Part shown: positions 1 to 64,000 of the stretch, piece by piece
How the letters are laid out: each line of letters starts with the position of its first letter
How positions within the stretch are numbered: position 1 is the first letter of the stretch
NCBI GenBank assembly: GCA_964016885.1
Contig: OZ024740.1
Span: 404,612,001 to 404,676,000, forward strand
Reading direction: 5' to 3'
DNA: 64,000 bases
Source of the DNA: Eledone cirrhosa
Lineage: Eukaryota
The notes under the pieces: model-generated
The model's input: only the letters and a program-made list of their open reading frames with translations
The model's database searches: none
What the model was told of the DNA's origin: nothing
Position numbers and translations under genes: made by a program

Positions 1-2233
1 CTCTCAAAACCACTACATTACATCTAGTTTCATCATCATCATCACACTCTCAAAACTACTCCATTACATCTAGTTTCATCATCATCATCACACTCTCAAA
101 ACCACTACATTACATCTAGTTTCATCATCATCATCACTCTCTGAAAACTACTACATTACATCTAGTTTCATCATCATCATCACACTATCAAAACTACTAC
201 ATTACATCTAGTTTCATCATCATCATCACTCTCTGAAAACTACTACATTACATCTAGTTTCATCATCATCATCACTCTCTGAAAACTACTACATTACATC
301 TAGTTTCATCATCATCATCACACTCTCAAAACCACTACATTACATCTAGTTTCATCATCATCATCACTCTCTGAAAACTACTACATTACATCTAGTTTCA
401 TCATCATCATCACACTCTCAAAACCACTACATTACATCTAGTTTCATCATCATCATCACTCTCTGAAAACTACTACATTACATCTAGTTTCATCATCATC
501 ATCACACTCTCAAAACCACTACATTACATCTAGTTTCATCATCATCATCACACTCTGAAAACTACTACATTACATCTAGTTTCATCATCATCATCACACT
601 CTCAAAACTACTACATTACATCTAGTTTCATCATCATCATCACACTCTCAAAACCACTACATTACATCTAGTTTCATCATCATCATCACACTCTCAAAAC
701 CACTACATTACATCTAGTTTCATCATCATCATCACACTCTCAAAACCACTACATTACATCTAGTTTCATCATCATCATCACACTCTGAAAACTACTACAT
801 TACATCTAGTTTCATCATCATCATCACACTCTCAAAACTACTACATTACATCTAGTTTCATCATCATCATCACACTCTCAAAACCACTACATTACATCTA
901 GTTTCATCATCATCATCACACTCTGAAAACTACTACATTACATCTAGTTTCATCATCATCATCACACTCTCAAAACCACTACATTACATCTAGTTTCATC
1001 ATCATCATCACACTCTCAAAACTACTACATTACATCTAGTTTCATCATCATCATCATCACACTATCAAAACTACTACATTACATCTAGTTTCATCATCAT
1101 CATCACACTCTCAAAACTACTCCATTACATCTAGTTTCATCATCATCATCACACTCTCAAAACCACTACATTACATCTAGTTTCATCATCATCATCACTC
1201 TCTGAAAACTACTACATTACATCTAGTTTCATCATCATCATCACACTCTCAAAACCACTACATTACATCTAGTTTCATCATCATCATCACACTCTCAAAA
1301 CTACTACATTACATCTAGTTTCATCATCATCATCACACTCTCAAAACCACTACATTACATCTAGTTTCATCATCATCATCACACTCTCAAAACCACTACA
1401 TTACATCTAGTTTCATCATCATCATCACACTCTGAAAACTACTACATTACATCTAGTTTCATCATCATCATCACACTCTCAAAACCACTACATTACATCT
1501 AGTTTCATCATCATCATCACACTCTCAAAACTACTACATTACATCTAGTTTCATCATCATCATCACACTCTCAAAACCACTACATTACATCTAGTTTCAT
1601 CATCATCATCACACTCTCAAAACCACTACATTACATCTAGTTTCATCATCATCATCACACTCTGAAAACTACTACATTACATCTAGTTTCATCATCATCA
1701 TCACACTCTCAAAACCACTACATTACATCTAGTTTCATCATCATCATCACACTCTCAAACTACTACATTACATCTAGTTTCATCATCATCATCACACTCT
1801 GAAAACTACTACATTACATCTAGTTTCATCATCATCATCACACTCTCAAAACTACTACATTACATCTAGTTTCATCATCATCATCACACTCTCAAAACTA
1901 CTACATTACATCTAGTTTCATCATCATCATCACACTCTCAAAACTACTACATTACATCTAGTTTCATCATCATCATCACACTCTCAAAACTACTACATTA
2001 CATCTAGTTTCATCATCATCATCACACTCTCAAAACTACTACATTACATCTAGTTTCATCATCATCATCACACTCTCAAAACTACTACATTACATCTAGT
2101 TTCATCATCATCATCACACTCTCAAAACTACTACATTACATCTAGTTTCATCATCATCATCACACTCTCAAAACTACTCCATTACATCTAGTTTCATCAT
2201 CATCATCACACTCTCAAAACTACTACATTGCAT
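1..2233. repeat. 46-bp minisatellite, about 48 copies, truncated by the window edge
   Basis: Unit CATCTAGTTTCATCATCATCATCACACTCTCAAAA(C/T variant)CTACTACATTA repeated head-to-tail with few variants and no unique spacers. Confidence 0.97.
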
Positions 2234-2658
2234 CATAAAAATTCCCATTCATTTTTTTTTAATGATTAAATATGCAATCATATTTTTGGAGCCTGGTATG
2301 GGTGGCACCGCTACAAGGAGGAACAGGCTAGTTGGCCGTGCCCTTCGTACTCTTCGGGTACCCCATGGCACCGCTATGAGGAGGGACTGGCAAGTTGGCC
2401 ACGGCAAACCCACCTTATGGGAGAACTATAGTTTTAGAGCCTGGTACTGGGTGACACCATTACAAAGAGGAACGGGCCAGTTAGCCACACCGAATCCCCC
2501 TCACAACGTAACCACAGTCATGATATTCCTCCTCCATACACACTATTCACTTTCTTGACATTTGTACATTATTCTATGTACTATACATCCACCCATGACA
2601 AGTTGTAGTGCACCTGAGCACTGTACACAATAATTTCGTTATTATTATTATTATATAT

Positions 2659-2987
2659 CAAATCCCTCCGAGCTTAACTTTGCCTTTCATCCTTACGGGG
2701 TCGATTAAATAAAGTACCAGTAATACACTGGGGTAATTGCTGGCCTTGTGCCAAAAGTAGAAACAATTATTATTATTATATATCATCATGAGGCCGGTGG
2801 ATTGGCAAGATTGGTAGAGGGTCGGACACCATGCTTTACAGCATAGAGTTACGGTCCTTTACAGTCTGAGTTCAAATCCCGCCGAGTTTAACTTTGCCTT
2901 TCATCCTTACGGGGGTCGATAAAATAAAGTACCAGTAATGTACTGGCTAATTGCTGGCCTTGTGCCTAAAGTAGAAACAATTATTAT
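2659..2987 (+). mobile_element. tRNA-derived SINE family 1: a 5'-truncated copy (2659-2778) followed by a full copy (2792-2987)
   Basis: A box TGGCAAGATTGG (2803), B box GAGTTCAAATCC (2868), core CTTTGCCTTTCATCCTTACGGGGTCGATAAAATAAAGTACCAG and (ATT)n tail; the core recurs many times in the window. Confidence 0.85.
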
Positions 2988-3064
2988 ATATCATCATCAT
3001 CATTTTACATCCGCTTTTCCCTGCTTGCAAGGGTGGGACATATATATATATATAGATATATATA

Positions 3065-5777
3065 TCATCATCATCAACGTTTAACGTCCATGTTCCACGC
3101 TTGCATGGGTTTGGACGGGGGTATTCCCACTTGAGGCAAGAGTGATTGTCTTGCTCGCATAGGACTGTCTGGCAGGTTTTCTACAGTTGGATGCCCTTCC
3201 TAACACCAACCACATTTACAGTGTGGGTCTGGGAGGTTTTTACCGTGTTGCCTACACGGCCACATTACAGCGTGGACTGTGTGTTTTTTTGTCGTGACAC
3301 CTACACGATCTCATTTGTTTCGGCCTGGATGGCGTGGCACCGACATAACTTTACATAGAAGGGGGTGGTGTGGATGGGGTGGGGGTGGTGGGACGGGTGT
3401 ATTTTGTTAGAGATGCCTACTGGCTGTAGTAGGTTTTACTATGTATTTAGGTAAGGCAGGTCTTCTCTGTTACTGAGTACCGCTAAAGGTCTCGGTCCAG
3501 TGACATTGTCTTGGAGAGGTGTAAGTGTATAAGGTCGGAATTTATCAGCTCGTCCCAGGTTTTTCTAGGTCTGCCTATTCCGTGGCTACCGTCTATCTTT
3601 ATTGCCCTGCACTTTGTTATACAGCTATCGACTTTCATGCGCATCACGTGTCCATACCAACGTAGCCTTCTCTCGAGTAAACGACATCTGATCCCTCTTA
3701 TTTCTAATTTTTTCCTTAGTTCGTTTATGCTTTGCCGTTCACGTATATTAGTTACACATCCAGCGGAGCATGCAAGCTTCGTTCCTCTCTAGTCTGCGTA
3801 TATCCTCTGCACACAATGCCCAGGTCTCACTGCCATGCAACATTGCTGTTCGTATGCAGGCATCATACAACCTGCCTTTCATTTTTAGGGAGAACCCTTT
3901 AGCAGCTAATAGTGGTATAAACTCTCTGAACTTTTTCCATCCAGTTCTGACTCTAGCTACTGTACTTTCTGAGCACCCTCCCCCACTGCTGATTTTGTCA
4001 CCCAGGTAACGGAAGCTGTCCACTATTTCTTTAGAGCCCTCTGCGCAATTGTAAGAGCTAGTATTTTGTGGGCACTTGCTGCTACTTATTGCACCAGAGC
4101 ACCGGCCACATGTAAAATCTATGTTCTTAGTTAGCTTACCTGTGATCCCACTACATCTTTTATGCACCCATACTTTGCATTTGGGACATAAAATGGAGTT
4201 TCTACCTACGCCTTTCCTACACACTGAGCATGGCCATTTCCCAGAAGGGACCGCCGCCTTATTTTCTTTCCTACAAACTAGAACTTTAGTCTTAGCCAGG
4301 TTAATTTTAAGTCCTTTTGATTCTAGGCCGTGCTTCCATGTTTGGAATTTCTTCTCTAGCTCGGCCATTGATTCAGCTATGAGTGTCAGGTCGTCTGCGT
4401 ATAGGAGTTCCCATGGGCAGCCGGTCTTGAACTCCTCTGTTATAGCCTGAAGGGCAATAATAAATAGTAGGGGGCTGAGAACAGAGCCCTGATGGACACC
4501 AACTTTTACGCTAAACTCTTCACTATGTTCGTTGTTAATTCTAACCTTGCTGACTGTTTCTTTATACAAGGCTTGTATCGCTCTCACAAGCCATTCGTCA
4601 ACACCTAGTTTTCTAAGAGCCCACCAGATAATGGAGCGGGGGACTCTGTCAAAGGCTTTCTCCAAGTCGACAAAAGCTAAGTAGAGGGGTTTACCTTTAG
4701 CTAGGTACTTCTCCTGTAGTTGTCGTACAATGAAAAGAGCGTCTGTGGTACTTTTGCCTGACACAAACCGAACTGCATTTCATCTAGGTCAATTCTCTCT
4801 CTGATTAGTTGCGCTATTACTTTTTCCGTGACCTTCATGACCTGGTCGATTAATTTAATGCCTCTATAGTTACTCCTATCTAGGGCATCTCCTTTACCCT
4901 TATAACAGTTAACGATGATGCTGCTATGCCAGTCCTTCGGAACAACCCCATTCTGTACGACTTGGTTAACTATGCGGGTGACCATGGTGTGTCCCACCGT
5001 GTCAGATGCCTTCAGCATCTCAACGACTATTTCCGAAGGCCCAGCCACCTTACCCATCTTCATATCCTTGATTGCCTTACTTATTATACTCCCCTCGACT
5101 AACACTGCTGGTCCCTCTATTGGGTCGATGTGGGGGAGACTGTCTTTCTCACATTTATTCTCCTCATTTAGTAGTCTTTCATAGTGACACTTCCAAGCTA
5201 CCTTCTTATCAGCGTCGGTGATGGCAAGTACGCCGTCATCATTAAGTACACACTTCTCCCCGACAATATCACGGTTTTCCTTGACACATTGCCTAGCAAT
5301 CCTGAACACCTCACGTTTTTGGTCCTCGCGTTGTAGAACATGCTTTCCTCTGCTTCCCTTCTTGCGAAGTACACTTGTCTCCTAGCTTCCCTCCTGGCCA
5401 CTTGATAGTCTTCTCTACTTCCCCCATCCCGCCATACTTTCCAAGCCTGCTTTTTGGCCTTAATTGACCCCTACACCTTACTGTTCCACCACCATGTTAC
5501 TCTCCTCCTGCCTACTGGCCTGCTCCAGCCACAGACTTCGTCTGTCACCATCAGCAGGTTTGCTTTCAGAAATTCCCACTGTCCCTCTATATTGTCCGAC
5601 TCTAAATGCTCTTCCTTACTGTCGAAAGCATCAAGTAATATGCTTTGAAATTTATTTCTGGCTGTGGGGTCCTTTAGCTTCCATATTTTTCTCCTGAGGA
5701 TAGTCCTCTTCTGCTGTCGAGTACGTCTCGTCCTGACTATGAGGTCGCTAATTATCAGTCTATGTTGGGAGGTGCAT
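3065..5777 (-). mobile_element. RTE-type LINE subfamily A, 5'-truncated, frameshifted (linker, RT with PHD insert, 3'UTR, (GAT)n tail)
   Basis: ORFs 4701-5309 and 3748-4764 contain NYRGIKL, FVDLEKAFDRV, GVHQGSVLSP, LLYADD, FRYLG and GSETW; the element ends GTTAAACGTTGATGATGAT. Confidence 0.95.
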
Positions 5778-6519
5778 ATATATATATATATATATAAACA
5801 AATACATACATACATAAACAAATACATACATACATAAACAAATACATACATACATAAACAAATACATACATATATATATGTATGCGGTCGTTTTATATTC
5901 TTGATAATTCTAATTTATTTCAATATTGCTAGGGACTTGGCTCCTTGAAACACATACACACAAACACAAAAGTGTAGCCAATCTAAGAACGCTAGTTAAA
6001 AATAACCATTACATACACACACATCTACACAAACATACACAGACTCAGAGAAAATAATTATTATATGCACACATATATGTGTGTGTGAGCATATGTATAC
6101 ATTTATGTGTATGAGTAACACAGGTTAATGAAGCAGATGAGTTACCTGTCTTTGCGTGACGTGCAAAAACACAAGAGCATTATAGCATTATATATTAGTA
6201 TATATATATATATATATATATACTTGCACCAAATATAAATAAACCTGTTACGAGGTACGAATCTCAGAATTTGTCAACTCTTATTAATGGTCAGTCCACT
6301 TCTACGAAATGTAATGTAAAAATACCATTTTCTTCTTGTCTCCCCACCCTTCGGTTCATTCATCCATATATCTGTATAATCGCCCAGAATCCAATCCTAC
6401 TTTCTCAATGCTATTCTATAATTCTGTCTGGCTGTTCTAAATAATCTTGTGTATTTTAAAATCCCAGTATATCGCTTGTTACTGTTTATTGCTTTATTTA
6501 AAACCTTCTCCTCGCTAAC

Positions 6520-7092
6520 TACCCCATATCCCTCCCGCCCGTCCCCACTCTCCACCATTATTATTTGGACCAATCATAAGTCAGCGGCCTATGCTATCAC
6601 TTCTCCTGTTTGCTTTTCGATATGATGGATGGACTAAGGAATTTCTGGAGAGTCTGAAGAATCTGGACACTCGGAGACAATGCCAAAGAAAACGACAAAT
6701 TCACCTCATGCTGCCGGACAAAAGGGCAAGGACTCCTCCTTTTTGTTTCGGCCGCGGATGGCCAACATAACCCCAACCCCATCCCCCGCGCCCCACCCAC
6801 CAAACGCAATCCAAAACTTCGGAGTTGGTACCATGAATGTAGGCACCACGAGGTTGTAGAAATGCTTGAACATAAGGAGGTTGATGTTTGCTGTATCCAA
6901 GAGACCAGGTGGAGGGGCAGGTCTGCTAGATTCATTGTGGGTAAAAAACGATGCTATAAGCTTTTCTGGGTGGGAAATGACAATGGGCTGGGTTGGGTAG
7001 GAATCATGTTAGCAGAAAAATGGGTGGATAAGATAATAGACGTAAATAGAGTGAATGACAGAATAATTGTGTGTCATATATATGTGTGTGTC

Positions 7093-7123
<31 letters not shown>

Positions 7124-8687
7124 TAAGACTTGTTCTAAATAGAACTACTGTGACAGTAATATCTGTGTACACACCCCAATCCGGACTGCCTGGCGCTATA
7201 AAAGACAGATTCTATGAGACACTGATGCTCACTACCTCCCAAATAACCGACAGTGACTATATAATTATTGCTGGCGACCTAAATGGTCACGTTGGACAAC
7301 ATTGTGACGGCTATGACGGAATCCATGGAGGCTATGGGTTTGGTACTAGAAATGAGGAAGGCTCCAGAATCCTGGAATTCTGTGACGCAAATAACCTAAC
7401 TATCTGTAACACTAACTTCAAAAAAATGAGACAATCACTTGATCACCTACAGATCAGGGGAACATACCAGCCAGGTAGATTATATCCTTACCAGAAGACG
7501 TGATAGATTGTCTGTTGTAAACACTAAATCCCTCCCCCATGAAGAATGCACCTCCCAACATAGACTGATAATTAGCGACCTAATAGTCAGGACGAGACGT
7601 ACTAGACAACAGAAGAGGACTATCCTCAGGAGAAAAATATGGAAGCTAAAGGACCCCACAGCCAGTAATAAATTTAAAAGCATATTACTTGATGCTTTCG
7701 ACAGTAAGGAAGAGCAATTAGAGTCGTACAATATAGAGGAACAGTGGGAATTCCTGAAAGCAAACCTCCTGATGGCGGCAGATGAAGTCTGTGGCTGGAG
7801 CAGGCCTATAGGCAGGAGGAGAGTAACGTGGTGGTGGAACAGTAAGGTGGAGGAGTCAATTAAGGCCAAAAAGCAGGTTTGGAAAGTATGGCGGGATGGG
7901 GGAAGTAGAGAAGACTATCAAGTGGCCAGGAGGGAAGCTAGGAGACAAGTGTACTTCGCAAGAAGGGAAGCAGAGGAAAGAAAGTTCAAGCATGTTCTAC
8001 AACGCAAGGACCAAAAACGTGAGGTGTTCAGGATTGCTAGGCAATGTGTCAAGGAAATGTCACTGGACCGAGATCTTTGGCGCTACACAGTAATACAGAA
8101 GACCCGCCTTACCTAAGAAAGACGACAGCTGTATAAAAAAGTGCAGGGCAATAAAAATAGACAGTAGCCACGGAGTAGGCAGACCTAGAAAAACCTGGGA
8201 CGACTTGATAAATTCCGACCTCACACACTTACACCTCTCCAAGACAATGTCACTGGACCGAGATCTTTGGCGCTACACAGTAATAGAGAAGACCCGCCTT
8301 ACCTAAATAGAAGGTAAAACCTACTACAGTCAGTAGGCACCTCTAACAAAAATACACCCCCGTCCCACTACCCCCACCCCATCCACACCACCTCTTTCAA
8401 TGTAAAGTTATGTTGGTACCACAACATCCAGTCCGAAACAAATGCGGTTGTGTAGGTGTCACGACAAAAAAACACACAGTCCACGCTGTAATGTGGCCGT
8501 GTAGGTTTCACGGTAAAAACCTCCCAGTCCACACGGTAAACGTGGTTGGTGTTAGGAAGGGCATCCAGCCGTAGAAAACCCGCCAGACAGTCCTATGCGA
8601 GCAAGACAACCACTCTTGCCTCAAGTGGGAAAACTCCCGTCCAAACCCATGCAAGCGTGGAAGATGGACGTTAAACGATGATGATGA
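6520..8687 (+). mobile_element. RTE-type LINE subfamily A with 5' region and AP endonuclease, RT deleted, rearranged 3' end
   Basis: APE motifs CIQETRW, AGDLNGHVG, QVDYIL, SQHRL; at about 8057 the sequence jumps to the ORF terminus; same 3'UTR and tail as the other copies; 5' boundary uncertain. Confidence 0.9.
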
Positions 8688-8899
8688 TATATATATATAT
8701 TTGTCTGTGTGTAAAGTGGTCGTGTTGGTGTCATGACAAATAGCAGCCAGTCCACATTGAAAAGTGCTTGTTTTGATGCCACAATAAAAAACCACCCACT
8801 CCACACTGTAAATGTAGAATGCTAGCATGGAGAAATGGGCATTAAACGGTGATGATAATGATATGTAAATAAGATTTTGCTTGAATAATGTAGCATTAC

Positions 8900-9022
8900 C
8901 TTATCATATTTGGAACCCGTAAACAATCGTACAGTAGGATATGCTGAAATTCCATATTGCCGGCATGCATCAAATTCTTCTTCACAATCAATTTTACCAG
9001 CATGAATAATACCTTCCAACTT
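8900..9022 (-). CDS. DNAJC10: DNAJC10/ERdj5 coding exon 18 (second half of Trx4)
   Basis: KLEGIIHAGKIDCEEEFDACRQYGISAYPTVRLFTGSKYDK; AG acceptor and GTAATG donor; phase 0/0. Confidence 0.9.
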
Positions 9023-9340
9023 CTGTAATAATTAACAAAATAAATTAACATTTATGCATTGAATAAATTATTCCTTTCTATTATTATTTTCAATTCATTC
9101 AAGTACAATACAAATTCTCCTTGCAATTCTTGAAACTCATCTTGATTTTATGCTATGAAACTGCCAATTTTAAGATGTTCATACTTACATAAAAACATTC
9201 CGTCATGATTTTATTTTAAAAATATTTGTTAAGTAATGTTCCAACCATCAGCACTTATCATGGTGCCAACACTAGAGAAATATTTGTGCTATTTAACGTG
9301 TAAGTGAAATGTTTAAAAAGGTATATATAGCATTACTTAC

Positions 9341-9542
9341 AACGGCAACTTGTTCAAACTGAGGTTTAAATATCTGGCAATGTCCACACCAAGAAGCATA
9401 AAAATCTACAAGCCAGGGTAACTTAGAATTAGCAATTTTGGAGTGGATGCTACTTGAACGAAGTGTAACAACTTTACTGGGAAGATATTCATAGACCCAT
9501 ACATGTAATGACTGCACATCTCGATTCCAGCCATTGTATGAT
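9341..9542 (-). CDS. DNAJC10: DNAJC10 coding exon 17 (Trx4 active site WCGHC)
   Basis: SYNGWNRDVQSLHVWVYEYLPSKVV...PWLVDFYASWCGHCQIFKPQFEQVAV; GTAAGT donor; phase 2/0. Confidence 0.93.
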
Positions 9543-11199
9543 CTGGATAAATAAAAATCATTAAAAAAATCCTTGAAATAGGGAAATATAGATAAATTAA
9601 TTCCATTCTTTAATTAAAATTCAAAGTTTCATAATTTCATAATTTTCTATTTCATAAACCAGAAACAATCTTTCCTTTTGACCCGTGGTTCCCAAACTTA
9701 TTTTGACACAGGATTCTAGTTTCCCAAAATCACAGAACCCGTACCTATATTTTATGGATAATCCCAACAAACCAAATTTTAATAATACATTAAATAAAAC
9801 AAAAATTGTTTTAGAGAAAAAATTTATTCATAGATTAAAAAAATGATAAATTACTTTTAAACTTTGTTAAAAAACACCACGGAACCTGCTTTAGGAAACA
9901 CTGCTCAAGAATGTAAGTTGTATTAGAGAAATCATCATTATCATTTTTACAGCCATTATTCCAATGCTAGCATGGGTTGGACAGGATGGTTTACGGCAAT
10001 GTTTTACAACCAGATCCCTTTCCTGAAGCGAACCCTTTTAGTTGCCTCTTATGATACAGCGTACCTATTCTAAAAACCAGAATTGACACAACACTGATGT
10101 CTGAATAAGGTATAGTACTAACTGTTTATGGATTAGGATGGTAGATTTGATCTATAGCCTAGTTTAACACCACCATTTGGCCCTCGGGTGTTTTTAGCAG
10201 AAACCACACTGCTGCAAGTATTCAGACCATGTTACTCTGGTCTAAAGATGACTTGATATCTTGATGCATTACTGCTTACTGCAGCAACCTATAAGTTGTA
10301 GTTCATTTCTCTCTTCCCTCTACCTGTGTCAGAATCTCATCACTGTTGCCCTTCTAAAAAATTAACTGTGGCTTCAAACCTGTTGCAGATACTTAGCTAT
10401 GTTTCTGGGAAATCATTTTCAATAGCTGTAAAAGAGAATTATCTCGCTACTAGCAACATGTAACCCAGTACAACCTAGCCCATAGTTGGGTCATCAGCAA
10501 CTAAACTGGCAACCCCACCAAACTTGCTTGGTTAAAAAGGTGATTTTTGGACACTCTGGGGGATGAAAAGCAAAACCTGTCAAAGGGCAAAAGAACTCAA
10601 GGGAGTCAACAGTCATTCAATAGTATGTAAAAAAATAAAACCCTCAAAAAACAGGCAGACAGAACTCAGCCTTGGTTGGCAGTCTGTCAAGGAGAAGGAT
10701 TGCTCTAATTTCAAAACCAGGGTGTGTGGGATTCCTTAGTCACCTCAGTGCAAGCAAAAAATGTATTACCAAACATAATTTTTTTAATTCTTTTCATGAA
10801 ATAACTTTTAATGTACGATAAATTCATAATATTAATTTTTGATGTACGACAAATAGTTCAAATCACAACGGTGAAATTATGTGTGTATGTAGTCGGTGAA
10901 AGGTTGTCATGTTCCCAGTCCATCTGCACTGCTTTTCTGACATGCAAATCCCCAGACAAATGCCACTTCATGATCCCAGAGAAAGTGTTACCCCCAGAGG
11001 ATAGCGACAAAGATGACCTGAAGAGTAGAATTTTTAAAAAAACCATGACCACAGGCAAGACTATCATTTAGAAGTTTGCCTTGCAACCATGTGGTTTCAA
11101 GTACAACCTCACTACACAGTACTTTCTGGTATTTGTTCAATGACTTTATGCTGTTTTTTTTTATATAAATAAAAAGAATAAAGAAAAATGAAATCTTAC

Positions 11200-11333
11200 T
11201 CATATGATGGTGATTTAGATAATGGATATAAGCGCATTGTGGGATAAGAATGTACTCCTTCTTGTTGACATAAAGACCTATGTTTTTTGCAATCAACATC
11301 AGCAATATGTATATTTTTATTAGATTTGAACAT
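11200..11333 (-). CDS. DNAJC10: DNAJC10 coding exon 16
   Basis: MFKSNKNIHIADVDCKKHRSLCQQEGVHSYPTMRLYPLSKSPSY; polypyrimidine-CAG acceptor and GTAAGA donor; phase 0/2. Confidence 0.9.
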
Positions 11334-11834
11334 CTGAAAAGAAAAAAAATGAGTAAATAAAACAGATTATGTTTCAATTTCAATGAAATATGTAAAATTA
11401 CAAGGGAAGGAGTCAATCATCAGATCAAACCAAGGAAACTATGTTTCGATTGGTTTTTCCATTGATGATGTTATCTGCTCGTGGAAACTTCTGGCAGAAG
11501 CATCATTGCATTTCTGGTATCAGGGTCAGCATTTGAACTCAGAATGTACAAAGTCAGAAAGCAATTCTTTTACAATTCTAACAATTCACTAGCCATAGAT
11601 TGGTACTTCATTTATTAACTCCCCAAAAATGAGGTGCAAAGTTGACCTCAGCAGGATTTGAACTCAGAGCACAGAAAGCTAGCATAAACATTTAATCTGA
11701 TGCTCTAATGACTTAATGAAATGCAGAACTGTAGCTAATACTACACTTCTTTAAAAAATTAATTGAAAAACATAGGCAGTGATTTCATTAGAAATATAGT
11801 AATGAACAGGTTAATAAAAGGTGTATTGTGTTAC

Positions 11835-11990
11835 CTTAGAGAGTTTACGCCATTCAGGAGCCAACTGTTGACAAGGGCCACACCATGGAGCAAAGAAATC
11901 CACAACCCAGATTTCATTTGGACCACGATTTTTAACATTGGAATGGAAGTTGTCAGGAGTCAGCTGCACTACAGATGGATGAAGTGTATC
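11835..11990 (-). CDS. DNAJC10: DNAJC10 coding exon 15 (Trx3 active site WCGPC)
   Basis: DTLHPSVVQLTPDNFHSNVKNRGPNEIWVVDFFAPWCGPCQQLAPEWRKLSK; AG/GT; phase 0/0. Confidence 0.93.
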
Positions 11991-12508
11991 CTATTAAAAT
12001 GAAATAGTAAAATACAATATTTTCACACAATGTATTTATGGGAAAAGCAATGAACAAAATTTACCTCCCAAGAGCTATCTCTAATGTAATTTCAAATTGA
12101 TTGTCTGTTAATATTATGCGTCCATCATTTTAAATCTGTTTTCAATTTTGGCATGAGTCAGACAGATTATTATAGTCAAGTCAGTTCCAATTTAGAGTTA
12201 CTACTCTCCTAGACAGGTCAAAGGACCAGCATTACATTCTTAATTTCTAATATATATATATTATCTTCATTTAATGTCTGATTTTTTTTTCCATGCTGGT
12301 ATGGGTTAGACTGGTTGTCACAGACTAAGTCAGTACTTAAATGGAGTTACTGTCATCCCAGATGGGCTGAAGGCCCACATTTTATTTATGTTCTGGTTTT
12401 GGCGTGGTTGATCCACAGCTATGCACTGACACTGAATCATGAACTTCTTAACCACACAGCCATGAAAATTACAAAATCAACTAAAGCCATAAAGTAGAAT
12501 ATACTCAC

Positions 12509-12610
12509 TTCAATAAAATCAATGATATCTTGTGCACGGTGCTGGCCATGGTAAGGATGTGGTGTACTTCTATTGTAAAAAATAGTGGTTGGATAAGATC
12601 TAATATTGTA
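12509..12610 (-). CDS. DNAJC10: DNAJC10 coding exon 14
   Basis: YNIRSYPTTIFYNRSTPHPYHGQHRAQDIIDFIE; CAG acceptor and GTGAGT donor. Confidence 0.92.
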
Positions 12611-13727
12611 CTGAAATGACAGAAATCAGGAAAAAATACTATAATTTCATCAATTACGGAAATTAATAGAGGCTTTATGCTACAAATATTCTATAAATTT
12701 AGTCCTCACATTTGTTTAACTCTGCTTGGGTAGACCTATGACCAAAGGCATTTCAGCTTGACCATAGTCTTATTTTAGGATATAGTGTACCTATTATTTC
12801 TAGTTGCTTAAATGACCACACAAAGGCTCCCTTGTTTGCTTATCTGTTATTCTAATTAGACCTAAATTAGTTAAAATCTTCAATGCTTTCTGTGAAACTG
12901 TTTAACAAAACAATGTATATAGATAGCAGCCACTGATTAAAAAAGTATTGATTACTCCAATCTAATCCAATTCAACCAGTTTTAAAAGCACTCAGTCCAT
13001 CACTTTATGAGAGCTTTAATGAAAGCAACATTGTTGCACTTTACATCTATCTGACTACAGCAACCTCAGCAGCCTGAGAACACCTGACTAACTTACAAAA
13101 AAAGCCCTTTTGATACCAAATTGCCAGAAACTGCCCTTGGTTCTATAATTCTAAGCTGTTTATCGTAAAAAGTTTTTAGTAAGAATAAAAGAACCATCCA
13201 TCATATTTCTATGTAAGAACCCTTGTTAAATTATATTCCAAATACCAACTTAATAATGGTTTCTAATTTTGGCACCAAGCCAGCAATTTTGGAGAGAAAG
13301 CAAAGTCAATTAACCTTAGAAAGATGAAAAGCAACTTGGTGGGATTTGAACTCAGAATGTTAAGAACCAGGGTATATACTGTTAAGCATTTGTCCAATGC
13401 TCTAATGAATGCCAATCCACCATTAAAACACCAACTTAATATTGAGAAAGTTATATTAATAAATCTCTCCAAATTTTTTATTATTTTAAAAATGATTTGG
13501 TAATAACAGGCAGTGTCTATCATTAGAAATACGGTAATGAAAGAATAAAGAGAGAAGACATGTGAACTCAATATCTTCAAACTACTAACATGAGTCAAAA
13601 ACTCAATTGGAATTAGTGTTGCTTTTCTTGAACTTTATGGCAAAAACAAATAATAGTAAAAAAATATTTCTCTACACAGAAATTATATTGCTGTAATATA
13701 AGGATAAGCCACACTTTGTTACCTAGC

Positions 13728-13941
13728 TTAACCCTTTAGCATTTACATTACTCTATATATATATTATTATATTTTCATGGTAAAGGCTTTACCTCACATC
13801 ATTATTTCACATAATATCGAATCTATGAGATTTTGATATACATTTTGAGAACAATACCTTAACATAAGTATGAGCAGCTGGTTACATCTGGTTTGAACAG
13901 AAAGAGGTGAGAGAATTCTAACCAGATATGGCCGGTTTAAG
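13728..13941 (+). mobile_element. TTAA-flanked MITE family 1 (piggyBac-like ends), right end degraded
   Basis: Starts TTAACCCTTTAGCATTTA; body matches 23957-24183. Confidence 0.7.
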
Positions 13942-14304
13942 GTTTCTAAATAGAAAGAGATCCTAACTTCTTGTAATACTAATATATTTTAAGGCCATTT
14001 TCCCAACTAAAACAAAAGCTAATCTCAATGACATAGAGGTCCTTTTCGAGGCAAGATTTACAGCTAGATGCCTTACCTACTACCAACCCCTTTAGTACTA
14101 CATGCAGGAATATGGTGTACCTATTCTAAACAAAATACACACAGCTTATGCAACAAAATAATTTAATTCAAAACAATTATAAATCCAGTTTTGTATCGAA
14201 GCTACTTCAAAAACAAGAATCTCTAGTTTTTTTTATGTTTAATAGAAAATGTATGCAAATTTAAGAATTTATAAAAAACACCATTTGGAAAAAAACTATT
14301 ATAC

Positions 14305-14421
14305 CTGATTACAGAGGCTCTGATGCATAGTACAATCAACAGAACCAAAGGATATGGTTTTACCATAACTTTTGGATGCTTTTCTAAACTCTGGCAACAG
14401 TCGCATGCATGGTGGACACCA
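14305..14421 (-). CDS. DNAJC10: DNAJC10 coding exon 13 (Trx2 active site WCPPC)
   Basis: WCPPCMRLLPEFRKASKSYGKTISFGSVDCTMHQSLCNQ; TAG acceptor and GT donor; phase 0/0. Confidence 0.93.
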
Positions 14422-15461
14422 CTATAAAAGATAAAGGTTTGAATAATCAAATCAATAAAAAATAATATTTTTATACTTTACTGATTTTGATATTAACACA
14501 CTTGAGCATTCCCCGAGTTTCTAGCATACAACACCTGTTTTTAACTCTATAATGATTTTCCATGAGATGTCTAAAAACAAATTTATTAATTCAAATGCTT
14601 ATAGCATCTTTACTCGTGGACATTTCTTTGTGAAATTTTCCAGTATTAGGATAGATACTTTAATTTTTTATGTGAAGCAGTCAGTCCTGTTTTGTACTTT
14701 TCTTGAATGCCTAGCTAATGTAATTTCATTTGGTATTGAATGTTAAGAGTTAAATTAAAACTTTCTACCACAATTTAATGTAAGAAGCCTTTAAGTTATT
14801 AAAAAAGTTAGTTATTTTACTAAATTCCCCCAAATTCTTGATTATTTTAATACTTTGAACCAGCTGAGCCATTATTCCAGCACTAACAATGTTTGACTAT
14901 ATACTGCCAGCCTGGTATTTCATTCTGCCACACTATTTACTACAACTATTTACACTGCTTTCTGATCAAATAAGCAATTGCTTTAACCTCAGTTCACTGT
15001 TTTTAACCTGAGTTCTTTGGTAAGTTCATACATTTATGATCTTTTGTTCAGGTTTAACAAATAGGTACAATTTATTTTTTTTTGGGGGGGGGGGGATTTT
15101 CATGCAGATGCCTAGCATGTCAGAGTTCAATGAGTTAAGAAAATTTTAATCATAGGCAATATGGTCACAAAAAAGTTAAACATCAATTAAAAAAAATATC
15201 TGTTTGTAGTATTGATGATGGGAATATCTCTTCAGTATTACTTGTATCATCTTGATGTATTCTTTGTTGATTTTGGCAATGAGTATTCAGTCATCCAATC
15301 AACTGGATAGTCAACTTATGAATTAAAGTGTAAAGTGATTGAGTATTCTATAGACGTGCATTCTTAATGTAATTCCCAAACTGGATCAATGTAACACAAC
15401 GTATGTGACAAGGTTGGATCTTTGAATTACCAGTACACTTCATCTGACAGGTTCCCATACA

Positions 15462-15610
15462 TTATTCATCTACCCAATTTCACCCATGAGCCTTGGGTAG
15501 ACCTGAGGCTATGGTAAATAACACTTGTTCAAGTTGCCATACAGTGGGATCAAACCTGGGACCTCATGATTATGAAGCAAACTTCTTAATCATTCAGCCA
15601 TGCCTGTGCC
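15462..15610 (-). mobile_element. Degraded tRNA/CORE-type SINE family 3 (similar copies near 19160-19285, 39110-39200, 40970-41030)
   Basis: Minus strand reads GGCACAGGCATGGCTGAATGATTAAGAAG...GGTTTGATCCCACTG...TTGAACAAGTG: degenerate A and B boxes plus a CORE-like motif. Confidence 0.6.
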
Positions 15611-15699
15611 CACTGTATCATTTTAAATCGTAATCTGATAACATATATACCATAGTTCATTTTAAAAGGTAAATCAGGAATATATACAAATATACTTAC

Positions 15700-15836
15700 T
15701 GGTGCAAAAAAATCAACAAACCAAGGATCTTGACTATCTACTACACGTTGAGGAAAATCTTGAGGGCCAAGTGTTTCCAATGAAGCTTTCATACCCTCTT
15801 TAGCAAAAGCTGCAACATCATGAGCAGTTGTACGAC
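15700..15836 (-). CDS. DNAJC10: DNAJC10 coding exon 12
   Basis: (G)RTTAHDVAAFAKEGMKASLETLGPQDFPQRVVDSQDPWFVDFFAP; CAG acceptor and GTAAGT donor; phase 1/0. Confidence 0.93.
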
Positions 15837-16145
15837 CTGCAATTTTGAAAGTAACAAACTATGAGTTACAGCTTTTTATAAAAATCTAGGAATACTACAT
15901 TGAGTACAAAAACAATAACAAGCATTTTGGGGTCATATTCCTCACTGAAGTAGGGGTTAGCTTTGCATGCCCCCTGACAAGAGGGCTTTTTTGAGGTTTT
16001 ACAGTCGGATACCCTTCCTGGTGCTAACCCATTCAGTCACCTCATACAACATGCAGGGATACAGTGAACAAAAGCAATACTTAGTGTGTAAGAGACAAAA
16101 AAATACACAAAACTGCTGAAATTAAGATTTCTATGAATAATTTTA

Positions 16146-16300
16146 GGTGGTTAATTGGCAAAATCATTAGAGCATTGGATAAAATATTTTACAATATTCA
16201 TTGCAGCTCTCTGCATGCTGAGTTCAAAACCCATTGAGGTCAACTTTGCCTTTCATCCTTTCAAGGTTGATAAAAAAGTACCAGTCCAGTACTGGGTCAA
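16146..16300 (+). mobile_element. SINE family 1, diverged copy
   Basis: TGGCAAAATCATTAG...GAGTTCAAAACCC...CTTTGCCTTTCATCCTTTCAAGGTTGATAAAAAAGTACCAG. Confidence 0.7.
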
Positions 16301-16302
16301 TT

Positions 16303-16341
<39 letters not shown>

Positions 16342-16861
16342 TTTCTCTCTATTACTCTCTCGCCTTCTCTTGAAAAAATCAGCTGTGTTCAAACCTGGAG
16401 AAGAAACAAGTTCTACCAAGGTAAAAATGTCCAAGACATGCTATATATTACTATGGCTATTCTACAATTCCATCAAAAATTATGGATGTCAAACATTGAT
16501 AACTTTATTTCAGTTTTTGTTTCATTGAAGTTCCATTATGAGAAACTGATAGCTTTAAGATGTAATTAAGTTTCTGGTATAGAAGCTCAGGAGTCATGAA
16601 TTCATATCCTTCAGCACCCTTTCAATGTAGAAGAAATTAAATGACTGACTAGATATGATACTGAATAGATTACTGGTATAGATACATAATGAATATAGAG
16701 GATAATTGTTGGATGAAGAAGTGCCAGGAGTTTCAAGTCAAAGATGTGGTAGAGGAAGGCTGACAAATACTTGTACAGAGGTAGTGAGGGTAGATCTGAA
16801 AATGATGATCCTCACAATGGATATGACAAAGGAAAGAGACAAGTAGAAGCAAAGGACAAAC

Positions 16862-16908
<47 letters not shown>

Positions 16909-17354
16909 AATGAAGCTTCTCTAGTCATACAGAGAATGTGTGACTAAACAATAAGGAACCATTAATACTTAAAAGAGACTCAGCAGATCTTTTGGGAAAG
17001 TTCCCAACAATAGCCTGTCCCATGGAAGATATGTATTTCAAGAAACACACCAACACACAGAGATTCATCAGAGTTATAATCATCATCATCATCATCATTT
17101 TACATGTTTTCCCCATGTTTGCATGGGTTGATGGGGTCTTTACCAGCATAGCATGCCTCCACTCATTGTGTTCCTTCGTCATCTCTTCTGTGAGGATCAG
17201 TGTTTTGAGATCAGCTCTCACCACTTCTGCTCAGGTCTTCCTTGGTCTTAAGAATAGCAGCCCTGAAATATGTTGCCTTATAAAAAAAAATAACTTCTGT
17301 TTTAGCATTCATATTAAAACAACATAAAATTTATTTTTTAAATTATTTCCTTAC

Positions 17355-17466
17355 CATAATAGATTTCATGGCCACCACTTAATTTGAAGAGGACAAAAAC
17401 AGGCATTTTAAAAATATGCAAGTTTTGACATTCACTCTGAAGAACCCTGCAATCAACACGACCAAC
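17355..17466 (-). CDS. DNAJC10: DNAJC10 coding exon 11 (redox-inactive Trx-like domain)
   Basis: VGRVDCRVLQSECQNLHIFKMPVFVLFKLSGGHEIYY(G); TAG acceptor and GTAAGG donor; phase 0/1. Confidence 0.9.
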
Positions 17467-17719
17467 CTACAAAATAGGAAAAGCAGATAGTTCATAGTTT
17501 CTACTCAACAGATATTTTTTTAAGTTCATGTAGAATTTTAACATTGTTATTGCTGTTTAGCCCAACTTGATGAAGATGATTTTTCATATGTCCTCAGAGT
17601 AATGTTTTATAAGGCATTTAGATTGTTGGGAAGTGATCTAACAAGGAGTGATTTATTGATGCTTTCTATAGGTTTGTAGTGAAATTTGAAAGAAAAATAT
17701 GAGTAAATTAATAACTTAC

Positions 17720-17836
17720 ACGAATGTCTTCATCTTCCAGAAGACTTGGGATCTTTCTCAATTCCAAATTAACTTCATCTCTATCAAAGAAATGAACAAT
17801 CCAAGCTGTACTATCTTCATTTTGCTGTCCGATATC
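17720..17836 (-). CDS. DNAJC10: DNAJC10 coding exon 10
   Basis: DIGQQNEDSTAWIVHFFDRDEVNLELRKIPSLLEDEDIR; CAG acceptor and GTAAGT donor. Confidence 0.88.
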
Positions 17837-17999
17837 CTGGTAAGACAAAATGAAAAAGATTGTTAACATGAAGAAATAAATATATCTTCAAAGAATCCCA
17901 CATCATGTTTGTTCAATCAACTGAATGTCCAAATAATTAAATCAATATGTAAGAGGTTGAGTATTTCACATATATTATGCCAATGATTTCGATATGAAG

Positions 18000-19056
18000 A
18001 TACCTAAAGATCTGTGTTGTGCTTGGCTCCACCCTTACACAGCCCTTCCACCAAGCTCTCAACTTCTCCAAGCTGATACAACGGTTTGCCTCAAATTTAC
18101 TGGTAGTCTGCTGGATGATGCAGCGCCAAGCATTGTGGTCAGCAGTCTAGGTGGTCTATTGGTGGGGGTTGATGTTACATATTTTCATCATTTTTTTTAC
18201 CATGTGTTTGTACTGCTTCTTGGGTACACTGCTGTTTTGACAATACATTCTTTGGCAGATGGTGGTCTGCCATTCTGGAAGCATGCCCCACCTAGCACAG
18301 CTGTGTTTTCAGAAGAGTAGCTTCAATACTGGTGGTCTTGACTTTCTTGAAGACTCCTGTGTTGGTGACATAGTCACTCTAGTTGATGTTTAATATAGTG
18401 TGCAGACAGCATTGGTGGAATATCTCCAGGAGGCAGGTATGACAGTGATTCAAGACCCACAACTCAGAGCTGTATAAGAAAATGGTAAGGATTACAGCTC
18501 TGTAAACGTTGAGTTCTGTCTATTTTGAAATTATTATTTCTCCACATCATTGGTGATTTGGATGGGCTGGGACAGGTTATTTCCGAGTTTAACTTGACCA
18601 AATTATCCATTGTAGAGTTTGGATGAATGGCGACCCCTCATTCCAATTTAGACTCCATGAATTCTTCATCAGTTGTTGGAAGCATGGCACACTTCCACCA
18701 GACCTCTGTAATGCAAGCATCATCATAGATTGCTCCAATTACAGAGGCATCACCCTGCTTTCCATTGCAGGAAAGATCCTGGCCCGAATTCTGTTCAACA
18801 GGCAAACATCTCCATTGCTGAGGACCATCTCTCCGAGAGCCAGTGAGGTTTTAGAGCAAACTGAGGCACTATGGACATGATATTTGTCTTGAGATAGCTC
18901 CAGGAGAAATGTCAAACAAAACAAAGGTTTGTTCATCATCTTGGTTGACTTAACCAGTGTTCAACATTGTGTGCAGGAAGGGTCTATGGCAAATTCTTGA
19001 GAAGCTGGGCTGCCTACCAAAATTCTTCACCATGATCACCCAGCTCCATGATGGGC
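18000..19056. mobile_element. Old RTE LINE fragments of a different family (plus-strand RT piece 18620-19056; probable minus-strand C-terminal piece 18000-18560)
   Basis: DCSNYRGITLLSIAGKILARILFNR and GLWQILEKLGCLPKF...LHDG; multiple stops. Confidence 0.7.
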
Positions 19057-19662
19057 ATTTCACATGTACTCTTAACATAATTCCCAGGACAAATCAGCAT
19101 GACACAATATATAAGGCTGGACCTTTGAATTACAGGTAAAGACCATCTGACAAGCTCTCACACAGTTTCCATCTAGCCAATCTCATCCACAAGACATGGG
19201 TTGACTTAAGGCTAAGATGATATGCAGTGGGATTGAACCTAAGACCTCATGATTGCAAAACCACCTTAATTACTCAGCCATACTTGCATTCAATAAGAAA
19301 TATATGTCTGAACACAGCTGATTTCTTCCAAAAAAGAGAGAGAGAGAGAGGAATATAGAAGGAGAATCAACATCATTACTGGACTGGTATTTTTTTTATT
19401 GATCTCAAAAGAACGAAAATCGGAGTTGAACTTGGCAGGATTTGAACACAGAACACAGAGCACAGAAAACAGGAATGAACACTGCAAAGCATTCTATCCG
19501 ATGTTCTAACAACTCTGTCAATCTGCCACCTCTTTAATAAGAAATAAATGATTAAAATCATCAACTGACTGAGAAAACCAAGCAGTAATACTATCTATGC
19601 TTTCATTTACAAAATAGACACGAAAAAACTTGGTAATAGAAAAATTAAGTTTAAAGTCTTAC

Positions 19663-19752
19663 CTCAAATTGTTTTTCATCCAGAAGAGTGACATCAGGTA
19701 GTTGTAGTAAAACTTGTTGTGCAATCTCTTGAGCTACAAGACTTGGAATGAT
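19663..19752 (-). CDS. DNAJC10: DNAJC10 coding exon 9
   Basis: IIPSLVAQEIAQQVLLQLPDVTLLDEKQFE; CAG acceptor and GTAAGA donor; phase 0/0. Confidence 0.88.
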
Positions 19753-19792
19753 CTGTAGACATGTTAGAAAAAAATGATTGTCAATGATTGTC

Positions 19793-20720
19793 AAACTCTG
19801 AGAGGGCTCTGTAGAAACAGTAGACAGCTTCTGCTACCTAGGTGACCGAATTAGCAGCGGAGGTGGGTGTTCGGAAAGTACAATAACTAGGGTAAGAACG
19901 GGATGGAAGAAATTCAGGGAGCTACTGCCACTGCTAGCTGCAAAAGGCTTTTCCCTCAAAATGAAAGGCAGACTGTATGATGCGTGTATACGAAGAGCAA
20001 TGTTACATGGTAGTGAAACCTGGGTGTCGTGTGTAGAAGACTTGCGTAGATTAGAAAGAAACGAAGCCTGCAAGCTCTGATGGATGTGTAATAGTAATAT
20101 ACATGAACGGCAAAGCATAAATGAATTGAGAGAGAGACTGAGCATAAGAGGAATCAAATGTTGTGTGCAGGAGAGGTGGTTACGTTGGTATGGACATGTG
20201 ATGCGTATGAAGGATGACAGCTGCATAAAACGGTGCAGAGCACTAGAAGTCGATAGAAACCGCGGAGTGGGGAGACCCAAGAAGACCTGGCATAAGGTGA
20301 TAAAAGCTGATCTTTCCCAATTACACTCTCAAAAGCAATGAATGACACACGACCGTGACCTCTGGCGTCACGCAGTAATACAGAAGACCCGACCCTCCCA
20401 TGAGTACAAGCCGAAGCTGAAGCATATAGACAATATGCCCCCACACCCTCCCACTGCAAAGTGGTCGTGAAGGTGCCACGGCAAAAAAGCGCCCAGCCCA
20501 CACTGTAAAGTGAACGTGTAGGCGCTACGGAAAAAAAGCACCCAACACTCACTGTAAATGAGGTTGGTGTTAGAAACGGCATCCAGCTGTAGAAATCAAA
20601 CCAGATTCAGTTCCCCTATGAGCAAGACAAGGTCAGCCGACTGGACACTGCCCACAACAGGACAACCCGTCTAACCCATGCTAGCGTGGAAGAATGGACG
20701 TAAAACAGTGATGATGATGA
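19793..20720 (+). mobile_element. RTE-type LINE subfamily B, 3' fragment
   Basis: ETVDSFCYLGDRISSGGG...GSETW...LRWYGHVMRM...GRPKKTW; near-identical to 50461-51396; tail AAACAGTGATGATGAT. Confidence 0.92.
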
Positions 20721-21049
20721 CGTGAAAACTTTAAGCCACTATAATTAATTTTTTAAGAAACTGTTGTTTTTAAAAATAGCATGGTTTTAAGCTTCAGTAA
20801 CTATCATGTAGAACCTGCAGTATTTCCTGTTATGTTCTTCATCGTTTAAATGTTATCAGTTATCTATTTATTTGATTCTATTGAGAAAAGTCTCTCTCTG
20901 TCCTACCCATTGTATATTTGTCTATTTCAAGGTGTCTTTCACATCAGAACACATGATACCTTTGCTCTCATTCCCACTTCATTCTCAGTTGGGGATATTT
21001 CATGCTTAATTTTTTGCATGGTTTCCAAATATTGTTCAACCAGTACCCA

Positions 21050-21323
21050 TTGAGGGTAGTAGTGCTGGTGCCACAATAAAAAACACCAAGTACATCCTGT
21101 AAGGTGGTAGTGCTGGTGCCTCAATAAAATGGTCCCAGTACAAATTGTAAAGTGGTTGGTGTTAGGAATGGCATCCAGCAGTAGAAACCAAGCTGAGAGC
21201 GGAGCATAAATAAAGGGAGTAGTCATCTGACTGGAGTAGATTCAGTGCACTATGGCCTGTTTAACCCATGCAAGCAAAGAAAAATAGACATTAAACAGTG
21301 ATGATGATGATGATGATGATGAT
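21050..21323 (+). mobile_element. Diverged LINE 3'UTR/tail fragment
   Basis: TGGTTGGTGTTAGGAATGGCATCCAGC...AACCCATGCAAGC...TTAAACAG(TGA)n. Confidence 0.75.
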
Positions 21324-22067
21324 GTACCCAGTTACTCTTCATATTTTCTGTCTTACTTTGAAGTCTACTAGCACAATTTTTATTTCATAATTACATTTTA
21401 TCACAATCACTGATAAAAAAAAAACAACTGATCCTACACCTGCTTGTTGTAATACCACTTCCAATCCGACTGTGTATGTCAATTCTGTTCATGAAAATAA
21501 TGAACAGGAAAAGTGACAGTAGACCCTTAGTGGAGTCCGATTCCCCCATTGAATGGTTCAAGCCTTAGGTAGAGGGACCTATTCAAAAAATATATTGCAG
21601 TTTTCATTTCATGCTGTAAAAACTGGCAATGGGCTTGTAACCTGTCCTGGGAGGCATGGGATGGACACACAAAGATTACATAACCCGAGACCCCAAAGAG
21701 AGTTTGGAAGGAAGCAAACCTTAACAATTGTTGTTTTGTTATACTGATAAAAAAAAAATAGAGTATTTCAAATATTTTCTAGTTTCATCATTTTATTCTT
21801 AAAATATACTAAATCCCATATATACACATACATACTGCTAAATTAATACAAAAACAAGACCTTGTCAGAAATAAATATACTTGTCAAATTTTGAAAAGAG
21901 ATGTCAAAACAACATAGAAGAAACCTATATAACTTAGTTGCTATTGAAATTCTTCTGTGAAACCTCGGTAAATGATACTTTTCAACATAGTTTATATTTC
22001 TGTAAATCATATCTAATCTGCTTACCAATGATTGTCAGTTAGATAAACAAACTGCTGTTATACTTAC

Positions 22068-22190
22068 CATTTCTTTGTCTTTCTCCACTTGCCCTAATTT
22101 GTAAAAATATACACCGTTATTGGCTGCCATTTGGGAACATAATGAACTATGTCTATTACAATTTACACTTCCAACATTCACCAAACTTTC
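22068..22190 (-). CDS. DNAJC10: DNAJC10 coding exon 8
   Basis: ESLVNVGSVNCNRHSSLCSQMAANNGVYFYKLGQVEKDKEM; CAG acceptor and GTAAGT donor. Confidence 0.9.
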
Positions 22191-22281
22191 CTGAAAATTT
22201 GATAAAACAAAATGGAATTTTAAAATCTCACATTTAGCAGAGATAGGATCTGTTTTAAAAAGAAACACAAAAGGCACTTAC

Positions 22282-22325
22282 CAACATGGTAGCTACTTTC
22301 AGTTCAGTATTGGAAGACATACATT
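22282..22325 (-). CDS. DNAJC10: DNAJC10 coding exon 7 (44 nt)
   Basis: (E)CMSSNTELKVATML; CAG acceptor and GTAAGT donor; phase 1/0; followed by a 91-bp intron. Confidence 0.85.
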
Positions 22326-22469
22326 CTGAAACAGTAAAATGGGAAAATATTAGAAATTTTTAGATAAGATAGTGTATAGTGTTAACATACTTAACATAAA
22401 ATGGTTAACTAGCCCATTAGGAAGGAGATTCCTCTTGAATATTGGCTGAAAGAAAGATCTCTGTGGGTG

Positions 22470-22670
22470 GTGCAAACACAGTCTGAATACGGATCCTTCC
22501 TTAGTGAAGACACTTCAGTATTAAATGTAGTTAAAACCGAGTCATGTATCTTAATAGGAGACTTCAATGCACATGTTGGCACTTACCACCTGACATGGAA
22601 AGGAGTGGTTAGAAGGAATGGCAATGCCAATCTAAATATGAATAGAGAAGCCTTATTAGACTTCTGTTCA
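22470..22670 (+). mobile_element. Old LINE AP-endonuclease fragment
   Basis: ILIGDFNAHVG...WKGVV...ALLDFCS. Confidence 0.7.
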
Positions 22671-23701
22671 AGAATTTGGAGGGATTTAATAATATAACCA
22701 ATTTTCTCATAATTAAATTGGTGTAAGGAACATAATATAACAATGGTTCTTACATAAAATTATGAAAGAAGGTTTTTAGATAAATATAAACACTAGCAAA
22801 TATGCAGTAGAAACAGGGGTAGTTTTACGTGACTTGATAAAAAATGGTTTAAATAATAAAACTTCTTACAAAATCAGAACACTAGGTTATACTGATTTTG
22901 AATAAATGCTTATAAAACAACAGAAATTGTTTTCATACATTTTGAAATAAAAAAAAAAAGAAATTAAACATTAATTCATGAGAAAAATTTTGAAAATATA
23001 AACTAACTTATGATTTTTAAACTAAAATTTGTTTTTCTTGTAAGGAGCCGACAGTCTGACTATGGTTCCGTTAGTTTTTCCATTGCTGATACTGTCTACC
23101 AGAAGAGACTTGAACTCAGAACTCACTGAAGCAGAACAGGTACCACAAAGCATTCTGACTCTTTAACAATTCCATCAATCCACCACTCTATGACTGGTAC
23201 TTTATCAAACTCAAAAGGATGAAAGGTAAGACTTCAACTCAGAGCACAAAAAAACCCAGAACAAATACCAAGACATTTAATCTGAAACTAATGACTGCCT
23301 GTTCATCACAAGGAAAAGTTTCAATGTGCTTTTTGTTCAATTAAAGATCTTTTAATGAATTTTATGAACTTCTAAATTGATAAACCAAACTGAAAAGTAG
23401 GTTTATGTGGAATTAAAATTGAAATTAAAACTTGAATCGAAATTCAATTTAAAAAAAAAAAAAAGAGAATCACTATCAATTCAAGTCAAATTGCAGTTTT
23501 CTTTTTTAAATTAAATTAAGATTTAGGTTTGAATTTTAATTTCATGTTTTACTATAATGGATTTTCTCCTCATGATTTATATATATTAAAGAATTATACT
23601 TTTATCATACTTGGATTCCAAATAAAACATTTTTAGAATTAAAATTATTATTTTTTTAAAACTTGAATCAAATATTCTCTACAAAATTTTGAATAACTAA
23701 C

Positions 23702-23861
23702 CTTCATCATTACTGCAATAGTTTATGAGCCAAGGGAGATTCATTTCAGATGTTCTAGACTTAAAGTTGGAGGTAGTTAGTGTGTAAACATTTGCCTGAA
23801 CATTCGATAAAGCATACTTGACAAGGGATTCAGTGCTTCGTTCACCTTGATACTTCATTTT
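23702..23861 (-). CDS. DNAJC10: DNAJC10 coding exon 6
   Basis: KMKYQGERSTESLVKYALSNVQANVYTLTTSNFKSRTSEMNLPWLINYCSNDE; TAG acceptor and GTTAGT donor; phase 0/1. Confidence 0.9.
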
Positions 23862-23956
23862 CTATTGTTCAAATATAAATAACAGAATAATAAATATTAT
23901 CCATGACAAAACTCAGGAAATTAATAAAGACATGACATAAAATAAATAACTTATCT

Positions 23957-24183
23957 TTAACTCTTTAGTATTTAAATTACTCTATATTTACTATTGTATT
24001 TTCGTGGTAAAGGTTTTATCTCACATAGTTATCTCACATAATATCGAATCTATGAGATTTTGTATTATTTATTTTGAGAACAATACCTTAACATCAGTAT
24101 GAGTGGCCTGTTACAGCTGGTTTGAACAGAAAGAGGTGAGAGAATTCTGGCCGGATACGGCCGGTCTAAATGCTAAGGGTTAA
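23957..24183 (+). mobile_element. TTAA-flanked MITE family 1
   Basis: TTAA-CTCTTTAGTATTTA ... TAAATGCTAAGGG-TTAA imperfect terminal inverted repeats; further copies at 13728, 27110 (inverted) and 29734. Confidence 0.8.
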
Positions 24184-24629
24184 TCAGTTAAATAATTTCT
24201 TTCTATTACATACACATAAGAATGATTCGAAGGCACAATAAATTACAAAGGATGATGCTAATAGAGCCAGTGATTAATGTAGAAAGGGTCATATGTTGAA
24301 AAAGGATGAAAGTGACTGGGCAAAAGGAATGATGAAAATGAATGTAGAAAGTAGAAAAAGAAGACCACGAATGACATGGCTAAAGATGATAGACGGGGAA
24401 ATGAAAGCCAGTGGGTTGGTGAGAGGGGACACAGATGATAAAGCAAAATGGAGAAGGTTGTCAAGAGACCCACAAGGCTTGAACAGGGAAAATGGTCTTA
24501 AAACACCAGTTTTTTTATGTATATACACAGCCAATGTACATCTTAATGAAAAGGTGTTGCTGTTGTTGTTGTTTAGCCCTAAGTCAATTCTGATTGAGAA
24601 AACCTATCATAAGAATTTCAGATATGTAT

Positions 24630-25978
24630 GGAGTTCAAGACCGGCTGCCCATGGGAACTCCTATACGCAGATGATCTAACGCTCATAGCTGAATCAATGG
24701 TCGAGCTAGAGAAGAAATTCCAAACATGGAAGCACGGCCTAGAATCAAAAGGCCTTAAAATTAACCTGGCTAAGACTAAAGTTCTAGTTTGTAAGAAAGA
24801 AAATAAGGCAGCGGTCCCCTCCGGGAAGTGGCCATGCGCAGAGTGTAGGAAAGGCGTAGGTAGAAATTCCATTTTGTGTCCCAAATGCAAAGTTTGGGTG
24901 CATAAAAGATGTAGTGGGATCACAGGTAAGCTAAGAACATAGATTTTACATGTGGCTGGTGTTCTGGGGCAATAAGTAGCAGCAAGTGCCCACAAAATAC
25001 TAGCTCTTTCAACTGCGCAGAGGGTTCTATAGAAATAGTGGACAGCTTCCGTTACCTGGGTGACAAAATCAGCAGTGGGGGAGGGTGCTCTGAAAGTACA
25101 GTAGCTAGAGTCAGAACTGGGTGGAAAAAGTTCAGAGAGCTTATACCACTATTAGCCGCTAAAGGGTTCTCCCTAAAAATGAAAGGCAGGTTGTACGATG
25201 CCTGCATACGAACAGCAATGTTACATGGCAGTGAGACCTGGGCATTGTGTGCAGAGGATATACGCAGACTAGAGAGAAACGAAGCTTGCATGCTACGCTG
25301 GATGTGTAATAGTAATATACGTGAACGACAAAGCATAAACGAACTAAGGAAAAAATTAGAAATAAGAGGGATCAGATGTTGTTTACTAGAGAGAAGGCTA
25401 CGTTGGTATGGTCACGTGATGCGCATGAAGGACGATAGCTGTATAACAAAGTGCAGGGCAATAAAGATAGACGGTAGCCACGGAATAGGCAGACCCAGAA
25501 AAACCTGGGACGAATTGATAAACTCCGACCTCACACCTCACCAAGACAATGTCACTGGACCTTTGGCGGTACTCAGTAATAGAGAAGACCCGCCTTACCT
25601 AAATACAAAGTAAAACCTACTACAGTCAGTAGGCATCTCTAACAAAATACACCCCCGTCCCACCACCACCACTCCCTTCTATGTAAAGTTATGTTGGTGC
25701 CACACCATCCAGGCCGAAACAAATGAGATCGTGTAGGTGTCACGACAAAAAAACACACAGTCCACGCTGTAATGTGGCCGTGTAGGCAACACGGTAAAAA
25801 CCTCCCAGACCCACACTGTAAATGTGGTTGGTGTTAGGAAGGGCATCCAACTGTAGAAAACCTGCCAGACAGTCCTATGCGAGCAAGACAATCACTCTTG
25901 CCTCAAGTGGGAAAACCCCCGTCCAAACCCATGCAAGCGTGGAACACGGACGTTAAACGATGATGATGATGATGATGA
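24630..25978 (+). mobile_element. RTE-type LINE subfamily A, 5'-truncated
   Basis: ORFs 24628-24942 (LLYADD, PHD) and 25038-25613; 3'UTR and (GAT)n tail. Confidence 0.95.
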
Positions 25979-26694
25979 CTTCATTTCATTTCTTTTCAAA
26001 TCTATTGTGTGTAGGTGTATATTACCCAACATAGACTTCCTCTTTTTGAAGACACTAGTGTGTGATGAAGGAATATTTGGCTACTATTTAGCAGGTTAAA
26101 TGCCCATGTAAAGGCTTACCCGTCAGCCTGGAGGGGTTTAACATAGTGTGAACTTCTTGTGATTATCAACTCCTAGTGTATCAAGATGGAACCTCAGTCT
26201 GACTAGTCCTTAATACACTATATGAAAACAATGTCCTTAGTTGTGATTCAGTGACTTATTAGTTTGGGGATATTTTCATTTCATAAGTGATTATTTTTTA
26301 TATGCATGCCATGTGTATCCTAGTTTTTAGAAAAGGTACACCATATCCCTGTATGTAAGAAGAGGTAACTAAAAGGGTTGTCATCAAAAAGGGCATCCAG
26401 CTGTAAAACACTCTTAAACCATTCCACCCAAATCCATACTAGCATGGAGAAATGGACATGATGATGCATTTGTTTAGTCAAGTAAGGAAGGGCAGCAATC
26501 ACGAGCCTTTATTTTCTCGGGGTCACTGAGACTGGTGAGAGGATAAGAGGAAGTTATACTCAAAACTGGAGACCTAGTCCAAATGCTAGCCATAGAGTGA
26601 AGTTCACTAAAAGCACTCAAAAGTTCAGTGGTGAAGTTAAACTGGTTAACTGAATTGACTACACTACATTATACTTATCTTTTATGGTGATAAG

Positions 26695-26980
26695 GATGGA
26701 GTGTAGTAGGAGGTAAGGGGATTTGTAGTGGTGGTGGAGTGTGGTGGTGAATAGTGATGGTGGTGTGTAGCAGTGAATGGTGACAGTGGAGTATGGTGGT
26801 GGTGATGTGGTAATGGAGGAGTGCAGTGGTGTGTAGTGATAGGTAGTGATAGTGGAGTGGAGGGTGGTAAAGATGAATTGGAATGGTAGTGGTGGAGTGT
26901 GGTAATGGGGGTGTATAATAGTGGGGAGTGATAGTGGAATGTAGTGGTGGGATGTGGTGTGTGATGGTGTGTAGTAGTCA
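26695..26980. repeat. Degenerate (GGT/AGT)n low-complexity tract
   Basis: G/T-rich triplet-like sequence almost devoid of C on the plus strand. Confidence 0.8.
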
Positions 26981-27109
26981 TAACCTGAAATATCAGTTTA
27001 TGAGTGTTAAGTTAGAGACGTTGTGTGAGCTTGTGCAGTGGTGGGGATTGCTGACAAGATAATAGTTGTAAATATAATTCCAACAAGGGTTTAAGATGCA
27101 AGATCTCGA

Positions 27110-27306
27110 CCCTTTAGCATTTAAACTGGCTGTATCCGACCAGAATTCTTTCACCTCTTTCTGTTCAAACCGACTGTAACTGGCCACTCATATTGATGTT
27201 AAGGTATTGTTCTCAAAATCTCATAGACTCTATAGTATGTGAGATAAAGCCTTTACTGCAAAAATACAATAGTATATATAGAGTAATGTTAATGCAAAAG
27301 GGTTAA
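27110..27306 (-). mobile_element. TTAA MITE family 1, inverted copy
   Basis: CCCTTTAGCATTTAAA ... TAATGCAAAAGGG-TTAA. Confidence 0.75.
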
Positions 27307-27864
27307 GAGATAAAAAAAAAAGGCAGAAAAGGAAAATAAGTAAATCTTTCGATAGCCATATCTACATTGACAGTTTGTAATTGTTTATAGAAATAAAATT
27401 ATCCACAGCATTTAGGCTTTTGCTATTAATTCTAATTTGGACTTGTCTTAAAGTCCAATATAAGGCATACTAGGCTGGTCACCATCAAGACCTCTGGTGT
27501 CCTCAGTCCCTGGACTGCCATTTTCCTCCATCAAACCTGTGAAAGGAGCCCTGGATGACACTGGTATTGCTGGCTGTTATCCTTGGCAACGCTTTCACCA
27601 TCTTGTCTGCAGAGTACAGCTGAAATAAGCCATCCAGACATATAATGTAGATTTTTTTTCCCCCTCTGCATATTTCCCCCACTTTTTTTTTGTCATTAGG
27701 ATATTGTAAATGTATTTAAAATTAAATCTATTTATTCACATTAAAAAAAATAAATAAAGAGTATATCTATGACTGAATTGTCACCCTTGAATACAAAACA
27801 ACTGCTCAAAGCTGATGAAAATAAATAATACCCTGTAGGACATTGGAAATAAAATGTATCTTAC

Positions 27865-27990
27865 CAATGGGTAAAGCATTAAGGTGGGGTAGGAACGAAT
27901 TCCTTGCATACGACACAAGTTCCAGTCATCTTGGCAATTCACAGCACCTATTCGTAAAACACCATCAAGTTGTCGAGCAACTTCACGCCA
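27865..27990 (-). CDS. DNAJC10: DNAJC10 coding exon 5
   Basis: WREVARQLDGVLRIGAVNCQDDWNLCRMQGIRSYPTLMLYPL; CAG acceptor and GTAAGA donor; phase 0/0. Confidence 0.94.
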
Positions 27991-28364
27991 CTGAAACAAA
28001 ACATATTGGTTTTACATTTTTGATCAACTTAAAGTTCATTATAATCACAAAGTGATAGCGTTGGTGTCATGATAAAATTTCATTTACAAGGTACCATATA
28101 TTTTGAATTGAGGTTTTTTAGGTCTAATAGATAAGTCACATGCTGATTTTCATATAATATTTTCATGGAAAAAGTGCAACTTATACACAAGTATATTACA
28201 GTAAGAATAAATATATTAAAACAAAACAAATATATCAATTATTAATTTAAAGTGTTTAAAGTATATCAATTTTAAGATTGTTCAAGTAGTGAACTTATCA
28301 GATTGAGAAATGCCTATACTTATATTTATAAGTTAATTCAAACTAATTTCAGAGAGCTACTTAC

Positions 28365-28450
28365 CACAGGTGCCAAGTGGTGACAATGAGAGCAATGAGG
28401 TGAGTAATAATTGATGAACCAAATATCTTCAGTGCCCTCAACAGATTGTT
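28365..28450 (-). CDS. DNAJC10: DNAJC10 coding exon 4 (Trx1 active site CSHC)
   Basis: (E)QSVEGTEDIWFINYYSPHCSHCHHLAPV; CAG acceptor and GTAAGT donor; phase 1/0. Confidence 0.94.
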
Positions 28451-29450
28451 CTGAAATAAAATTGAAAATAATTTCAGATTTCAAAAATGTTTAAATAAAA
28501 CAAAAAAAACCATGCCTCTTTCCCTCAACACACAATACTGACAAAATGTGTCAAAAAAGAGAAATCACTTTACCAGCTAGAAAGACCAACCAAATCTCCC
28601 TCAAATAACACCCTAATGAAAAAATAATAAAAACATTAATATAGGACTAAGTATCCCTAAAAAGACAGGATAGTCAGGGATAGAATGCCTTTGACCAGAA
28701 GTCTGCTTGATCAGAATTGACGTGGGGCTAAGCATCAACATAATTTACCCACAGTACATACATAATTTGGTAATTTAAGTTAGCTATTACACTTTGAATA
28801 TTCATGAATATGTTTGTATTCTTTGACACCCATGCTAGCATGGAAGATAGACGTTAAAGGATGATGATGAGGATGATGAGGATGGGGATGAGGATGAGGA
28901 TGATGATGACAGAAAAAGTATTTTACATCTAATTCTCCATACATCTCTTCATTTTTTCCTGAAATTGTAGACTCAGTCGCATTTAAATATAATTACCATA
29001 CTTATCTCTTCTTCCCCAAATCTTCTTATCATATCTTACTTCTGATTTGACACTAAATAATTTGCCCAATCCTTCATAAGACAATATATCATATCTGACA
29101 CTATAGTGCTCTTCCCTTTTTTTGTTTTTATTGATAACAAAGATGAGTTAATTTCTAAATCTATAACTTTGATTCTTTTATAAATTTAGATATCAAACTT
29201 ATTTGTTTTAGTGAACATATTTTCAGTGTTTTCATTTACTCACTACAACAGATCTTAGAATGACATAATCAATCAGGGAAAAGCAGACGTATGATGATGA
29301 TGATGATGATGAAGAAGAAGATAGAGTATAATGTTGAATATTAAGATTAAAGTACTTTTTTCCTAAAAAGTTCTTAAATTAAGTGACAATTTTTTGGTGA
29401 CTTTATTAATACTGTCAATATTTGCTTTATGCTAATTAAAATCATCATGT

Positions 29451-29693
29451 TTAACCCTTTTGATACAAAGCCACCAAAAACTGGTCTCGGTTTTATGATA
29501 TAAAACTGTTTGTTTTAAAGTGTTTATATTTACCTAAAAACTTTCCATTATAATTTTAAGTAAGAACCTTTAATAAGCTATACTCCAAACACCAGCTTAA
29601 TAATGAGAAATTATAAATTTTTGATTATTTTCTAAATTATTTCAAAATCATAAGCAGTGTCTTTCATTAGAAATATGGTAATGAAAGTGTTAA
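29451..29693 (+). mobile_element. TTAA-flanked MITE family 2 (relatives near 13105-13545, interrupted by a SINE, and 32550-32760)
   Basis: TTAACCCTTTTGATACA ... TGGTAATGAAAGTGTTAA imperfect TIRs; shared motif CATTAGAAATATGGTAATGAAAG. Confidence 0.65.
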
Positions 29694-29733
29694 ATTTAAA
29701 ACATTTAATAAGAGTGTTTCAAAATATCTTTAT

Positions 29734-29946
29734 TTAACTCTTTAGCATTTACATTACTCTATATTTACTATTGTATTTTTATGGTAAAAGCTTTACCTCA
29801 CATAATTATCTCATATAATATCGAATCTATGAGATTTTGATATTATTTATTTTGAAAACAATACCTTAATAAAAGGCTAGTTACAGCCAATTTGAACAGA
29901 AAGAGATGAGAGAATTCTGGCCGGATATGGCCGGTTTAAATGCTAA
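29734..29946 (+). mobile_element. TTAA MITE family 1
   Basis: TTAACTCTTTAGCATTTAC ... GGCCGGATATGGCCGGTTTAAATGCTAA. Confidence 0.75.
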
Positions 29947-32441
29947 TTTCAAATAATTAAATACACAAAACTATTGTTGAATCATCAGTATACGATTGTC
30001 TTTAAAATATTACTGTATGTGTCAAATGACAATCAATATATAATAAACATTTCTTATACTAGCATCTGGCAACAGATGTTTAAATATTTTACAGAAAGGA
30101 AGTATTTCCAATAAAAAGATTTCTCATGCAACATGTTATCGTTTTAAATATATGTAAGTGAAAAAAAAATAGAAATAAAAATAACACAATATCCTAGTCA
30201 CCATTAAGAGTTTAATGTCAGTTGTTTCTACACTACTCTAGTAGGGATACAACCTTACAACAGGTTTCTTTTGTCGTTCTGTAACATCTGTTACCTCACC
30301 TATGATATCCGATATTTGTTTAGATCTAATCTAATTTTCCCAACTCTACTTCACCGTATCAATCATCACAATTGATTTTAAGTCTGTTTTTTCATACTCA
30401 TATAGGTTAAACTAATCCTCTCCAGTACAGCAACAAACCACTTTTTTTTTTTCCTTTGTCATTTTCTTTATGAGGCTCAGTTTCCTGAGATCAGTTTTTA
30501 CCACTTCTGCCCACATCTTTCATGATCTTCTTTCCCGAATTCCTTCTACTTAGAATTCCAAACACTTCAGCCAACTATCACCATTCTTACTCATTACATG
30601 AGCTGACTAAGGCTATCTCTCCTGCAAACTACATATGATTCCTCTTATACCAGGTTTTCCTCTCATTTCATCTGTGCTTTATCAATCATGCATATTGATA
30701 TTAGAGAAGTCACCTCCAATGCTAATTATGTCACCAAGATAAGAGAAACTATCAACTCCCATGGAACTTTCCCTGGATTGGAGAAAGTTTATTTCATTGA
30801 CGTTATTGCTACTATCCCTGTGCATCTGCCACATTCATGGAATCTATTATCAGATCCTAACAGTTTTTTCACACAAAATATGTTATACCAACATAAATTT
30901 AAAGATTCATCAGCCAATATCTATAATATTATTATTATTTTCTACATTGGAATGACATTTCTGTGGTTGTAATAGTGAAATTTATTTATAGCAAACAGTA
31001 TGAGATGTTTTGTAGTACTCTGTGCTGGCTGTTGTTGATTAGCCCTAATTAATCTTTGTCCTAATTGAGCAAACCTATAATCAAAGACATTCTAGCTATC
31101 ACTATCCGAGCTATATTTTTTCAAACAGTGTATTTTGAACTATGTTATTAAATATCCTTGTTTCTCTGTTTTTGTTGTTGTTTTTTTTAGATAGTAAAAT
31201 GCAATATGAGGGAAGCTTGGCTGTTATTTCTAGCTGAGATTGTTTTTTTTAAATTTAGGCACACGGCTAGCAATTTTAGAGGACAGGAAAGCCAATCAAA
31301 TTGACTGGGTACTTAACTGGTACTTTATTTTATCAACCTCAGAAGGATGAAAGGTAACATTGACTTTGGCAGCATTTTAATCTTGGGGCCCGTGTTCACA
31401 TACATACATACAAACACACACACAAATACATATGCATCATCATCATTAACAGCATTTAATGTCTGCTTTCCAATACTAGCTAGGGTTGGATGGGTTTATA
31501 TAGACCAAGTCAGTACAGATGCGGGACTACTCACCTCCCAGACAGAAGGGTCTGTATCTCACATATGGTCATATGTCCTATTGTGTGTACAGAAGTTGTT
31601 GTGTCTTATGACACAAACTGAAGGGTTGTCCCAGCCCCTTGTTTGGCAAACTTTTTATGGCTGGATGCCCTTCCTAACACCAACTGCTTTACAGTGTGTA
31701 CTGGGTGCATTTATCATGTAGATCACCAACACTAGGGTAGCTAGATTTATATATATATATACATCCTTGTATACTGTAAGAAGTGATTAAAATGGTTACT
31801 TCCAAGAATTGCATCCAGCTGTAAAACATTGCCTCAAAATATCCCGTTCAACCCATGCTGGCATGGAAAAGTCAACATAAAAACGACAATGATGATATAT
31901 ATATGGTGCCACAACAAAATGCACCCAGTCAACCCTGTAAGGTGAAATCACCCAGTACACCCTGTAATGTGGTCATATTGGTGTCATGATAAAATGCACC
32001 CAGTACACCTTGTAAGGCAGTAATGCTGGTGCCATGAAAAAAATTCCCAGTACACACTGTAAGGTGGTTGACATTACAAAGGGCTGCCAGCCATAGAAAA
32101 CCAAGCCCAAAATGGAGCATATAGGCAAGACATGGTCACTTCACCTGTCTGGCCTTATAATATAACAGCTCATGTAACCTATATGCAAACATGGAAAATG
32201 GCCATTAAACAGTGATAATGGTGATGATTATGAACGCATATATATGTCTGTCTGCTAATTGTGAGTATACTGCACAACAGCTGTGTCAGGATACATCTGG
32301 AAATTTCCTAGCAACGTAGCTCTCTCACAGGTTAGATAATGATCTGCTAATGCCTATAACTGCATTATATTCACCAAAACATTTTTACATTACAAATTGT
32401 ACATAAAGTGAAGAAAATAGTTTCTGAAGGAAAATACTTAC

Positions 32442-32492
32442 CAAAATCAGAAAGACTTAATGTTATAATTTCTGGATCATCATCATATATAC
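32442..32492 (-). CDS. DNAJC10: DNAJC10 coding exon 3 (51 nt)
   Basis: (G)IYDDDPEIITLSLSDF, matching the ERdj5 hallmark GIYDDDPEIITL; CAG acceptor and GTAAGT donor; phase 1/1. Confidence 0.94.
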
Positions 32493-32780
32493 CTGCAAAA
32501 CAAAAAAAATGTTGTTGGTAAGCCAAAAATGTAGTGATTGTATCATAATATTATTTAACTCTGGTTCTATGACACAAAGCTATTTAATTTAAATTATTTA
32601 TATTTATCTAAAACCCTTCCATTGTTTTGTTTTTTTATGTAAGAAGCTTCATTATGTTCAAAACACTAGGTCGATAAACAAAAAGTACTTTATTATAATC
32701 AAAATAATTTGAAAAGCTTGAGCACAGTATTTCATTAGAAATATGGTAATGAAAGGTTTATGTGAAATTTGAAAACCTAC

Positions 32781-32949
32781 CAAATTCTTCTTGGTAAAAG
32801 GACCAGCTTTCATAGTGGTGTCCACCATGGAAATCTTCCTTCAGACCATCTTCACCATATGTATCAAACTTTTTTCGCAGTTTATCATCTTTCAGTACTT
32901 CATAAGCTCTGGTGATCTTCAAGAATTTTTCATGCGCTTCAGGATCATC
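32781..32949 (-). CDS. DNAJC10: DNAJC10 coding exon 2 (second half of the J domain)
   Basis: DDPEAHEKFLKITRAYEVLKDDKLRKKFDTYGEDGLKEDFHGGHHYESWSFYQEEF; TAG acceptor and GTAGGT donor; phase 0/1. Confidence 0.94.
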
Positions 32950-32969
32950 CTAACAATAAATACACAGAT

Positions 32970-34101
32970 TCATCATCATCATCATCAACGTTTAACGTCC
33001 GTGTTCCACGCTTGCATGGGTTTGGACGGGGGTAGTCCCACTTGAGGCAAGAGTGATTGTCTTGCTCGCATAGGACTGTCTGGCAGGTTTTCTACAGTTG
33101 GATGCCCTTCCTAACACCAACCACATTTACAGTGTGGGTCTGGGAGGTTTTTACCGTGTTGCCTACACGGCCACATTACAGCGTGGACTGTGTGTTTTTT
33201 TTGTCGTGACACCTACACGATCTCATTTGTTTCGACCTGGATGGTGTGGCACCAACATAACTTTACATAGAACGGGGTGGTGTGGATGGGGTGGTGGTGG
33301 TGGGACAGGGGGGGGGGGGTATTTTTGTTAGAGATACCTACTGGCTGTAGTAGGTTTTACTATGTATTTAGGTAAGGCGGGTCTTCTCTGTTACTGAGTA
33401 CCGCCAAAGGTCTCGGTCCAGTGACATTGTCTTGGAGAGGTGTAAGTGTGTGAGGTCGGAGTTTATCAGCTCGTCCCAGGTTTTTCTAGGTCTGCCTATT
33501 CCGTGGCTACCGTCTATCTTTATTGCCCTGCACTTTGTTATACAGCTATCGACTTTCATGTGCATCACGTGTCCATACCAACGTAGCCTTCTCTCGAGTA
33601 AACGACATCTGATCCCTCTTATTTCTAATTTTTTCCTTAGTTCGTTTATGCTTTGCCGTTCACGTATATTACTGTTACACATCCAGCGGAGCATGCAAGC
33701 TTCGTTCCTCTCTAGTCTGCGTATATCCTCTGCACACAATGCCCAGGTCTCACTGCCATGCAACATTGCTGTCGTATGCAGGCATCGTACAACCTGCCTT
33801 TCATTTTTAGGGAGAACCCTTTAGCAGCTAATAGTGGTATAAGCTCTCTGAACTTTTTCCAACCAGTTCTGACTCTAGCTACTGTACTTTCAGAGCACCC
33901 TCCCCCACTGCTGATTTTATCACCCAGGTAACGGAAACTGTCCACTATTTCTATAGAACCCTCTGCGCAATTGAAAGAGCTAGTATTTTGTGGGCACTTG
34001 CTGCTACTTATTGCACCAGAGCACCGGCCACATGTAAAATCTATGTTCTTAGTTAGCTTACCTGTGATCCCATTACATCTTTTATGCACCCATACTTTGC
34101 A
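32970..34101 (-). mobile_element. RTE-type LINE subfamily A, 5'-truncated
   Basis: ORFs 33712-34089 and 33368-33766; near-identical to 3065-4180. Confidence 0.95.
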
Positions 34102-34329
34102 TTATATATATATATACATATATATGTAATAATAATAATAATATTAAGTGGAGTATTAAAACTGCTTTACTGGATGGTTAGAAGCTCAATGCTTCATGCA
34201 GAGCTGTTATATACTAATTTTAAAAACACCAAAGAATCAATGCATTTTCAAACTGATTGGCTGAAACATATGTCAGTTTGAAAATACAATGATTCTTTGG
34301 TGTTTTCAAAATTAGTATATATATAAAGC

Positions 34330-34627
34330 TATGTTGGTACCACAACATCCAGTCCAAACTAATGAGGTCGTGTAGGTGTCATGACAAAAAAAAAAAAACA
34401 TACACAGTCCACACTGTGATGTGGTCGTGTAGGTAACATGGTAAAAAGCTCCCAGTCCTCGCTGTAAATGTGGTTGGTGTTAGGAACGGCATCCAGCCAT
34501 AGAAAACCTGCTATATAGTCCTATACGAGCGAGACATGGTCACCTGACCAATCTTGCCTCAAATGGGACAATTCCCGTCTAACCCAAGCTAGCGTGGAAG
34601 ATAGACGTTAAATGATGATGATGATGA
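34330..34627 (+). mobile_element. LINE subfamily A 3'UTR-only fragment
   Basis: Matches 8409-8687, with (GAT)n tail. Confidence 0.85.
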
Positions 34628-35597
34628 TATATAGTCACTATTTTACATCCATTTTTCAATGAGACCAAGATTTGATTCTTGGTGAGAGATATTTCATTAT
34701 CTCCACTAATGTCTTTAAAATAAGCATGAGCAACATAAATCATACTCCCCAAAGTCACTAAAGGTTAATCGTTCATAGGTTGAATGCCTCTAATCACAAT
34801 AGCTCAAGTAATTAATTATTTGACATCCATTTTCCGTATACTAGCTTAGATTGGATTTTTTCAGAGGTAGACATTTGTCTATGGCTGTTTTTGCTGTTGT
34901 ATTGTCTCTGATTTTTTGCCTCTTTTACAACTGGAAACCTTTTGAACTACAAATCTTAAAGTTGAAAATCAACAACACAATCTCACAGTCTAACATAGGT
35001 TTAACACCACTCATGTCTAGCACTATGTTTGAAAGGATTAAAATTATACTAGACATGGTCAACTGCTTATAATTTCAAATTTGCACAATGGCCAATTGTA
35101 TAAAGTATGTTACTATCAACTCATTGGACTGAAATTCAAATCCACTTCAAGCATTTCATGGTGTGCATGTGAACGAATCTTAATTCTGTCTCTCTGTTAA
35201 CCTAGATATCAGAAGATGTGGCAGATCCTCTGGCAATGTTACCTGTGATAAATTAGAGATAATCACTCCATATACTTTTACTTTTAGTGCATTTATCATC
35301 ATCAAAAACATCACTGATTAACATTTTCCATGCTTGCATGAGTTAGGCAGGTTATCCTGATCTAAGGTTAGACTGCTCACATAACCACATCTTACTCATG
35401 CATTCCATTTTTGGCTTGGTTTCTTCAGCTGCACGCCCTTCCTAACACTAACCACTTTGCAACATGTACTGGGAGCAGTTTATCATAGCAGCAACACTAT
35501 CATCTTACAGATTGGACTGGAGTTTTTGGGGGAGTTTTTTTCTAAAATAGCTTTAAATGCACATAAATGATAATGAAACAAATTATAAAGTACTCAC

Positions 35598-35795
35598 AGT
35601 CTTCTTATCAGGATGTTCACTGACTGCCAATTTCTTGAATGCCTGTCGAATCTCTTTCTGACTAGCTGATCGAGAAACTTTCAGGACGTCATAATAATCT
35701 ACATTGGCTATCACCAGAGAAAGTAAAGTGAAACAGAAAAAAACAACCAAGATACTGCAAAAAGAGCACAAACGATTTTCCATACAATTGAACAT
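35598..35795 (-). CDS. DNAJC10: DNAJC10 coding exon 1 (signal peptide and J domain up to HPD)
   Basis: MFNCMENRLCSFCSILVVFFCFTLLSLVIANVDYYDVLKVSRSASQKEIRQAFKKLAVSEHPDKKT; GTGAGT donor; start is either the ATG at 35795 or the one at 35783; upstream acceptors at 35833 and 35921 imply a 5'UTR intron. Confidence 0.93.
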
Positions 35796-37065
35796 TACCA
35801 GAATTCTTGGAATGTATTGAGAAGCCAGGAACCTGAAGAAATGTAAATATTATTTCAGATGTGAATATGACTTTGTTTGAGGCATTGACATTAACTTCAC
35901 ACTACAGCTTGCTTGTTAATCTGAAATAGAAAAAAAATGATGGTTTCTGTAATACTTATTTTACATAGAAAACTTCATATAAAGATTATAAGGAAAATTA
36001 GATTCAGAAAAATTATCTTCATTATTATAATGTCCATGTGTCTACAGTTTAAGTTAAAAACACTTGTCTTGATAGTGAGTTATCTTGTCTGTATGTAGAA
36101 TCAACAGCATTTATCTCAATACTCTGTCCGTGAGTGTCTTTGTTGATATTCTAAGCCATAGGTTTTCAAATTGTGTCACCTCACTTTAATGTGTCGCCAA
36201 TAATCTCTAAGAGTGTTGGAAATTGAAGGCAAATCTTATCAATTTTCATGAATATTTGGCTGTGAAGTAAATTTGAGATCTGACAGCTCTATGTAGAATT
36301 AGACAAGTAACAATTAGACAATAAACTGTTTATTTATTAATTCTTAACATCCTGTAATGATTTAGGAGAAAATATCTAAAAATAGGTTTCTTGATTCAAA
36401 TGTCCATCGTATCTTTACTAGTGATCAGATTGTTGTGAATATTTTCAGTAAACTAAAGATTTAAATTTTTGATGTGAGCCATAGTGTTGTTTTGTACTTT
36501 TCACGAATATCTTTTTAATGCAGCTCCATCGGTACAGGACGCTAAAGATTAATTTCATCCATTTTGTGTTGCTAACAAAAATTGATTAACATATCACAAA
36601 AAATTTTAGTTTTAAAAAGTGTGTCAGCAATGTCAAGAGTTTGGAAAGTTGTGTCCTAAACATTTTAACAATGTTGAGAGAATTATTGGATATAATTTGA
36701 TGAATTTGTAAATATATCATAGATGTGTCTTGAAAGGCCAACTAACAATATTTTCCAAAGCAGCCAACTGAATGGGATTATGACAGCTAACATTAGCAAT
36801 TTGTTTTGACAAATGCTCGATAAATTGAAAACAAATATGCAGTGACAGTGATAAATTCAAAATAATGATTAACTAAGTTTTACATACATTTATCAAAAAA
36901 ATTATCATGTTGGACATATGGTTTACTGACAAATTGTCTCACAATTGTGGTCTTTTGTACATGCACAAACACTGCTCCTTAAAGATTTTACAGATTAAAG
37001 TAGAACTGATGCAACACTATATAAATAATTCACAATGAAAACTGGGAATTTTTAAAAGTAATAAT

Positions 37066-37252
37066 TGTTTCTACTTTTGGCACAAGGCCAGCAATTATCC
37101 CAGTGCATTACTGGTACTTTATTTTATCGACCCCGTAAGGATGAAAGGCAAAGTTAACCTCAGCAGGATTTGAACTCAGAATGGTAAGGGCCATAAATCT
37201 ATACATCAAAGCATAGTGTCCGACCCCCTACTGATACTGCCAATCCACCGCC
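37066..37252 (-). mobile_element. SINE family 1, full length, with an 18-bp target-site duplication
   Basis: ATTTTTAAAAGTAATAAT at 37048-37065 and 37253-37270; A and B boxes and core intact. Confidence 0.9.
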
Positions 37253-37599
37253 ATTTTTAAAAGTAATAATACTATATTATTTATATATTTATTTTATTGG
37301 ATACATGGCCATTTTTTTTAGCAGAAAAAGTAAGGTTACTTATTTCAGAGTTGTACTTACCCACCTTCCCATGAGTACAAGCGTTAAACTAATATTTCTT
37401 CATTGTAGTGTGTTGTTTGTTTTGTAATTTATGTTTACCTTTTACATACATATCTATATGTACTCATACCCACTAGGTAAGCTACAGAACTTATCACTCC
37501 TGGTAGTGTTCTCCAGAGAAATATATACATCATTTCTCATTTCTGTATCTGTATATAAATTTGAGGAACTTCCATCTGTCCGTCACACACTAAAGATAA

Positions 37600-37765
37600 C
37601 TTAGGAAGGAAGGGGTGATGACGTCACATACTAGGGATGATTTGAGGAAGGAAGGGGTAATGATGTCACACACTAGAAATGATTGAGGAAGGAAGGAGTG
37701 ATGATGTCACACACTAGTAATGATTGGTGTCATGCACTAGAGATAACTTACGAAGGAAGGGTTGA
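37600..37765. repeat. About 41-bp degenerate tandem repeat, 3-4 copies
   Basis: GAGGAAGGAAGGGGTGATGATGTCACACACTAG recurs. Confidence 0.75.
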
Positions 37766-38262
37766 TGACAAACTCCAGAAAACAGTATCTAACATTCACT
37801 ATACGTGTGTGTGTTTGTATGAATGTGTGTGTTTGTGTGAATATATGTGTATTTGTGTGAATGTATGTCTGTGAGCGTGTATTGAATTACATTTATAGTT
37901 AGAGATTTTACTGATACTAAATCATTCTCAGAGACTTTTGATTTTAGAAATTTTCTAGTATACCATTTGGGTTATTCTAAGGTTTGGTGAAATGCATTTT
38001 GCATTGGGTTTTATGAGATTTTTTATTATGTTTGTCTGTTCTATAGTTTTTATGCATTTAATTCATATAACACAGTTTATGTGTAATTTGTGTATTGTTT
38101 ATACTGCCATAGTATCTATTCCAATATTCATCTGTGGTTTGGTCTACTAGTTTGTTCAGACATTGTTAATTCATGTTTGAAGAAGCAAACCTAAATGCTC
38201 TTCTAAGTAGGGATTTTCCAGACATTTTGTAGCTGTGTGGACATTAGCTATCCCCATATAAG

Positions 38263-38603
38263 TCATCATCATCATTTCATTTTACGTCCGCTTTTTCCCT
38301 GCTTGCAAGGGTGGGACGGGAACTGATTCTGGCTTGATTTCTACAGCTGGATGCCCTTCCTAACACCAACCTCATTTACAGTGAGTGCTGGGTGCTTTTT
38401 TGCCGTGGCACCTCCACGACCACTTTGCAGTGGAATGATATGGACCCCAGTCCCTATCATCTCATTTCTACAGCTGAGTAAACTGGAGCAATGTGAAATA
38501 AAGTGTCTTGCTCAAGGAAACAACACATCACTCGGTCTGAGAATTGAACTCACAACCTTTCGATTGCAAGGCCAATGCTCTAACGACTAAGCCATGTGCC
38601 TCC
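38263..38603 (-). mobile_element. SINE family 2: tRNA head, CORE-like body and RTE LINE 3' tail
   Basis: Minus strand: TGGCTTAGTCGTTAGAGC (A box), GAGTTCAATTC (B box), CCTTGAGCAAGACACTT, then the LINE subfamily B 3'UTR and (GAT)n; second copy at 43275-43601. Confidence 0.88.
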
Positions 38604-39447
38604 ATTATAAGTATATACATATATTTGTATCTTTGGAATAGCCATAGGTTCTCCCTTAGGAGCCATATTCATGACATTCTATCTAGCCTCAAGAGAAAAC
38701 AAATACTAAAACACAAACATATAATATACACCAAATATGTGGTGATATACTGATTGTAATAAATTCACTGGAAGACATTGAAACTTGCAGTTGATATGCG
38801 AAGGATGGAGAGAAATGAAGCAAGAATGCTTCAATGGATGTGTGATATTAATATGCTTAAATGACAAAGCATCGATGAAATGGGAGGAAAACTGGGTATA
38901 AGAAGCAGAGTGCAAGAGAGAAGACTCTACTGGTATAGAGATGTAATGCAAATGGTGGGTGATGAGAACTGGGTGAAGAAATGCCAGTGGAAGGAAGCCA
39001 CAGTAAAAGAAGACCAAGAGGTGGTGAGAGGTGTTATTATGAAAACACATACAGTAAACTGATACACACGCACATATATATATATATTTACATATACAAC
39101 CAGATTCTTTTACAGTTTCTATCTCCCAAATTCACTTACAAAGCATTGGTTGGCTTGAAACTATAGAAGACTTTTGCCCTAGGTACTGCAGTGGGATGGA
39201 GCCAAAAACTATGCATTAAGACAGTATTTTATAACTGGATGCCATTCCTGGTACCAACTCTTACTAATTGTTGGACTGCTTTACATTGACTGCATTGCAT
39301 TGACACCACTTGAAAAATGTCAAGTGGTGCTAATGCAAAGCAAAGACATGCATAAACAAGCACATACAACATATCATCATCATCATCATCGTTTAACGTC
39401 CATCTTCCACGCTAACAAGGGTTAGATGGTATATGTATATATATATC

Positions 39448-40668
39448 GTTTGTAGGAAAGAAAATAAGGCGCCGGTCCCTTCCGGGAAATGGCCATGCTC
39501 AGTGTGTAGGAAAGGCGTAGGTAGAAACTCCATTTTATGTCCCAAATGCAAAATATGGGTGCATAAAAGATGTAGTGGGATCACAGGTAAGCTAACTAAG
39601 AACATAGATTTTACATGTGGCCGGTGCTCTGGTGCAATAAGTAGCAGCAAGTGCCCACAAAATACTAGCTCTTTCAATTGCGCAGAGGGTTCTATAGAAA
39701 TAGTGGACAGCTTCAGTTACCTGGGTGATAAAATCAGCAGTGGGGGAGGGTGCTCTGAAAGTACAGTAGCTAGAGTCAGAACTGGGTGGAAAAAGTTCAG
39801 AGAGCTTATACCACTATTAGCCGCTAAAGGGTTCTCCCTAAAAATGAAAGGCAGGTTGTACGATGCCTGCATACGAACAGCAATGTTGCATGGCAGTGAG
39901 ACCTGGGCATTGTGTGCAGAGGATATACACAGACTAGAGAGAAACGAAGCTTGCATGCTCCGCTGGATGTGTAATAGTAATATACGCGAACGGCAAAGCA
40001 TAAACGAACTAAGGGAAAAATTAGAAATAAGAGGGATCAGATGTTGTTTACTCGAGAGAAGGCTACGTTGGTATGGTCACGTGATGCGCATGAAAGACGA
40101 CAGCTGTATAAAAAAGTGCAGAGCAATAAAGATAGACGGTAGCCACGGAGTAGGCAGACCCAGAAAAACCTGGGACGACCTGATAAATTCCGACCTCACA
40201 CACTTACACCTCTCCAAGACAATGTCACTGGACCGAGATCTTCGGCGGTACTCAGTAATAGAGAAGACCCGCCTTACCTAAATACATAGTAAAACCTACT
40301 ACAGTCAGTAGGCATCTCTAACAAAATACACACCCGTCCCACCACCCCCGTCCCATCCACACCGCCCCTTTCAATGTAAAGTTATGTCGGTGCCACAACA
40401 TCCAGGCCGAAACAAATGAGATCGTGTAGGTGTCACGACAAAAAAACACACAGTCCACGCTGTAATGTGGCCGTGTAGGCAACAAGGTAAAAACCTCCCA
40501 GTCCCACACTGTAAATGTGGTTGGTGTTAGGAAGGGCATCCAGCTGTAGAAAACCCGCCAGACAGTCCTATGCGAGCAAGACAACCACTCTTGCCTCAAG
40601 TGGGAAAACTCCCGTCCAAACCCATGCAAGCGTGGAATATGGACGTTAAACGATGATGATGATGATGA
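39448..40668 (+). mobile_element. RTE-type LINE subfamily A, 5'-truncated, reading frame still open
   Basis: ORF 39433-40281 runs from the PHD finger to the natural stop (KTRLT*); 3'UTR and tail present. Confidence 0.95.
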
Positions 40669-41619
40669 TATATATACACATAGATGAGCATGACAGGCTC
40701 TCTAGTGTTGGTAATCTACATGATAAATGCATCAGTAAAAGCTGTAAAGTCGTTGGTGATAGGAAGCGCATCCAGCCATAGAAAGCTTGCCAAACATGAC
40801 AACCTCTCTTGTGCTGGTGCACTCAGTAGAACATGAGATCATATGTAAGCGAGATGCAGACCCCCGGCCTGTCTAGGTCAGTAGCCCTGCTTCAGTACTG
40901 ATTTGGTCATCCAACCCTTACAAGCAACGAAATTCAATGTTAAATGATGATATATACAATGCATTTCTACACTGTTTCCATCTACCAATTTCACAAGACA
41001 TTAGTTAGCTTAAGGCTATCATAGGAGACACTTCTGAGCCCCATGAAAGGCTTCATTCTCATCATAGGGTTGTTATTTTATGGCCAAATGCCCTTCCATG
41101 TGCCAACCCTTTTAGTTACCTCTTTCAAGAAGCAGGAATAGTGTGTGCCTATTCTAAACTGGATATACACTAAGATACTCATCTAGTTATATTAAAGGAT
41201 TTGAAGTGTTGATGCTAGCTTTGAACTGATCTCTTTTAACTTGTACATTGTAATAAACACTTTACTCATACATTTGCATTTTTTCTTTGTAAAAATACTA
41301 CTGGTAAGCGAAGTAAAATTTAGCTTATCAAAGTAACTGGCAACGCTAGGGCTGGTCAAAGCAAGATATTGGTATCATTCTATAGATTATTAATTCATGT
41401 GTGCAGATAATCTGCATACTTATTGTGGCTATTGTGTACTGAATAACAAATGCTGTAAACTGATAAAAGGGGTAGCATGATCTATCCAAAACATCATCTA
41501 ATCAACATCCTAATAAAATGGATGTGAATAGTGTGGTGGCAAGTAAAATTAAAACATGACATCTTCACCTCCCAAGTCCTAACACTTCCCTCTCCACCTA
41601 CATCCTAACACCCCACCCC

Positions 41620-42040
41620 TCACTCACGTCCCCCACTCAAGATCTACCTCTCCAATCCCCATGCACCTCCCCTACCCAAGACCACATTGTAAAGTAGTCA
41701 TGTTGGTGTCACAACAAAAAGTGCCCAGTTCACACTAAAGTGGTTGTTTAGGTGTCACAACAAAAAGTGCCCAGTTCACATTGTAAAGTGGTTGTTTAGG
41801 TGTCACAACAAAAAGTGCCGTCCACACTGTAAAGCGGTCATTTTGGTGGATTAATAAAAAGCACCCACTACACACTGTAAATGTGGTTGGTGTTAGAAAG
41901 GGCATCCAACCATAAAAACCAAACCAAAGTCAGTTCTGTATGAGCCATACAATGTCACCTGATCTGACTTGTCTCACAAATGGAACAATTCGTCTAACCT
42001 ATGCTTGTGTGGAAAAATGGATATTAAATGGTGATGATGA
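41620..42040 (+). mobile_element. Diverged LINE 3'UTR with about five ~47-bp units
   Basis: CACA(C/T)TGTAAAGTGGTTGTTTAGGTGTCACAACAAAAAGTGCCCAG repeats, then the conserved tail. Confidence 0.8.
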
Positions 42041-42374
42041 CATCTATGATGTGTTTCATCAATTTACTTCTAAGTTCCATTCACATCTAGGATGCTTTAT
42101 CTATATATATAAAACTGATGTCTGTGTGTGTCCCCTCATTTTTGCAAAGTCTATACAAATCCACATTTCTACTCCGATTGACTTCAAACTTGCATTTATA
42201 TATTCCTTGCGGTCTAAAGATATTAACTGCAGCTTTTATTTTTCAATTTTCTGTTGTTAAAGGGGTGTTAGGCGCCGGTTATCCATCTCCGTCGAGCCCT
42301 TATAATATCTGTCTGTGTGTCTGCATAACGACATTATGATGAACACGTCATTGCTGACGTATTATCTTCGCTAC

Positions 42375-42507
42375 ATTCACATACACACACACACATCTAC
42401 TTAGATATACATATGTATATACACATATATACATATACATACACATATACATATTTATATCTATATATATATATATACAAAAGTTTAAGCAAAGAATCGT
42501 TGCTTAT

Positions 42508-42563
<56 letters not shown>

Positions 42564-42886
42564 GATGTGTGTGTGTTTGTCTGTACCCACAGAACTTCTA
42601 CAGTCTGCAACCGATTTTCTTCCAATTTGGAACAAACATGCGTTATGTTCCCAGGAGTGTTTTGGACTCATAAAAGTTTCAAGCTTTTGTTAATGCGGGC
42701 CCTAGATAAATATTGGTTGGCTGGTTGCACGAAAACTACACACACACACACACACACACATATACATCTAAAGAGAGAAAGGGAGATGTAGAGAGAGAGA
42801 GAGAGAGAGTGAGATAGGCCGTTATACAGAGAGAGGTACAAGATATTCAGATAGAGAGAGAGAGAATGGCGACGAACGCTGGTTTT

Positions 42887-42928
<42 letters not shown>

Positions 42929-43275
42929 AAGACAGAGAGAGAGGGGGAGAGAAATCTGCGCATTCTTTATTGTTCTCCATTCTGTAGAGGAAGAGAGAGA
43001 GAGAGGGGGTATGAGTGAGAGAGAGAGCGAGAGAAAGAGAGAGGGTATGAGAAAAAAGGGAGAGGGGGGTTGAGAAAGAAAGAAAGAGAGTGAGGAACTT
43101 TAACTTTTATTTATTTATCTATTCTTTACACACTGTTCAACTCTCCCCTTTCCTCAACCTAACGTCTCTTTCTCTCTTTCACAGAAGACGTACTGTGACT
43201 GTGTGTGTTATATATATTTATGTCCGCACACACACACAAAAAGACGCATCTCTCTCTCTCTAGATATATATATAT
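42375..43275. repeat. Microsatellite cluster (TA, CA, GA) with probable Helitron-like 5' fragments
   Basis: Long (TA)n at 42510-42556 plus (CA)n and (GA)n runs; TCTATATATATAAAACTGATGTCTGTG at 42100 resembles the 5' end of the element at 63617. Confidence 0.75.
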
Positions 43276-43601
43276 CATTTCATCATATGTCCGCTTTTTC
43301 CCTGCTTGCAAGAGTGGGACGGGAACTGATTCTGGCTTGATTTCTACAGTTGGATGCCCTTCTTAACACCAACCTCATTTACAGTGAGTGCTGGGTGCTT
43401 TTTTGCCGTGGCACCTCCACGACCACTTTGCAGTGGAATGATATGGACCCCAGTCCCTATCATCTCATTTCTACAGCTGAGTAAACTGGAGCAATGTGAA
43501 ATAAAGTGTCTTGCTCAAGGAAACAACACATCACCTGGTCTGAGAATTGAACTCACAACCTTTTGATTGCAAGGCCAATGCTCTAACCACTAAGCCATGT
43601 G
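43275..43601 (-). mobile_element. SINE family 2, second copy
   Basis: Near-identical to 38263-38603. Confidence 0.88.
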
Positions 43602-44559
43602 TTATAAGAACAGATTAAAGTTTAAGCAAAGAATCGCTGCTTTCAACGTTAACGGGATCTTCTGAAACTAAAAAATTCAATCTGTGAACGCAGAAGTAAA
43701 TATTTCAAAGGAAAACAGGAAAACGATATTTTGGTTCGTGAAGACGTTCCCTGGCAATGAACGGAAAAAAAGCGAGGATAATACGTTGTTATGTGGACCG
43801 AGAAGAACAATTTCATGCAAAGACAAGACCAAGTTTATGGTATAAATGGAGTCGTTAGAAATAACCGAATGATTTCCAGCTCCAGAGATTAAGAATGATG
43901 TAAATAAAATTGTAAACGAAAATGACAGAGGTTATTAAAATAGTAAAAGTAAATAGTGAAGATTTAGTACATATGCGCCGACGGACATACACATACATAC
44001 GCACATACAAATACATACACACACACAAACGCGTGTGCGTGTAAACCTTATGCATTTCTACAGTATTTTCACCAAACTTAAGACATAGGTTACTTATGTA
44101 CTCCGAATGGTCATGGGCACTTTCATTTTTCCAGATATTGATTATAGGGCCTCCCGGCAGATAACCCTCTTTAACTGCTTCCTTGGAGTCGACTGAAGCA
44201 TTGCAGTGCAATGCAACAAAACGTTAAAATCAGTCCCAAGTGCAGTGCTTATTATGGTTTCATTGGCATTAAGTGATTGAGATTAAGTTTTTTTTACAGT
44301 GAATATACTAGCTGACCTAGAAACTCAATAAAGAGCACCCTCAGAGAAACCATACAAATCAGCTTAATACCACATTTTCTTTATGTCCAGTAATCACACC
44401 CTTAAAATCCTGATCGTAAGCCTAACATCCTGATCGTAAGCCCAACACCCTAATCACCACGACACATCCATTCCCTAATAATATTATACTATTTTATCTA
44501 TATTTTTCCATTAATCATTAATAAAGTTACTGTAACTGAGATACTCGTCCTCTCAAGGA

Positions 44560-45228
44560 AGCCTGCGCAGTGCTCTACAAGTAAATGGAGTTCGACTCAA
44601 GCAGGTTCAAGTTCAAGTACCTTGGGACCGTGTTCACAACTGATGGAAAGCAGGAGGCTGAATTAAGTGCAAGAATTTCAGAAGTTGGTCCAGTAATGTG
44701 CCAGCTTCAGTATTCAGTAATCTGAAGAAGGAAGGTAGGTATAAAAGCCAAACTCATTATCTTCAATTTGGTATCGTGCCAACCCTTACCTATGATTATG
44801 AATCTTGGGTAATGACCATAAGAATACGATTGTGAATACAAGCAGTCGAAATGGGGTCTCTCCAAAGAGTCTTTGGAGTAACATTACTCAATAGAATGCA
44901 TAGCTTGGAGATCAAAGAGTCACTCCAGGTAGAGCTGCTACTTTTCCGAATTGAGAGATCACAGCTCCAATACTATGGCCATGTGGTTAGAATATCTCAG
45001 GAAAGAATCGTTGGACAGATTTTACAGGCAAAACGAACCAGCAGGAGACCCAGAGGTAGACCCCGAGCAAGATGGTTGGATAACATCCATGAACTTGGCT
45101 GGTCTTGCTTGGAGATCCAGCTGGATAAGTTGAAGATGGCTGCTTCTGACAGGACCCACTGGAAGGAGTGTTTGATCACTCTTCGCCAAACGACCCTCTC
45201 AGGAATAAGTGAGCAAAGAAGAAGATAA
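44560..45228 (+). mobile_element. Old RTE LINE 3' fragment (another family) with GAA tail
   Basis: FKYLGTVFTTDG...IERSQLQYYGHVVRI...RRPRGRPRARWLD. Confidence 0.8.
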
Positions 45229-47011
45229 ATATTCTTTCTCTTTCTGAACTATGCTATGCTTTTAATGGGTGTTAGCACATAATCATGCGTATTTTGCTTC
45301 CATACATGTAAATTCCGACAGAATGATATAAATTAAGCAAATCTAGGTAACAGGTGTGATTGATTCAAAAGAATATTAATCTATATTCTACTATATATAA
45401 TCCTGAAGCTAACCACCATATACACATACACACAAAATTTATTTTACTTAAATCTACTTATTATATGAATTTAGAGAAGCGATTAATCAGAGCCAGAAAA
45501 TACATCATCCACCAACAGTTGGACCCACAATGGAATATTGCTACCATATCTGGAACAGTGCTGCTGCTGTACACAGATACCCAGAAGAAAACCACCCAAC
45601 AACTGTCATGGAGTCGCTCACTAATACACTTCAACCTCCAGCCAAAAGACATGCTATCTTCTCACTCTTCTTTCTACGGCTATAACAATGGTCTGTGTTC
45701 TTCAGTGGTATTGTGCCACCTACACCTAAGCAACTGTCCTTTTGTCACCCATATTATCTCTGGGCCCTGCACTAAGCTCTATGCCAAATCCTTCTTTCCT
45801 AAAACGTCAATCCACTGGAATTCTATACTTAACCATTATTCCACATACCCACCCTTGTTGTTGTCGACCTCACCAGTCAAAGGGACCTTAGGCCATGGGC
45901 ACAGCCCCTTCCTCAAAACCAGTATTTCCCAAAGTGGGTTCCATAAAATATAGTCTCCTTGGGTAATAATTTCAAATTAAAATTAAACAAATTCTGTTTA
46001 ATTTCACGTCCTAATATAATTTCGGTAGTGAATATTGTCTGTAAAATATAGGTATGGGTTCCATGATTTTGGAAAATAGTATAAGGGTCCGGCAATAAAA
46101 TAAACACTTTTTTATATTGATTTGTTCCCTTTCCAAATCATAAACATTACATAATTTCATTGGAATTTTTTAAATTTTGTAAATTATATCCTAAATAAAA
46201 TTATATATATATATATACACAATATTTCCCCGAATTCCTATTTCTTTCTACTTAATTTTTGATGTACCCTGAAAAAGGTACCCCAAAACAGGAAGAAATT
46301 AGGCAGGCTGGAGAGATTTTACATAATGAAAGCTATACCCATTTTCACAAGAGAAGACATTTCTTGTCCACCCCAAAGTGGGTGGTGATCTCCCGGGTGG
46401 GACGGGAATAGTTGTCAGGTCTTGTATTTGTCCAGAAGCGAGGATGGTGAATTGGTAGAGTCGTTATAGTGTCTTTACTTTCTGAGTTCAAATCCCTTTC
46501 ATCATACCGAGGTCGATAAAATAAAGTACCAGTTAAGCACTCGGGTCGATATAAACGACTTTCCCTTCCTCCACAAATCGCTGGTCTTGTGCCCAAATTA
46601 TTTGGCCTGCAGCAAAGTTGTATAATATTTTGTACTACAATAGTTACATCATACCATAGGTGTTTTATACATGTTTACATGCATTTAACTTAGGTGCATA
46701 CCTATATAGTATTAAGTTGTTAATTTAATCATCTGCACTGGGTTGTTGTTTACAGTCCGGTTGGTTTAAGTTCCAGTTATAAGATAATACATATAATTGA
46801 AATAGAAAGTGGACAGAAATGATTTTTTAATGATTAAATAAATCCACACTGTTAATGTATCCTTTTAAAATATTAATCTAATTTATCTACCAAATGTTAT
46901 TTTATTTATATTCATAACATTTGTTCGGTTAAGAAACAGGGAGTTCGATCAATTTCGTCTTTCCTCTTTAATTCTTGAATAAAGCAATAGTAACGATGAT
47001 GATAATAATAA

Positions 47012-47241
47012 TTGTTTCTATTTTTAGGCACAAGGCCAGCAATTACACAGTACATTACTGGTACTTTATTTTATCGACCCCGTAAGGATGAAAGGCAAAG
47101 TTAACCTCGGCGAATAATGGTTCCTGATTTAGGCACCAGACCAACAATTTGGGGGGAGGGGAATGTCGATTAAATCGGCCCAGTGCGTCACTGGTACTTT
47201 ATTTTACCGACCCCATAAGGATGAAAGGCAAAGCTAACCTG
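47012..47241 (-). mobile_element. Two tandem 5'-truncated SINE family 1 copies
   Basis: CTGGTACTTTATTTTA(T/C)CGACCCC(G/A)TAAGGATGAAAGGCAAAG occurs twice. Confidence 0.8.
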
Positions 47242-48389
47242 GTTATTTATATAAATTTAATTTTCTTTTAATTCTAATTCTTTTCAAATCTTTAATTTAA
47301 AATTTCTTCATTTTAATTGCAAGTAAATTACCGGTTAGATTTAGATCACATAAAAATATAATACTGATTGCAAGAATGGTTCTGCTTCATCTAAGTGTCA
47401 TTATATAATTGTTTCTAGAAAATATCTAATGGAAAGTTAACTTGGTACCGGTGATTTAGGTTGGTGTAATTAGTTATTGTCTTATAGAAAATAGTGTCCT
47501 TTTCTTTAACCTTAATATATATACGTAATAATACTAAATCGTTTTTGTTTCCCTCGTCATTTAAATTATATATATCACGCTCAGACGCTCAAAAACATTG
47601 GTTCCAAGGAGCTATATGTATCTGTGTCAATTTAACGGTTCCAGCCTAATATTGAATTGAAAATGATAACGGACTTCAAAAAGAAATTAATCAAACAATA
47701 AAAAAAAATACTTCAAGAATTTCTTAATATTTCCACGTTTAAGATTTACAAGGAATTCGGTTAAGAACCATTTCAGAGTATCTAACAGTTAAAATGGTTG
47801 ACGGTACGGTTCCTTTTCAAGAGGAAAACTTTCTACATTGTTGTTATATCATATAAACGAATACTGTTTAAAAATTAACTGTTTTGTTCATTTTATCAGA
47901 AGCGAGATAAAATATTAGAAAATAAGGGAAGAAATGTACCTACTTATCTTAAGAAAAATAAACCAAAAAACTTTAAGAACATTCCAAAACTTCGGTGAGT
48001 TCATAATGCAAATGATTAATTTACACTATTTAATAAACTTTTTTTTTTAAGTTAAAATATCAATCCAAAAAAGACGAGAAGTCAATTACATTTTTTTTAA
48101 TAAAAAATATTGTTTGGGTTTTCTAGTAACTTTCAATTAACAAACTTCAGACGGAGTATTATAAGCCAAATATCAATGAAATAACTAAAAAATGACAATG
48201 AAGTAACATCCCATCATATAGTCTCTTAATGAAAGTAATAAAAAGACAAAATTGTCAGGAATAAATTAGTATGAACAGAATTTTTTATTACAGGTGTCAG
48301 TTTCTTAAGAAAGCGCTGAAGAAAACTGAAGTAATGACGGCGAATCTAGAAACCTTATTTATTAAAAGACAAATTGCATATACATCTTT

Positions 48390-49040
48390 ACCTTTGTATA
48401 CAGCCGCGTTTCGATGTTAATTATAGTAAATAATTAAATGTTCTCCGATTTGGCAATCTGAGATGAATTGAATCACAAATGAATAGCTGATGATAACAAT
48501 CTACCGGCAAGTAGAAAAACGCGAGATATCAATAAAGCACTTAGATGACAATGATATTGTGAAGTGACAGTGTGTACACAATATTAATGACGTCACTGAT
48601 TTTGCTGTTATCCAGCGTCAGTCACACGTGTTGAGTTTTCCTTCTTATTTTATTTCCGATATTTTATCCTTAAAGTACAGACAAAAATATTATTCATCCA
48701 TCTATGTAAATTCTTTTTGTTTGTGTATTTTAACTGGAAATAAAGGCAATTTCAATAAATTATCGATTCGTTTTCCAATATATTAGAAAGCTAAATATTT
48801 TTTTTTTAAAACCCATTTATCATGAGTTCTAAAAATGTATAAATTATGTTAACGAAAACGTACTTTTAAAGAAAGAAATATCCCAAATGTTTACATTAGT
48901 GTCGACTGTTTGACATTCATAAACGTGGTCATTTCTGATTGGTTGACCGACACTGTAAGAACCTAATTTAAATTGTCACATATTTTAGGGTAACGCTTTT
49001 GCTATTTCGGCCGCTGCTACCATGAATTATTTGCATGACT
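48390..49040 (-). promoter_or_regulatory. Candidate DNAJC10 promoter and non-coding first exon
   Basis: Repeat-free, relatively CpG-retaining region with TGACGTCA (48588), CACGTG (48625), CCAAT on the minus strand (about 48938), ATTTGCAT (about 49029) and a minus-strand donor-like AAG|GTAAAG near 48391; motif evidence only. Confidence 0.35.
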
Positions 49041-49429
49041 CACAAATATAAGAAAATCGTTTATTTTATTTATTTATTTATTTCATATACAAGTAAATCA
49101 TACAATTTATTTTGTCATCAAAAGTATATAAGAATTTATTAGATGTATATCATTTTCCCCATTGAAAATTGATCTCTTCCGATCTGATTACATCTGTTTG
49201 TGGGCAGAATTGGCCTGCAGTATCAGTTTCGATGACACAGTTTGACAGTAAGCAAAACTTTGTTAGGTGTAGTGGCCTCAGCTTCTGCTTAACTTCAGGA
49301 TTCACCAGCTAATCTTTCCTCAATCATCTCCTACTATGCACACATTTATGTAATGTGGTGTGTGGACGCAAGATGGTGTGGGCTGTTTGGGTTGATGATG
49401 GCTTCAGTATTCAGCTTATCAATGTCAGG

Positions 49430-51396
49430 GAAGCATGTTTTGCAACGTGAGGACCAGAAACAGGAGGTGTTCAAGATTGCAAGGCAGTGTGTCAGAGAGA
49501 ATTGTGATGTCATTGGAGAGAAGTGTATCCGGAATGATAAAGGTGAGCTTCCCCTCACAAGTGCTGAGAAGAAAGATGTGTGGAAGAGCCATTATGATAG
49601 ATTACTAAATGAGGAGAATGCATGGGAAGAAGAGACCCTACCCCAAGTAGACCCTATAGAGGAGCCAGCAGTACAAATCAGCAGCAGCGTAGTAAGTAAG
49701 GCAATCAAAGATATGAAGACTGGGAAAGCAACCAGTCCATCGGGTATAGCTGCCGAGATGCTGAAGGCATCTGGGTCGGTAGGTCACACCATAACCACAC
49801 GAATTGTTAACCAGGTAATACTAGGTGTCATACCAAAGGATTGGTGCAGTAGCATCATTGTCAACTGCTACAAAGGTAAAGGTGATGCACTAGATAGAAG
49901 AAACTATAGAGGTATAAAGCTGATGGACCAGGTCATGAAAGTAGCAGAAAGAGTTATAGCACAGTTGATTAGGGACTGGGTGAAACTAGACAAGATACAA
50001 TTTGGGTTTGTACCAGAAAGAGGCACCACTGATGTCCTCTTCCTTGTGATGCAGTTACAGGAAAAGTAGCTAGTTAAAAGTAAGCCGCTCTACCTGGCAT
50101 TCGTCGATCTCGAGAAAGCCTTTGACAGAGTTCCCCGTGCTATAATCTGGTGGTCTCTTAGAAAACCAGGAGTAGATGAAATTCCAAACTTGGAGAAGAA
50201 ATGAGAAGAAATTCCAAACTTGGAAGCAGGGACTAGAGAGAAAGGGTCTCAGGGTCAACCTGACAAAGACTAAGGTCCTTGTAAGTAGATGAGAAAACAG
50301 AACCCAGATCCCCTCAGGGAAATGGCCTTGCTCAGTATGTAGGAAAGGTGTAGGTAGGAACTCCATTCTCTGCCTCAAATGCAAACAATGGGTACCCGAG
50401 ATGTAGCGGGATCTCAAGAAGCTTAACTAAGAATGTAGGCTTCAGGAAGCAAGTACCACCAAACTCTGGGAGGGCTCTGTAGAAACAGTAGACAGCTTCT
50501 GCTACCTAGGTGACCGAATTAGCAGCGGAGGTGGGCGTTCGGAAAGTACAATAACTAGGGTAAGAACGGGATGGAAGAAGTTCAGGGAGCTACTGCCACT
50601 GCTAGCTGCAAAAGGCTTTTCCCTCAAAATGAAAGGCAGACTGTATGATGCGTGTATACGAACAGCAATGTTAGATGGTAGTGAAACCTGGGTGCTGTCT
50701 TTGGAAGACTTGCGTAGATTAGAAAGAAACAAAGCCTGCATGCTCCGATGGATGTGTAATAGTAATATATGCGAACGGCAAAGCATAAATGAATTGAGAG
50801 AGACACTGAGCATAAAAGGAATCAAATGCTGTGTGCAGGAGAGGCGGTTGCGTTGGTATGGACATGTGATGCGTATGAAGGATGACAGTTGGATAAAAAG
50901 GTGCAGAGCACTAGAAGTCGATGGAAACCGTGGAGTGGGGAGACCCAAGAAGACCTGGGATGAGGTGATAAAAGCCGACCTTACCCAATTACACCTCTCA
51001 AAGGCGAAGGCACACGACCGTGACCTCTGGCGTCACGCAGTAATACAGAAGACCCGAACCCCCACGGGTACAAGCCAAAGCTGAAGCATATAGACAATAT
51101 GCCCCCACACCCTCCCACCACAAAGTGGTCATGGAGGTGCCATGGCAAAAAAGCACCCAGCCCACACTGTAAGGTGGGCGTGTAGGCGCCACGAAAAAAA
51201 AGCACCCAGCACTCACTGTAAATGAGGTTGGTGTTAGGAAGGGCATCCAGCTGTAGAAATGAGGCCAGAATGAGTTCCCGTATGAGCAAGGCATGGTCAG
51301 CCGATTGGACACTGCCAACAACAGGACAACCCATCTAACCCATGCTAGCGTGAAAGGACGGACGTAAAACAGTGATGATGATGATGATGATGATGA
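49430..51396 (+). mobile_element. RTE-type LINE subfamily B, 5'-truncated with internal deletions
   Basis: ORFs 49353-50069 and 50629-51084; FVDLEKAFDRV present; the QG-YADD segment is deleted near 50180; partial PHD; (GAT)n tail. Confidence 0.93.
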
Positions 51397-52006
51397 CTTC
51401 GACCAGCACAGGGATCAAATCTTCCTTCAACCAATACCATCTTGCTTGCTGTACAACTGCCTTGAAACCAAACAACAATACATGGCTCAGTGTATAACAA
51501 GCACACTTCTCAACAACAAATGCCCATCCATGCATCTTGGCCTCTGCATGTGCGAACCACATAAATGCTATTAAGGAACTACTGATAACATGCACCCACT
51601 ACACTCTGTAAAGTGGTATTGCTGGTCCCATGGTAAAATGCATCCAGTACACACTGTGAAGTGGTAGTGATGGTGCCATGATAAAATGCACCTAGTCCAC
51701 TCTGTAAGGTAGTTAGCATTGGGAAGGACATCTGGCTGTAGAAATCATACCAAAAATGGAACATGAGCAAGTTGTTCTCCTGTCTAGTCTCAGACTGTGA
51801 CAACCATGCCAGCACAAATGATAATGATGTCTATAACAATAACTATACCAATACTAATATAACTAATTCCTTAGGATTATTGATTTTTACATTTGATTGC
51901 ACTGGATGGAAACAACTATAAAGGTGACCATTTCATAGATAATCAATAAATCCAATAAAAAATTATAAAATCTTATATCAGTGTTCAATAATAATAATAA
52001 TAATAA

Positions 52007-52182
52007 TTGTTTCTACTTTTGGCACAAGGCCAGCAATTATCCCAGTGCATTACTGGTACTTTATTTTATCGACCCCGTAAGAATGAAAGGCAAAGTTAAC
52101 CTTGATGGGATTTGAACTCTGAACGTAAAGGGTCGTAACTCTATGTTTCAAAGCATGTCTGACCCTCTAATGATACTGCCAA
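52007..52182 (-). mobile_element. SINE family 1 copy flanked by (AAT)n
   Basis: Matches 37066-37252. Confidence 0.85.
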
Positions 52183-54348
52183 TAATAATAAATATGCTTC
52201 TCTTTATTGGAATTTATTTAAAGAATTGTCATCACTGGTGGCTCACCTTACTGAGGTGTCAGGTGATGCCCATGAGGGTGCCTGGCTGTTTCAACACCTT
52301 AGCCTCACCATCACCCGTTCAATGCTGCAAGCCTCAATGTATTTAGTTAACCCTTATGTGATGTGATGTGCGGCCGATTGTTGTACTTAGTGCTGAAATG
52401 ACGGTCATTTTTATTCACTTTGTCACTTATTTCTTCATATGCATTGCTGAATACCAAAAAAAGACATGAACAGAGGTGGTGAATACTGACCTCCAAATGC
52501 TGAAACTCAGAAAGGAGATGAAACAGGAAAGAGAAAACTGGAAGGAAGGTGTGCTGGAGAGAACTCATCTAACCCAGGCAAGCAGTGAAAAGTGGATGTA
52601 AAAATGATGATGTGAAAGAGAAAGAGAATGATATATCATTTTCGACTTCTTTTTATAGTAGAATTTAAGTCAAAGATGAAAAAAAAAATGAATTAAAAAA
52701 AGAAATGGAGATTGTTCAGCTCAGCAGTTAAATGATGCAGGTGAAAGAGGCTTTGTGTGGTGCTGGATGGCAGGAGGACTCCTTGGTCTAATCAAGAGAT
52801 AAAAGATGCCATCCAATTAAAGAAGGAAGCTTACAAAGCTTGGCTTGGAAATAAGTCCTACTTACACTTGCAGTACAAGTAGGCACAAAGAATGACAGCA
52901 GATACAGTAAATACATGGGAGGACTGTGGGGTTAAGTTGGAATCTGACTTCAGATCAGCAAAAAAAAAAAAAAAAGAAATGATTAACAAAAATGTGAGTA
53001 ATGCTTAACAATAATTTATTCAAACTATTTCATCACAGCACTTGTAAACAATAAATTAATGTCAGTCTAAAATTCTGTGTGTATCCAATTTAGGAAAAGT
53101 ACACCGTATCCCTGTGTGTCATAATAGATGACTAAAAGGGTTATTGGCTTTAAAACATCATTACTTCAAAAAGCACCCCATCATATACATGAAGCTTATT
53201 ATGGGACCTGCAAAGTTAACTCCCACTTTAGCAGGAAAAAAATAACCTTAAAATGCTTGCTGCTGCAGTCCGAGGTACACATTTAAATTAGACTATATTC
53301 TATATCAGTCATGAGCAACCTGCGGCCTGAGAAGCTTTCTGAATGGCTCACCTAAGTCAAATCTTTCTGATTTTTTTACCCTACTTTTTCAGTCGAAATT
53401 TATCTTTCTATCATTTTTACGATCGAGGAAGACAACATGTACGAATTCTCAAGAAAGAAATCAAAACAACCTGAGTTACAGCTTTTTTTTTAATGTGGGC
53501 ACGAATGTAAATTAGCGCTTGCGCCCGCTTGATGATGAGCCATATCTCAACCGCTTCTCGAAAAAGGTTGCCCATGCCTGTTCTATATAAATATCCATAT
53601 AAATACTCACTAAATACAAAATATTTGACTTTATAAACTAGGTAAAATTATTTCCTCATCATTATCACATTGAGTAACAGAGCTATTACAAGACATTCCA
53701 TTCAAAAGCTGGTACATCAGTGTATTTTCATTTTGTGCTGCCACATACAGAGTCTCCATATCTTCTTCCATTTGTCTATAAAGAAATTAGATAAATTTCA
53801 AAATATTTTTTCTTTTTAATATATAAATAGTACACTCTGTAAAATAAATGGCATTGGGAAGGTCATCCAAATGTAGAAACCATACCAAAATATGGAACCT
53901 ATGAACAAGATAAGGTTATCTAACCTGCCCATGACAACTGATAACAATCCATCCAACCCATGCCAGCATGGGAAACATGTGTAAAATGATGATAATGATG
54001 AGATAAATAGTATCACAAATTATTGACTAAATCAATCTCCACGGATAAGATACTCAATAAAGGTTGGCTCACTTAACCCAGCTAGAAACCATCAGGATTT
54101 ACAAGTTATCATTGAAAACAGCAGGGACTTTACATAATTCATGAATGGTTCACTGATTTAGAGTACCAAAGTCAAATTTCACCACAATGTATTCATAGGT
54201 AAGGTGTATAATATACTTAATGTTGTGAGCAGAAAAAATGTTTAAGTAATGAAAATAACATTAGTAACAAGAGAAACATCATAAGCTGTAATGGTTAATT
54301 TATGACAAGAAAGACACTTCTGAAACACAAATTACTGTATATACTCAT

Positions 54349-55483
54349 ATCATCATCATCATCATCGTTTAACGTCCATCGTCCACGCTTGCATGGGTTT
54401 GGACGGGAGTTTTCCCACTTGAAGCAAGATTGGTTGTCCTGCTCGTATAGGACTGTCTGGCGGGTTTTCTACGGCTGGATGCCCTTCCTAACACCAACCA
54501 CGTTTACAGTGTGGACTGGGAGGTTTTACCATGTTACCTACACGGCCACATTACAGCGTGGACTGTGTGTTTTTTTGTCGTAACACCAACACGACCTCAT
54601 TTGTTTCGGACTGGATGTTGTGGTACCAACATAACTTTACATTTAAGGGGGTGGTGTGGATGGGGTGGGGGTAGTGGGACGGGGTGTATTTTGTTAGAGG
54701 TGCCTACTGACTGTAGGTTTCGCTTTGTACTAAGGCAAGGCGGGTCTTCTGTATAACTGTGTAGCGCCAAAGATCTTGGTCCAGTGACATTGTCTTGGAG
54801 AGGTGTAAGTGTGTGAGGTCGGAATTTATCAAGTCGTCCCAGCTTTTTCTGGGTCTGCCTATTCCGTGGCTACCGTCTATTTTTATTGCCCTGCACTTTT
54901 TTATACAGCTGTCGTCTTTCATGCGCATCATGTGACCGTACCAACGTAGTCTTCTCTCGAGTAAACAACATCTGATCCCTCTTATTCCTAATTTCTCCCC
55001 TTAGTTCGTTTATGCTTTGCCGTTCACGTATATTACACATCCAGCAGAGCATGCAAGCTTTGTTTCTCTCCAGTCTGCGTATATCCTCTGCACACAATGC
55101 CCAGGTCTCACTGCCATGTAACATTGCTGTTTATATGCAGGCATCATACAGCCTGCCTTTCATTGTTAGAGAGAACCCTTTAGCGGCCAATAGTGGTATA
55201 AGCTCTCTGAACTTTTTCCATCCCGTTCTGACTCTAGCTACTGTACTTTCAGAGCACCCTCCCCCACTGCTGATTTTGTCACCCAGGTAACGGAAGGTGT
55301 CCACTATTTCTATAGAACCATCCATGCAATGGAATGAGCTAGTATTCTGTGCGCACTTGCTGCTACTTATTGCACCAGAGCACCGGCCACATATAAAATC
55401 TATATTCTTAGTTAGCTTACCTGTGATCCCACTACATCTTTTATGCACCCATACTTTGCATTTGGGACATAAAATGGAGTTTC
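54349..55483 (-). mobile_element. RTE-type LINE subfamily A, 5'-truncated
   Basis: ORFs 55131-55448, 54870-55124 and 54704-54931; 3'UTR and tail. Confidence 0.94.
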
Positions 55484-55657
55484 TTCATATATAAATTGTA
55501 ATTTCATTCTGTGGAATTATAATGTAAAACAAAACAGCATACAACTTATCTACTGGACATATGAAACCTCAATTCAAAATATAAAGTACACTGTAAATGT
55601 TATAAGTAAAATGGAAGTGTGGCTTATCAACTAATGTGACTTATATACCAATATATA

Positions 55658-58099
55658 TGTACAGCCACCGGAAATAACATCTGTGAAATAAACAGCTCCA
55701 TCTATCTGCTTAGCTAGCTACCTCACCGTGAAACAAACAACCCTTAAAGCCCCCAAAATAAAACGCCTATACAGCAGCTAAACATCAAACGATTATTTTT
55801 GTATAAATAGAATGATTCCAAACACTTTCGCCAGACGACCTTTGGCAAAGTCAGCTCACGTATCGTTGTTCCTCCTCTGCCACACCTCTCACTCACACAC
55901 GCCTTGTACCTCTGTATCGTCACTTCATGTGAAAAAAATAGCTGACCGAAACTACATCTCTCGCCTTGCTCGTCCTTTCAACTTGTGCTTTCGTCTGTTC
56001 ATCCTTACCGTATGAGACAACAGTCCTTTTAAGGGCTACCCTCAGATCCGATCAGACCGTATGCGATAACAGTCCTTTTAAGGGCTATTCTCGGATCTGA
56101 TCAGAAGTAGTGACCAGACTGACTAACCACGTCGCTACAATTGGTGACCCCGACGTGATTCGAACATGCAACCAGACAGCAGCCTAACAAGATACCAACA
56201 TGGACATGTCACAACCAACGACAGAGGTCGAAATTTCAGAGCTGCGAGCTATGATCAGAGAGCGGGCTGGTCTAATTAAAGCCCTCTCAAATCGAGTAGA
56301 GAACCTGACCTTTCAAACACACCAGCAACGCAGCAATAGTCGATCCAGGCCTTTTCACAGTCGAAGATCCAGAAGTCCCAGTAAAAATCGTGTCTGGCAA
56401 CCTCTGCTGGTATCACGCAGAATTCGGCGCACAGGCATCTAAGTGCAAGGCCCCGTGCTCTTTCCAGAATACCAGCCAGGGCCTAGCGACGACCTTCATC
56501 CCTGGTACTGAGAAGAAAAGTCGTCTATTTTTTATCAACGACCAAACGACAGGCATCCGTTACCTCGTGGATACAGGAGCCCAGGTTAGTGTTATTCCTG
56601 TTTCACTAATCTCGGGCAAAAGACATCCAACACCGTCCTTTCTGCAGGCAGTGAACCGATCGTCAATTCTGACTTTCGGGTAGAAATCACTGACCCTCAA
56701 TTTAGGCCTGAGGCGTCATTTTCAATGGGTGTTCGTCGTGGCAGACCTGCTGACCCCTATCTTAGGAGCCGATTTTCTCCACCACTTCAACCTTCTGGTG
56801 GACATGAAGAACCGGAGGCTTATTGACACCACCACAAACTTCACTGTGAGAGGTGTATTTACCATGCAATCCACAGTGAGCCCTGTAATTTGCCAGTCAG
56901 AGCCTTCGCGTTACAACAGCATTCTCCAGAAATCACTCGCCCGGTATTTAAGGATGGACCTATTAAGCATAGTGTCACACATCACATCGAGACAAGAGGA
57001 CCACCCACAGCTGCCCAACCAAGGAGACTGCCTCCAGACCGATGGAGAATCGCTAAACAGGAGTTTCAACACATGCTGGACCTCAGAATCATTCGCTCTT
57101 CCTCCAGCAACTGGTCTGCACCCCTACACCTTGTTCCTAAAAAAGCCGAGAATGATTGGCGACCATGTGGGAATTATCGTGCACTCAACAATTCTACAGT
57201 ACCCGATAATTACCCTGTACCTCACTTGCACGACTTTTCTGCCTCTCTGCAAGGCGCATGCATCTTTTCCAAGATAGATTTGGTACGTGCATATAACAAG
57301 ATACCTATGGAGCCTGCAGATATTCCGAAGACAGCAATCACAACACCGTTCGGTTTATTTGAATTCCTGTGAATGCCGTTCGGTCTGCGCAATGCTGCAC
57401 AAACTTTTCAGCAATTTATTGACACCGTGTTACGTGATCTACCCTTTGTATACGCATATATCGACGGTGTGCTAGTAGCAAGTACTTCCGAGCAAGAACA
57501 CGAGAAGCACTTAGATCTTCTTTTCCAACGTTTGGCCGAGTACGGTATTATCATCAACCCCAGCAAGTGCCTTCTCGGCGTTCCTTCACTGTCCTTTCTC
57601 AGGCACATCATTGATAAAGACGGCATTCGTCCACTTCCTGAGAAAGTAGAAGCTATCCGCAATTTTCCCGCACCTACATCACTTCGGAAACTGCGTGAAT
57701 TCCTCGGTTTGGTGAATTTCTATAGGCGTTTCATCCCTCATTGTGCCAACACAGCCAGACTCCTCACAGACCTTCTTTGTAACCGGACTCGGAAAAACGA
57801 AGAGATCACTCTGAACGAGGAAGAATTATCACCTTTTAACCGCCTGAAGGAAATGTTGGCAAACGCTTCCATGCTCGTTTTCCCCAGATCTGGCGCTCCT
57901 CTTTCGCTGCTAGTGGACGCGTCAGACACGGGGGTTGGAGGCGTTTTACAACAACATGTCGACGGCGTTTGGCAACCCTTATCCTTCTTTTCTAAGCGGT
58001 TGCAACCTGCAGAAACCAAATACAGTACGTTTGGCCGCGAACTCTTGGCAACCTACCTGATCAGAAGTAGTGACCAGACTGATTAACCATGTCGCTACA
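55658..58099 (+). mobile_element. Defective Ty3/Gypsy LTR retrotransposon, CsRn1-like
   Basis: 5' LTR ends ...GCTACA at 56139 (start TGTA at about 55658 is uncertain); tRNA-Trp PBS at 56142; Gag CWYH...KCKAPC (CHCC) motif; protease LVDTGA; [13 protein letters not shown] and PFGLRNA with degenerate YIDG; RNase H VDAS; stops at 56681 and 57370; no integrase; 43-bp 3' LTR remnant. Confidence 0.92.
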
Positions 58100-58439
58100 T
58101 AGCTATTAAAAATTGAATAGACACACAGTTGGGTGTGAGTTCAATCTTTTGTAAGTAAAGTATGGTGACTATAGAAGCATCATTATTTTCCTTTCATGAA
58201 TATATTTAATTAATATAATTCAAGCAATTGACTGTTTATCATATTGTATGAGATTTTATTTATGTCAGGGTCAATGTACAAGTAAACATGCTTACCTAGA
58301 TACATTTGTATGTAGGTAGATATACATATATATATAGACCCACCCTGCCATATGCTCGAGTTGAAGCATAGATCTAATAGGCAACATCTTCCCCGACCAT
58401 CTCCTCTCCCATACACCTACCTTGCTGTAATCATCCCAT

Positions 58440-58941
58440 CCCTATACCTATGTCCCCAAGCATCTTCCCCACCCCACTCAAGTTCCCAACCAACACCATA
58501 GAATGGTTCCCCTGGAGCCACGACAAAAGTGCCCAACCCACACTATAAAGTGGTAGTGTAGGTATCACAAGAAAAATGTCCAGTCCACACTTTAAAGTGG
58601 TTGTGTAGGTGTCACGACAAAAAGCGCCCAAACCACACTGTAAAATGATCATGTAGGATTCATGACAAAAAGTGCCTAGCCCACACTGTAAAATGGTCAT
58701 ATGGCAACACGACAAAAAATTTCCAGCCCACACTGTAAAGTTGTCATGTAGGTGTCACAACAAAAAGCACCCAACACACTGTAAATATGGCTGGCATTAG
58801 GGAGGGCATCCAGCCATAGAAACCAAGCTAAAATCAGTTCTGGGTGAGTGAAACACGGTCCTCTGATCTGATATCTCACAAAGAGACAGCCCATCCTACC
58901 CATGCTAGCATGGAAAATTAATGTTAAATGATGATGATGAT
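58440..58941 (+). mobile_element. Diverged LINE 3'UTR with about six ~47-bp units
   Basis: CACT anchors at 58541, 58588, 58636, 58684, 58731 and 58777; conserved tail CCCATGCTAGCATGG...GTTAAATGATGAT. Confidence 0.82.
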
Positions 58942-60199
58942 ATATATATATATAGGAGGCAAATTTGGTACAAATGCTAAAATGAAATATCATCATCATC
59001 TATTTCATGCCCGTCTTTCCTTGCTTCCGTGAGGTGGATGGGTCATTAGATAGAATGTGTTTTTCTTCTTTTTTTTTTACTAGTTAGTCAGGGAGTGAAG
59101 AGTAGTGCCTATGGTCCTTGTCAGTGCTTTTGAAGCTGGTGAGAAAGAGGAAGGTATCTTTGAATGAGATACCTAATTTGGATACTTGAAACAGAATAGA
59201 TTTTTCTAAAGGCACCAAGGGCCAGGTAGTAGTGTTAAACCAGGTGACAAATTATGTTTACCAACCAACCAAGTAGACTTCATTGGTATTTGAACTCAGA
59301 ATGCAAAGATTCAGAAAAAATATAGCAAAGCGTCTCATCTGACACTCTAACAATGCCCTGGACTGGCATTTAAATAAAAGGCAAAGCTGACTCCAACAAC
59401 ATTTGAACACAGAGTGCAGAGAGCCAAAGCAAATACTCAGCCAATTTACTAATTAATTAGGGGTTTCCTCTTGCTGAAGTTGAAAATCCTCTCCTTTTAT
59501 TTTTATTACTTGGTAGGTCTGGATGAAGAACAGGCTCTCTGGAACTGGAGAGACTGATGCTGTTGATGTTCTGTTTAAATTGTTGCAGGTCCACTCCATT
59601 GGAAAAAACATGAGCAGGTAAAGGGTTTCAAACAGCCAATGTTTTAGGCAGGAAGGACCGGGCATAGTAGTCAATGTAGGGTATGAGGAGTTTGACATAG
59701 CATAGATGATGAGAGGAAGTGAGATGTATGAGTCAGTAGTGTTGGAGTGGAGGTGACAAGATTTCAGCACACTCAAAGGATCAGAGACTGTTATAGTAAC
59801 AGTAGAAGAGAGAGAGCATTGGAGTAACATTTAAAAAACAAATATTTCATTGACTATCCATATTTCCATAAGAAAAATGTATTTCAATCTACGGTAGAAG
59901 AAACATTGAGAATCCAATGTGATATAATTAATGACAAACCACGAGAGTACAGTGGATCCTCTGATAAATGTATATGGTAACGAAAATCCATAAATATAAT
60001 CATGTCAATGAACAGTTTCCTTACAAAAATGACAAATAATTAAAGCAAGAGTTTGCTATGCAGGCCATATGGCATGAGATCCTTGAGGCAAGGTTTTAGA
60101 GTTGGATGTCTTTTCTGATGCCAACACCTTCAGTCATCTCTTATAACATACAGAGGTTCTATGCCATGCAAGGACAATTATGGTTGAAACAATGATCAG

Positions 60200-60440
60200 G
60201 AACAACCATCCTAGATGGTTCGGCCTTGTATGCTGAATGGAAGATAGTCACATTCCAAAGCAACTCCTGTTTGGTGAATTAGCAAATGGCAAGAGAAGCA
60301 GAGGCTGCCCACAGAAATGCTGGAAGGACAACATTAAAGAGGATCTGAATACCTTCAGATTCAATCTGTCAACATGGCACAACCTGACTATGGACCACAG
60401 TACCTGGAGGTAGCAGACAAAGAATGGCTGCACTCTTTCA
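60200..60440 (+). mobile_element. Old RTE LINE C-terminal fragment
   Basis: LRWFGLVC*MEDSHIPKQLLFGELANGKRSRGCPQKCWKD. Confidence 0.7.
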
Positions 60441-61234
60441 GAAGTGCAACTTTCCCAGTGAGCAGAAAAGCACTGAAGATGACATCATAGCGAGAGTCCC
60501 CATCATCAATAATGACGGGGACGAGAATAACAAATAAAACATTCAGGGATATAGTGTACCTATTCTAAACTAGAAAACCTATTCTAAACACTCAGTCACA
60601 GACACAAATATACTAACACATACTTTCAATAAGATAAATTTAAAGAATTCAAAGAAATTAATGATAATAGGCTAGGCATCATCATTTAGTGAATAGAAAC
60701 AGTTCAAAAGAGGAATAAATTGGTTTGTAATGATCAAGAAGAATAGCCTACCATTTCAAGAAAAATTCTTTGAAGTGAAAAAGAAAAAGGAATTCTTTTT
60801 GCCAAAGACATATGTCTGAAATGTTAGACATTTTCTCTTTTTTATAATATACTCATTTACTGCACTTTAAAACTGTTTACACCAAAGATTTACCCTATTT
60901 AGCAATTTCATATCCAATGACAGCTCCTCAAAAGCATAGTTAAAGAATTAGTTTATATATCAAGCTGACATGTCAAAGTCATTAACTACTTCTATATGTA
61001 AAGAGGAATGTAATTAAGAAATTGAAAGTATTAAAAAAAAAGAAAAAATACAGAAGAAAACTAATAATTATAGGACCAGAGACTTATAAAAAATCATCAA
61101 TAACTGACTTCCAATAGAGGAAGTAGAAGTGTGTCAATTACCAAGACAAAACTTTTTAACATGTTGCAATATATGTGTATATATATATATATATAGTTAA
61201 AAGAATAGAGGTGTAACACACAAGTTATTATATA

Positions 61235-61725
61235 TTGGTAAACGGAATAGAAAATGCTGACAAATTGTTCACAGTTGAAAAATGGTTTAATTAGGAATAA
61301 AAGAGTATTAGTAATTGTATGGGTTAGTATTCAGTTGTGGTTTTAAGTTTTTAAGTTTTTACCGGTTGCGCATTTCTAAATGCTTTTCAAAAATAATTTT
61401 GAGATCGAGTGTCCGTGTTGTTTGCTCTGATCTGATTAGTTTTGGGAATTCTACCTGTTTTTATGTTAAAAAAGTGGCTCCAGCGCTACTTTGGTATTGC
61501 AAAAATTCTTGTGGTCAAAACAATTTTGATTGGTCGGTAGAGGTCATGTGAATGTAAAAAATTGATTTTGCGCCAAGACTGTTTTTATGTTAAAAAAGTG
61601 GCTCCAGCGCTACTTGGTGTTTGCAAAAATTCTTGTGGTCAAAACAATTTTGATTGGTCGGTAGAGGTCATGTGAATAAAAAATTGGTTTTGCGCCAAGA
61701 TTGAGAAATGACTCTTTCACAACAA

Positions 61726-61769
<44 letters not shown>

Positions 61770-62956
61770 TAGTAGTAAGGTGTTCGATGTTGTGATAATG
61801 GTTAGCAGGGATGTGTGTCAAATGGCTATTAAGATAAGTGTGTGTGTGTGTGTATATAGCAGAGTAATTCGTGGTAGCAGGGATGGTCAGTAAGAATGTG
61901 TCTGTAAGCAATGGGGGGTATTTTAGCATGTCAAAAGATATTTTTCAGCTTTTGTCTTATACGGAGAAGTGCGTGTGTGTGTGTGTATAAGTCTCTTTGT
62001 ATGTTAATGTACGCGTGTGTATGTGTGTGTGTATATATGTGTGTGTGTGTGTGGGTGGACCAGTATTTTTTTCCCCCTGGTAAAATGGTGTACATTATTC
62101 GAATAATGTACACCATTTTACCAGGGGGAAAAAAATACTGGTCCACCCACACACACACACACATATATACACACACACATACACACGCGTACATTAACAT
62201 ACAAAGAGACTTATACATACACACACACGCACTTCTCCGTATAAGACAAAAGCTGAAAAATATCTTTTGACATGCTAAAATACCCCCCATTGCTTACAGA
62301 CACATTCTTACTGACCATCCCTGCTACCACGAATTACTCTGCTATATACACACACACACACACACACACGCACACTTATCTTAATAGCCATTTGACACAC
62401 ATCCCTGCTAACCATTATCACAACATCGAACACCTTACTACTACTACACACACACACACACACACATATTTGTTGTGAAAGAGTCATTTCTCAATCTTGG
62501 CGCAAAACCAATTTTTTATTCACATGACCTCTACCGACCAATCAAAATTGTTTTGACCACAAGAATTTTTGCAAACACCAAGTAGCGCTGGAGCCACTTT
62601 TTTAACATAAAAACAGTCTTGGCGCAAAATCAATTTTTTACATTCACATGACCTCTACCGACCAATCAAAATTGTTTTGACCACAAGAATTTTTGCAACA
62701 CCAAAGTAGTGCTGGAGCCACTTTTTTAACATAAAAACAGGTAGAATTCCCAAAACTAATCAGATCAGAGCAAACAACACGGACACTCTATCTCAAAATT
62801 ATTTTTGAAAAGCATTTAGAAATGCGCAACCGGTAAAAACTTAAAAACTTAAAACCACAACTGAATACTAACCCATACAATTACTAATACTCTTTTATTC
62901 CTAATTAAACCATTTTTCAACTGTGAACAATTTGTCAGCATTTTCTATTCCGTTTA

Positions 62957-62960
<4 letters not shown>
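61235..62960. repeat. 1.7-kb spacer-less palindrome (foldback-like element) between TA runs
   Basis: Arms 61235-62100 and 62101-62960 are reverse complements; centre ...GTACATTATTC|GAATAATGTAC...; ends TATA-TTGGTAAACGG and CCGTTTACCAA-TATA. Confidence 0.95.
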
Positions 62961-63003
<43 letters not shown>

Positions 63004-63090
63004 TCCATTTTGACGCTATAGTCACATATATTATGGAATACTGTTGGCTTCTTGCTACAATAATTTCTATACTTTTCATTTATATATATA

Positions 63091-63617
63091 CTAGCAGTAA
63101 AGCCCAGCATTGCTCGGGGTCACTCAGTAGCTGTGTTAAAGTTACAATGTTAAGTTTCTTTTTTGGCTTAAAAACTGTAGTGTCTACTGTGCAGACTTGC
63201 ATGTGGTGTTTTTGATTAATATTCCCTCAACCAACAATATGCCTTATGAAGTTAAGAAAACATAACGATAACCCGAATGTTATAACAAAAGAGGATGCTG
63301 GGGATAAAAACTGCACTGGTTATTTATTAACAAAGATCGAAAATGTAAACACTGCAACGCAGAGAAAAACAACGTAAGACGCTCAATGTAAACAGACCAA
63401 AGGGAAATAACTCGTCACTTACGCTCAAAAATCGATACATTAGATTCGATTTTGTCACATAGGGTGGGTCAATTTGAAATATTCTTTTTCCGATGTCTTC
63501 GCTAGGGCTCAATGTACAAGTATAGCAATTTCGGTGCAATTCCGTCAGAGATTCTAAGAGGAGATGTGTGCCAAAAATCGATAGACAGACATACAACCAC
63601 AGCTTTATATATATAGA
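63091..63617 (-). mobile_element. Non-autonomous Helitron
   Basis: Minus strand starts A|TCTATATATATAAAGC, has a 3' hairpin CCCGAGCAATGCTGGG and ends CTAG|T; inserted in an AT dinucleotide with no TSD or TIR. Confidence 0.8.
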
Positions 63618-64000
63618 TAGATATATATATTACTGTTACATTATGCAATAAAACTAAAGTGAATATAACAGCATGTGTGTGATTTAAATGACTATCATGG
63701 CTTTTCCACAATGTAATTATATAGAGTATATATCCTGTTTATAATAGTTTTATAGTTTTCCAGGCCATAGCAGAGGAGTTTAAGACTGGCTGTCCGTGGG
63801 AACTTCTAGTTCCCATAGCTAAATCTGTCAAAGAATTAGAAAAGAAATCCCAAACTTAAAATCTAAACCTGTAATTAAAAGGTCTTAAAGTAAACCTACC
63901 AAAGAGAAATGGTTTAGTTAAACAGGAATCATCTGTCATCTGAGAAGTGACCATGCTTAATATGCAGAAAATATGCAGGCAGGAATTCCATATGAGGTAC

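Follow-up and report, generated by a model that had tools for sequence, protein, structure and literature searches.

Does a folded PHD finger sit inside the reverse transcriptase (RT) of a LINE, and, if so, what would it do there? The question is raised by a 64,000-nucleotide stretch of Eledone cirrhosa contig OZ024740.1 (hereafter the window), for which a first-pass annotation had described a C4HC3 PHD finger embedded in the RT of an RTE-type element. The open minus-strand frame 3748–4779 reads YADD...GLKINLAKTKVLV-linker-CSVC-x10-CPKC-x4-H-x2-C-x14-CGRC-linker-EIVDSFRYLG. The finger is complete and in frame between RT motifs 6 and 7, with ligand C1 beginning at 4230 and ligand C8 finishing at 4099, and the translation has both the ligand spacing and the Trp two residues before the His that had been claimed. 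The HMM search that had been suggested recovered both domains in this frame: RVT_1 covers residues 3–168 and ends just ahead of the finger, and PHD (PF00628) covers residues 184–227, scoring 29.1 bits within the complete frame and 34 bits when the finger is taken alone (cut-off 24). The interval between motifs 6 and 7 exceeds that of a finger-less RTE by about 64 aa. The host copy, approximately 95% identical to an intact copy and with (TA)n at both ends, comprises part of the linker, RT, PHD, thumb, 3' UTR and a GAT-repeat tail, and is dead by a 5' truncation at ~5777, a frameshift at ~4701–4779 and a stop at 3748–3750.

Coordinates of the RT-embedded finger, the copy that carries it and further fingers in the window
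Feature	Position	Strand	Description and basis
PHD finger core	4099..4230	-	C4HC3, 44 aa, net charge +9; pattern, Pfam, fold
RT motif 5 (YADD) to motif 6 (GLKINLAKTKVLV)	4276..4401	-	Frame translation, Pfam, relatives
RT motif 6-to-7 interval (finger and two variable linkers)	4030..4275	-	YADD-to-YLG distance
RT motif 7 (EIVDSFRYLG), then thumb	4000..4029	-	Frame, relatives, full-length model
Host copy, broken and 5'-truncated subfamily A RTE LINE	3067..5777	-	
Intact PHD, second subfamily A copy (39448-40663)	39496..39627	+	Pfam, pattern
PHD with frameshift after ligand 6, subfamily A copy (24630-25970)	24835..24964	+	
PHD remnant, ligands 4-8, truncated 5' end of subfamily A copy	34021..34101	-	
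PHD remnant, ligands 3-8, truncated 5' end of subfamily A copy	55380..55484	-	
PHD first half (ligands 1-4, Trp), decayed subfamily B copy, remainder deleted	50329..50394	+	
PHD start (ligands 1-2), older more diverged copy	63921..63992	+	Absent from the first-pass annotation

Structure prediction, also proposed at the outset, returned a PHD fold closest to that of the Pygopus (Pygo) PHD. Modelled alone, the finger has a core pLDDT of 79–89; its top Foldseek rows are nearly all PHD domains (E 0.05–0.5, none below 0.001), and the best VIA match is Pygo 3zpv (Z 5.2, rmsd 2.1, 49 aligned); the scores are modest, as can be expected of so small a domain. The Pygopus PHD ranks first in both sequence and fold searches with the finger, Pfam PHD_Pygo (PF27108) matches relatives, and in the Atlas the finger of a relative neighbours clusters with PHD and PHD_Pygo. 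The full-length protein model (mean pLDDT 91, finger 87–93) shows an intact RT around the finger; its structural matches include R2 and L1 ORF2p, to the latter of which it aligns only up to residue ~1060. By these models, the finger has a true PHD fold. C1, RING and double-zinc-ribbon identities were rejected on profile scores below cut-off and on fold searches that returned PHD.

LINEs of the RTE clade have a single ORF with an APE endonuclease and an RT. The present family is an RTE-clade LINE by its single APE-RT ORF, the absence of RNase H and CCHC domains and its short-repeat 3' tail. Three of the 12 long copies (L013, L014, L015) have open frames of 1110–1111 aa; Pfam finds endonuclease (Exo_endo_phos), RT (RVT_1) and PHD in L014 and no match there to RNase H or a C-terminal CCHC domain. 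ORF1 was looked for in the intact copies and not found. The 3' tail is of the GAT type, with 3–10 units, in 48 of 52 copies. A first look at the 3.0 Gb genome gave 73,291 candidates for the family, of which 150 were scored, all 97–100% identical, and subfamily A makes up 8,728 of 320,040 bases (2.7%) in a random sample of 40 evenly spaced windows. The 3' UTR of young copies carries a tandem duplication of ~120 bp (window 3162–3283; 3' UTR of L014), and related repeats of 47–48 bp lie at 41683–41889 and 58519–58790. In one further copy, L016, two different 5' ends follow each other in tandem within an open frame of 1236 aa, apparently because one copy landed in frame inside another.

The finger had been taken for a fixed family trait, retained in several copies of the window. 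This stands for the intact finger of the second subfamily A copy and, in part, for the remnants starting at 34021 and 55380; the copy at 24835 retains the motif, but is frameshifted within the finger and has CGWC in its C8 region. The subfamily B copy at 50329, which had also been counted as retaining the finger, has only ligands 1–4; because the His and the second half were lost by deletions, that copy alone is no evidence of conservation. Ligand conservation across subfamilies was instead borne out by nine other subfamily B copies of the genome, which keep the first six ligands in all nine cases, C7 in seven and C8 in eight. A further family copy on the plus strand (6494–8688) has endonuclease and 3' end, and a large internal deletion took its RT and finger.

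The proposed dN/dS comparison between the subfamilies (nine A versus nine B copies) gave 0.10 for the finger, 0.045–0.057 for three RT blocks, 0.12 for the C-terminus and 0.37 for the C-terminal linker, all rough values, as pairs are not independent and dS is 1.2–2.1. On mean counts, p was 0.001 for finger versus linkers and 0.37 for finger versus RT. Between the two subfamilies, then, purifying selection has acted on the finger.

A protein search of a 50%-clustered set gave 3,154 matches, 150 of them listed. The stretch from YADD to YLG is spanned by 55 of the listed relatives, and each ligand is kept in 51–55 of these 55. Sampling was made independent of the finger by using RT residues 500–750 only as the query (120 matches listed, 110 scorable, 10 unscorable). 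Among the matches listed in this RT-only sample, 109 of the 110 scorable relatives carry the finger, 102 with the full pattern and seven with a variant or partial finger judged by eye, which together with purifying selection upholds the reading as a fixed trait. The sole finger-less relative among these 110 is catfish element P0452, with 69 aa from YADD to YLG versus 130–137 aa in most relatives. In alignment A1, the rows of which came from searches that included the finger, the eight ligands are invariant (134 of 134 rows). The best named match is an Octopus bimaculoides protein (63%). Named hosts are few, i.e., O. bimaculoides, the catfish Neoarius graeffei, a bivalve symbiont sample bin and a nematode record; the last two may represent host or contaminant DNA.

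The guess that similar inserts occur in other invertebrate RTEs proved right: BfRTE-a02 of Branchiostoma floridae (amphioxus) and NvRTE-a01 of Nematostella vectensis have, by eye, the finger at the same place in the sequences of supplementary file 2 of PMC2887409. Parts 1–2 of the three parts of this file likewise bear out that ordinary RTE RTs have no finger, which is absent from 17 of their 19 elements with a motif 5–7 stretch; the short interval of P0452 agrees. A quick tree, built on the part of the RT that precedes the insert, comprised 45 finger-bearing rows (thinned from 82) and five finger-less rows, few because a third outgroup search gave almost only one catfish genus. One change suffices for finger presence or absence in this tree (SH-aLRT 91), and the family is sister to a catfish finger-less element, in a tree built without named reference rows or a non-RTE outgroup; the likeness of the family to BfRTE-a02 and NvRTE-a01 was judged by eye. 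A single origin of the finger is possible on these sequences. Their distribution points to an old and wide lineage, from cnidarians to fish, and to no octopus novelty. The Neoarius element P0180 is, by eye, unusually close to Nematostella NvRTE-a01, a resemblance that would be consistent with horizontal transfer.

The architecture of LINE ORF2 proteins is generally considered rigid, and the choice of target is mostly credited to the endonuclease. In passages of PMC4120745, ORF2 structure is called highly constrained. The journal papers covered, mostly open-access ones, contain no description of a PHD in an RTE RT. BfRTE-a02 and NvRTE-a01 share with the present family the single APE-RT ORF and the same finger at the same place, and their sequences are published, with the finger unremarked in the main text, in which the words PHD, zinc and cysteine have zero occurrences (PMC2887409). 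A finger at RT motifs 6–7 is thus apparently undescribed for the RTE clade.

The idea itself has precedent at another position, in the RT of Chlamys Penelope-like elements. As excerpts of PMC8557442 describe them, these too have a PHD inserted inside a retroelement RT, but belong to another element class, comprise five Chlamydomonas families and carry the insert at RT2a–RT3 or within the endonuclease; the Chlamys insertion is an independent event. In another family, according to the same excerpts, motif 7 and thumb are separated by a SAP domain. The PHDs of CR1/L2 ORF1s are likewise LINE-borne, with best structural matches that include Pygo (2vpb, 3zpv), but lie in ORF1 or before the endonuclease and, in the passages of PMC4120745 that treat them, never inside the RT. 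They would be a plausible donor pool for the RTE finger. Closer by host are RTE-2_OV and an active O. bimaculoides RTE, single-ORF octopus elements of ~1100 aa (PMC9115989). RTE-2_OV differs, compared by description only, in a terminal C2H2 finger, and passages of PMC9115989 with eight supplementary files mention no PHD finger. That supplement gives the O. bimaculoides element the label RTE8BF, which hints at the amphioxus-like lineage.

The surface of the finger was compared across 219 non-redundant fingers (<80% alike) out of 346. All 219 cores are net positive (mean +6.2), with Lys or Arg at His+1 in 186, His+2 in 195, C1-3 in 175 and C2+2 in 151. The H3 site of Pygo consists of a cage (Y341, V350, A356, W366) and a T3-pocket residue (I357), on a binding face that is negatively charged, and an E360 mutant lost H3K4me3 binding (excerpts of PMC2726290). 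At the equivalent positions the family fingers have Y/W/F in 182, V in 199, S/A in 213, W in 213 and I in 189 cases, and 179 of the 219 keep all four cage positions (aromatic or His, Val, Ser/Ala, Trp) by sequence position. The resemblance to the Pygopus PHD thus extends over the [YFW]PC start and the cage Val, Ser/Ala, Ile and Trp. The family finger differs in a loop 1 of 10 aa versus 12 in Pygo, in having no known BCL9-type partner, in being net basic where Pygo is acidic and in having no D352 and E360 equivalents: an acid occupies the E360 site in eight and the D352 site in six of the 219, i.e., >96% of relatives lack the acids on which H3 binding by Pygo depends. A GVGxNSI loop and an SG[IV]xGxL stretch are almost invariant in the family. 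A predicted complex of the finger with zinc and the unmodified H3 tail of this genome scored 0.05, evidence neither way.

Of the chromatin- or nucleic-acid-reading module suggested initially, the nucleic-acid option is favoured over H3 reading because the Pygo acids are missing and the finger is strongly basic. We tentatively propose, at a probability of about 0.45, that during target-primed reverse transcription the finger grips DNA next to the nick, either target or nucleosomal DNA. The motif 6–7 loop would face target DNA in the RTE enzyme as it does in R2, and the conserved Lys and Arg residues (after the His, after ligands 2 and 6 and before ligand 1) would contact the backbone. Such a grip could lengthen the stay on chromatin of a single-ORF protein that has no other recognised DNA-binding finger. 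The kept hydrophobic cage might add a second, weaker contact to methylated lysine, the least certain part of the proposal.

The positional argument comes from R2, where an insertion between motifs 6 and 7, '6a', reads an upstream target motif and a deletion of six residues in it blocks nicking (passages of PMC10499050); in vertebrate R2, 6a wedges into upstream target DNA (passages of PMC12180492). Both insertions lie between the same RT motifs, but 6a is a short loop, called R2-specific in the same passages of PMC10499050, in a site-specific RLE element, whereas the family insert is a 44-aa domain, predicted to hold two zincs, in an APE element with dispersed copies. On the family profile, matches of R2 stop at 384–392, short of the finger at 401–454; 6a and the finger would be related by positional analogy only, with no homology. 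Among basic fingers, the BAZ1A PHD, also without the Pygo acids, binds DNA and nucleosomes, and a cross-brace finger of piggyBac binds DNA (excerpts of PMC5636791 and PMC5861402). Loop position, charge, the loss of the Pygo acids, these precedents and selection would by analogy favour a DNA grip. Against it stands the cage, which backbone binding leaves unexplained and which the BAZ1A PHD lacks. A basic pair alone gave no DNA binding to other PHDs in the excerpts that treat BAZ1A, finger-less RTEs retrotranspose without a finger, and the basic surface would suit RNA equally well.

Insertion sites were examined in 52 copies, with a young finger-less RTE family of the same genome (L135–L154, GTCTGA-repeat tail, visible short duplications) as control. 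Of the scorable copies, 28 of 49 have a (TA)4 run no more than 20 bases from the 5' end and 19 of 48 have one equally near the 3' end, compared to 12% of flank positions, 4.8% in random windows and 0/9 and 2/19 in the control. Non-simple target-site duplications were clear in one of 36 copies, and because clear duplications are rare, some 5' ends may be secondary and not original junctions. Distal flanks (2.5–10.5 kb beyond loci) have a median CpG o/e of 0.44 (n = 20; ≥0.5 in eight of the 20 windows) versus 0.75 in the control (n = 20, p = 0.009) and 0.60 in random windows (n = 40, p = 0.059), and near flanks one of 0.53 (n = 51 of 52 copies; p = 0.39 versus 0.60 random). CpG decay within copies is alike in the finger family (ratio 3.0–3.1) and the control (2.6). 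TA density was rejected as the cause of the CpG lean, the correlation being positive and not significant. The microsatellite bias is firm and the CpG-poor lean weak; neither is attributable to the finger, because the control differs in endonuclease and tail too. In molluscs, CpG-poor DNA points to methylated gene bodies. Two parts of the window, 12001–20000 and 28001–32000, are very CpG-poor (o/e 0.17–0.23), as expected in a methylated gene body.

The main competitor to a DNA grip is reading of methylated histone lysine by the finger (H3K4me2/3 or another, e.g., a gene-body mark), which would bias insertion towards such chromatin, possibly in addition to binding DNA. Its nearest structures are methyl-lysine readers with Pygo first, PHD_Pygo matches relatives, the cage and T3-pocket residues are mostly kept among the 219 fingers, and the distal flanks are CpG-poorer than those of the finger-less family. 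The acids that would hold H3 R2, A1 and K4 are nearly absent, however, and a basic tail would be repelled; the cage residues may only serve the fold; compared with random DNA, the CpG lean is weak both distally and nearby; and CpG-poor DNA suggests methylated gene bodies, not H3K4me3 promoters. We regard this reading as rather unlikely. Rated lower, and unlikely outright, is a combined form in which an RT-embedded chromatin reader would bind nucleosomal DNA and methylated histone lysine together, from the loop by which R2 recognises its target, and steer the element to CpG-poor gene bodies.

Binding to the RNA of the element itself (template or 3' UTR), by which the finger would take over part of the RNA handling done by ORF1 in two-ORF LINEs, is improbable. 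A single ORF, the ORF1 not found in intact copies and a basic surface would suit such a role, the PHF6 PHD is cited as a dsDNA or RNA binder, and the PHDs of CR1/L2 ORF1s also match Pygo structures (passages of PMC4120745), but the motif 6–7 loop faces target DNA in R2, and finger-less RTEs, also without ORF1, work nonetheless. Binding of a host protein is conceivable, given that PHD folds also bind non-histone partners (solved complexes among the fold matches) and that the GVGxNSI loop and SG[IV]xGxL stretch could form an interface, but the partner would need conservation from cnidarians to fish. The finger might instead merely stabilise the palm–thumb junction, against which the variable linkers on both sides suggest a mobile module; a protein-binding or stabilising role is, taken together, quite improbable. 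That sister RTEs manage without the finger would fit a tolerated passenger or a chance Cys/His pattern with no function. This reading has next to no probability and is already refuted by the selection data (dN/dS 0.10), besides the presence of the finger in nearly all RT-selected scorable relatives among the matches listed and the invariance of its ligands in A1, the rows of which were chosen with the finger in the search.

That elements from cnidarians to fish have kept a folded domain in the RT palm, where R2 has its DNA-reading loop, suggests that this loop is a reusable targeting site. If the combined chromatin-reading form holds, RT loop 6a would be a natural slot for targeting modules, and the finger would be to non-LTR elements what the chromodomain is to chromodomain-guided integrases. 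The question of whether a finger embedded in the RT influences where LINEs land bears on retrotransposon-based gene insertion, and the existence of intact copies makes this question directly testable.

Other features of the window include a satellite at 1–2234 (46-bp period, 48.5 copies, 96% matches), the unit of which contains a (CAT)n run resembling the tail of the LINE, and broken gypsy-like LTR-type pol fragments at 56684–58086 with Pfam RT and RNase H matches. Two 124-bp tandem pairs at 61455–61700 and 62495–62740, inverted and ~800 bases apart, are possibly the ends of a small DNA transposon.

What the first reader, a model, noticed from the sequence alone, without database searches (positions are those of the whole stretch)
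61235..62960. 1.7-kb palindrome with zero spacer, internal direct repeats and TA-run flanks
Seen: two ~860-bp arms meet directly at TTC|GAA (62100/62101). Each arm has two ~122-bp tandem units (61457-61700 and mirror) containing GATTGGTCGGTAGAGGTCATGTGA. The arms differ in (TG)n lengths and in a few substitutions (GATCGAGTG vs GATAGAGTG; CAGCGCTAC vs CAGCACTAC), so they are not a simple copy of one molecule. No credible coding sequence. Known: long spacer-less palindromes extrude cruciforms and are usually unstable. Inference: a foldback or non-autonomous DNA element with TA target preference, or the product of a replicated hairpin end; if transcribed it would form a perfect hairpin RNA (siRNA or ADAR substrate). 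The ends match no transposon superfamily I recognise.
Basis: partly seen in the sequence, partly recalled or inferred. Interest (0 to 1): 0.72.

Follow-up and report, generated by a model that had tools for sequence, protein, structure and literature searches.

The report
Head-to-head Penelope retrotransposon ends
This palindrome is two shortened tail ends of a very common Penelope-type jumping gene joined head to head inside a TA repeat, a known and ordinary layout for such elements, likely made when two DNA copies started from opposite strands met at the same self-complementary four letters; the parent family also keeps two overlapping genes that are likely joined by a ribosome slip.

Summary
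The palindrome is real as described but is no foldback DNA element. Each arm is the last ~845 nt of the 3' UTR of a high-copy Penelope-like retroelement (RT + GIY-YIG; 4,677 tailless and 3,697 tailed ends). Inverted insertions are this family's norm (51 of 76 tailed ends); 503 other zero-spacer copies centre on GATC at a likely transcription start. This copy's centre is unique and is a natural TCGA of the element. Either arm can be the longer and joints favour microhomology, so two-end priming and end-joining is likelier than fold-back. The four arm differences are private later mutations. No read bridged this centre (inconclusive). The parent family has ORF1 plus a -1-frame RT-EN ORF with an in-phase U UUU UUA in three families 56-58% alike, unlike the textbook single ORF. 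The scan noted both features before on other DNA. Known kind of structure; modest interest.

The parts
61168..61195 (.). left (TA)n target microsatellite
   Evidence: sequence; all 35 arm ends printed lie next to TA runs or the tail
61196..61229 (-). 34-nt 'tail': element sequence that follows the pseudo-LTR end and leads into ORF1 in full-length copies; present on this end only
   Evidence: 3,697 tail-arm joints in the genome; 30-40-bp one-sided tail described in PMC8557442 and PMC3846280 passages
61236..62102 (-). tailed arm: 5'-truncated 3' UTR / pseudo-LTR, last 845 nt of the element in reference coordinates, 3' end facing left
   Evidence: 3' UTR of a full-length copy is 1,132 nt, so the arm stops ~290 nt short of the RT-EN stop codon
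62099..62959 (+). tailless arm: same 845 nt in sense orientation, 3' end facing right
   Evidence: 4,677 tailless ends in (TA)n genome-wide
62099..62102 (.). junction: natural self-complementary TCGA of the element, shared by both arms (4-nt microhomology), at the foot of a small natural hairpin
   Evidence: centre occurs once in the genome; loop-retaining fold-back form 0 matches
62495..62740 (+). two 122-124-bp units, likely tandem upstream promoter modules (E2F-like, E-box, CCAAT; the last unit ends in a TATA-like box); mirror at 61455-61700
   Evidence: motif places (consensus motifs recalled); E2F, CCAAT and TATA boxes recur in the same order in family B, with an E-box further upstream; arrays of 1 unit 45, 2 units 20, unparsed 5 of 70
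62760..62766 (+). initiator-like TCAGATC, likely transcription start at 62762, 32 nt below CATAAAAA; mirror at 61433 on the minus strand; hotspot of palindrome centres in the family
   Evidence: 33 of 112 arm ends fall 189-204 nt from the end; 503 GATC-centred palindromes; strand-switch reads at 62762-62768 in another individual
62805..62835 (+). minimal hammerhead-like motif, U3-A8 core variant with palindromic helix III, but GCAAC where GAAAC is expected; mirror at 61360-61390
   Evidence: GCAAC in all but 1 of the family-A motifs among the 25 commonest forms listed; GAAAC in families B and C; U3-A8 variant described in PMC4209133 passages; no Rfam ribozyme hit
62960..62995 (.). right (AT)18 target microsatellite
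62996..63085 (+). neighbour, not part of the palindrome: ~90-nt 3' stub of another (TA)n-targeting, variably 5'-truncated repeat family

Best explanation
The palindrome is one insertion of two 5'-truncated 3' ends of a Penelope-like retroelement joined head to head in a TA repeat, likely written by two reverse-transcriptase subunits that primed on opposite target strands and whose copies likely annealed at the element's own self-complementary TCGA. Shown: identity of the arms, the one-sided 34-nt tail, the (TA)n target, the TCGA overlap, the family-wide spread of centres. Inferred: (1) the GIY-YIG nicks both strands of (TA)n; (2) one copy starts at the tail end and the other ~40 nt upstream at the pseudo-LTR end, both starts having short TA homology with the target (TAT and ATATATA in the natural sequence); (3) both copies come from the same source locus or RNA; (4) the two 3' ends, being the same sense, can only pair at inverted microhomology, and when both stop at one palindromic 4-mer the product has no spacer; (5) later point and microsatellite mutations made the arms differ by 0.5%. 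The result is a non-coding dead copy with two outward-facing promoter-like regions. Odds: identity about 0.96; two-end priming with microhomology joining about 0.62.
For: Longer copies carry RVT_1 and GIY-YIG above Pfam cut-offs (2 of 2 C-terminally complete frames had both). 51 of 76 tailed ends on the first 70 Mb of C1 have a converging tailless end within 8 kb, 3 direct, 22 none. In 56 parsed inverted copies the tailed arm is longer in 23, shorter in 11, within 35 nt in 22; a tailed cDNA that snaps back cannot give a longer tailless arm. Of 31 joints without inserted bases 23 have >=2 nt microhomology against 13.8% by chance (17 of 25 without the GATC class). Exactly symmetric centres sit on palindromic 4-mers (GATC 6 copies, TCGA here), 503 GATC centres genome-wide. 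Arms agree at three subfamily sites in 49/50, 46/48, 38/40 comparisons (expected discordance 6.5, 20.4, 20.0); 10 locus-private variants in 9 loci lie in both arms, besides 5 in L086. In vitro a Poseidon PLE cuts and extends both strands, is predicted to be a dimer, and starts at two RNA sites separated by the tail (PMC11167929).
Against: No read or contig bridged this centre; the perfect-centre joint was also not called from X1 contigs for the 503-copy GATC class, so the test is weak. Allele agreement between arms is equally expected from snap-back copying, gene conversion, or one source locus active at a time. Microhomology is equally expected from later deletions. 25 of the 56 joints had inserted or unmatched bases and were left out of the microhomology count; the best of 6 references was used, which inflates it a little; 4 loci were not parsed and L095 was dropped as complex. 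None of 21 measured 5' pseudo-LTRs of full-length copies ends near the proposed start at ~198 nt, which a simple 'copy to the RNA 5' end' model would predict. The in vitro element starts at sites without target homology, unlike the short TA homology seen here. PMC3846280 reads such junction palindromes as self-priming on an antisense template.
Confidence: 0.75

Rival explanations
1. Same element, but one cDNA snapped back on itself at the natural hairpin next to the centre (7-bp stem, 6-nt loop), copied itself to the pseudo-LTR end, and the loop was later lost by slippage between the two TCGA words.
For: The hairpin lies immediately 5' of the centre in full-length copies; another copy's tailed arm ends at 843 (L110); arms share haplotype and private variants; self-priming is the reading in PMC3846280.
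Against: The loop-retaining intermediate has 0 matches in the genome; 11 of 56 copies have the tailless arm longer; most centres have no such hairpin and a 4-bp palindrome cannot fold with a zero loop.
Confidence: 0.2
2. A longer inverted insertion lost its middle after integration (cruciform cutting or replication slippage) and was resealed at TCGA.
For: Microhomology and templated junction inserts (L075, L097) also mark repair deletions; long palindromes are unstable (recalled).
Against: Deletions tend to leave asymmetric, spacer-bearing centres (recalled), whereas this one is perfectly symmetric; the family hotspot coincides with an initiator-like site; arms are young (0.5% apart, family mean 0.76%).
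Confidence: 0.12
3. Assembly or library fold-back artefact.
For: No listed contig or read bridges 62100/62101.
Against: Arms differ at 4 private sites, two on each arm, and two repeat lengths; only one end has the tail, as in the family rule; flanks are not mirrored; same-family strand-switch joints occur in raw reads of another individual (17 reads, 2 start places).
Confidence: 0.03
4. A MITE or foldback DNA transposon with TA target.
For: Inverted ends, TA flanks, a recurrent ~390-bp size class.
Against: Partner frame is RT + GIY-YIG, no transposase; ends asymmetric; this centre is unique; the ~390-bp class has varied centres and both subfamily haplotypes, as expected from repeated independent formation.
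Confidence: 0.02

Closest known systems
Inverted-pLTR insertions of endonuclease-bearing Penelope-like elements (Adineta vaga Pen2/Pen2a, PMC3846280; general scheme in PMC8557442)
   Same: 5'-truncated head-to-head copies, one-sided 30-40-bp tail, partial tandems, palindromes at the inverted junction, microhomology joints.
   Different: Here both arms are long (845 nt) and stop at the same base, no target duplication can be read in (TA)n, and the family has thousands of copies.
Neptune / Nematis type EN+ PLEs (definition from PMC8557442 passages)
   Same: C-terminal GIY-YIG with CCHH, CX4CX2C linker, GLKF and DKG motifs, (TA)n targeting.
   Different: Two overlapping frames (436 aa + 784-aa frame in -1) with an in-phase U UUU UUA instead of a single ORF; no stable structure predicted downstream; hammerhead core altered. 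Clade not tested by a tree. The Fig. 1 legend of PMC8557442 allows 'ORF1 separated by a frameshift with a pseudoknot' for some PLE type; the figure itself was not visible.
Poseidon PAc of Anolis carolinensis (PMC11167929)
   Same: Two start sites separated by the tail; AT-rich target; both strands used.
   Different: Single ORF, canonical hammerhead core, starts without target homology; inverted products were not shown in that work (parts read).
U3-A8 minimal hammerheads of Schistosoma PLEs (PMC4209133)
   Same: U3-A8 core, palindromic short helix III, in the pseudo-LTR, often in opposite-strand pairs.
   Different: This family reads GCAAC for GAAAC, so it is likely crippled; only 1 of 112 arm ends lies near its cut site.

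Membership tests
EN+ Penelope-like elements | PLE-type RT | tested here: met
   RVT_1 above cut-off in 3 of 3 RT frames; GLKF and DKG motifs; 2,006 relatives at E<=1e-30
EN+ Penelope-like elements | C-terminal GIY-YIG endonuclease with CCHH | tested here: met
   PF01541 above cut-off in L038 and L031; CSGC...H...H
EN+ Penelope-like elements | pseudo-LTRs as partial tandems or inverted copies | tested here: met
   (5' pseudo-LTRs of 26 to >=900 nt in 21 of 22 full-length copies)
EN+ Penelope-like elements | one-sided 30-40-bp tail | tested here: met
   34 nt, 61196-61229
EN+ Penelope-like elements | hammerhead in the pseudo-LTR | tested here: inconclusive
   U3-A8 minimal motif present but with GCAAC; no Rfam hit; activity untested
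canonical EN+ Penelope-like elements | single ORF | tested here: not met
   ORF1 436 aa + -1-frame ORF2 with in-phase TTTTTTA in 19 of 19 parsed copies of 20 picked for an open ORF1; 11 of 19 have the full 784-aa ORF2; same in families B and C
Neptune / Nematis clades | CX2-5CxxC linker between RT and EN, (TA)n targeting | tested here: met
   CDRPNCGIC
Neptune clade | RT phylogenetic placement | not tested
   no named reference proteins were held as usable sequences
Hydra clade | DKT and RWK motifs, no CCHH, <3 kb | tested here: not met
   DKG, GLKF, CCHH, unit ~4.8 kb (definition)
Naiad / Chlamys | N-terminal GIY-YIG | tested here: not met
   GIY-YIG at residues 691-780 of 784
MITE / foldback DNA transposon | symmetric terminal inverted repeats, fixed internal structure, cognate transposase | tested here: not met
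DIRS retroelements | inverted terminal repeats with extension plus tyrosine recombinase | tested here: not met
   no recombinase domain in the 4 frames scanned

The most novel reading that the evidence does not exclude
The parent lineage is an endonuclease-bearing Penelope-like element with gag-pol-like expression: an abundant all-helical ORF1 protein and a minor ORF1-RT-EN fusion made by -1 frameshifting at U UUU UUA without a downstream stem or pseudoknot; its dimer primes both strands of a (TA)n from one source RNA and the two cDNAs are joined at palindromic 4-mers, seeding the genome with thousands of zero- or short-spacer palindromes that carry two outward-facing E2F/CCAAT/TATA promoters.
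Probability: 0.45. Interest if true: 0.62.

Novelty: new variant of a known kind. Interest (0 to 1): 0.37.

Why it matters
The palindrome itself is an ordinary product of a known retroelement class. The family is useful because it is young and has thousands of copies, so its junctions can be read as a record of the still unresolved second half of Penelope integration (how the inverted copy is made). The conserved slippery site suggests that some endonuclease-bearing Penelope elements dose their enzyme by ribosomal frameshifting, which is directly testable and would amend the single-ORF definition. Hundreds of perfect zero-spacer palindromes persisting in one animal genome also bear on how stable such DNA is.

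Tried and rejected
No RNA holder listed, so transcription, hairpin RNA, splicing and the start site were not tested. Reads on the locus: the first lay skipped the centre as repeat; the narrower lay showed no bridging piece among those listed, 138 not shown; inconclusive. Empty site not observable (microsatellites break contigs). Rfam: only (TG)/(TA)-driven matches below gathering scores, no ribozyme. Intron instead of frameshift at TTTTTTAG: no phase-2 donor-like site in any of three ORF1s, and the divergent 395-545-nt stretch before the site has 0 stops in the ORF1 frame against 3-12 in the others (shuffle P0 0.0004-0.006); rejected as less likely, not excluded. Three family-C copies with fused 1,138-1,181-aa frames owe the fusion to a changed poly-C length downstream, read as mutants. 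ORF1 homology to the N-terminus of single-ORF relatives: not significant (hhalign probability 0.4, E 0.14). ORF1 model: helical residues 7-233, disordered after, mean pLDDT 55.6; no PDB match at E<=0.001; only 2 database homologues in the 239-763-aa range; Atlas gave no answer. Hammerhead-guided truncation: 1 of 112 arm ends near the cut site; rejected for this family. Literature searches for a described frameshift or two-end priming in EN+ PLEs or for such palindromes in octopus: 0 papers, only PMC8557442, nothing relevant in listings; the Terminon paper was not held, and the library lacks most subscription papers, so absence from print is not shown.

Full report
Observation. The inverted repeat is present: arms 61236-62100 and 62101-62959 meet with no spacer. 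A global alignment gives 4 substitutions and two (TG)n length differences. Two 122-124-bp units lie in each arm. The arm has no other copy in the window.

It is one of thousands. The window lies in a 3.0-Gb genome (earlier scan notes call it an octopus, not checked here). The outer 225 bp gave 848 candidates, the 40 scored all about 100% identical. Their flanks show two kinds of end: directly on (TA)n, or after a fixed 34-nt extension. Exact patterns count 4,677 tailless and 3,697 tailed ends (the tailed count includes internal joints of full-length copies).

What the arms belong to. [quoted passage not shown] In full-length copies the tail is the sequence between the 5' pseudo-LTR and ORF1. 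The 3' UTR is 1,132 nt in L055; both window arms are its last 845 nt, hence non-coding. Inverted 5'-truncated copies, a one-sided 30-40-bp tail and (TA)n targets are described for this class (PMC8557442 passages; PMC3846280 passages). So the structure is of a known kind.

How usual is the palindrome? Of 76 tailed ends on the first 70 Mb of C1, 51 have a converging tailless end within 8 kb, 3 a direct one, 22 none. I parsed 56 inverted copies (4 more not parsed, L095 dropped as complex). The tailed arm is longer in 23, shorter in 11, similar in 22. 33 of 112 arm ends fall 189-204 nt from the pseudo-LTR end; six copies are perfect palindromes on GATC, and that centre occurs 503 times in the genome. 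Raw reads of another individual show strand switches there (17 reads from 2 start places). The window's centre occurs once; it is the natural TCGA of the element, shared by both arms.

The hotspot and the 122-bp units. At the hotspot stands TCAGATC (initiator-like, A = 62762) with CATAAAAA at -32, a CCAAT box at -102, an E-box at -118 and an E2F-like word at -143; the second unit repeats these boxes about 123 nt higher (consensus motifs recalled). A second family, 56% alike in the RT frame, has E2F, CCAAT and TATA boxes in the same order, with an E-box further upstream. I read the units as tandem promoter modules and the hotspot as the RNA 5' end; earlier scan notes offered the same reading for other families. 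Against it, none of 21 measured 5' pseudo-LTRs ends near 198, and no RNA run was available. The window arms run past this site, so their template was a longer RNA.

Mechanism. Among 31 joints without extra bases, 23 have at least 2 nt of microhomology against 13.8% by chance (17 of 25 without the GATC class); 25 joints with inserted or unmatched bases were set aside. Arms of one insertion agree at three subfamily sites in 133 of 138 comparisons (about 47 discordant expected; sites are linked) and share 10 locus-private variants in 9 loci, against 53 one-arm variants: both arms come from one source. In the window copy both arms have the same haplotype and each difference is private to one arm, so they arose after insertion; 4 in ~850 nt fits the family mean of 0.76%. 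In vitro, a Poseidon element cuts and extends both target strands, is modelled as a dimer and starts at two RNA sites separated by the tail (PMC11167929, parts 1-2 of 4 read). Two converging copies explain the one-sided tail, either arm being longer, and zero-spacer centres on palindromic 4-mers. Snap-back at the hairpin beside this centre remains possible, but its loop-retaining form has no match in the genome.

Reality of this copy. Private differences on both arms, the tail rule and unmirrored flanks argue against an artefact; a contig matches 60545-61164 without a difference (possibly the source sample). No piece bridged the centre; inconclusive.

Side findings on the parent family. (1) 19 of 19 parsed copies, of 20 chosen for an open N-terminal frame, have ORF1 of 436 aa overlapping a -1-frame RT-EN frame by 70 nt with T TTT TTA in slippery phase; 11 have the full 784-aa second frame. 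Two further families (56-58% identity in ORF2, 27-36% in the ORF1 tail) keep the heptamer in the same phase and a database homologue ends in the same FLD peptide. An intron is less likely. No stable downstream structure was predicted. ORF1 is modelled as long helices then disorder, without a fold match. Canonical EN+ PLEs are described as single-ORF, though the Fig. 1 legend of PMC8557442 mentions an ORF1 separated by a frameshift with a pseudoknot for a type I could not see, and PMC5408684 passages mention esterases in Neptune-like elements; supplement hits showed nothing on this. I found the site before looking up earlier notes, which report it on other DNA. (2) Each arm holds a minimal U3-A8 hammerhead motif (PMC4209133 passages) with GCAAC for GAAAC in this family, probably inactive.

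Verdict. Real in the assembly, explained: a head-to-head 5'-truncated Penelope-like insertion (Neptune/Nematis-type linker, clade untested), ordinary for its family. Interest comes from the junction statistics and the likely frameshift, both already noted by this scan elsewhere. Interest 0.37.

Noticed in passing
window 62996-63085: 3' stub of a second (TA)n-targeting family (1,166 candidates); longer copies are 5'-truncated, form ~630-bp partial tandems and show a CTGATGA...GAAA hammerhead-like stretch by eye; likely another Penelope-like family; no RT frame in 10 loci.
   Followed up: partly
window 63084-63632: High-depth repeat starting TACTAGC and ending in ATAGAT repeats; resembles non-autonomous Helitron-type elements (recalled).
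   Followed up: no
window 1-2234: 46-bp tandem satellite, 48.5 copies, 96% matches, extreme strand skew.
   Followed up: no
window 20452-20558, 21055-21156, 31945-32064, 41683-41889, 51583-51707, 58519-58790: Dispersed short arrays of a related 47-49-bp unit, probably the interior of one non-autonomous repeat family.
   Followed up: no
window 56309-58086: Broken protease-RT-RNase H frames of an LTR-retrotransposon-like copy.
   Followed up: no
window 3748-8116, 24930-25613, 33368-34101, 39397-40281, 49293-51084: Many fragments of one RTE-like LINE family with a cysteine-rich insert in the RT C-terminal region (family name recalled).
   Followed up: no
L038:1520-1600 (3' UTR of full-length copies): The element carries its own (TA)n in the 3' UTR just after the RT-EN stop, a built-in target that could favour tandem self-insertion.
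   Followed up: no
L122, L123 (G000:C1:56.50 and 67.69 Mb): Converging pairs with a tail at both ends (listing), so both copies can start at the tail site.
   Followed up: no
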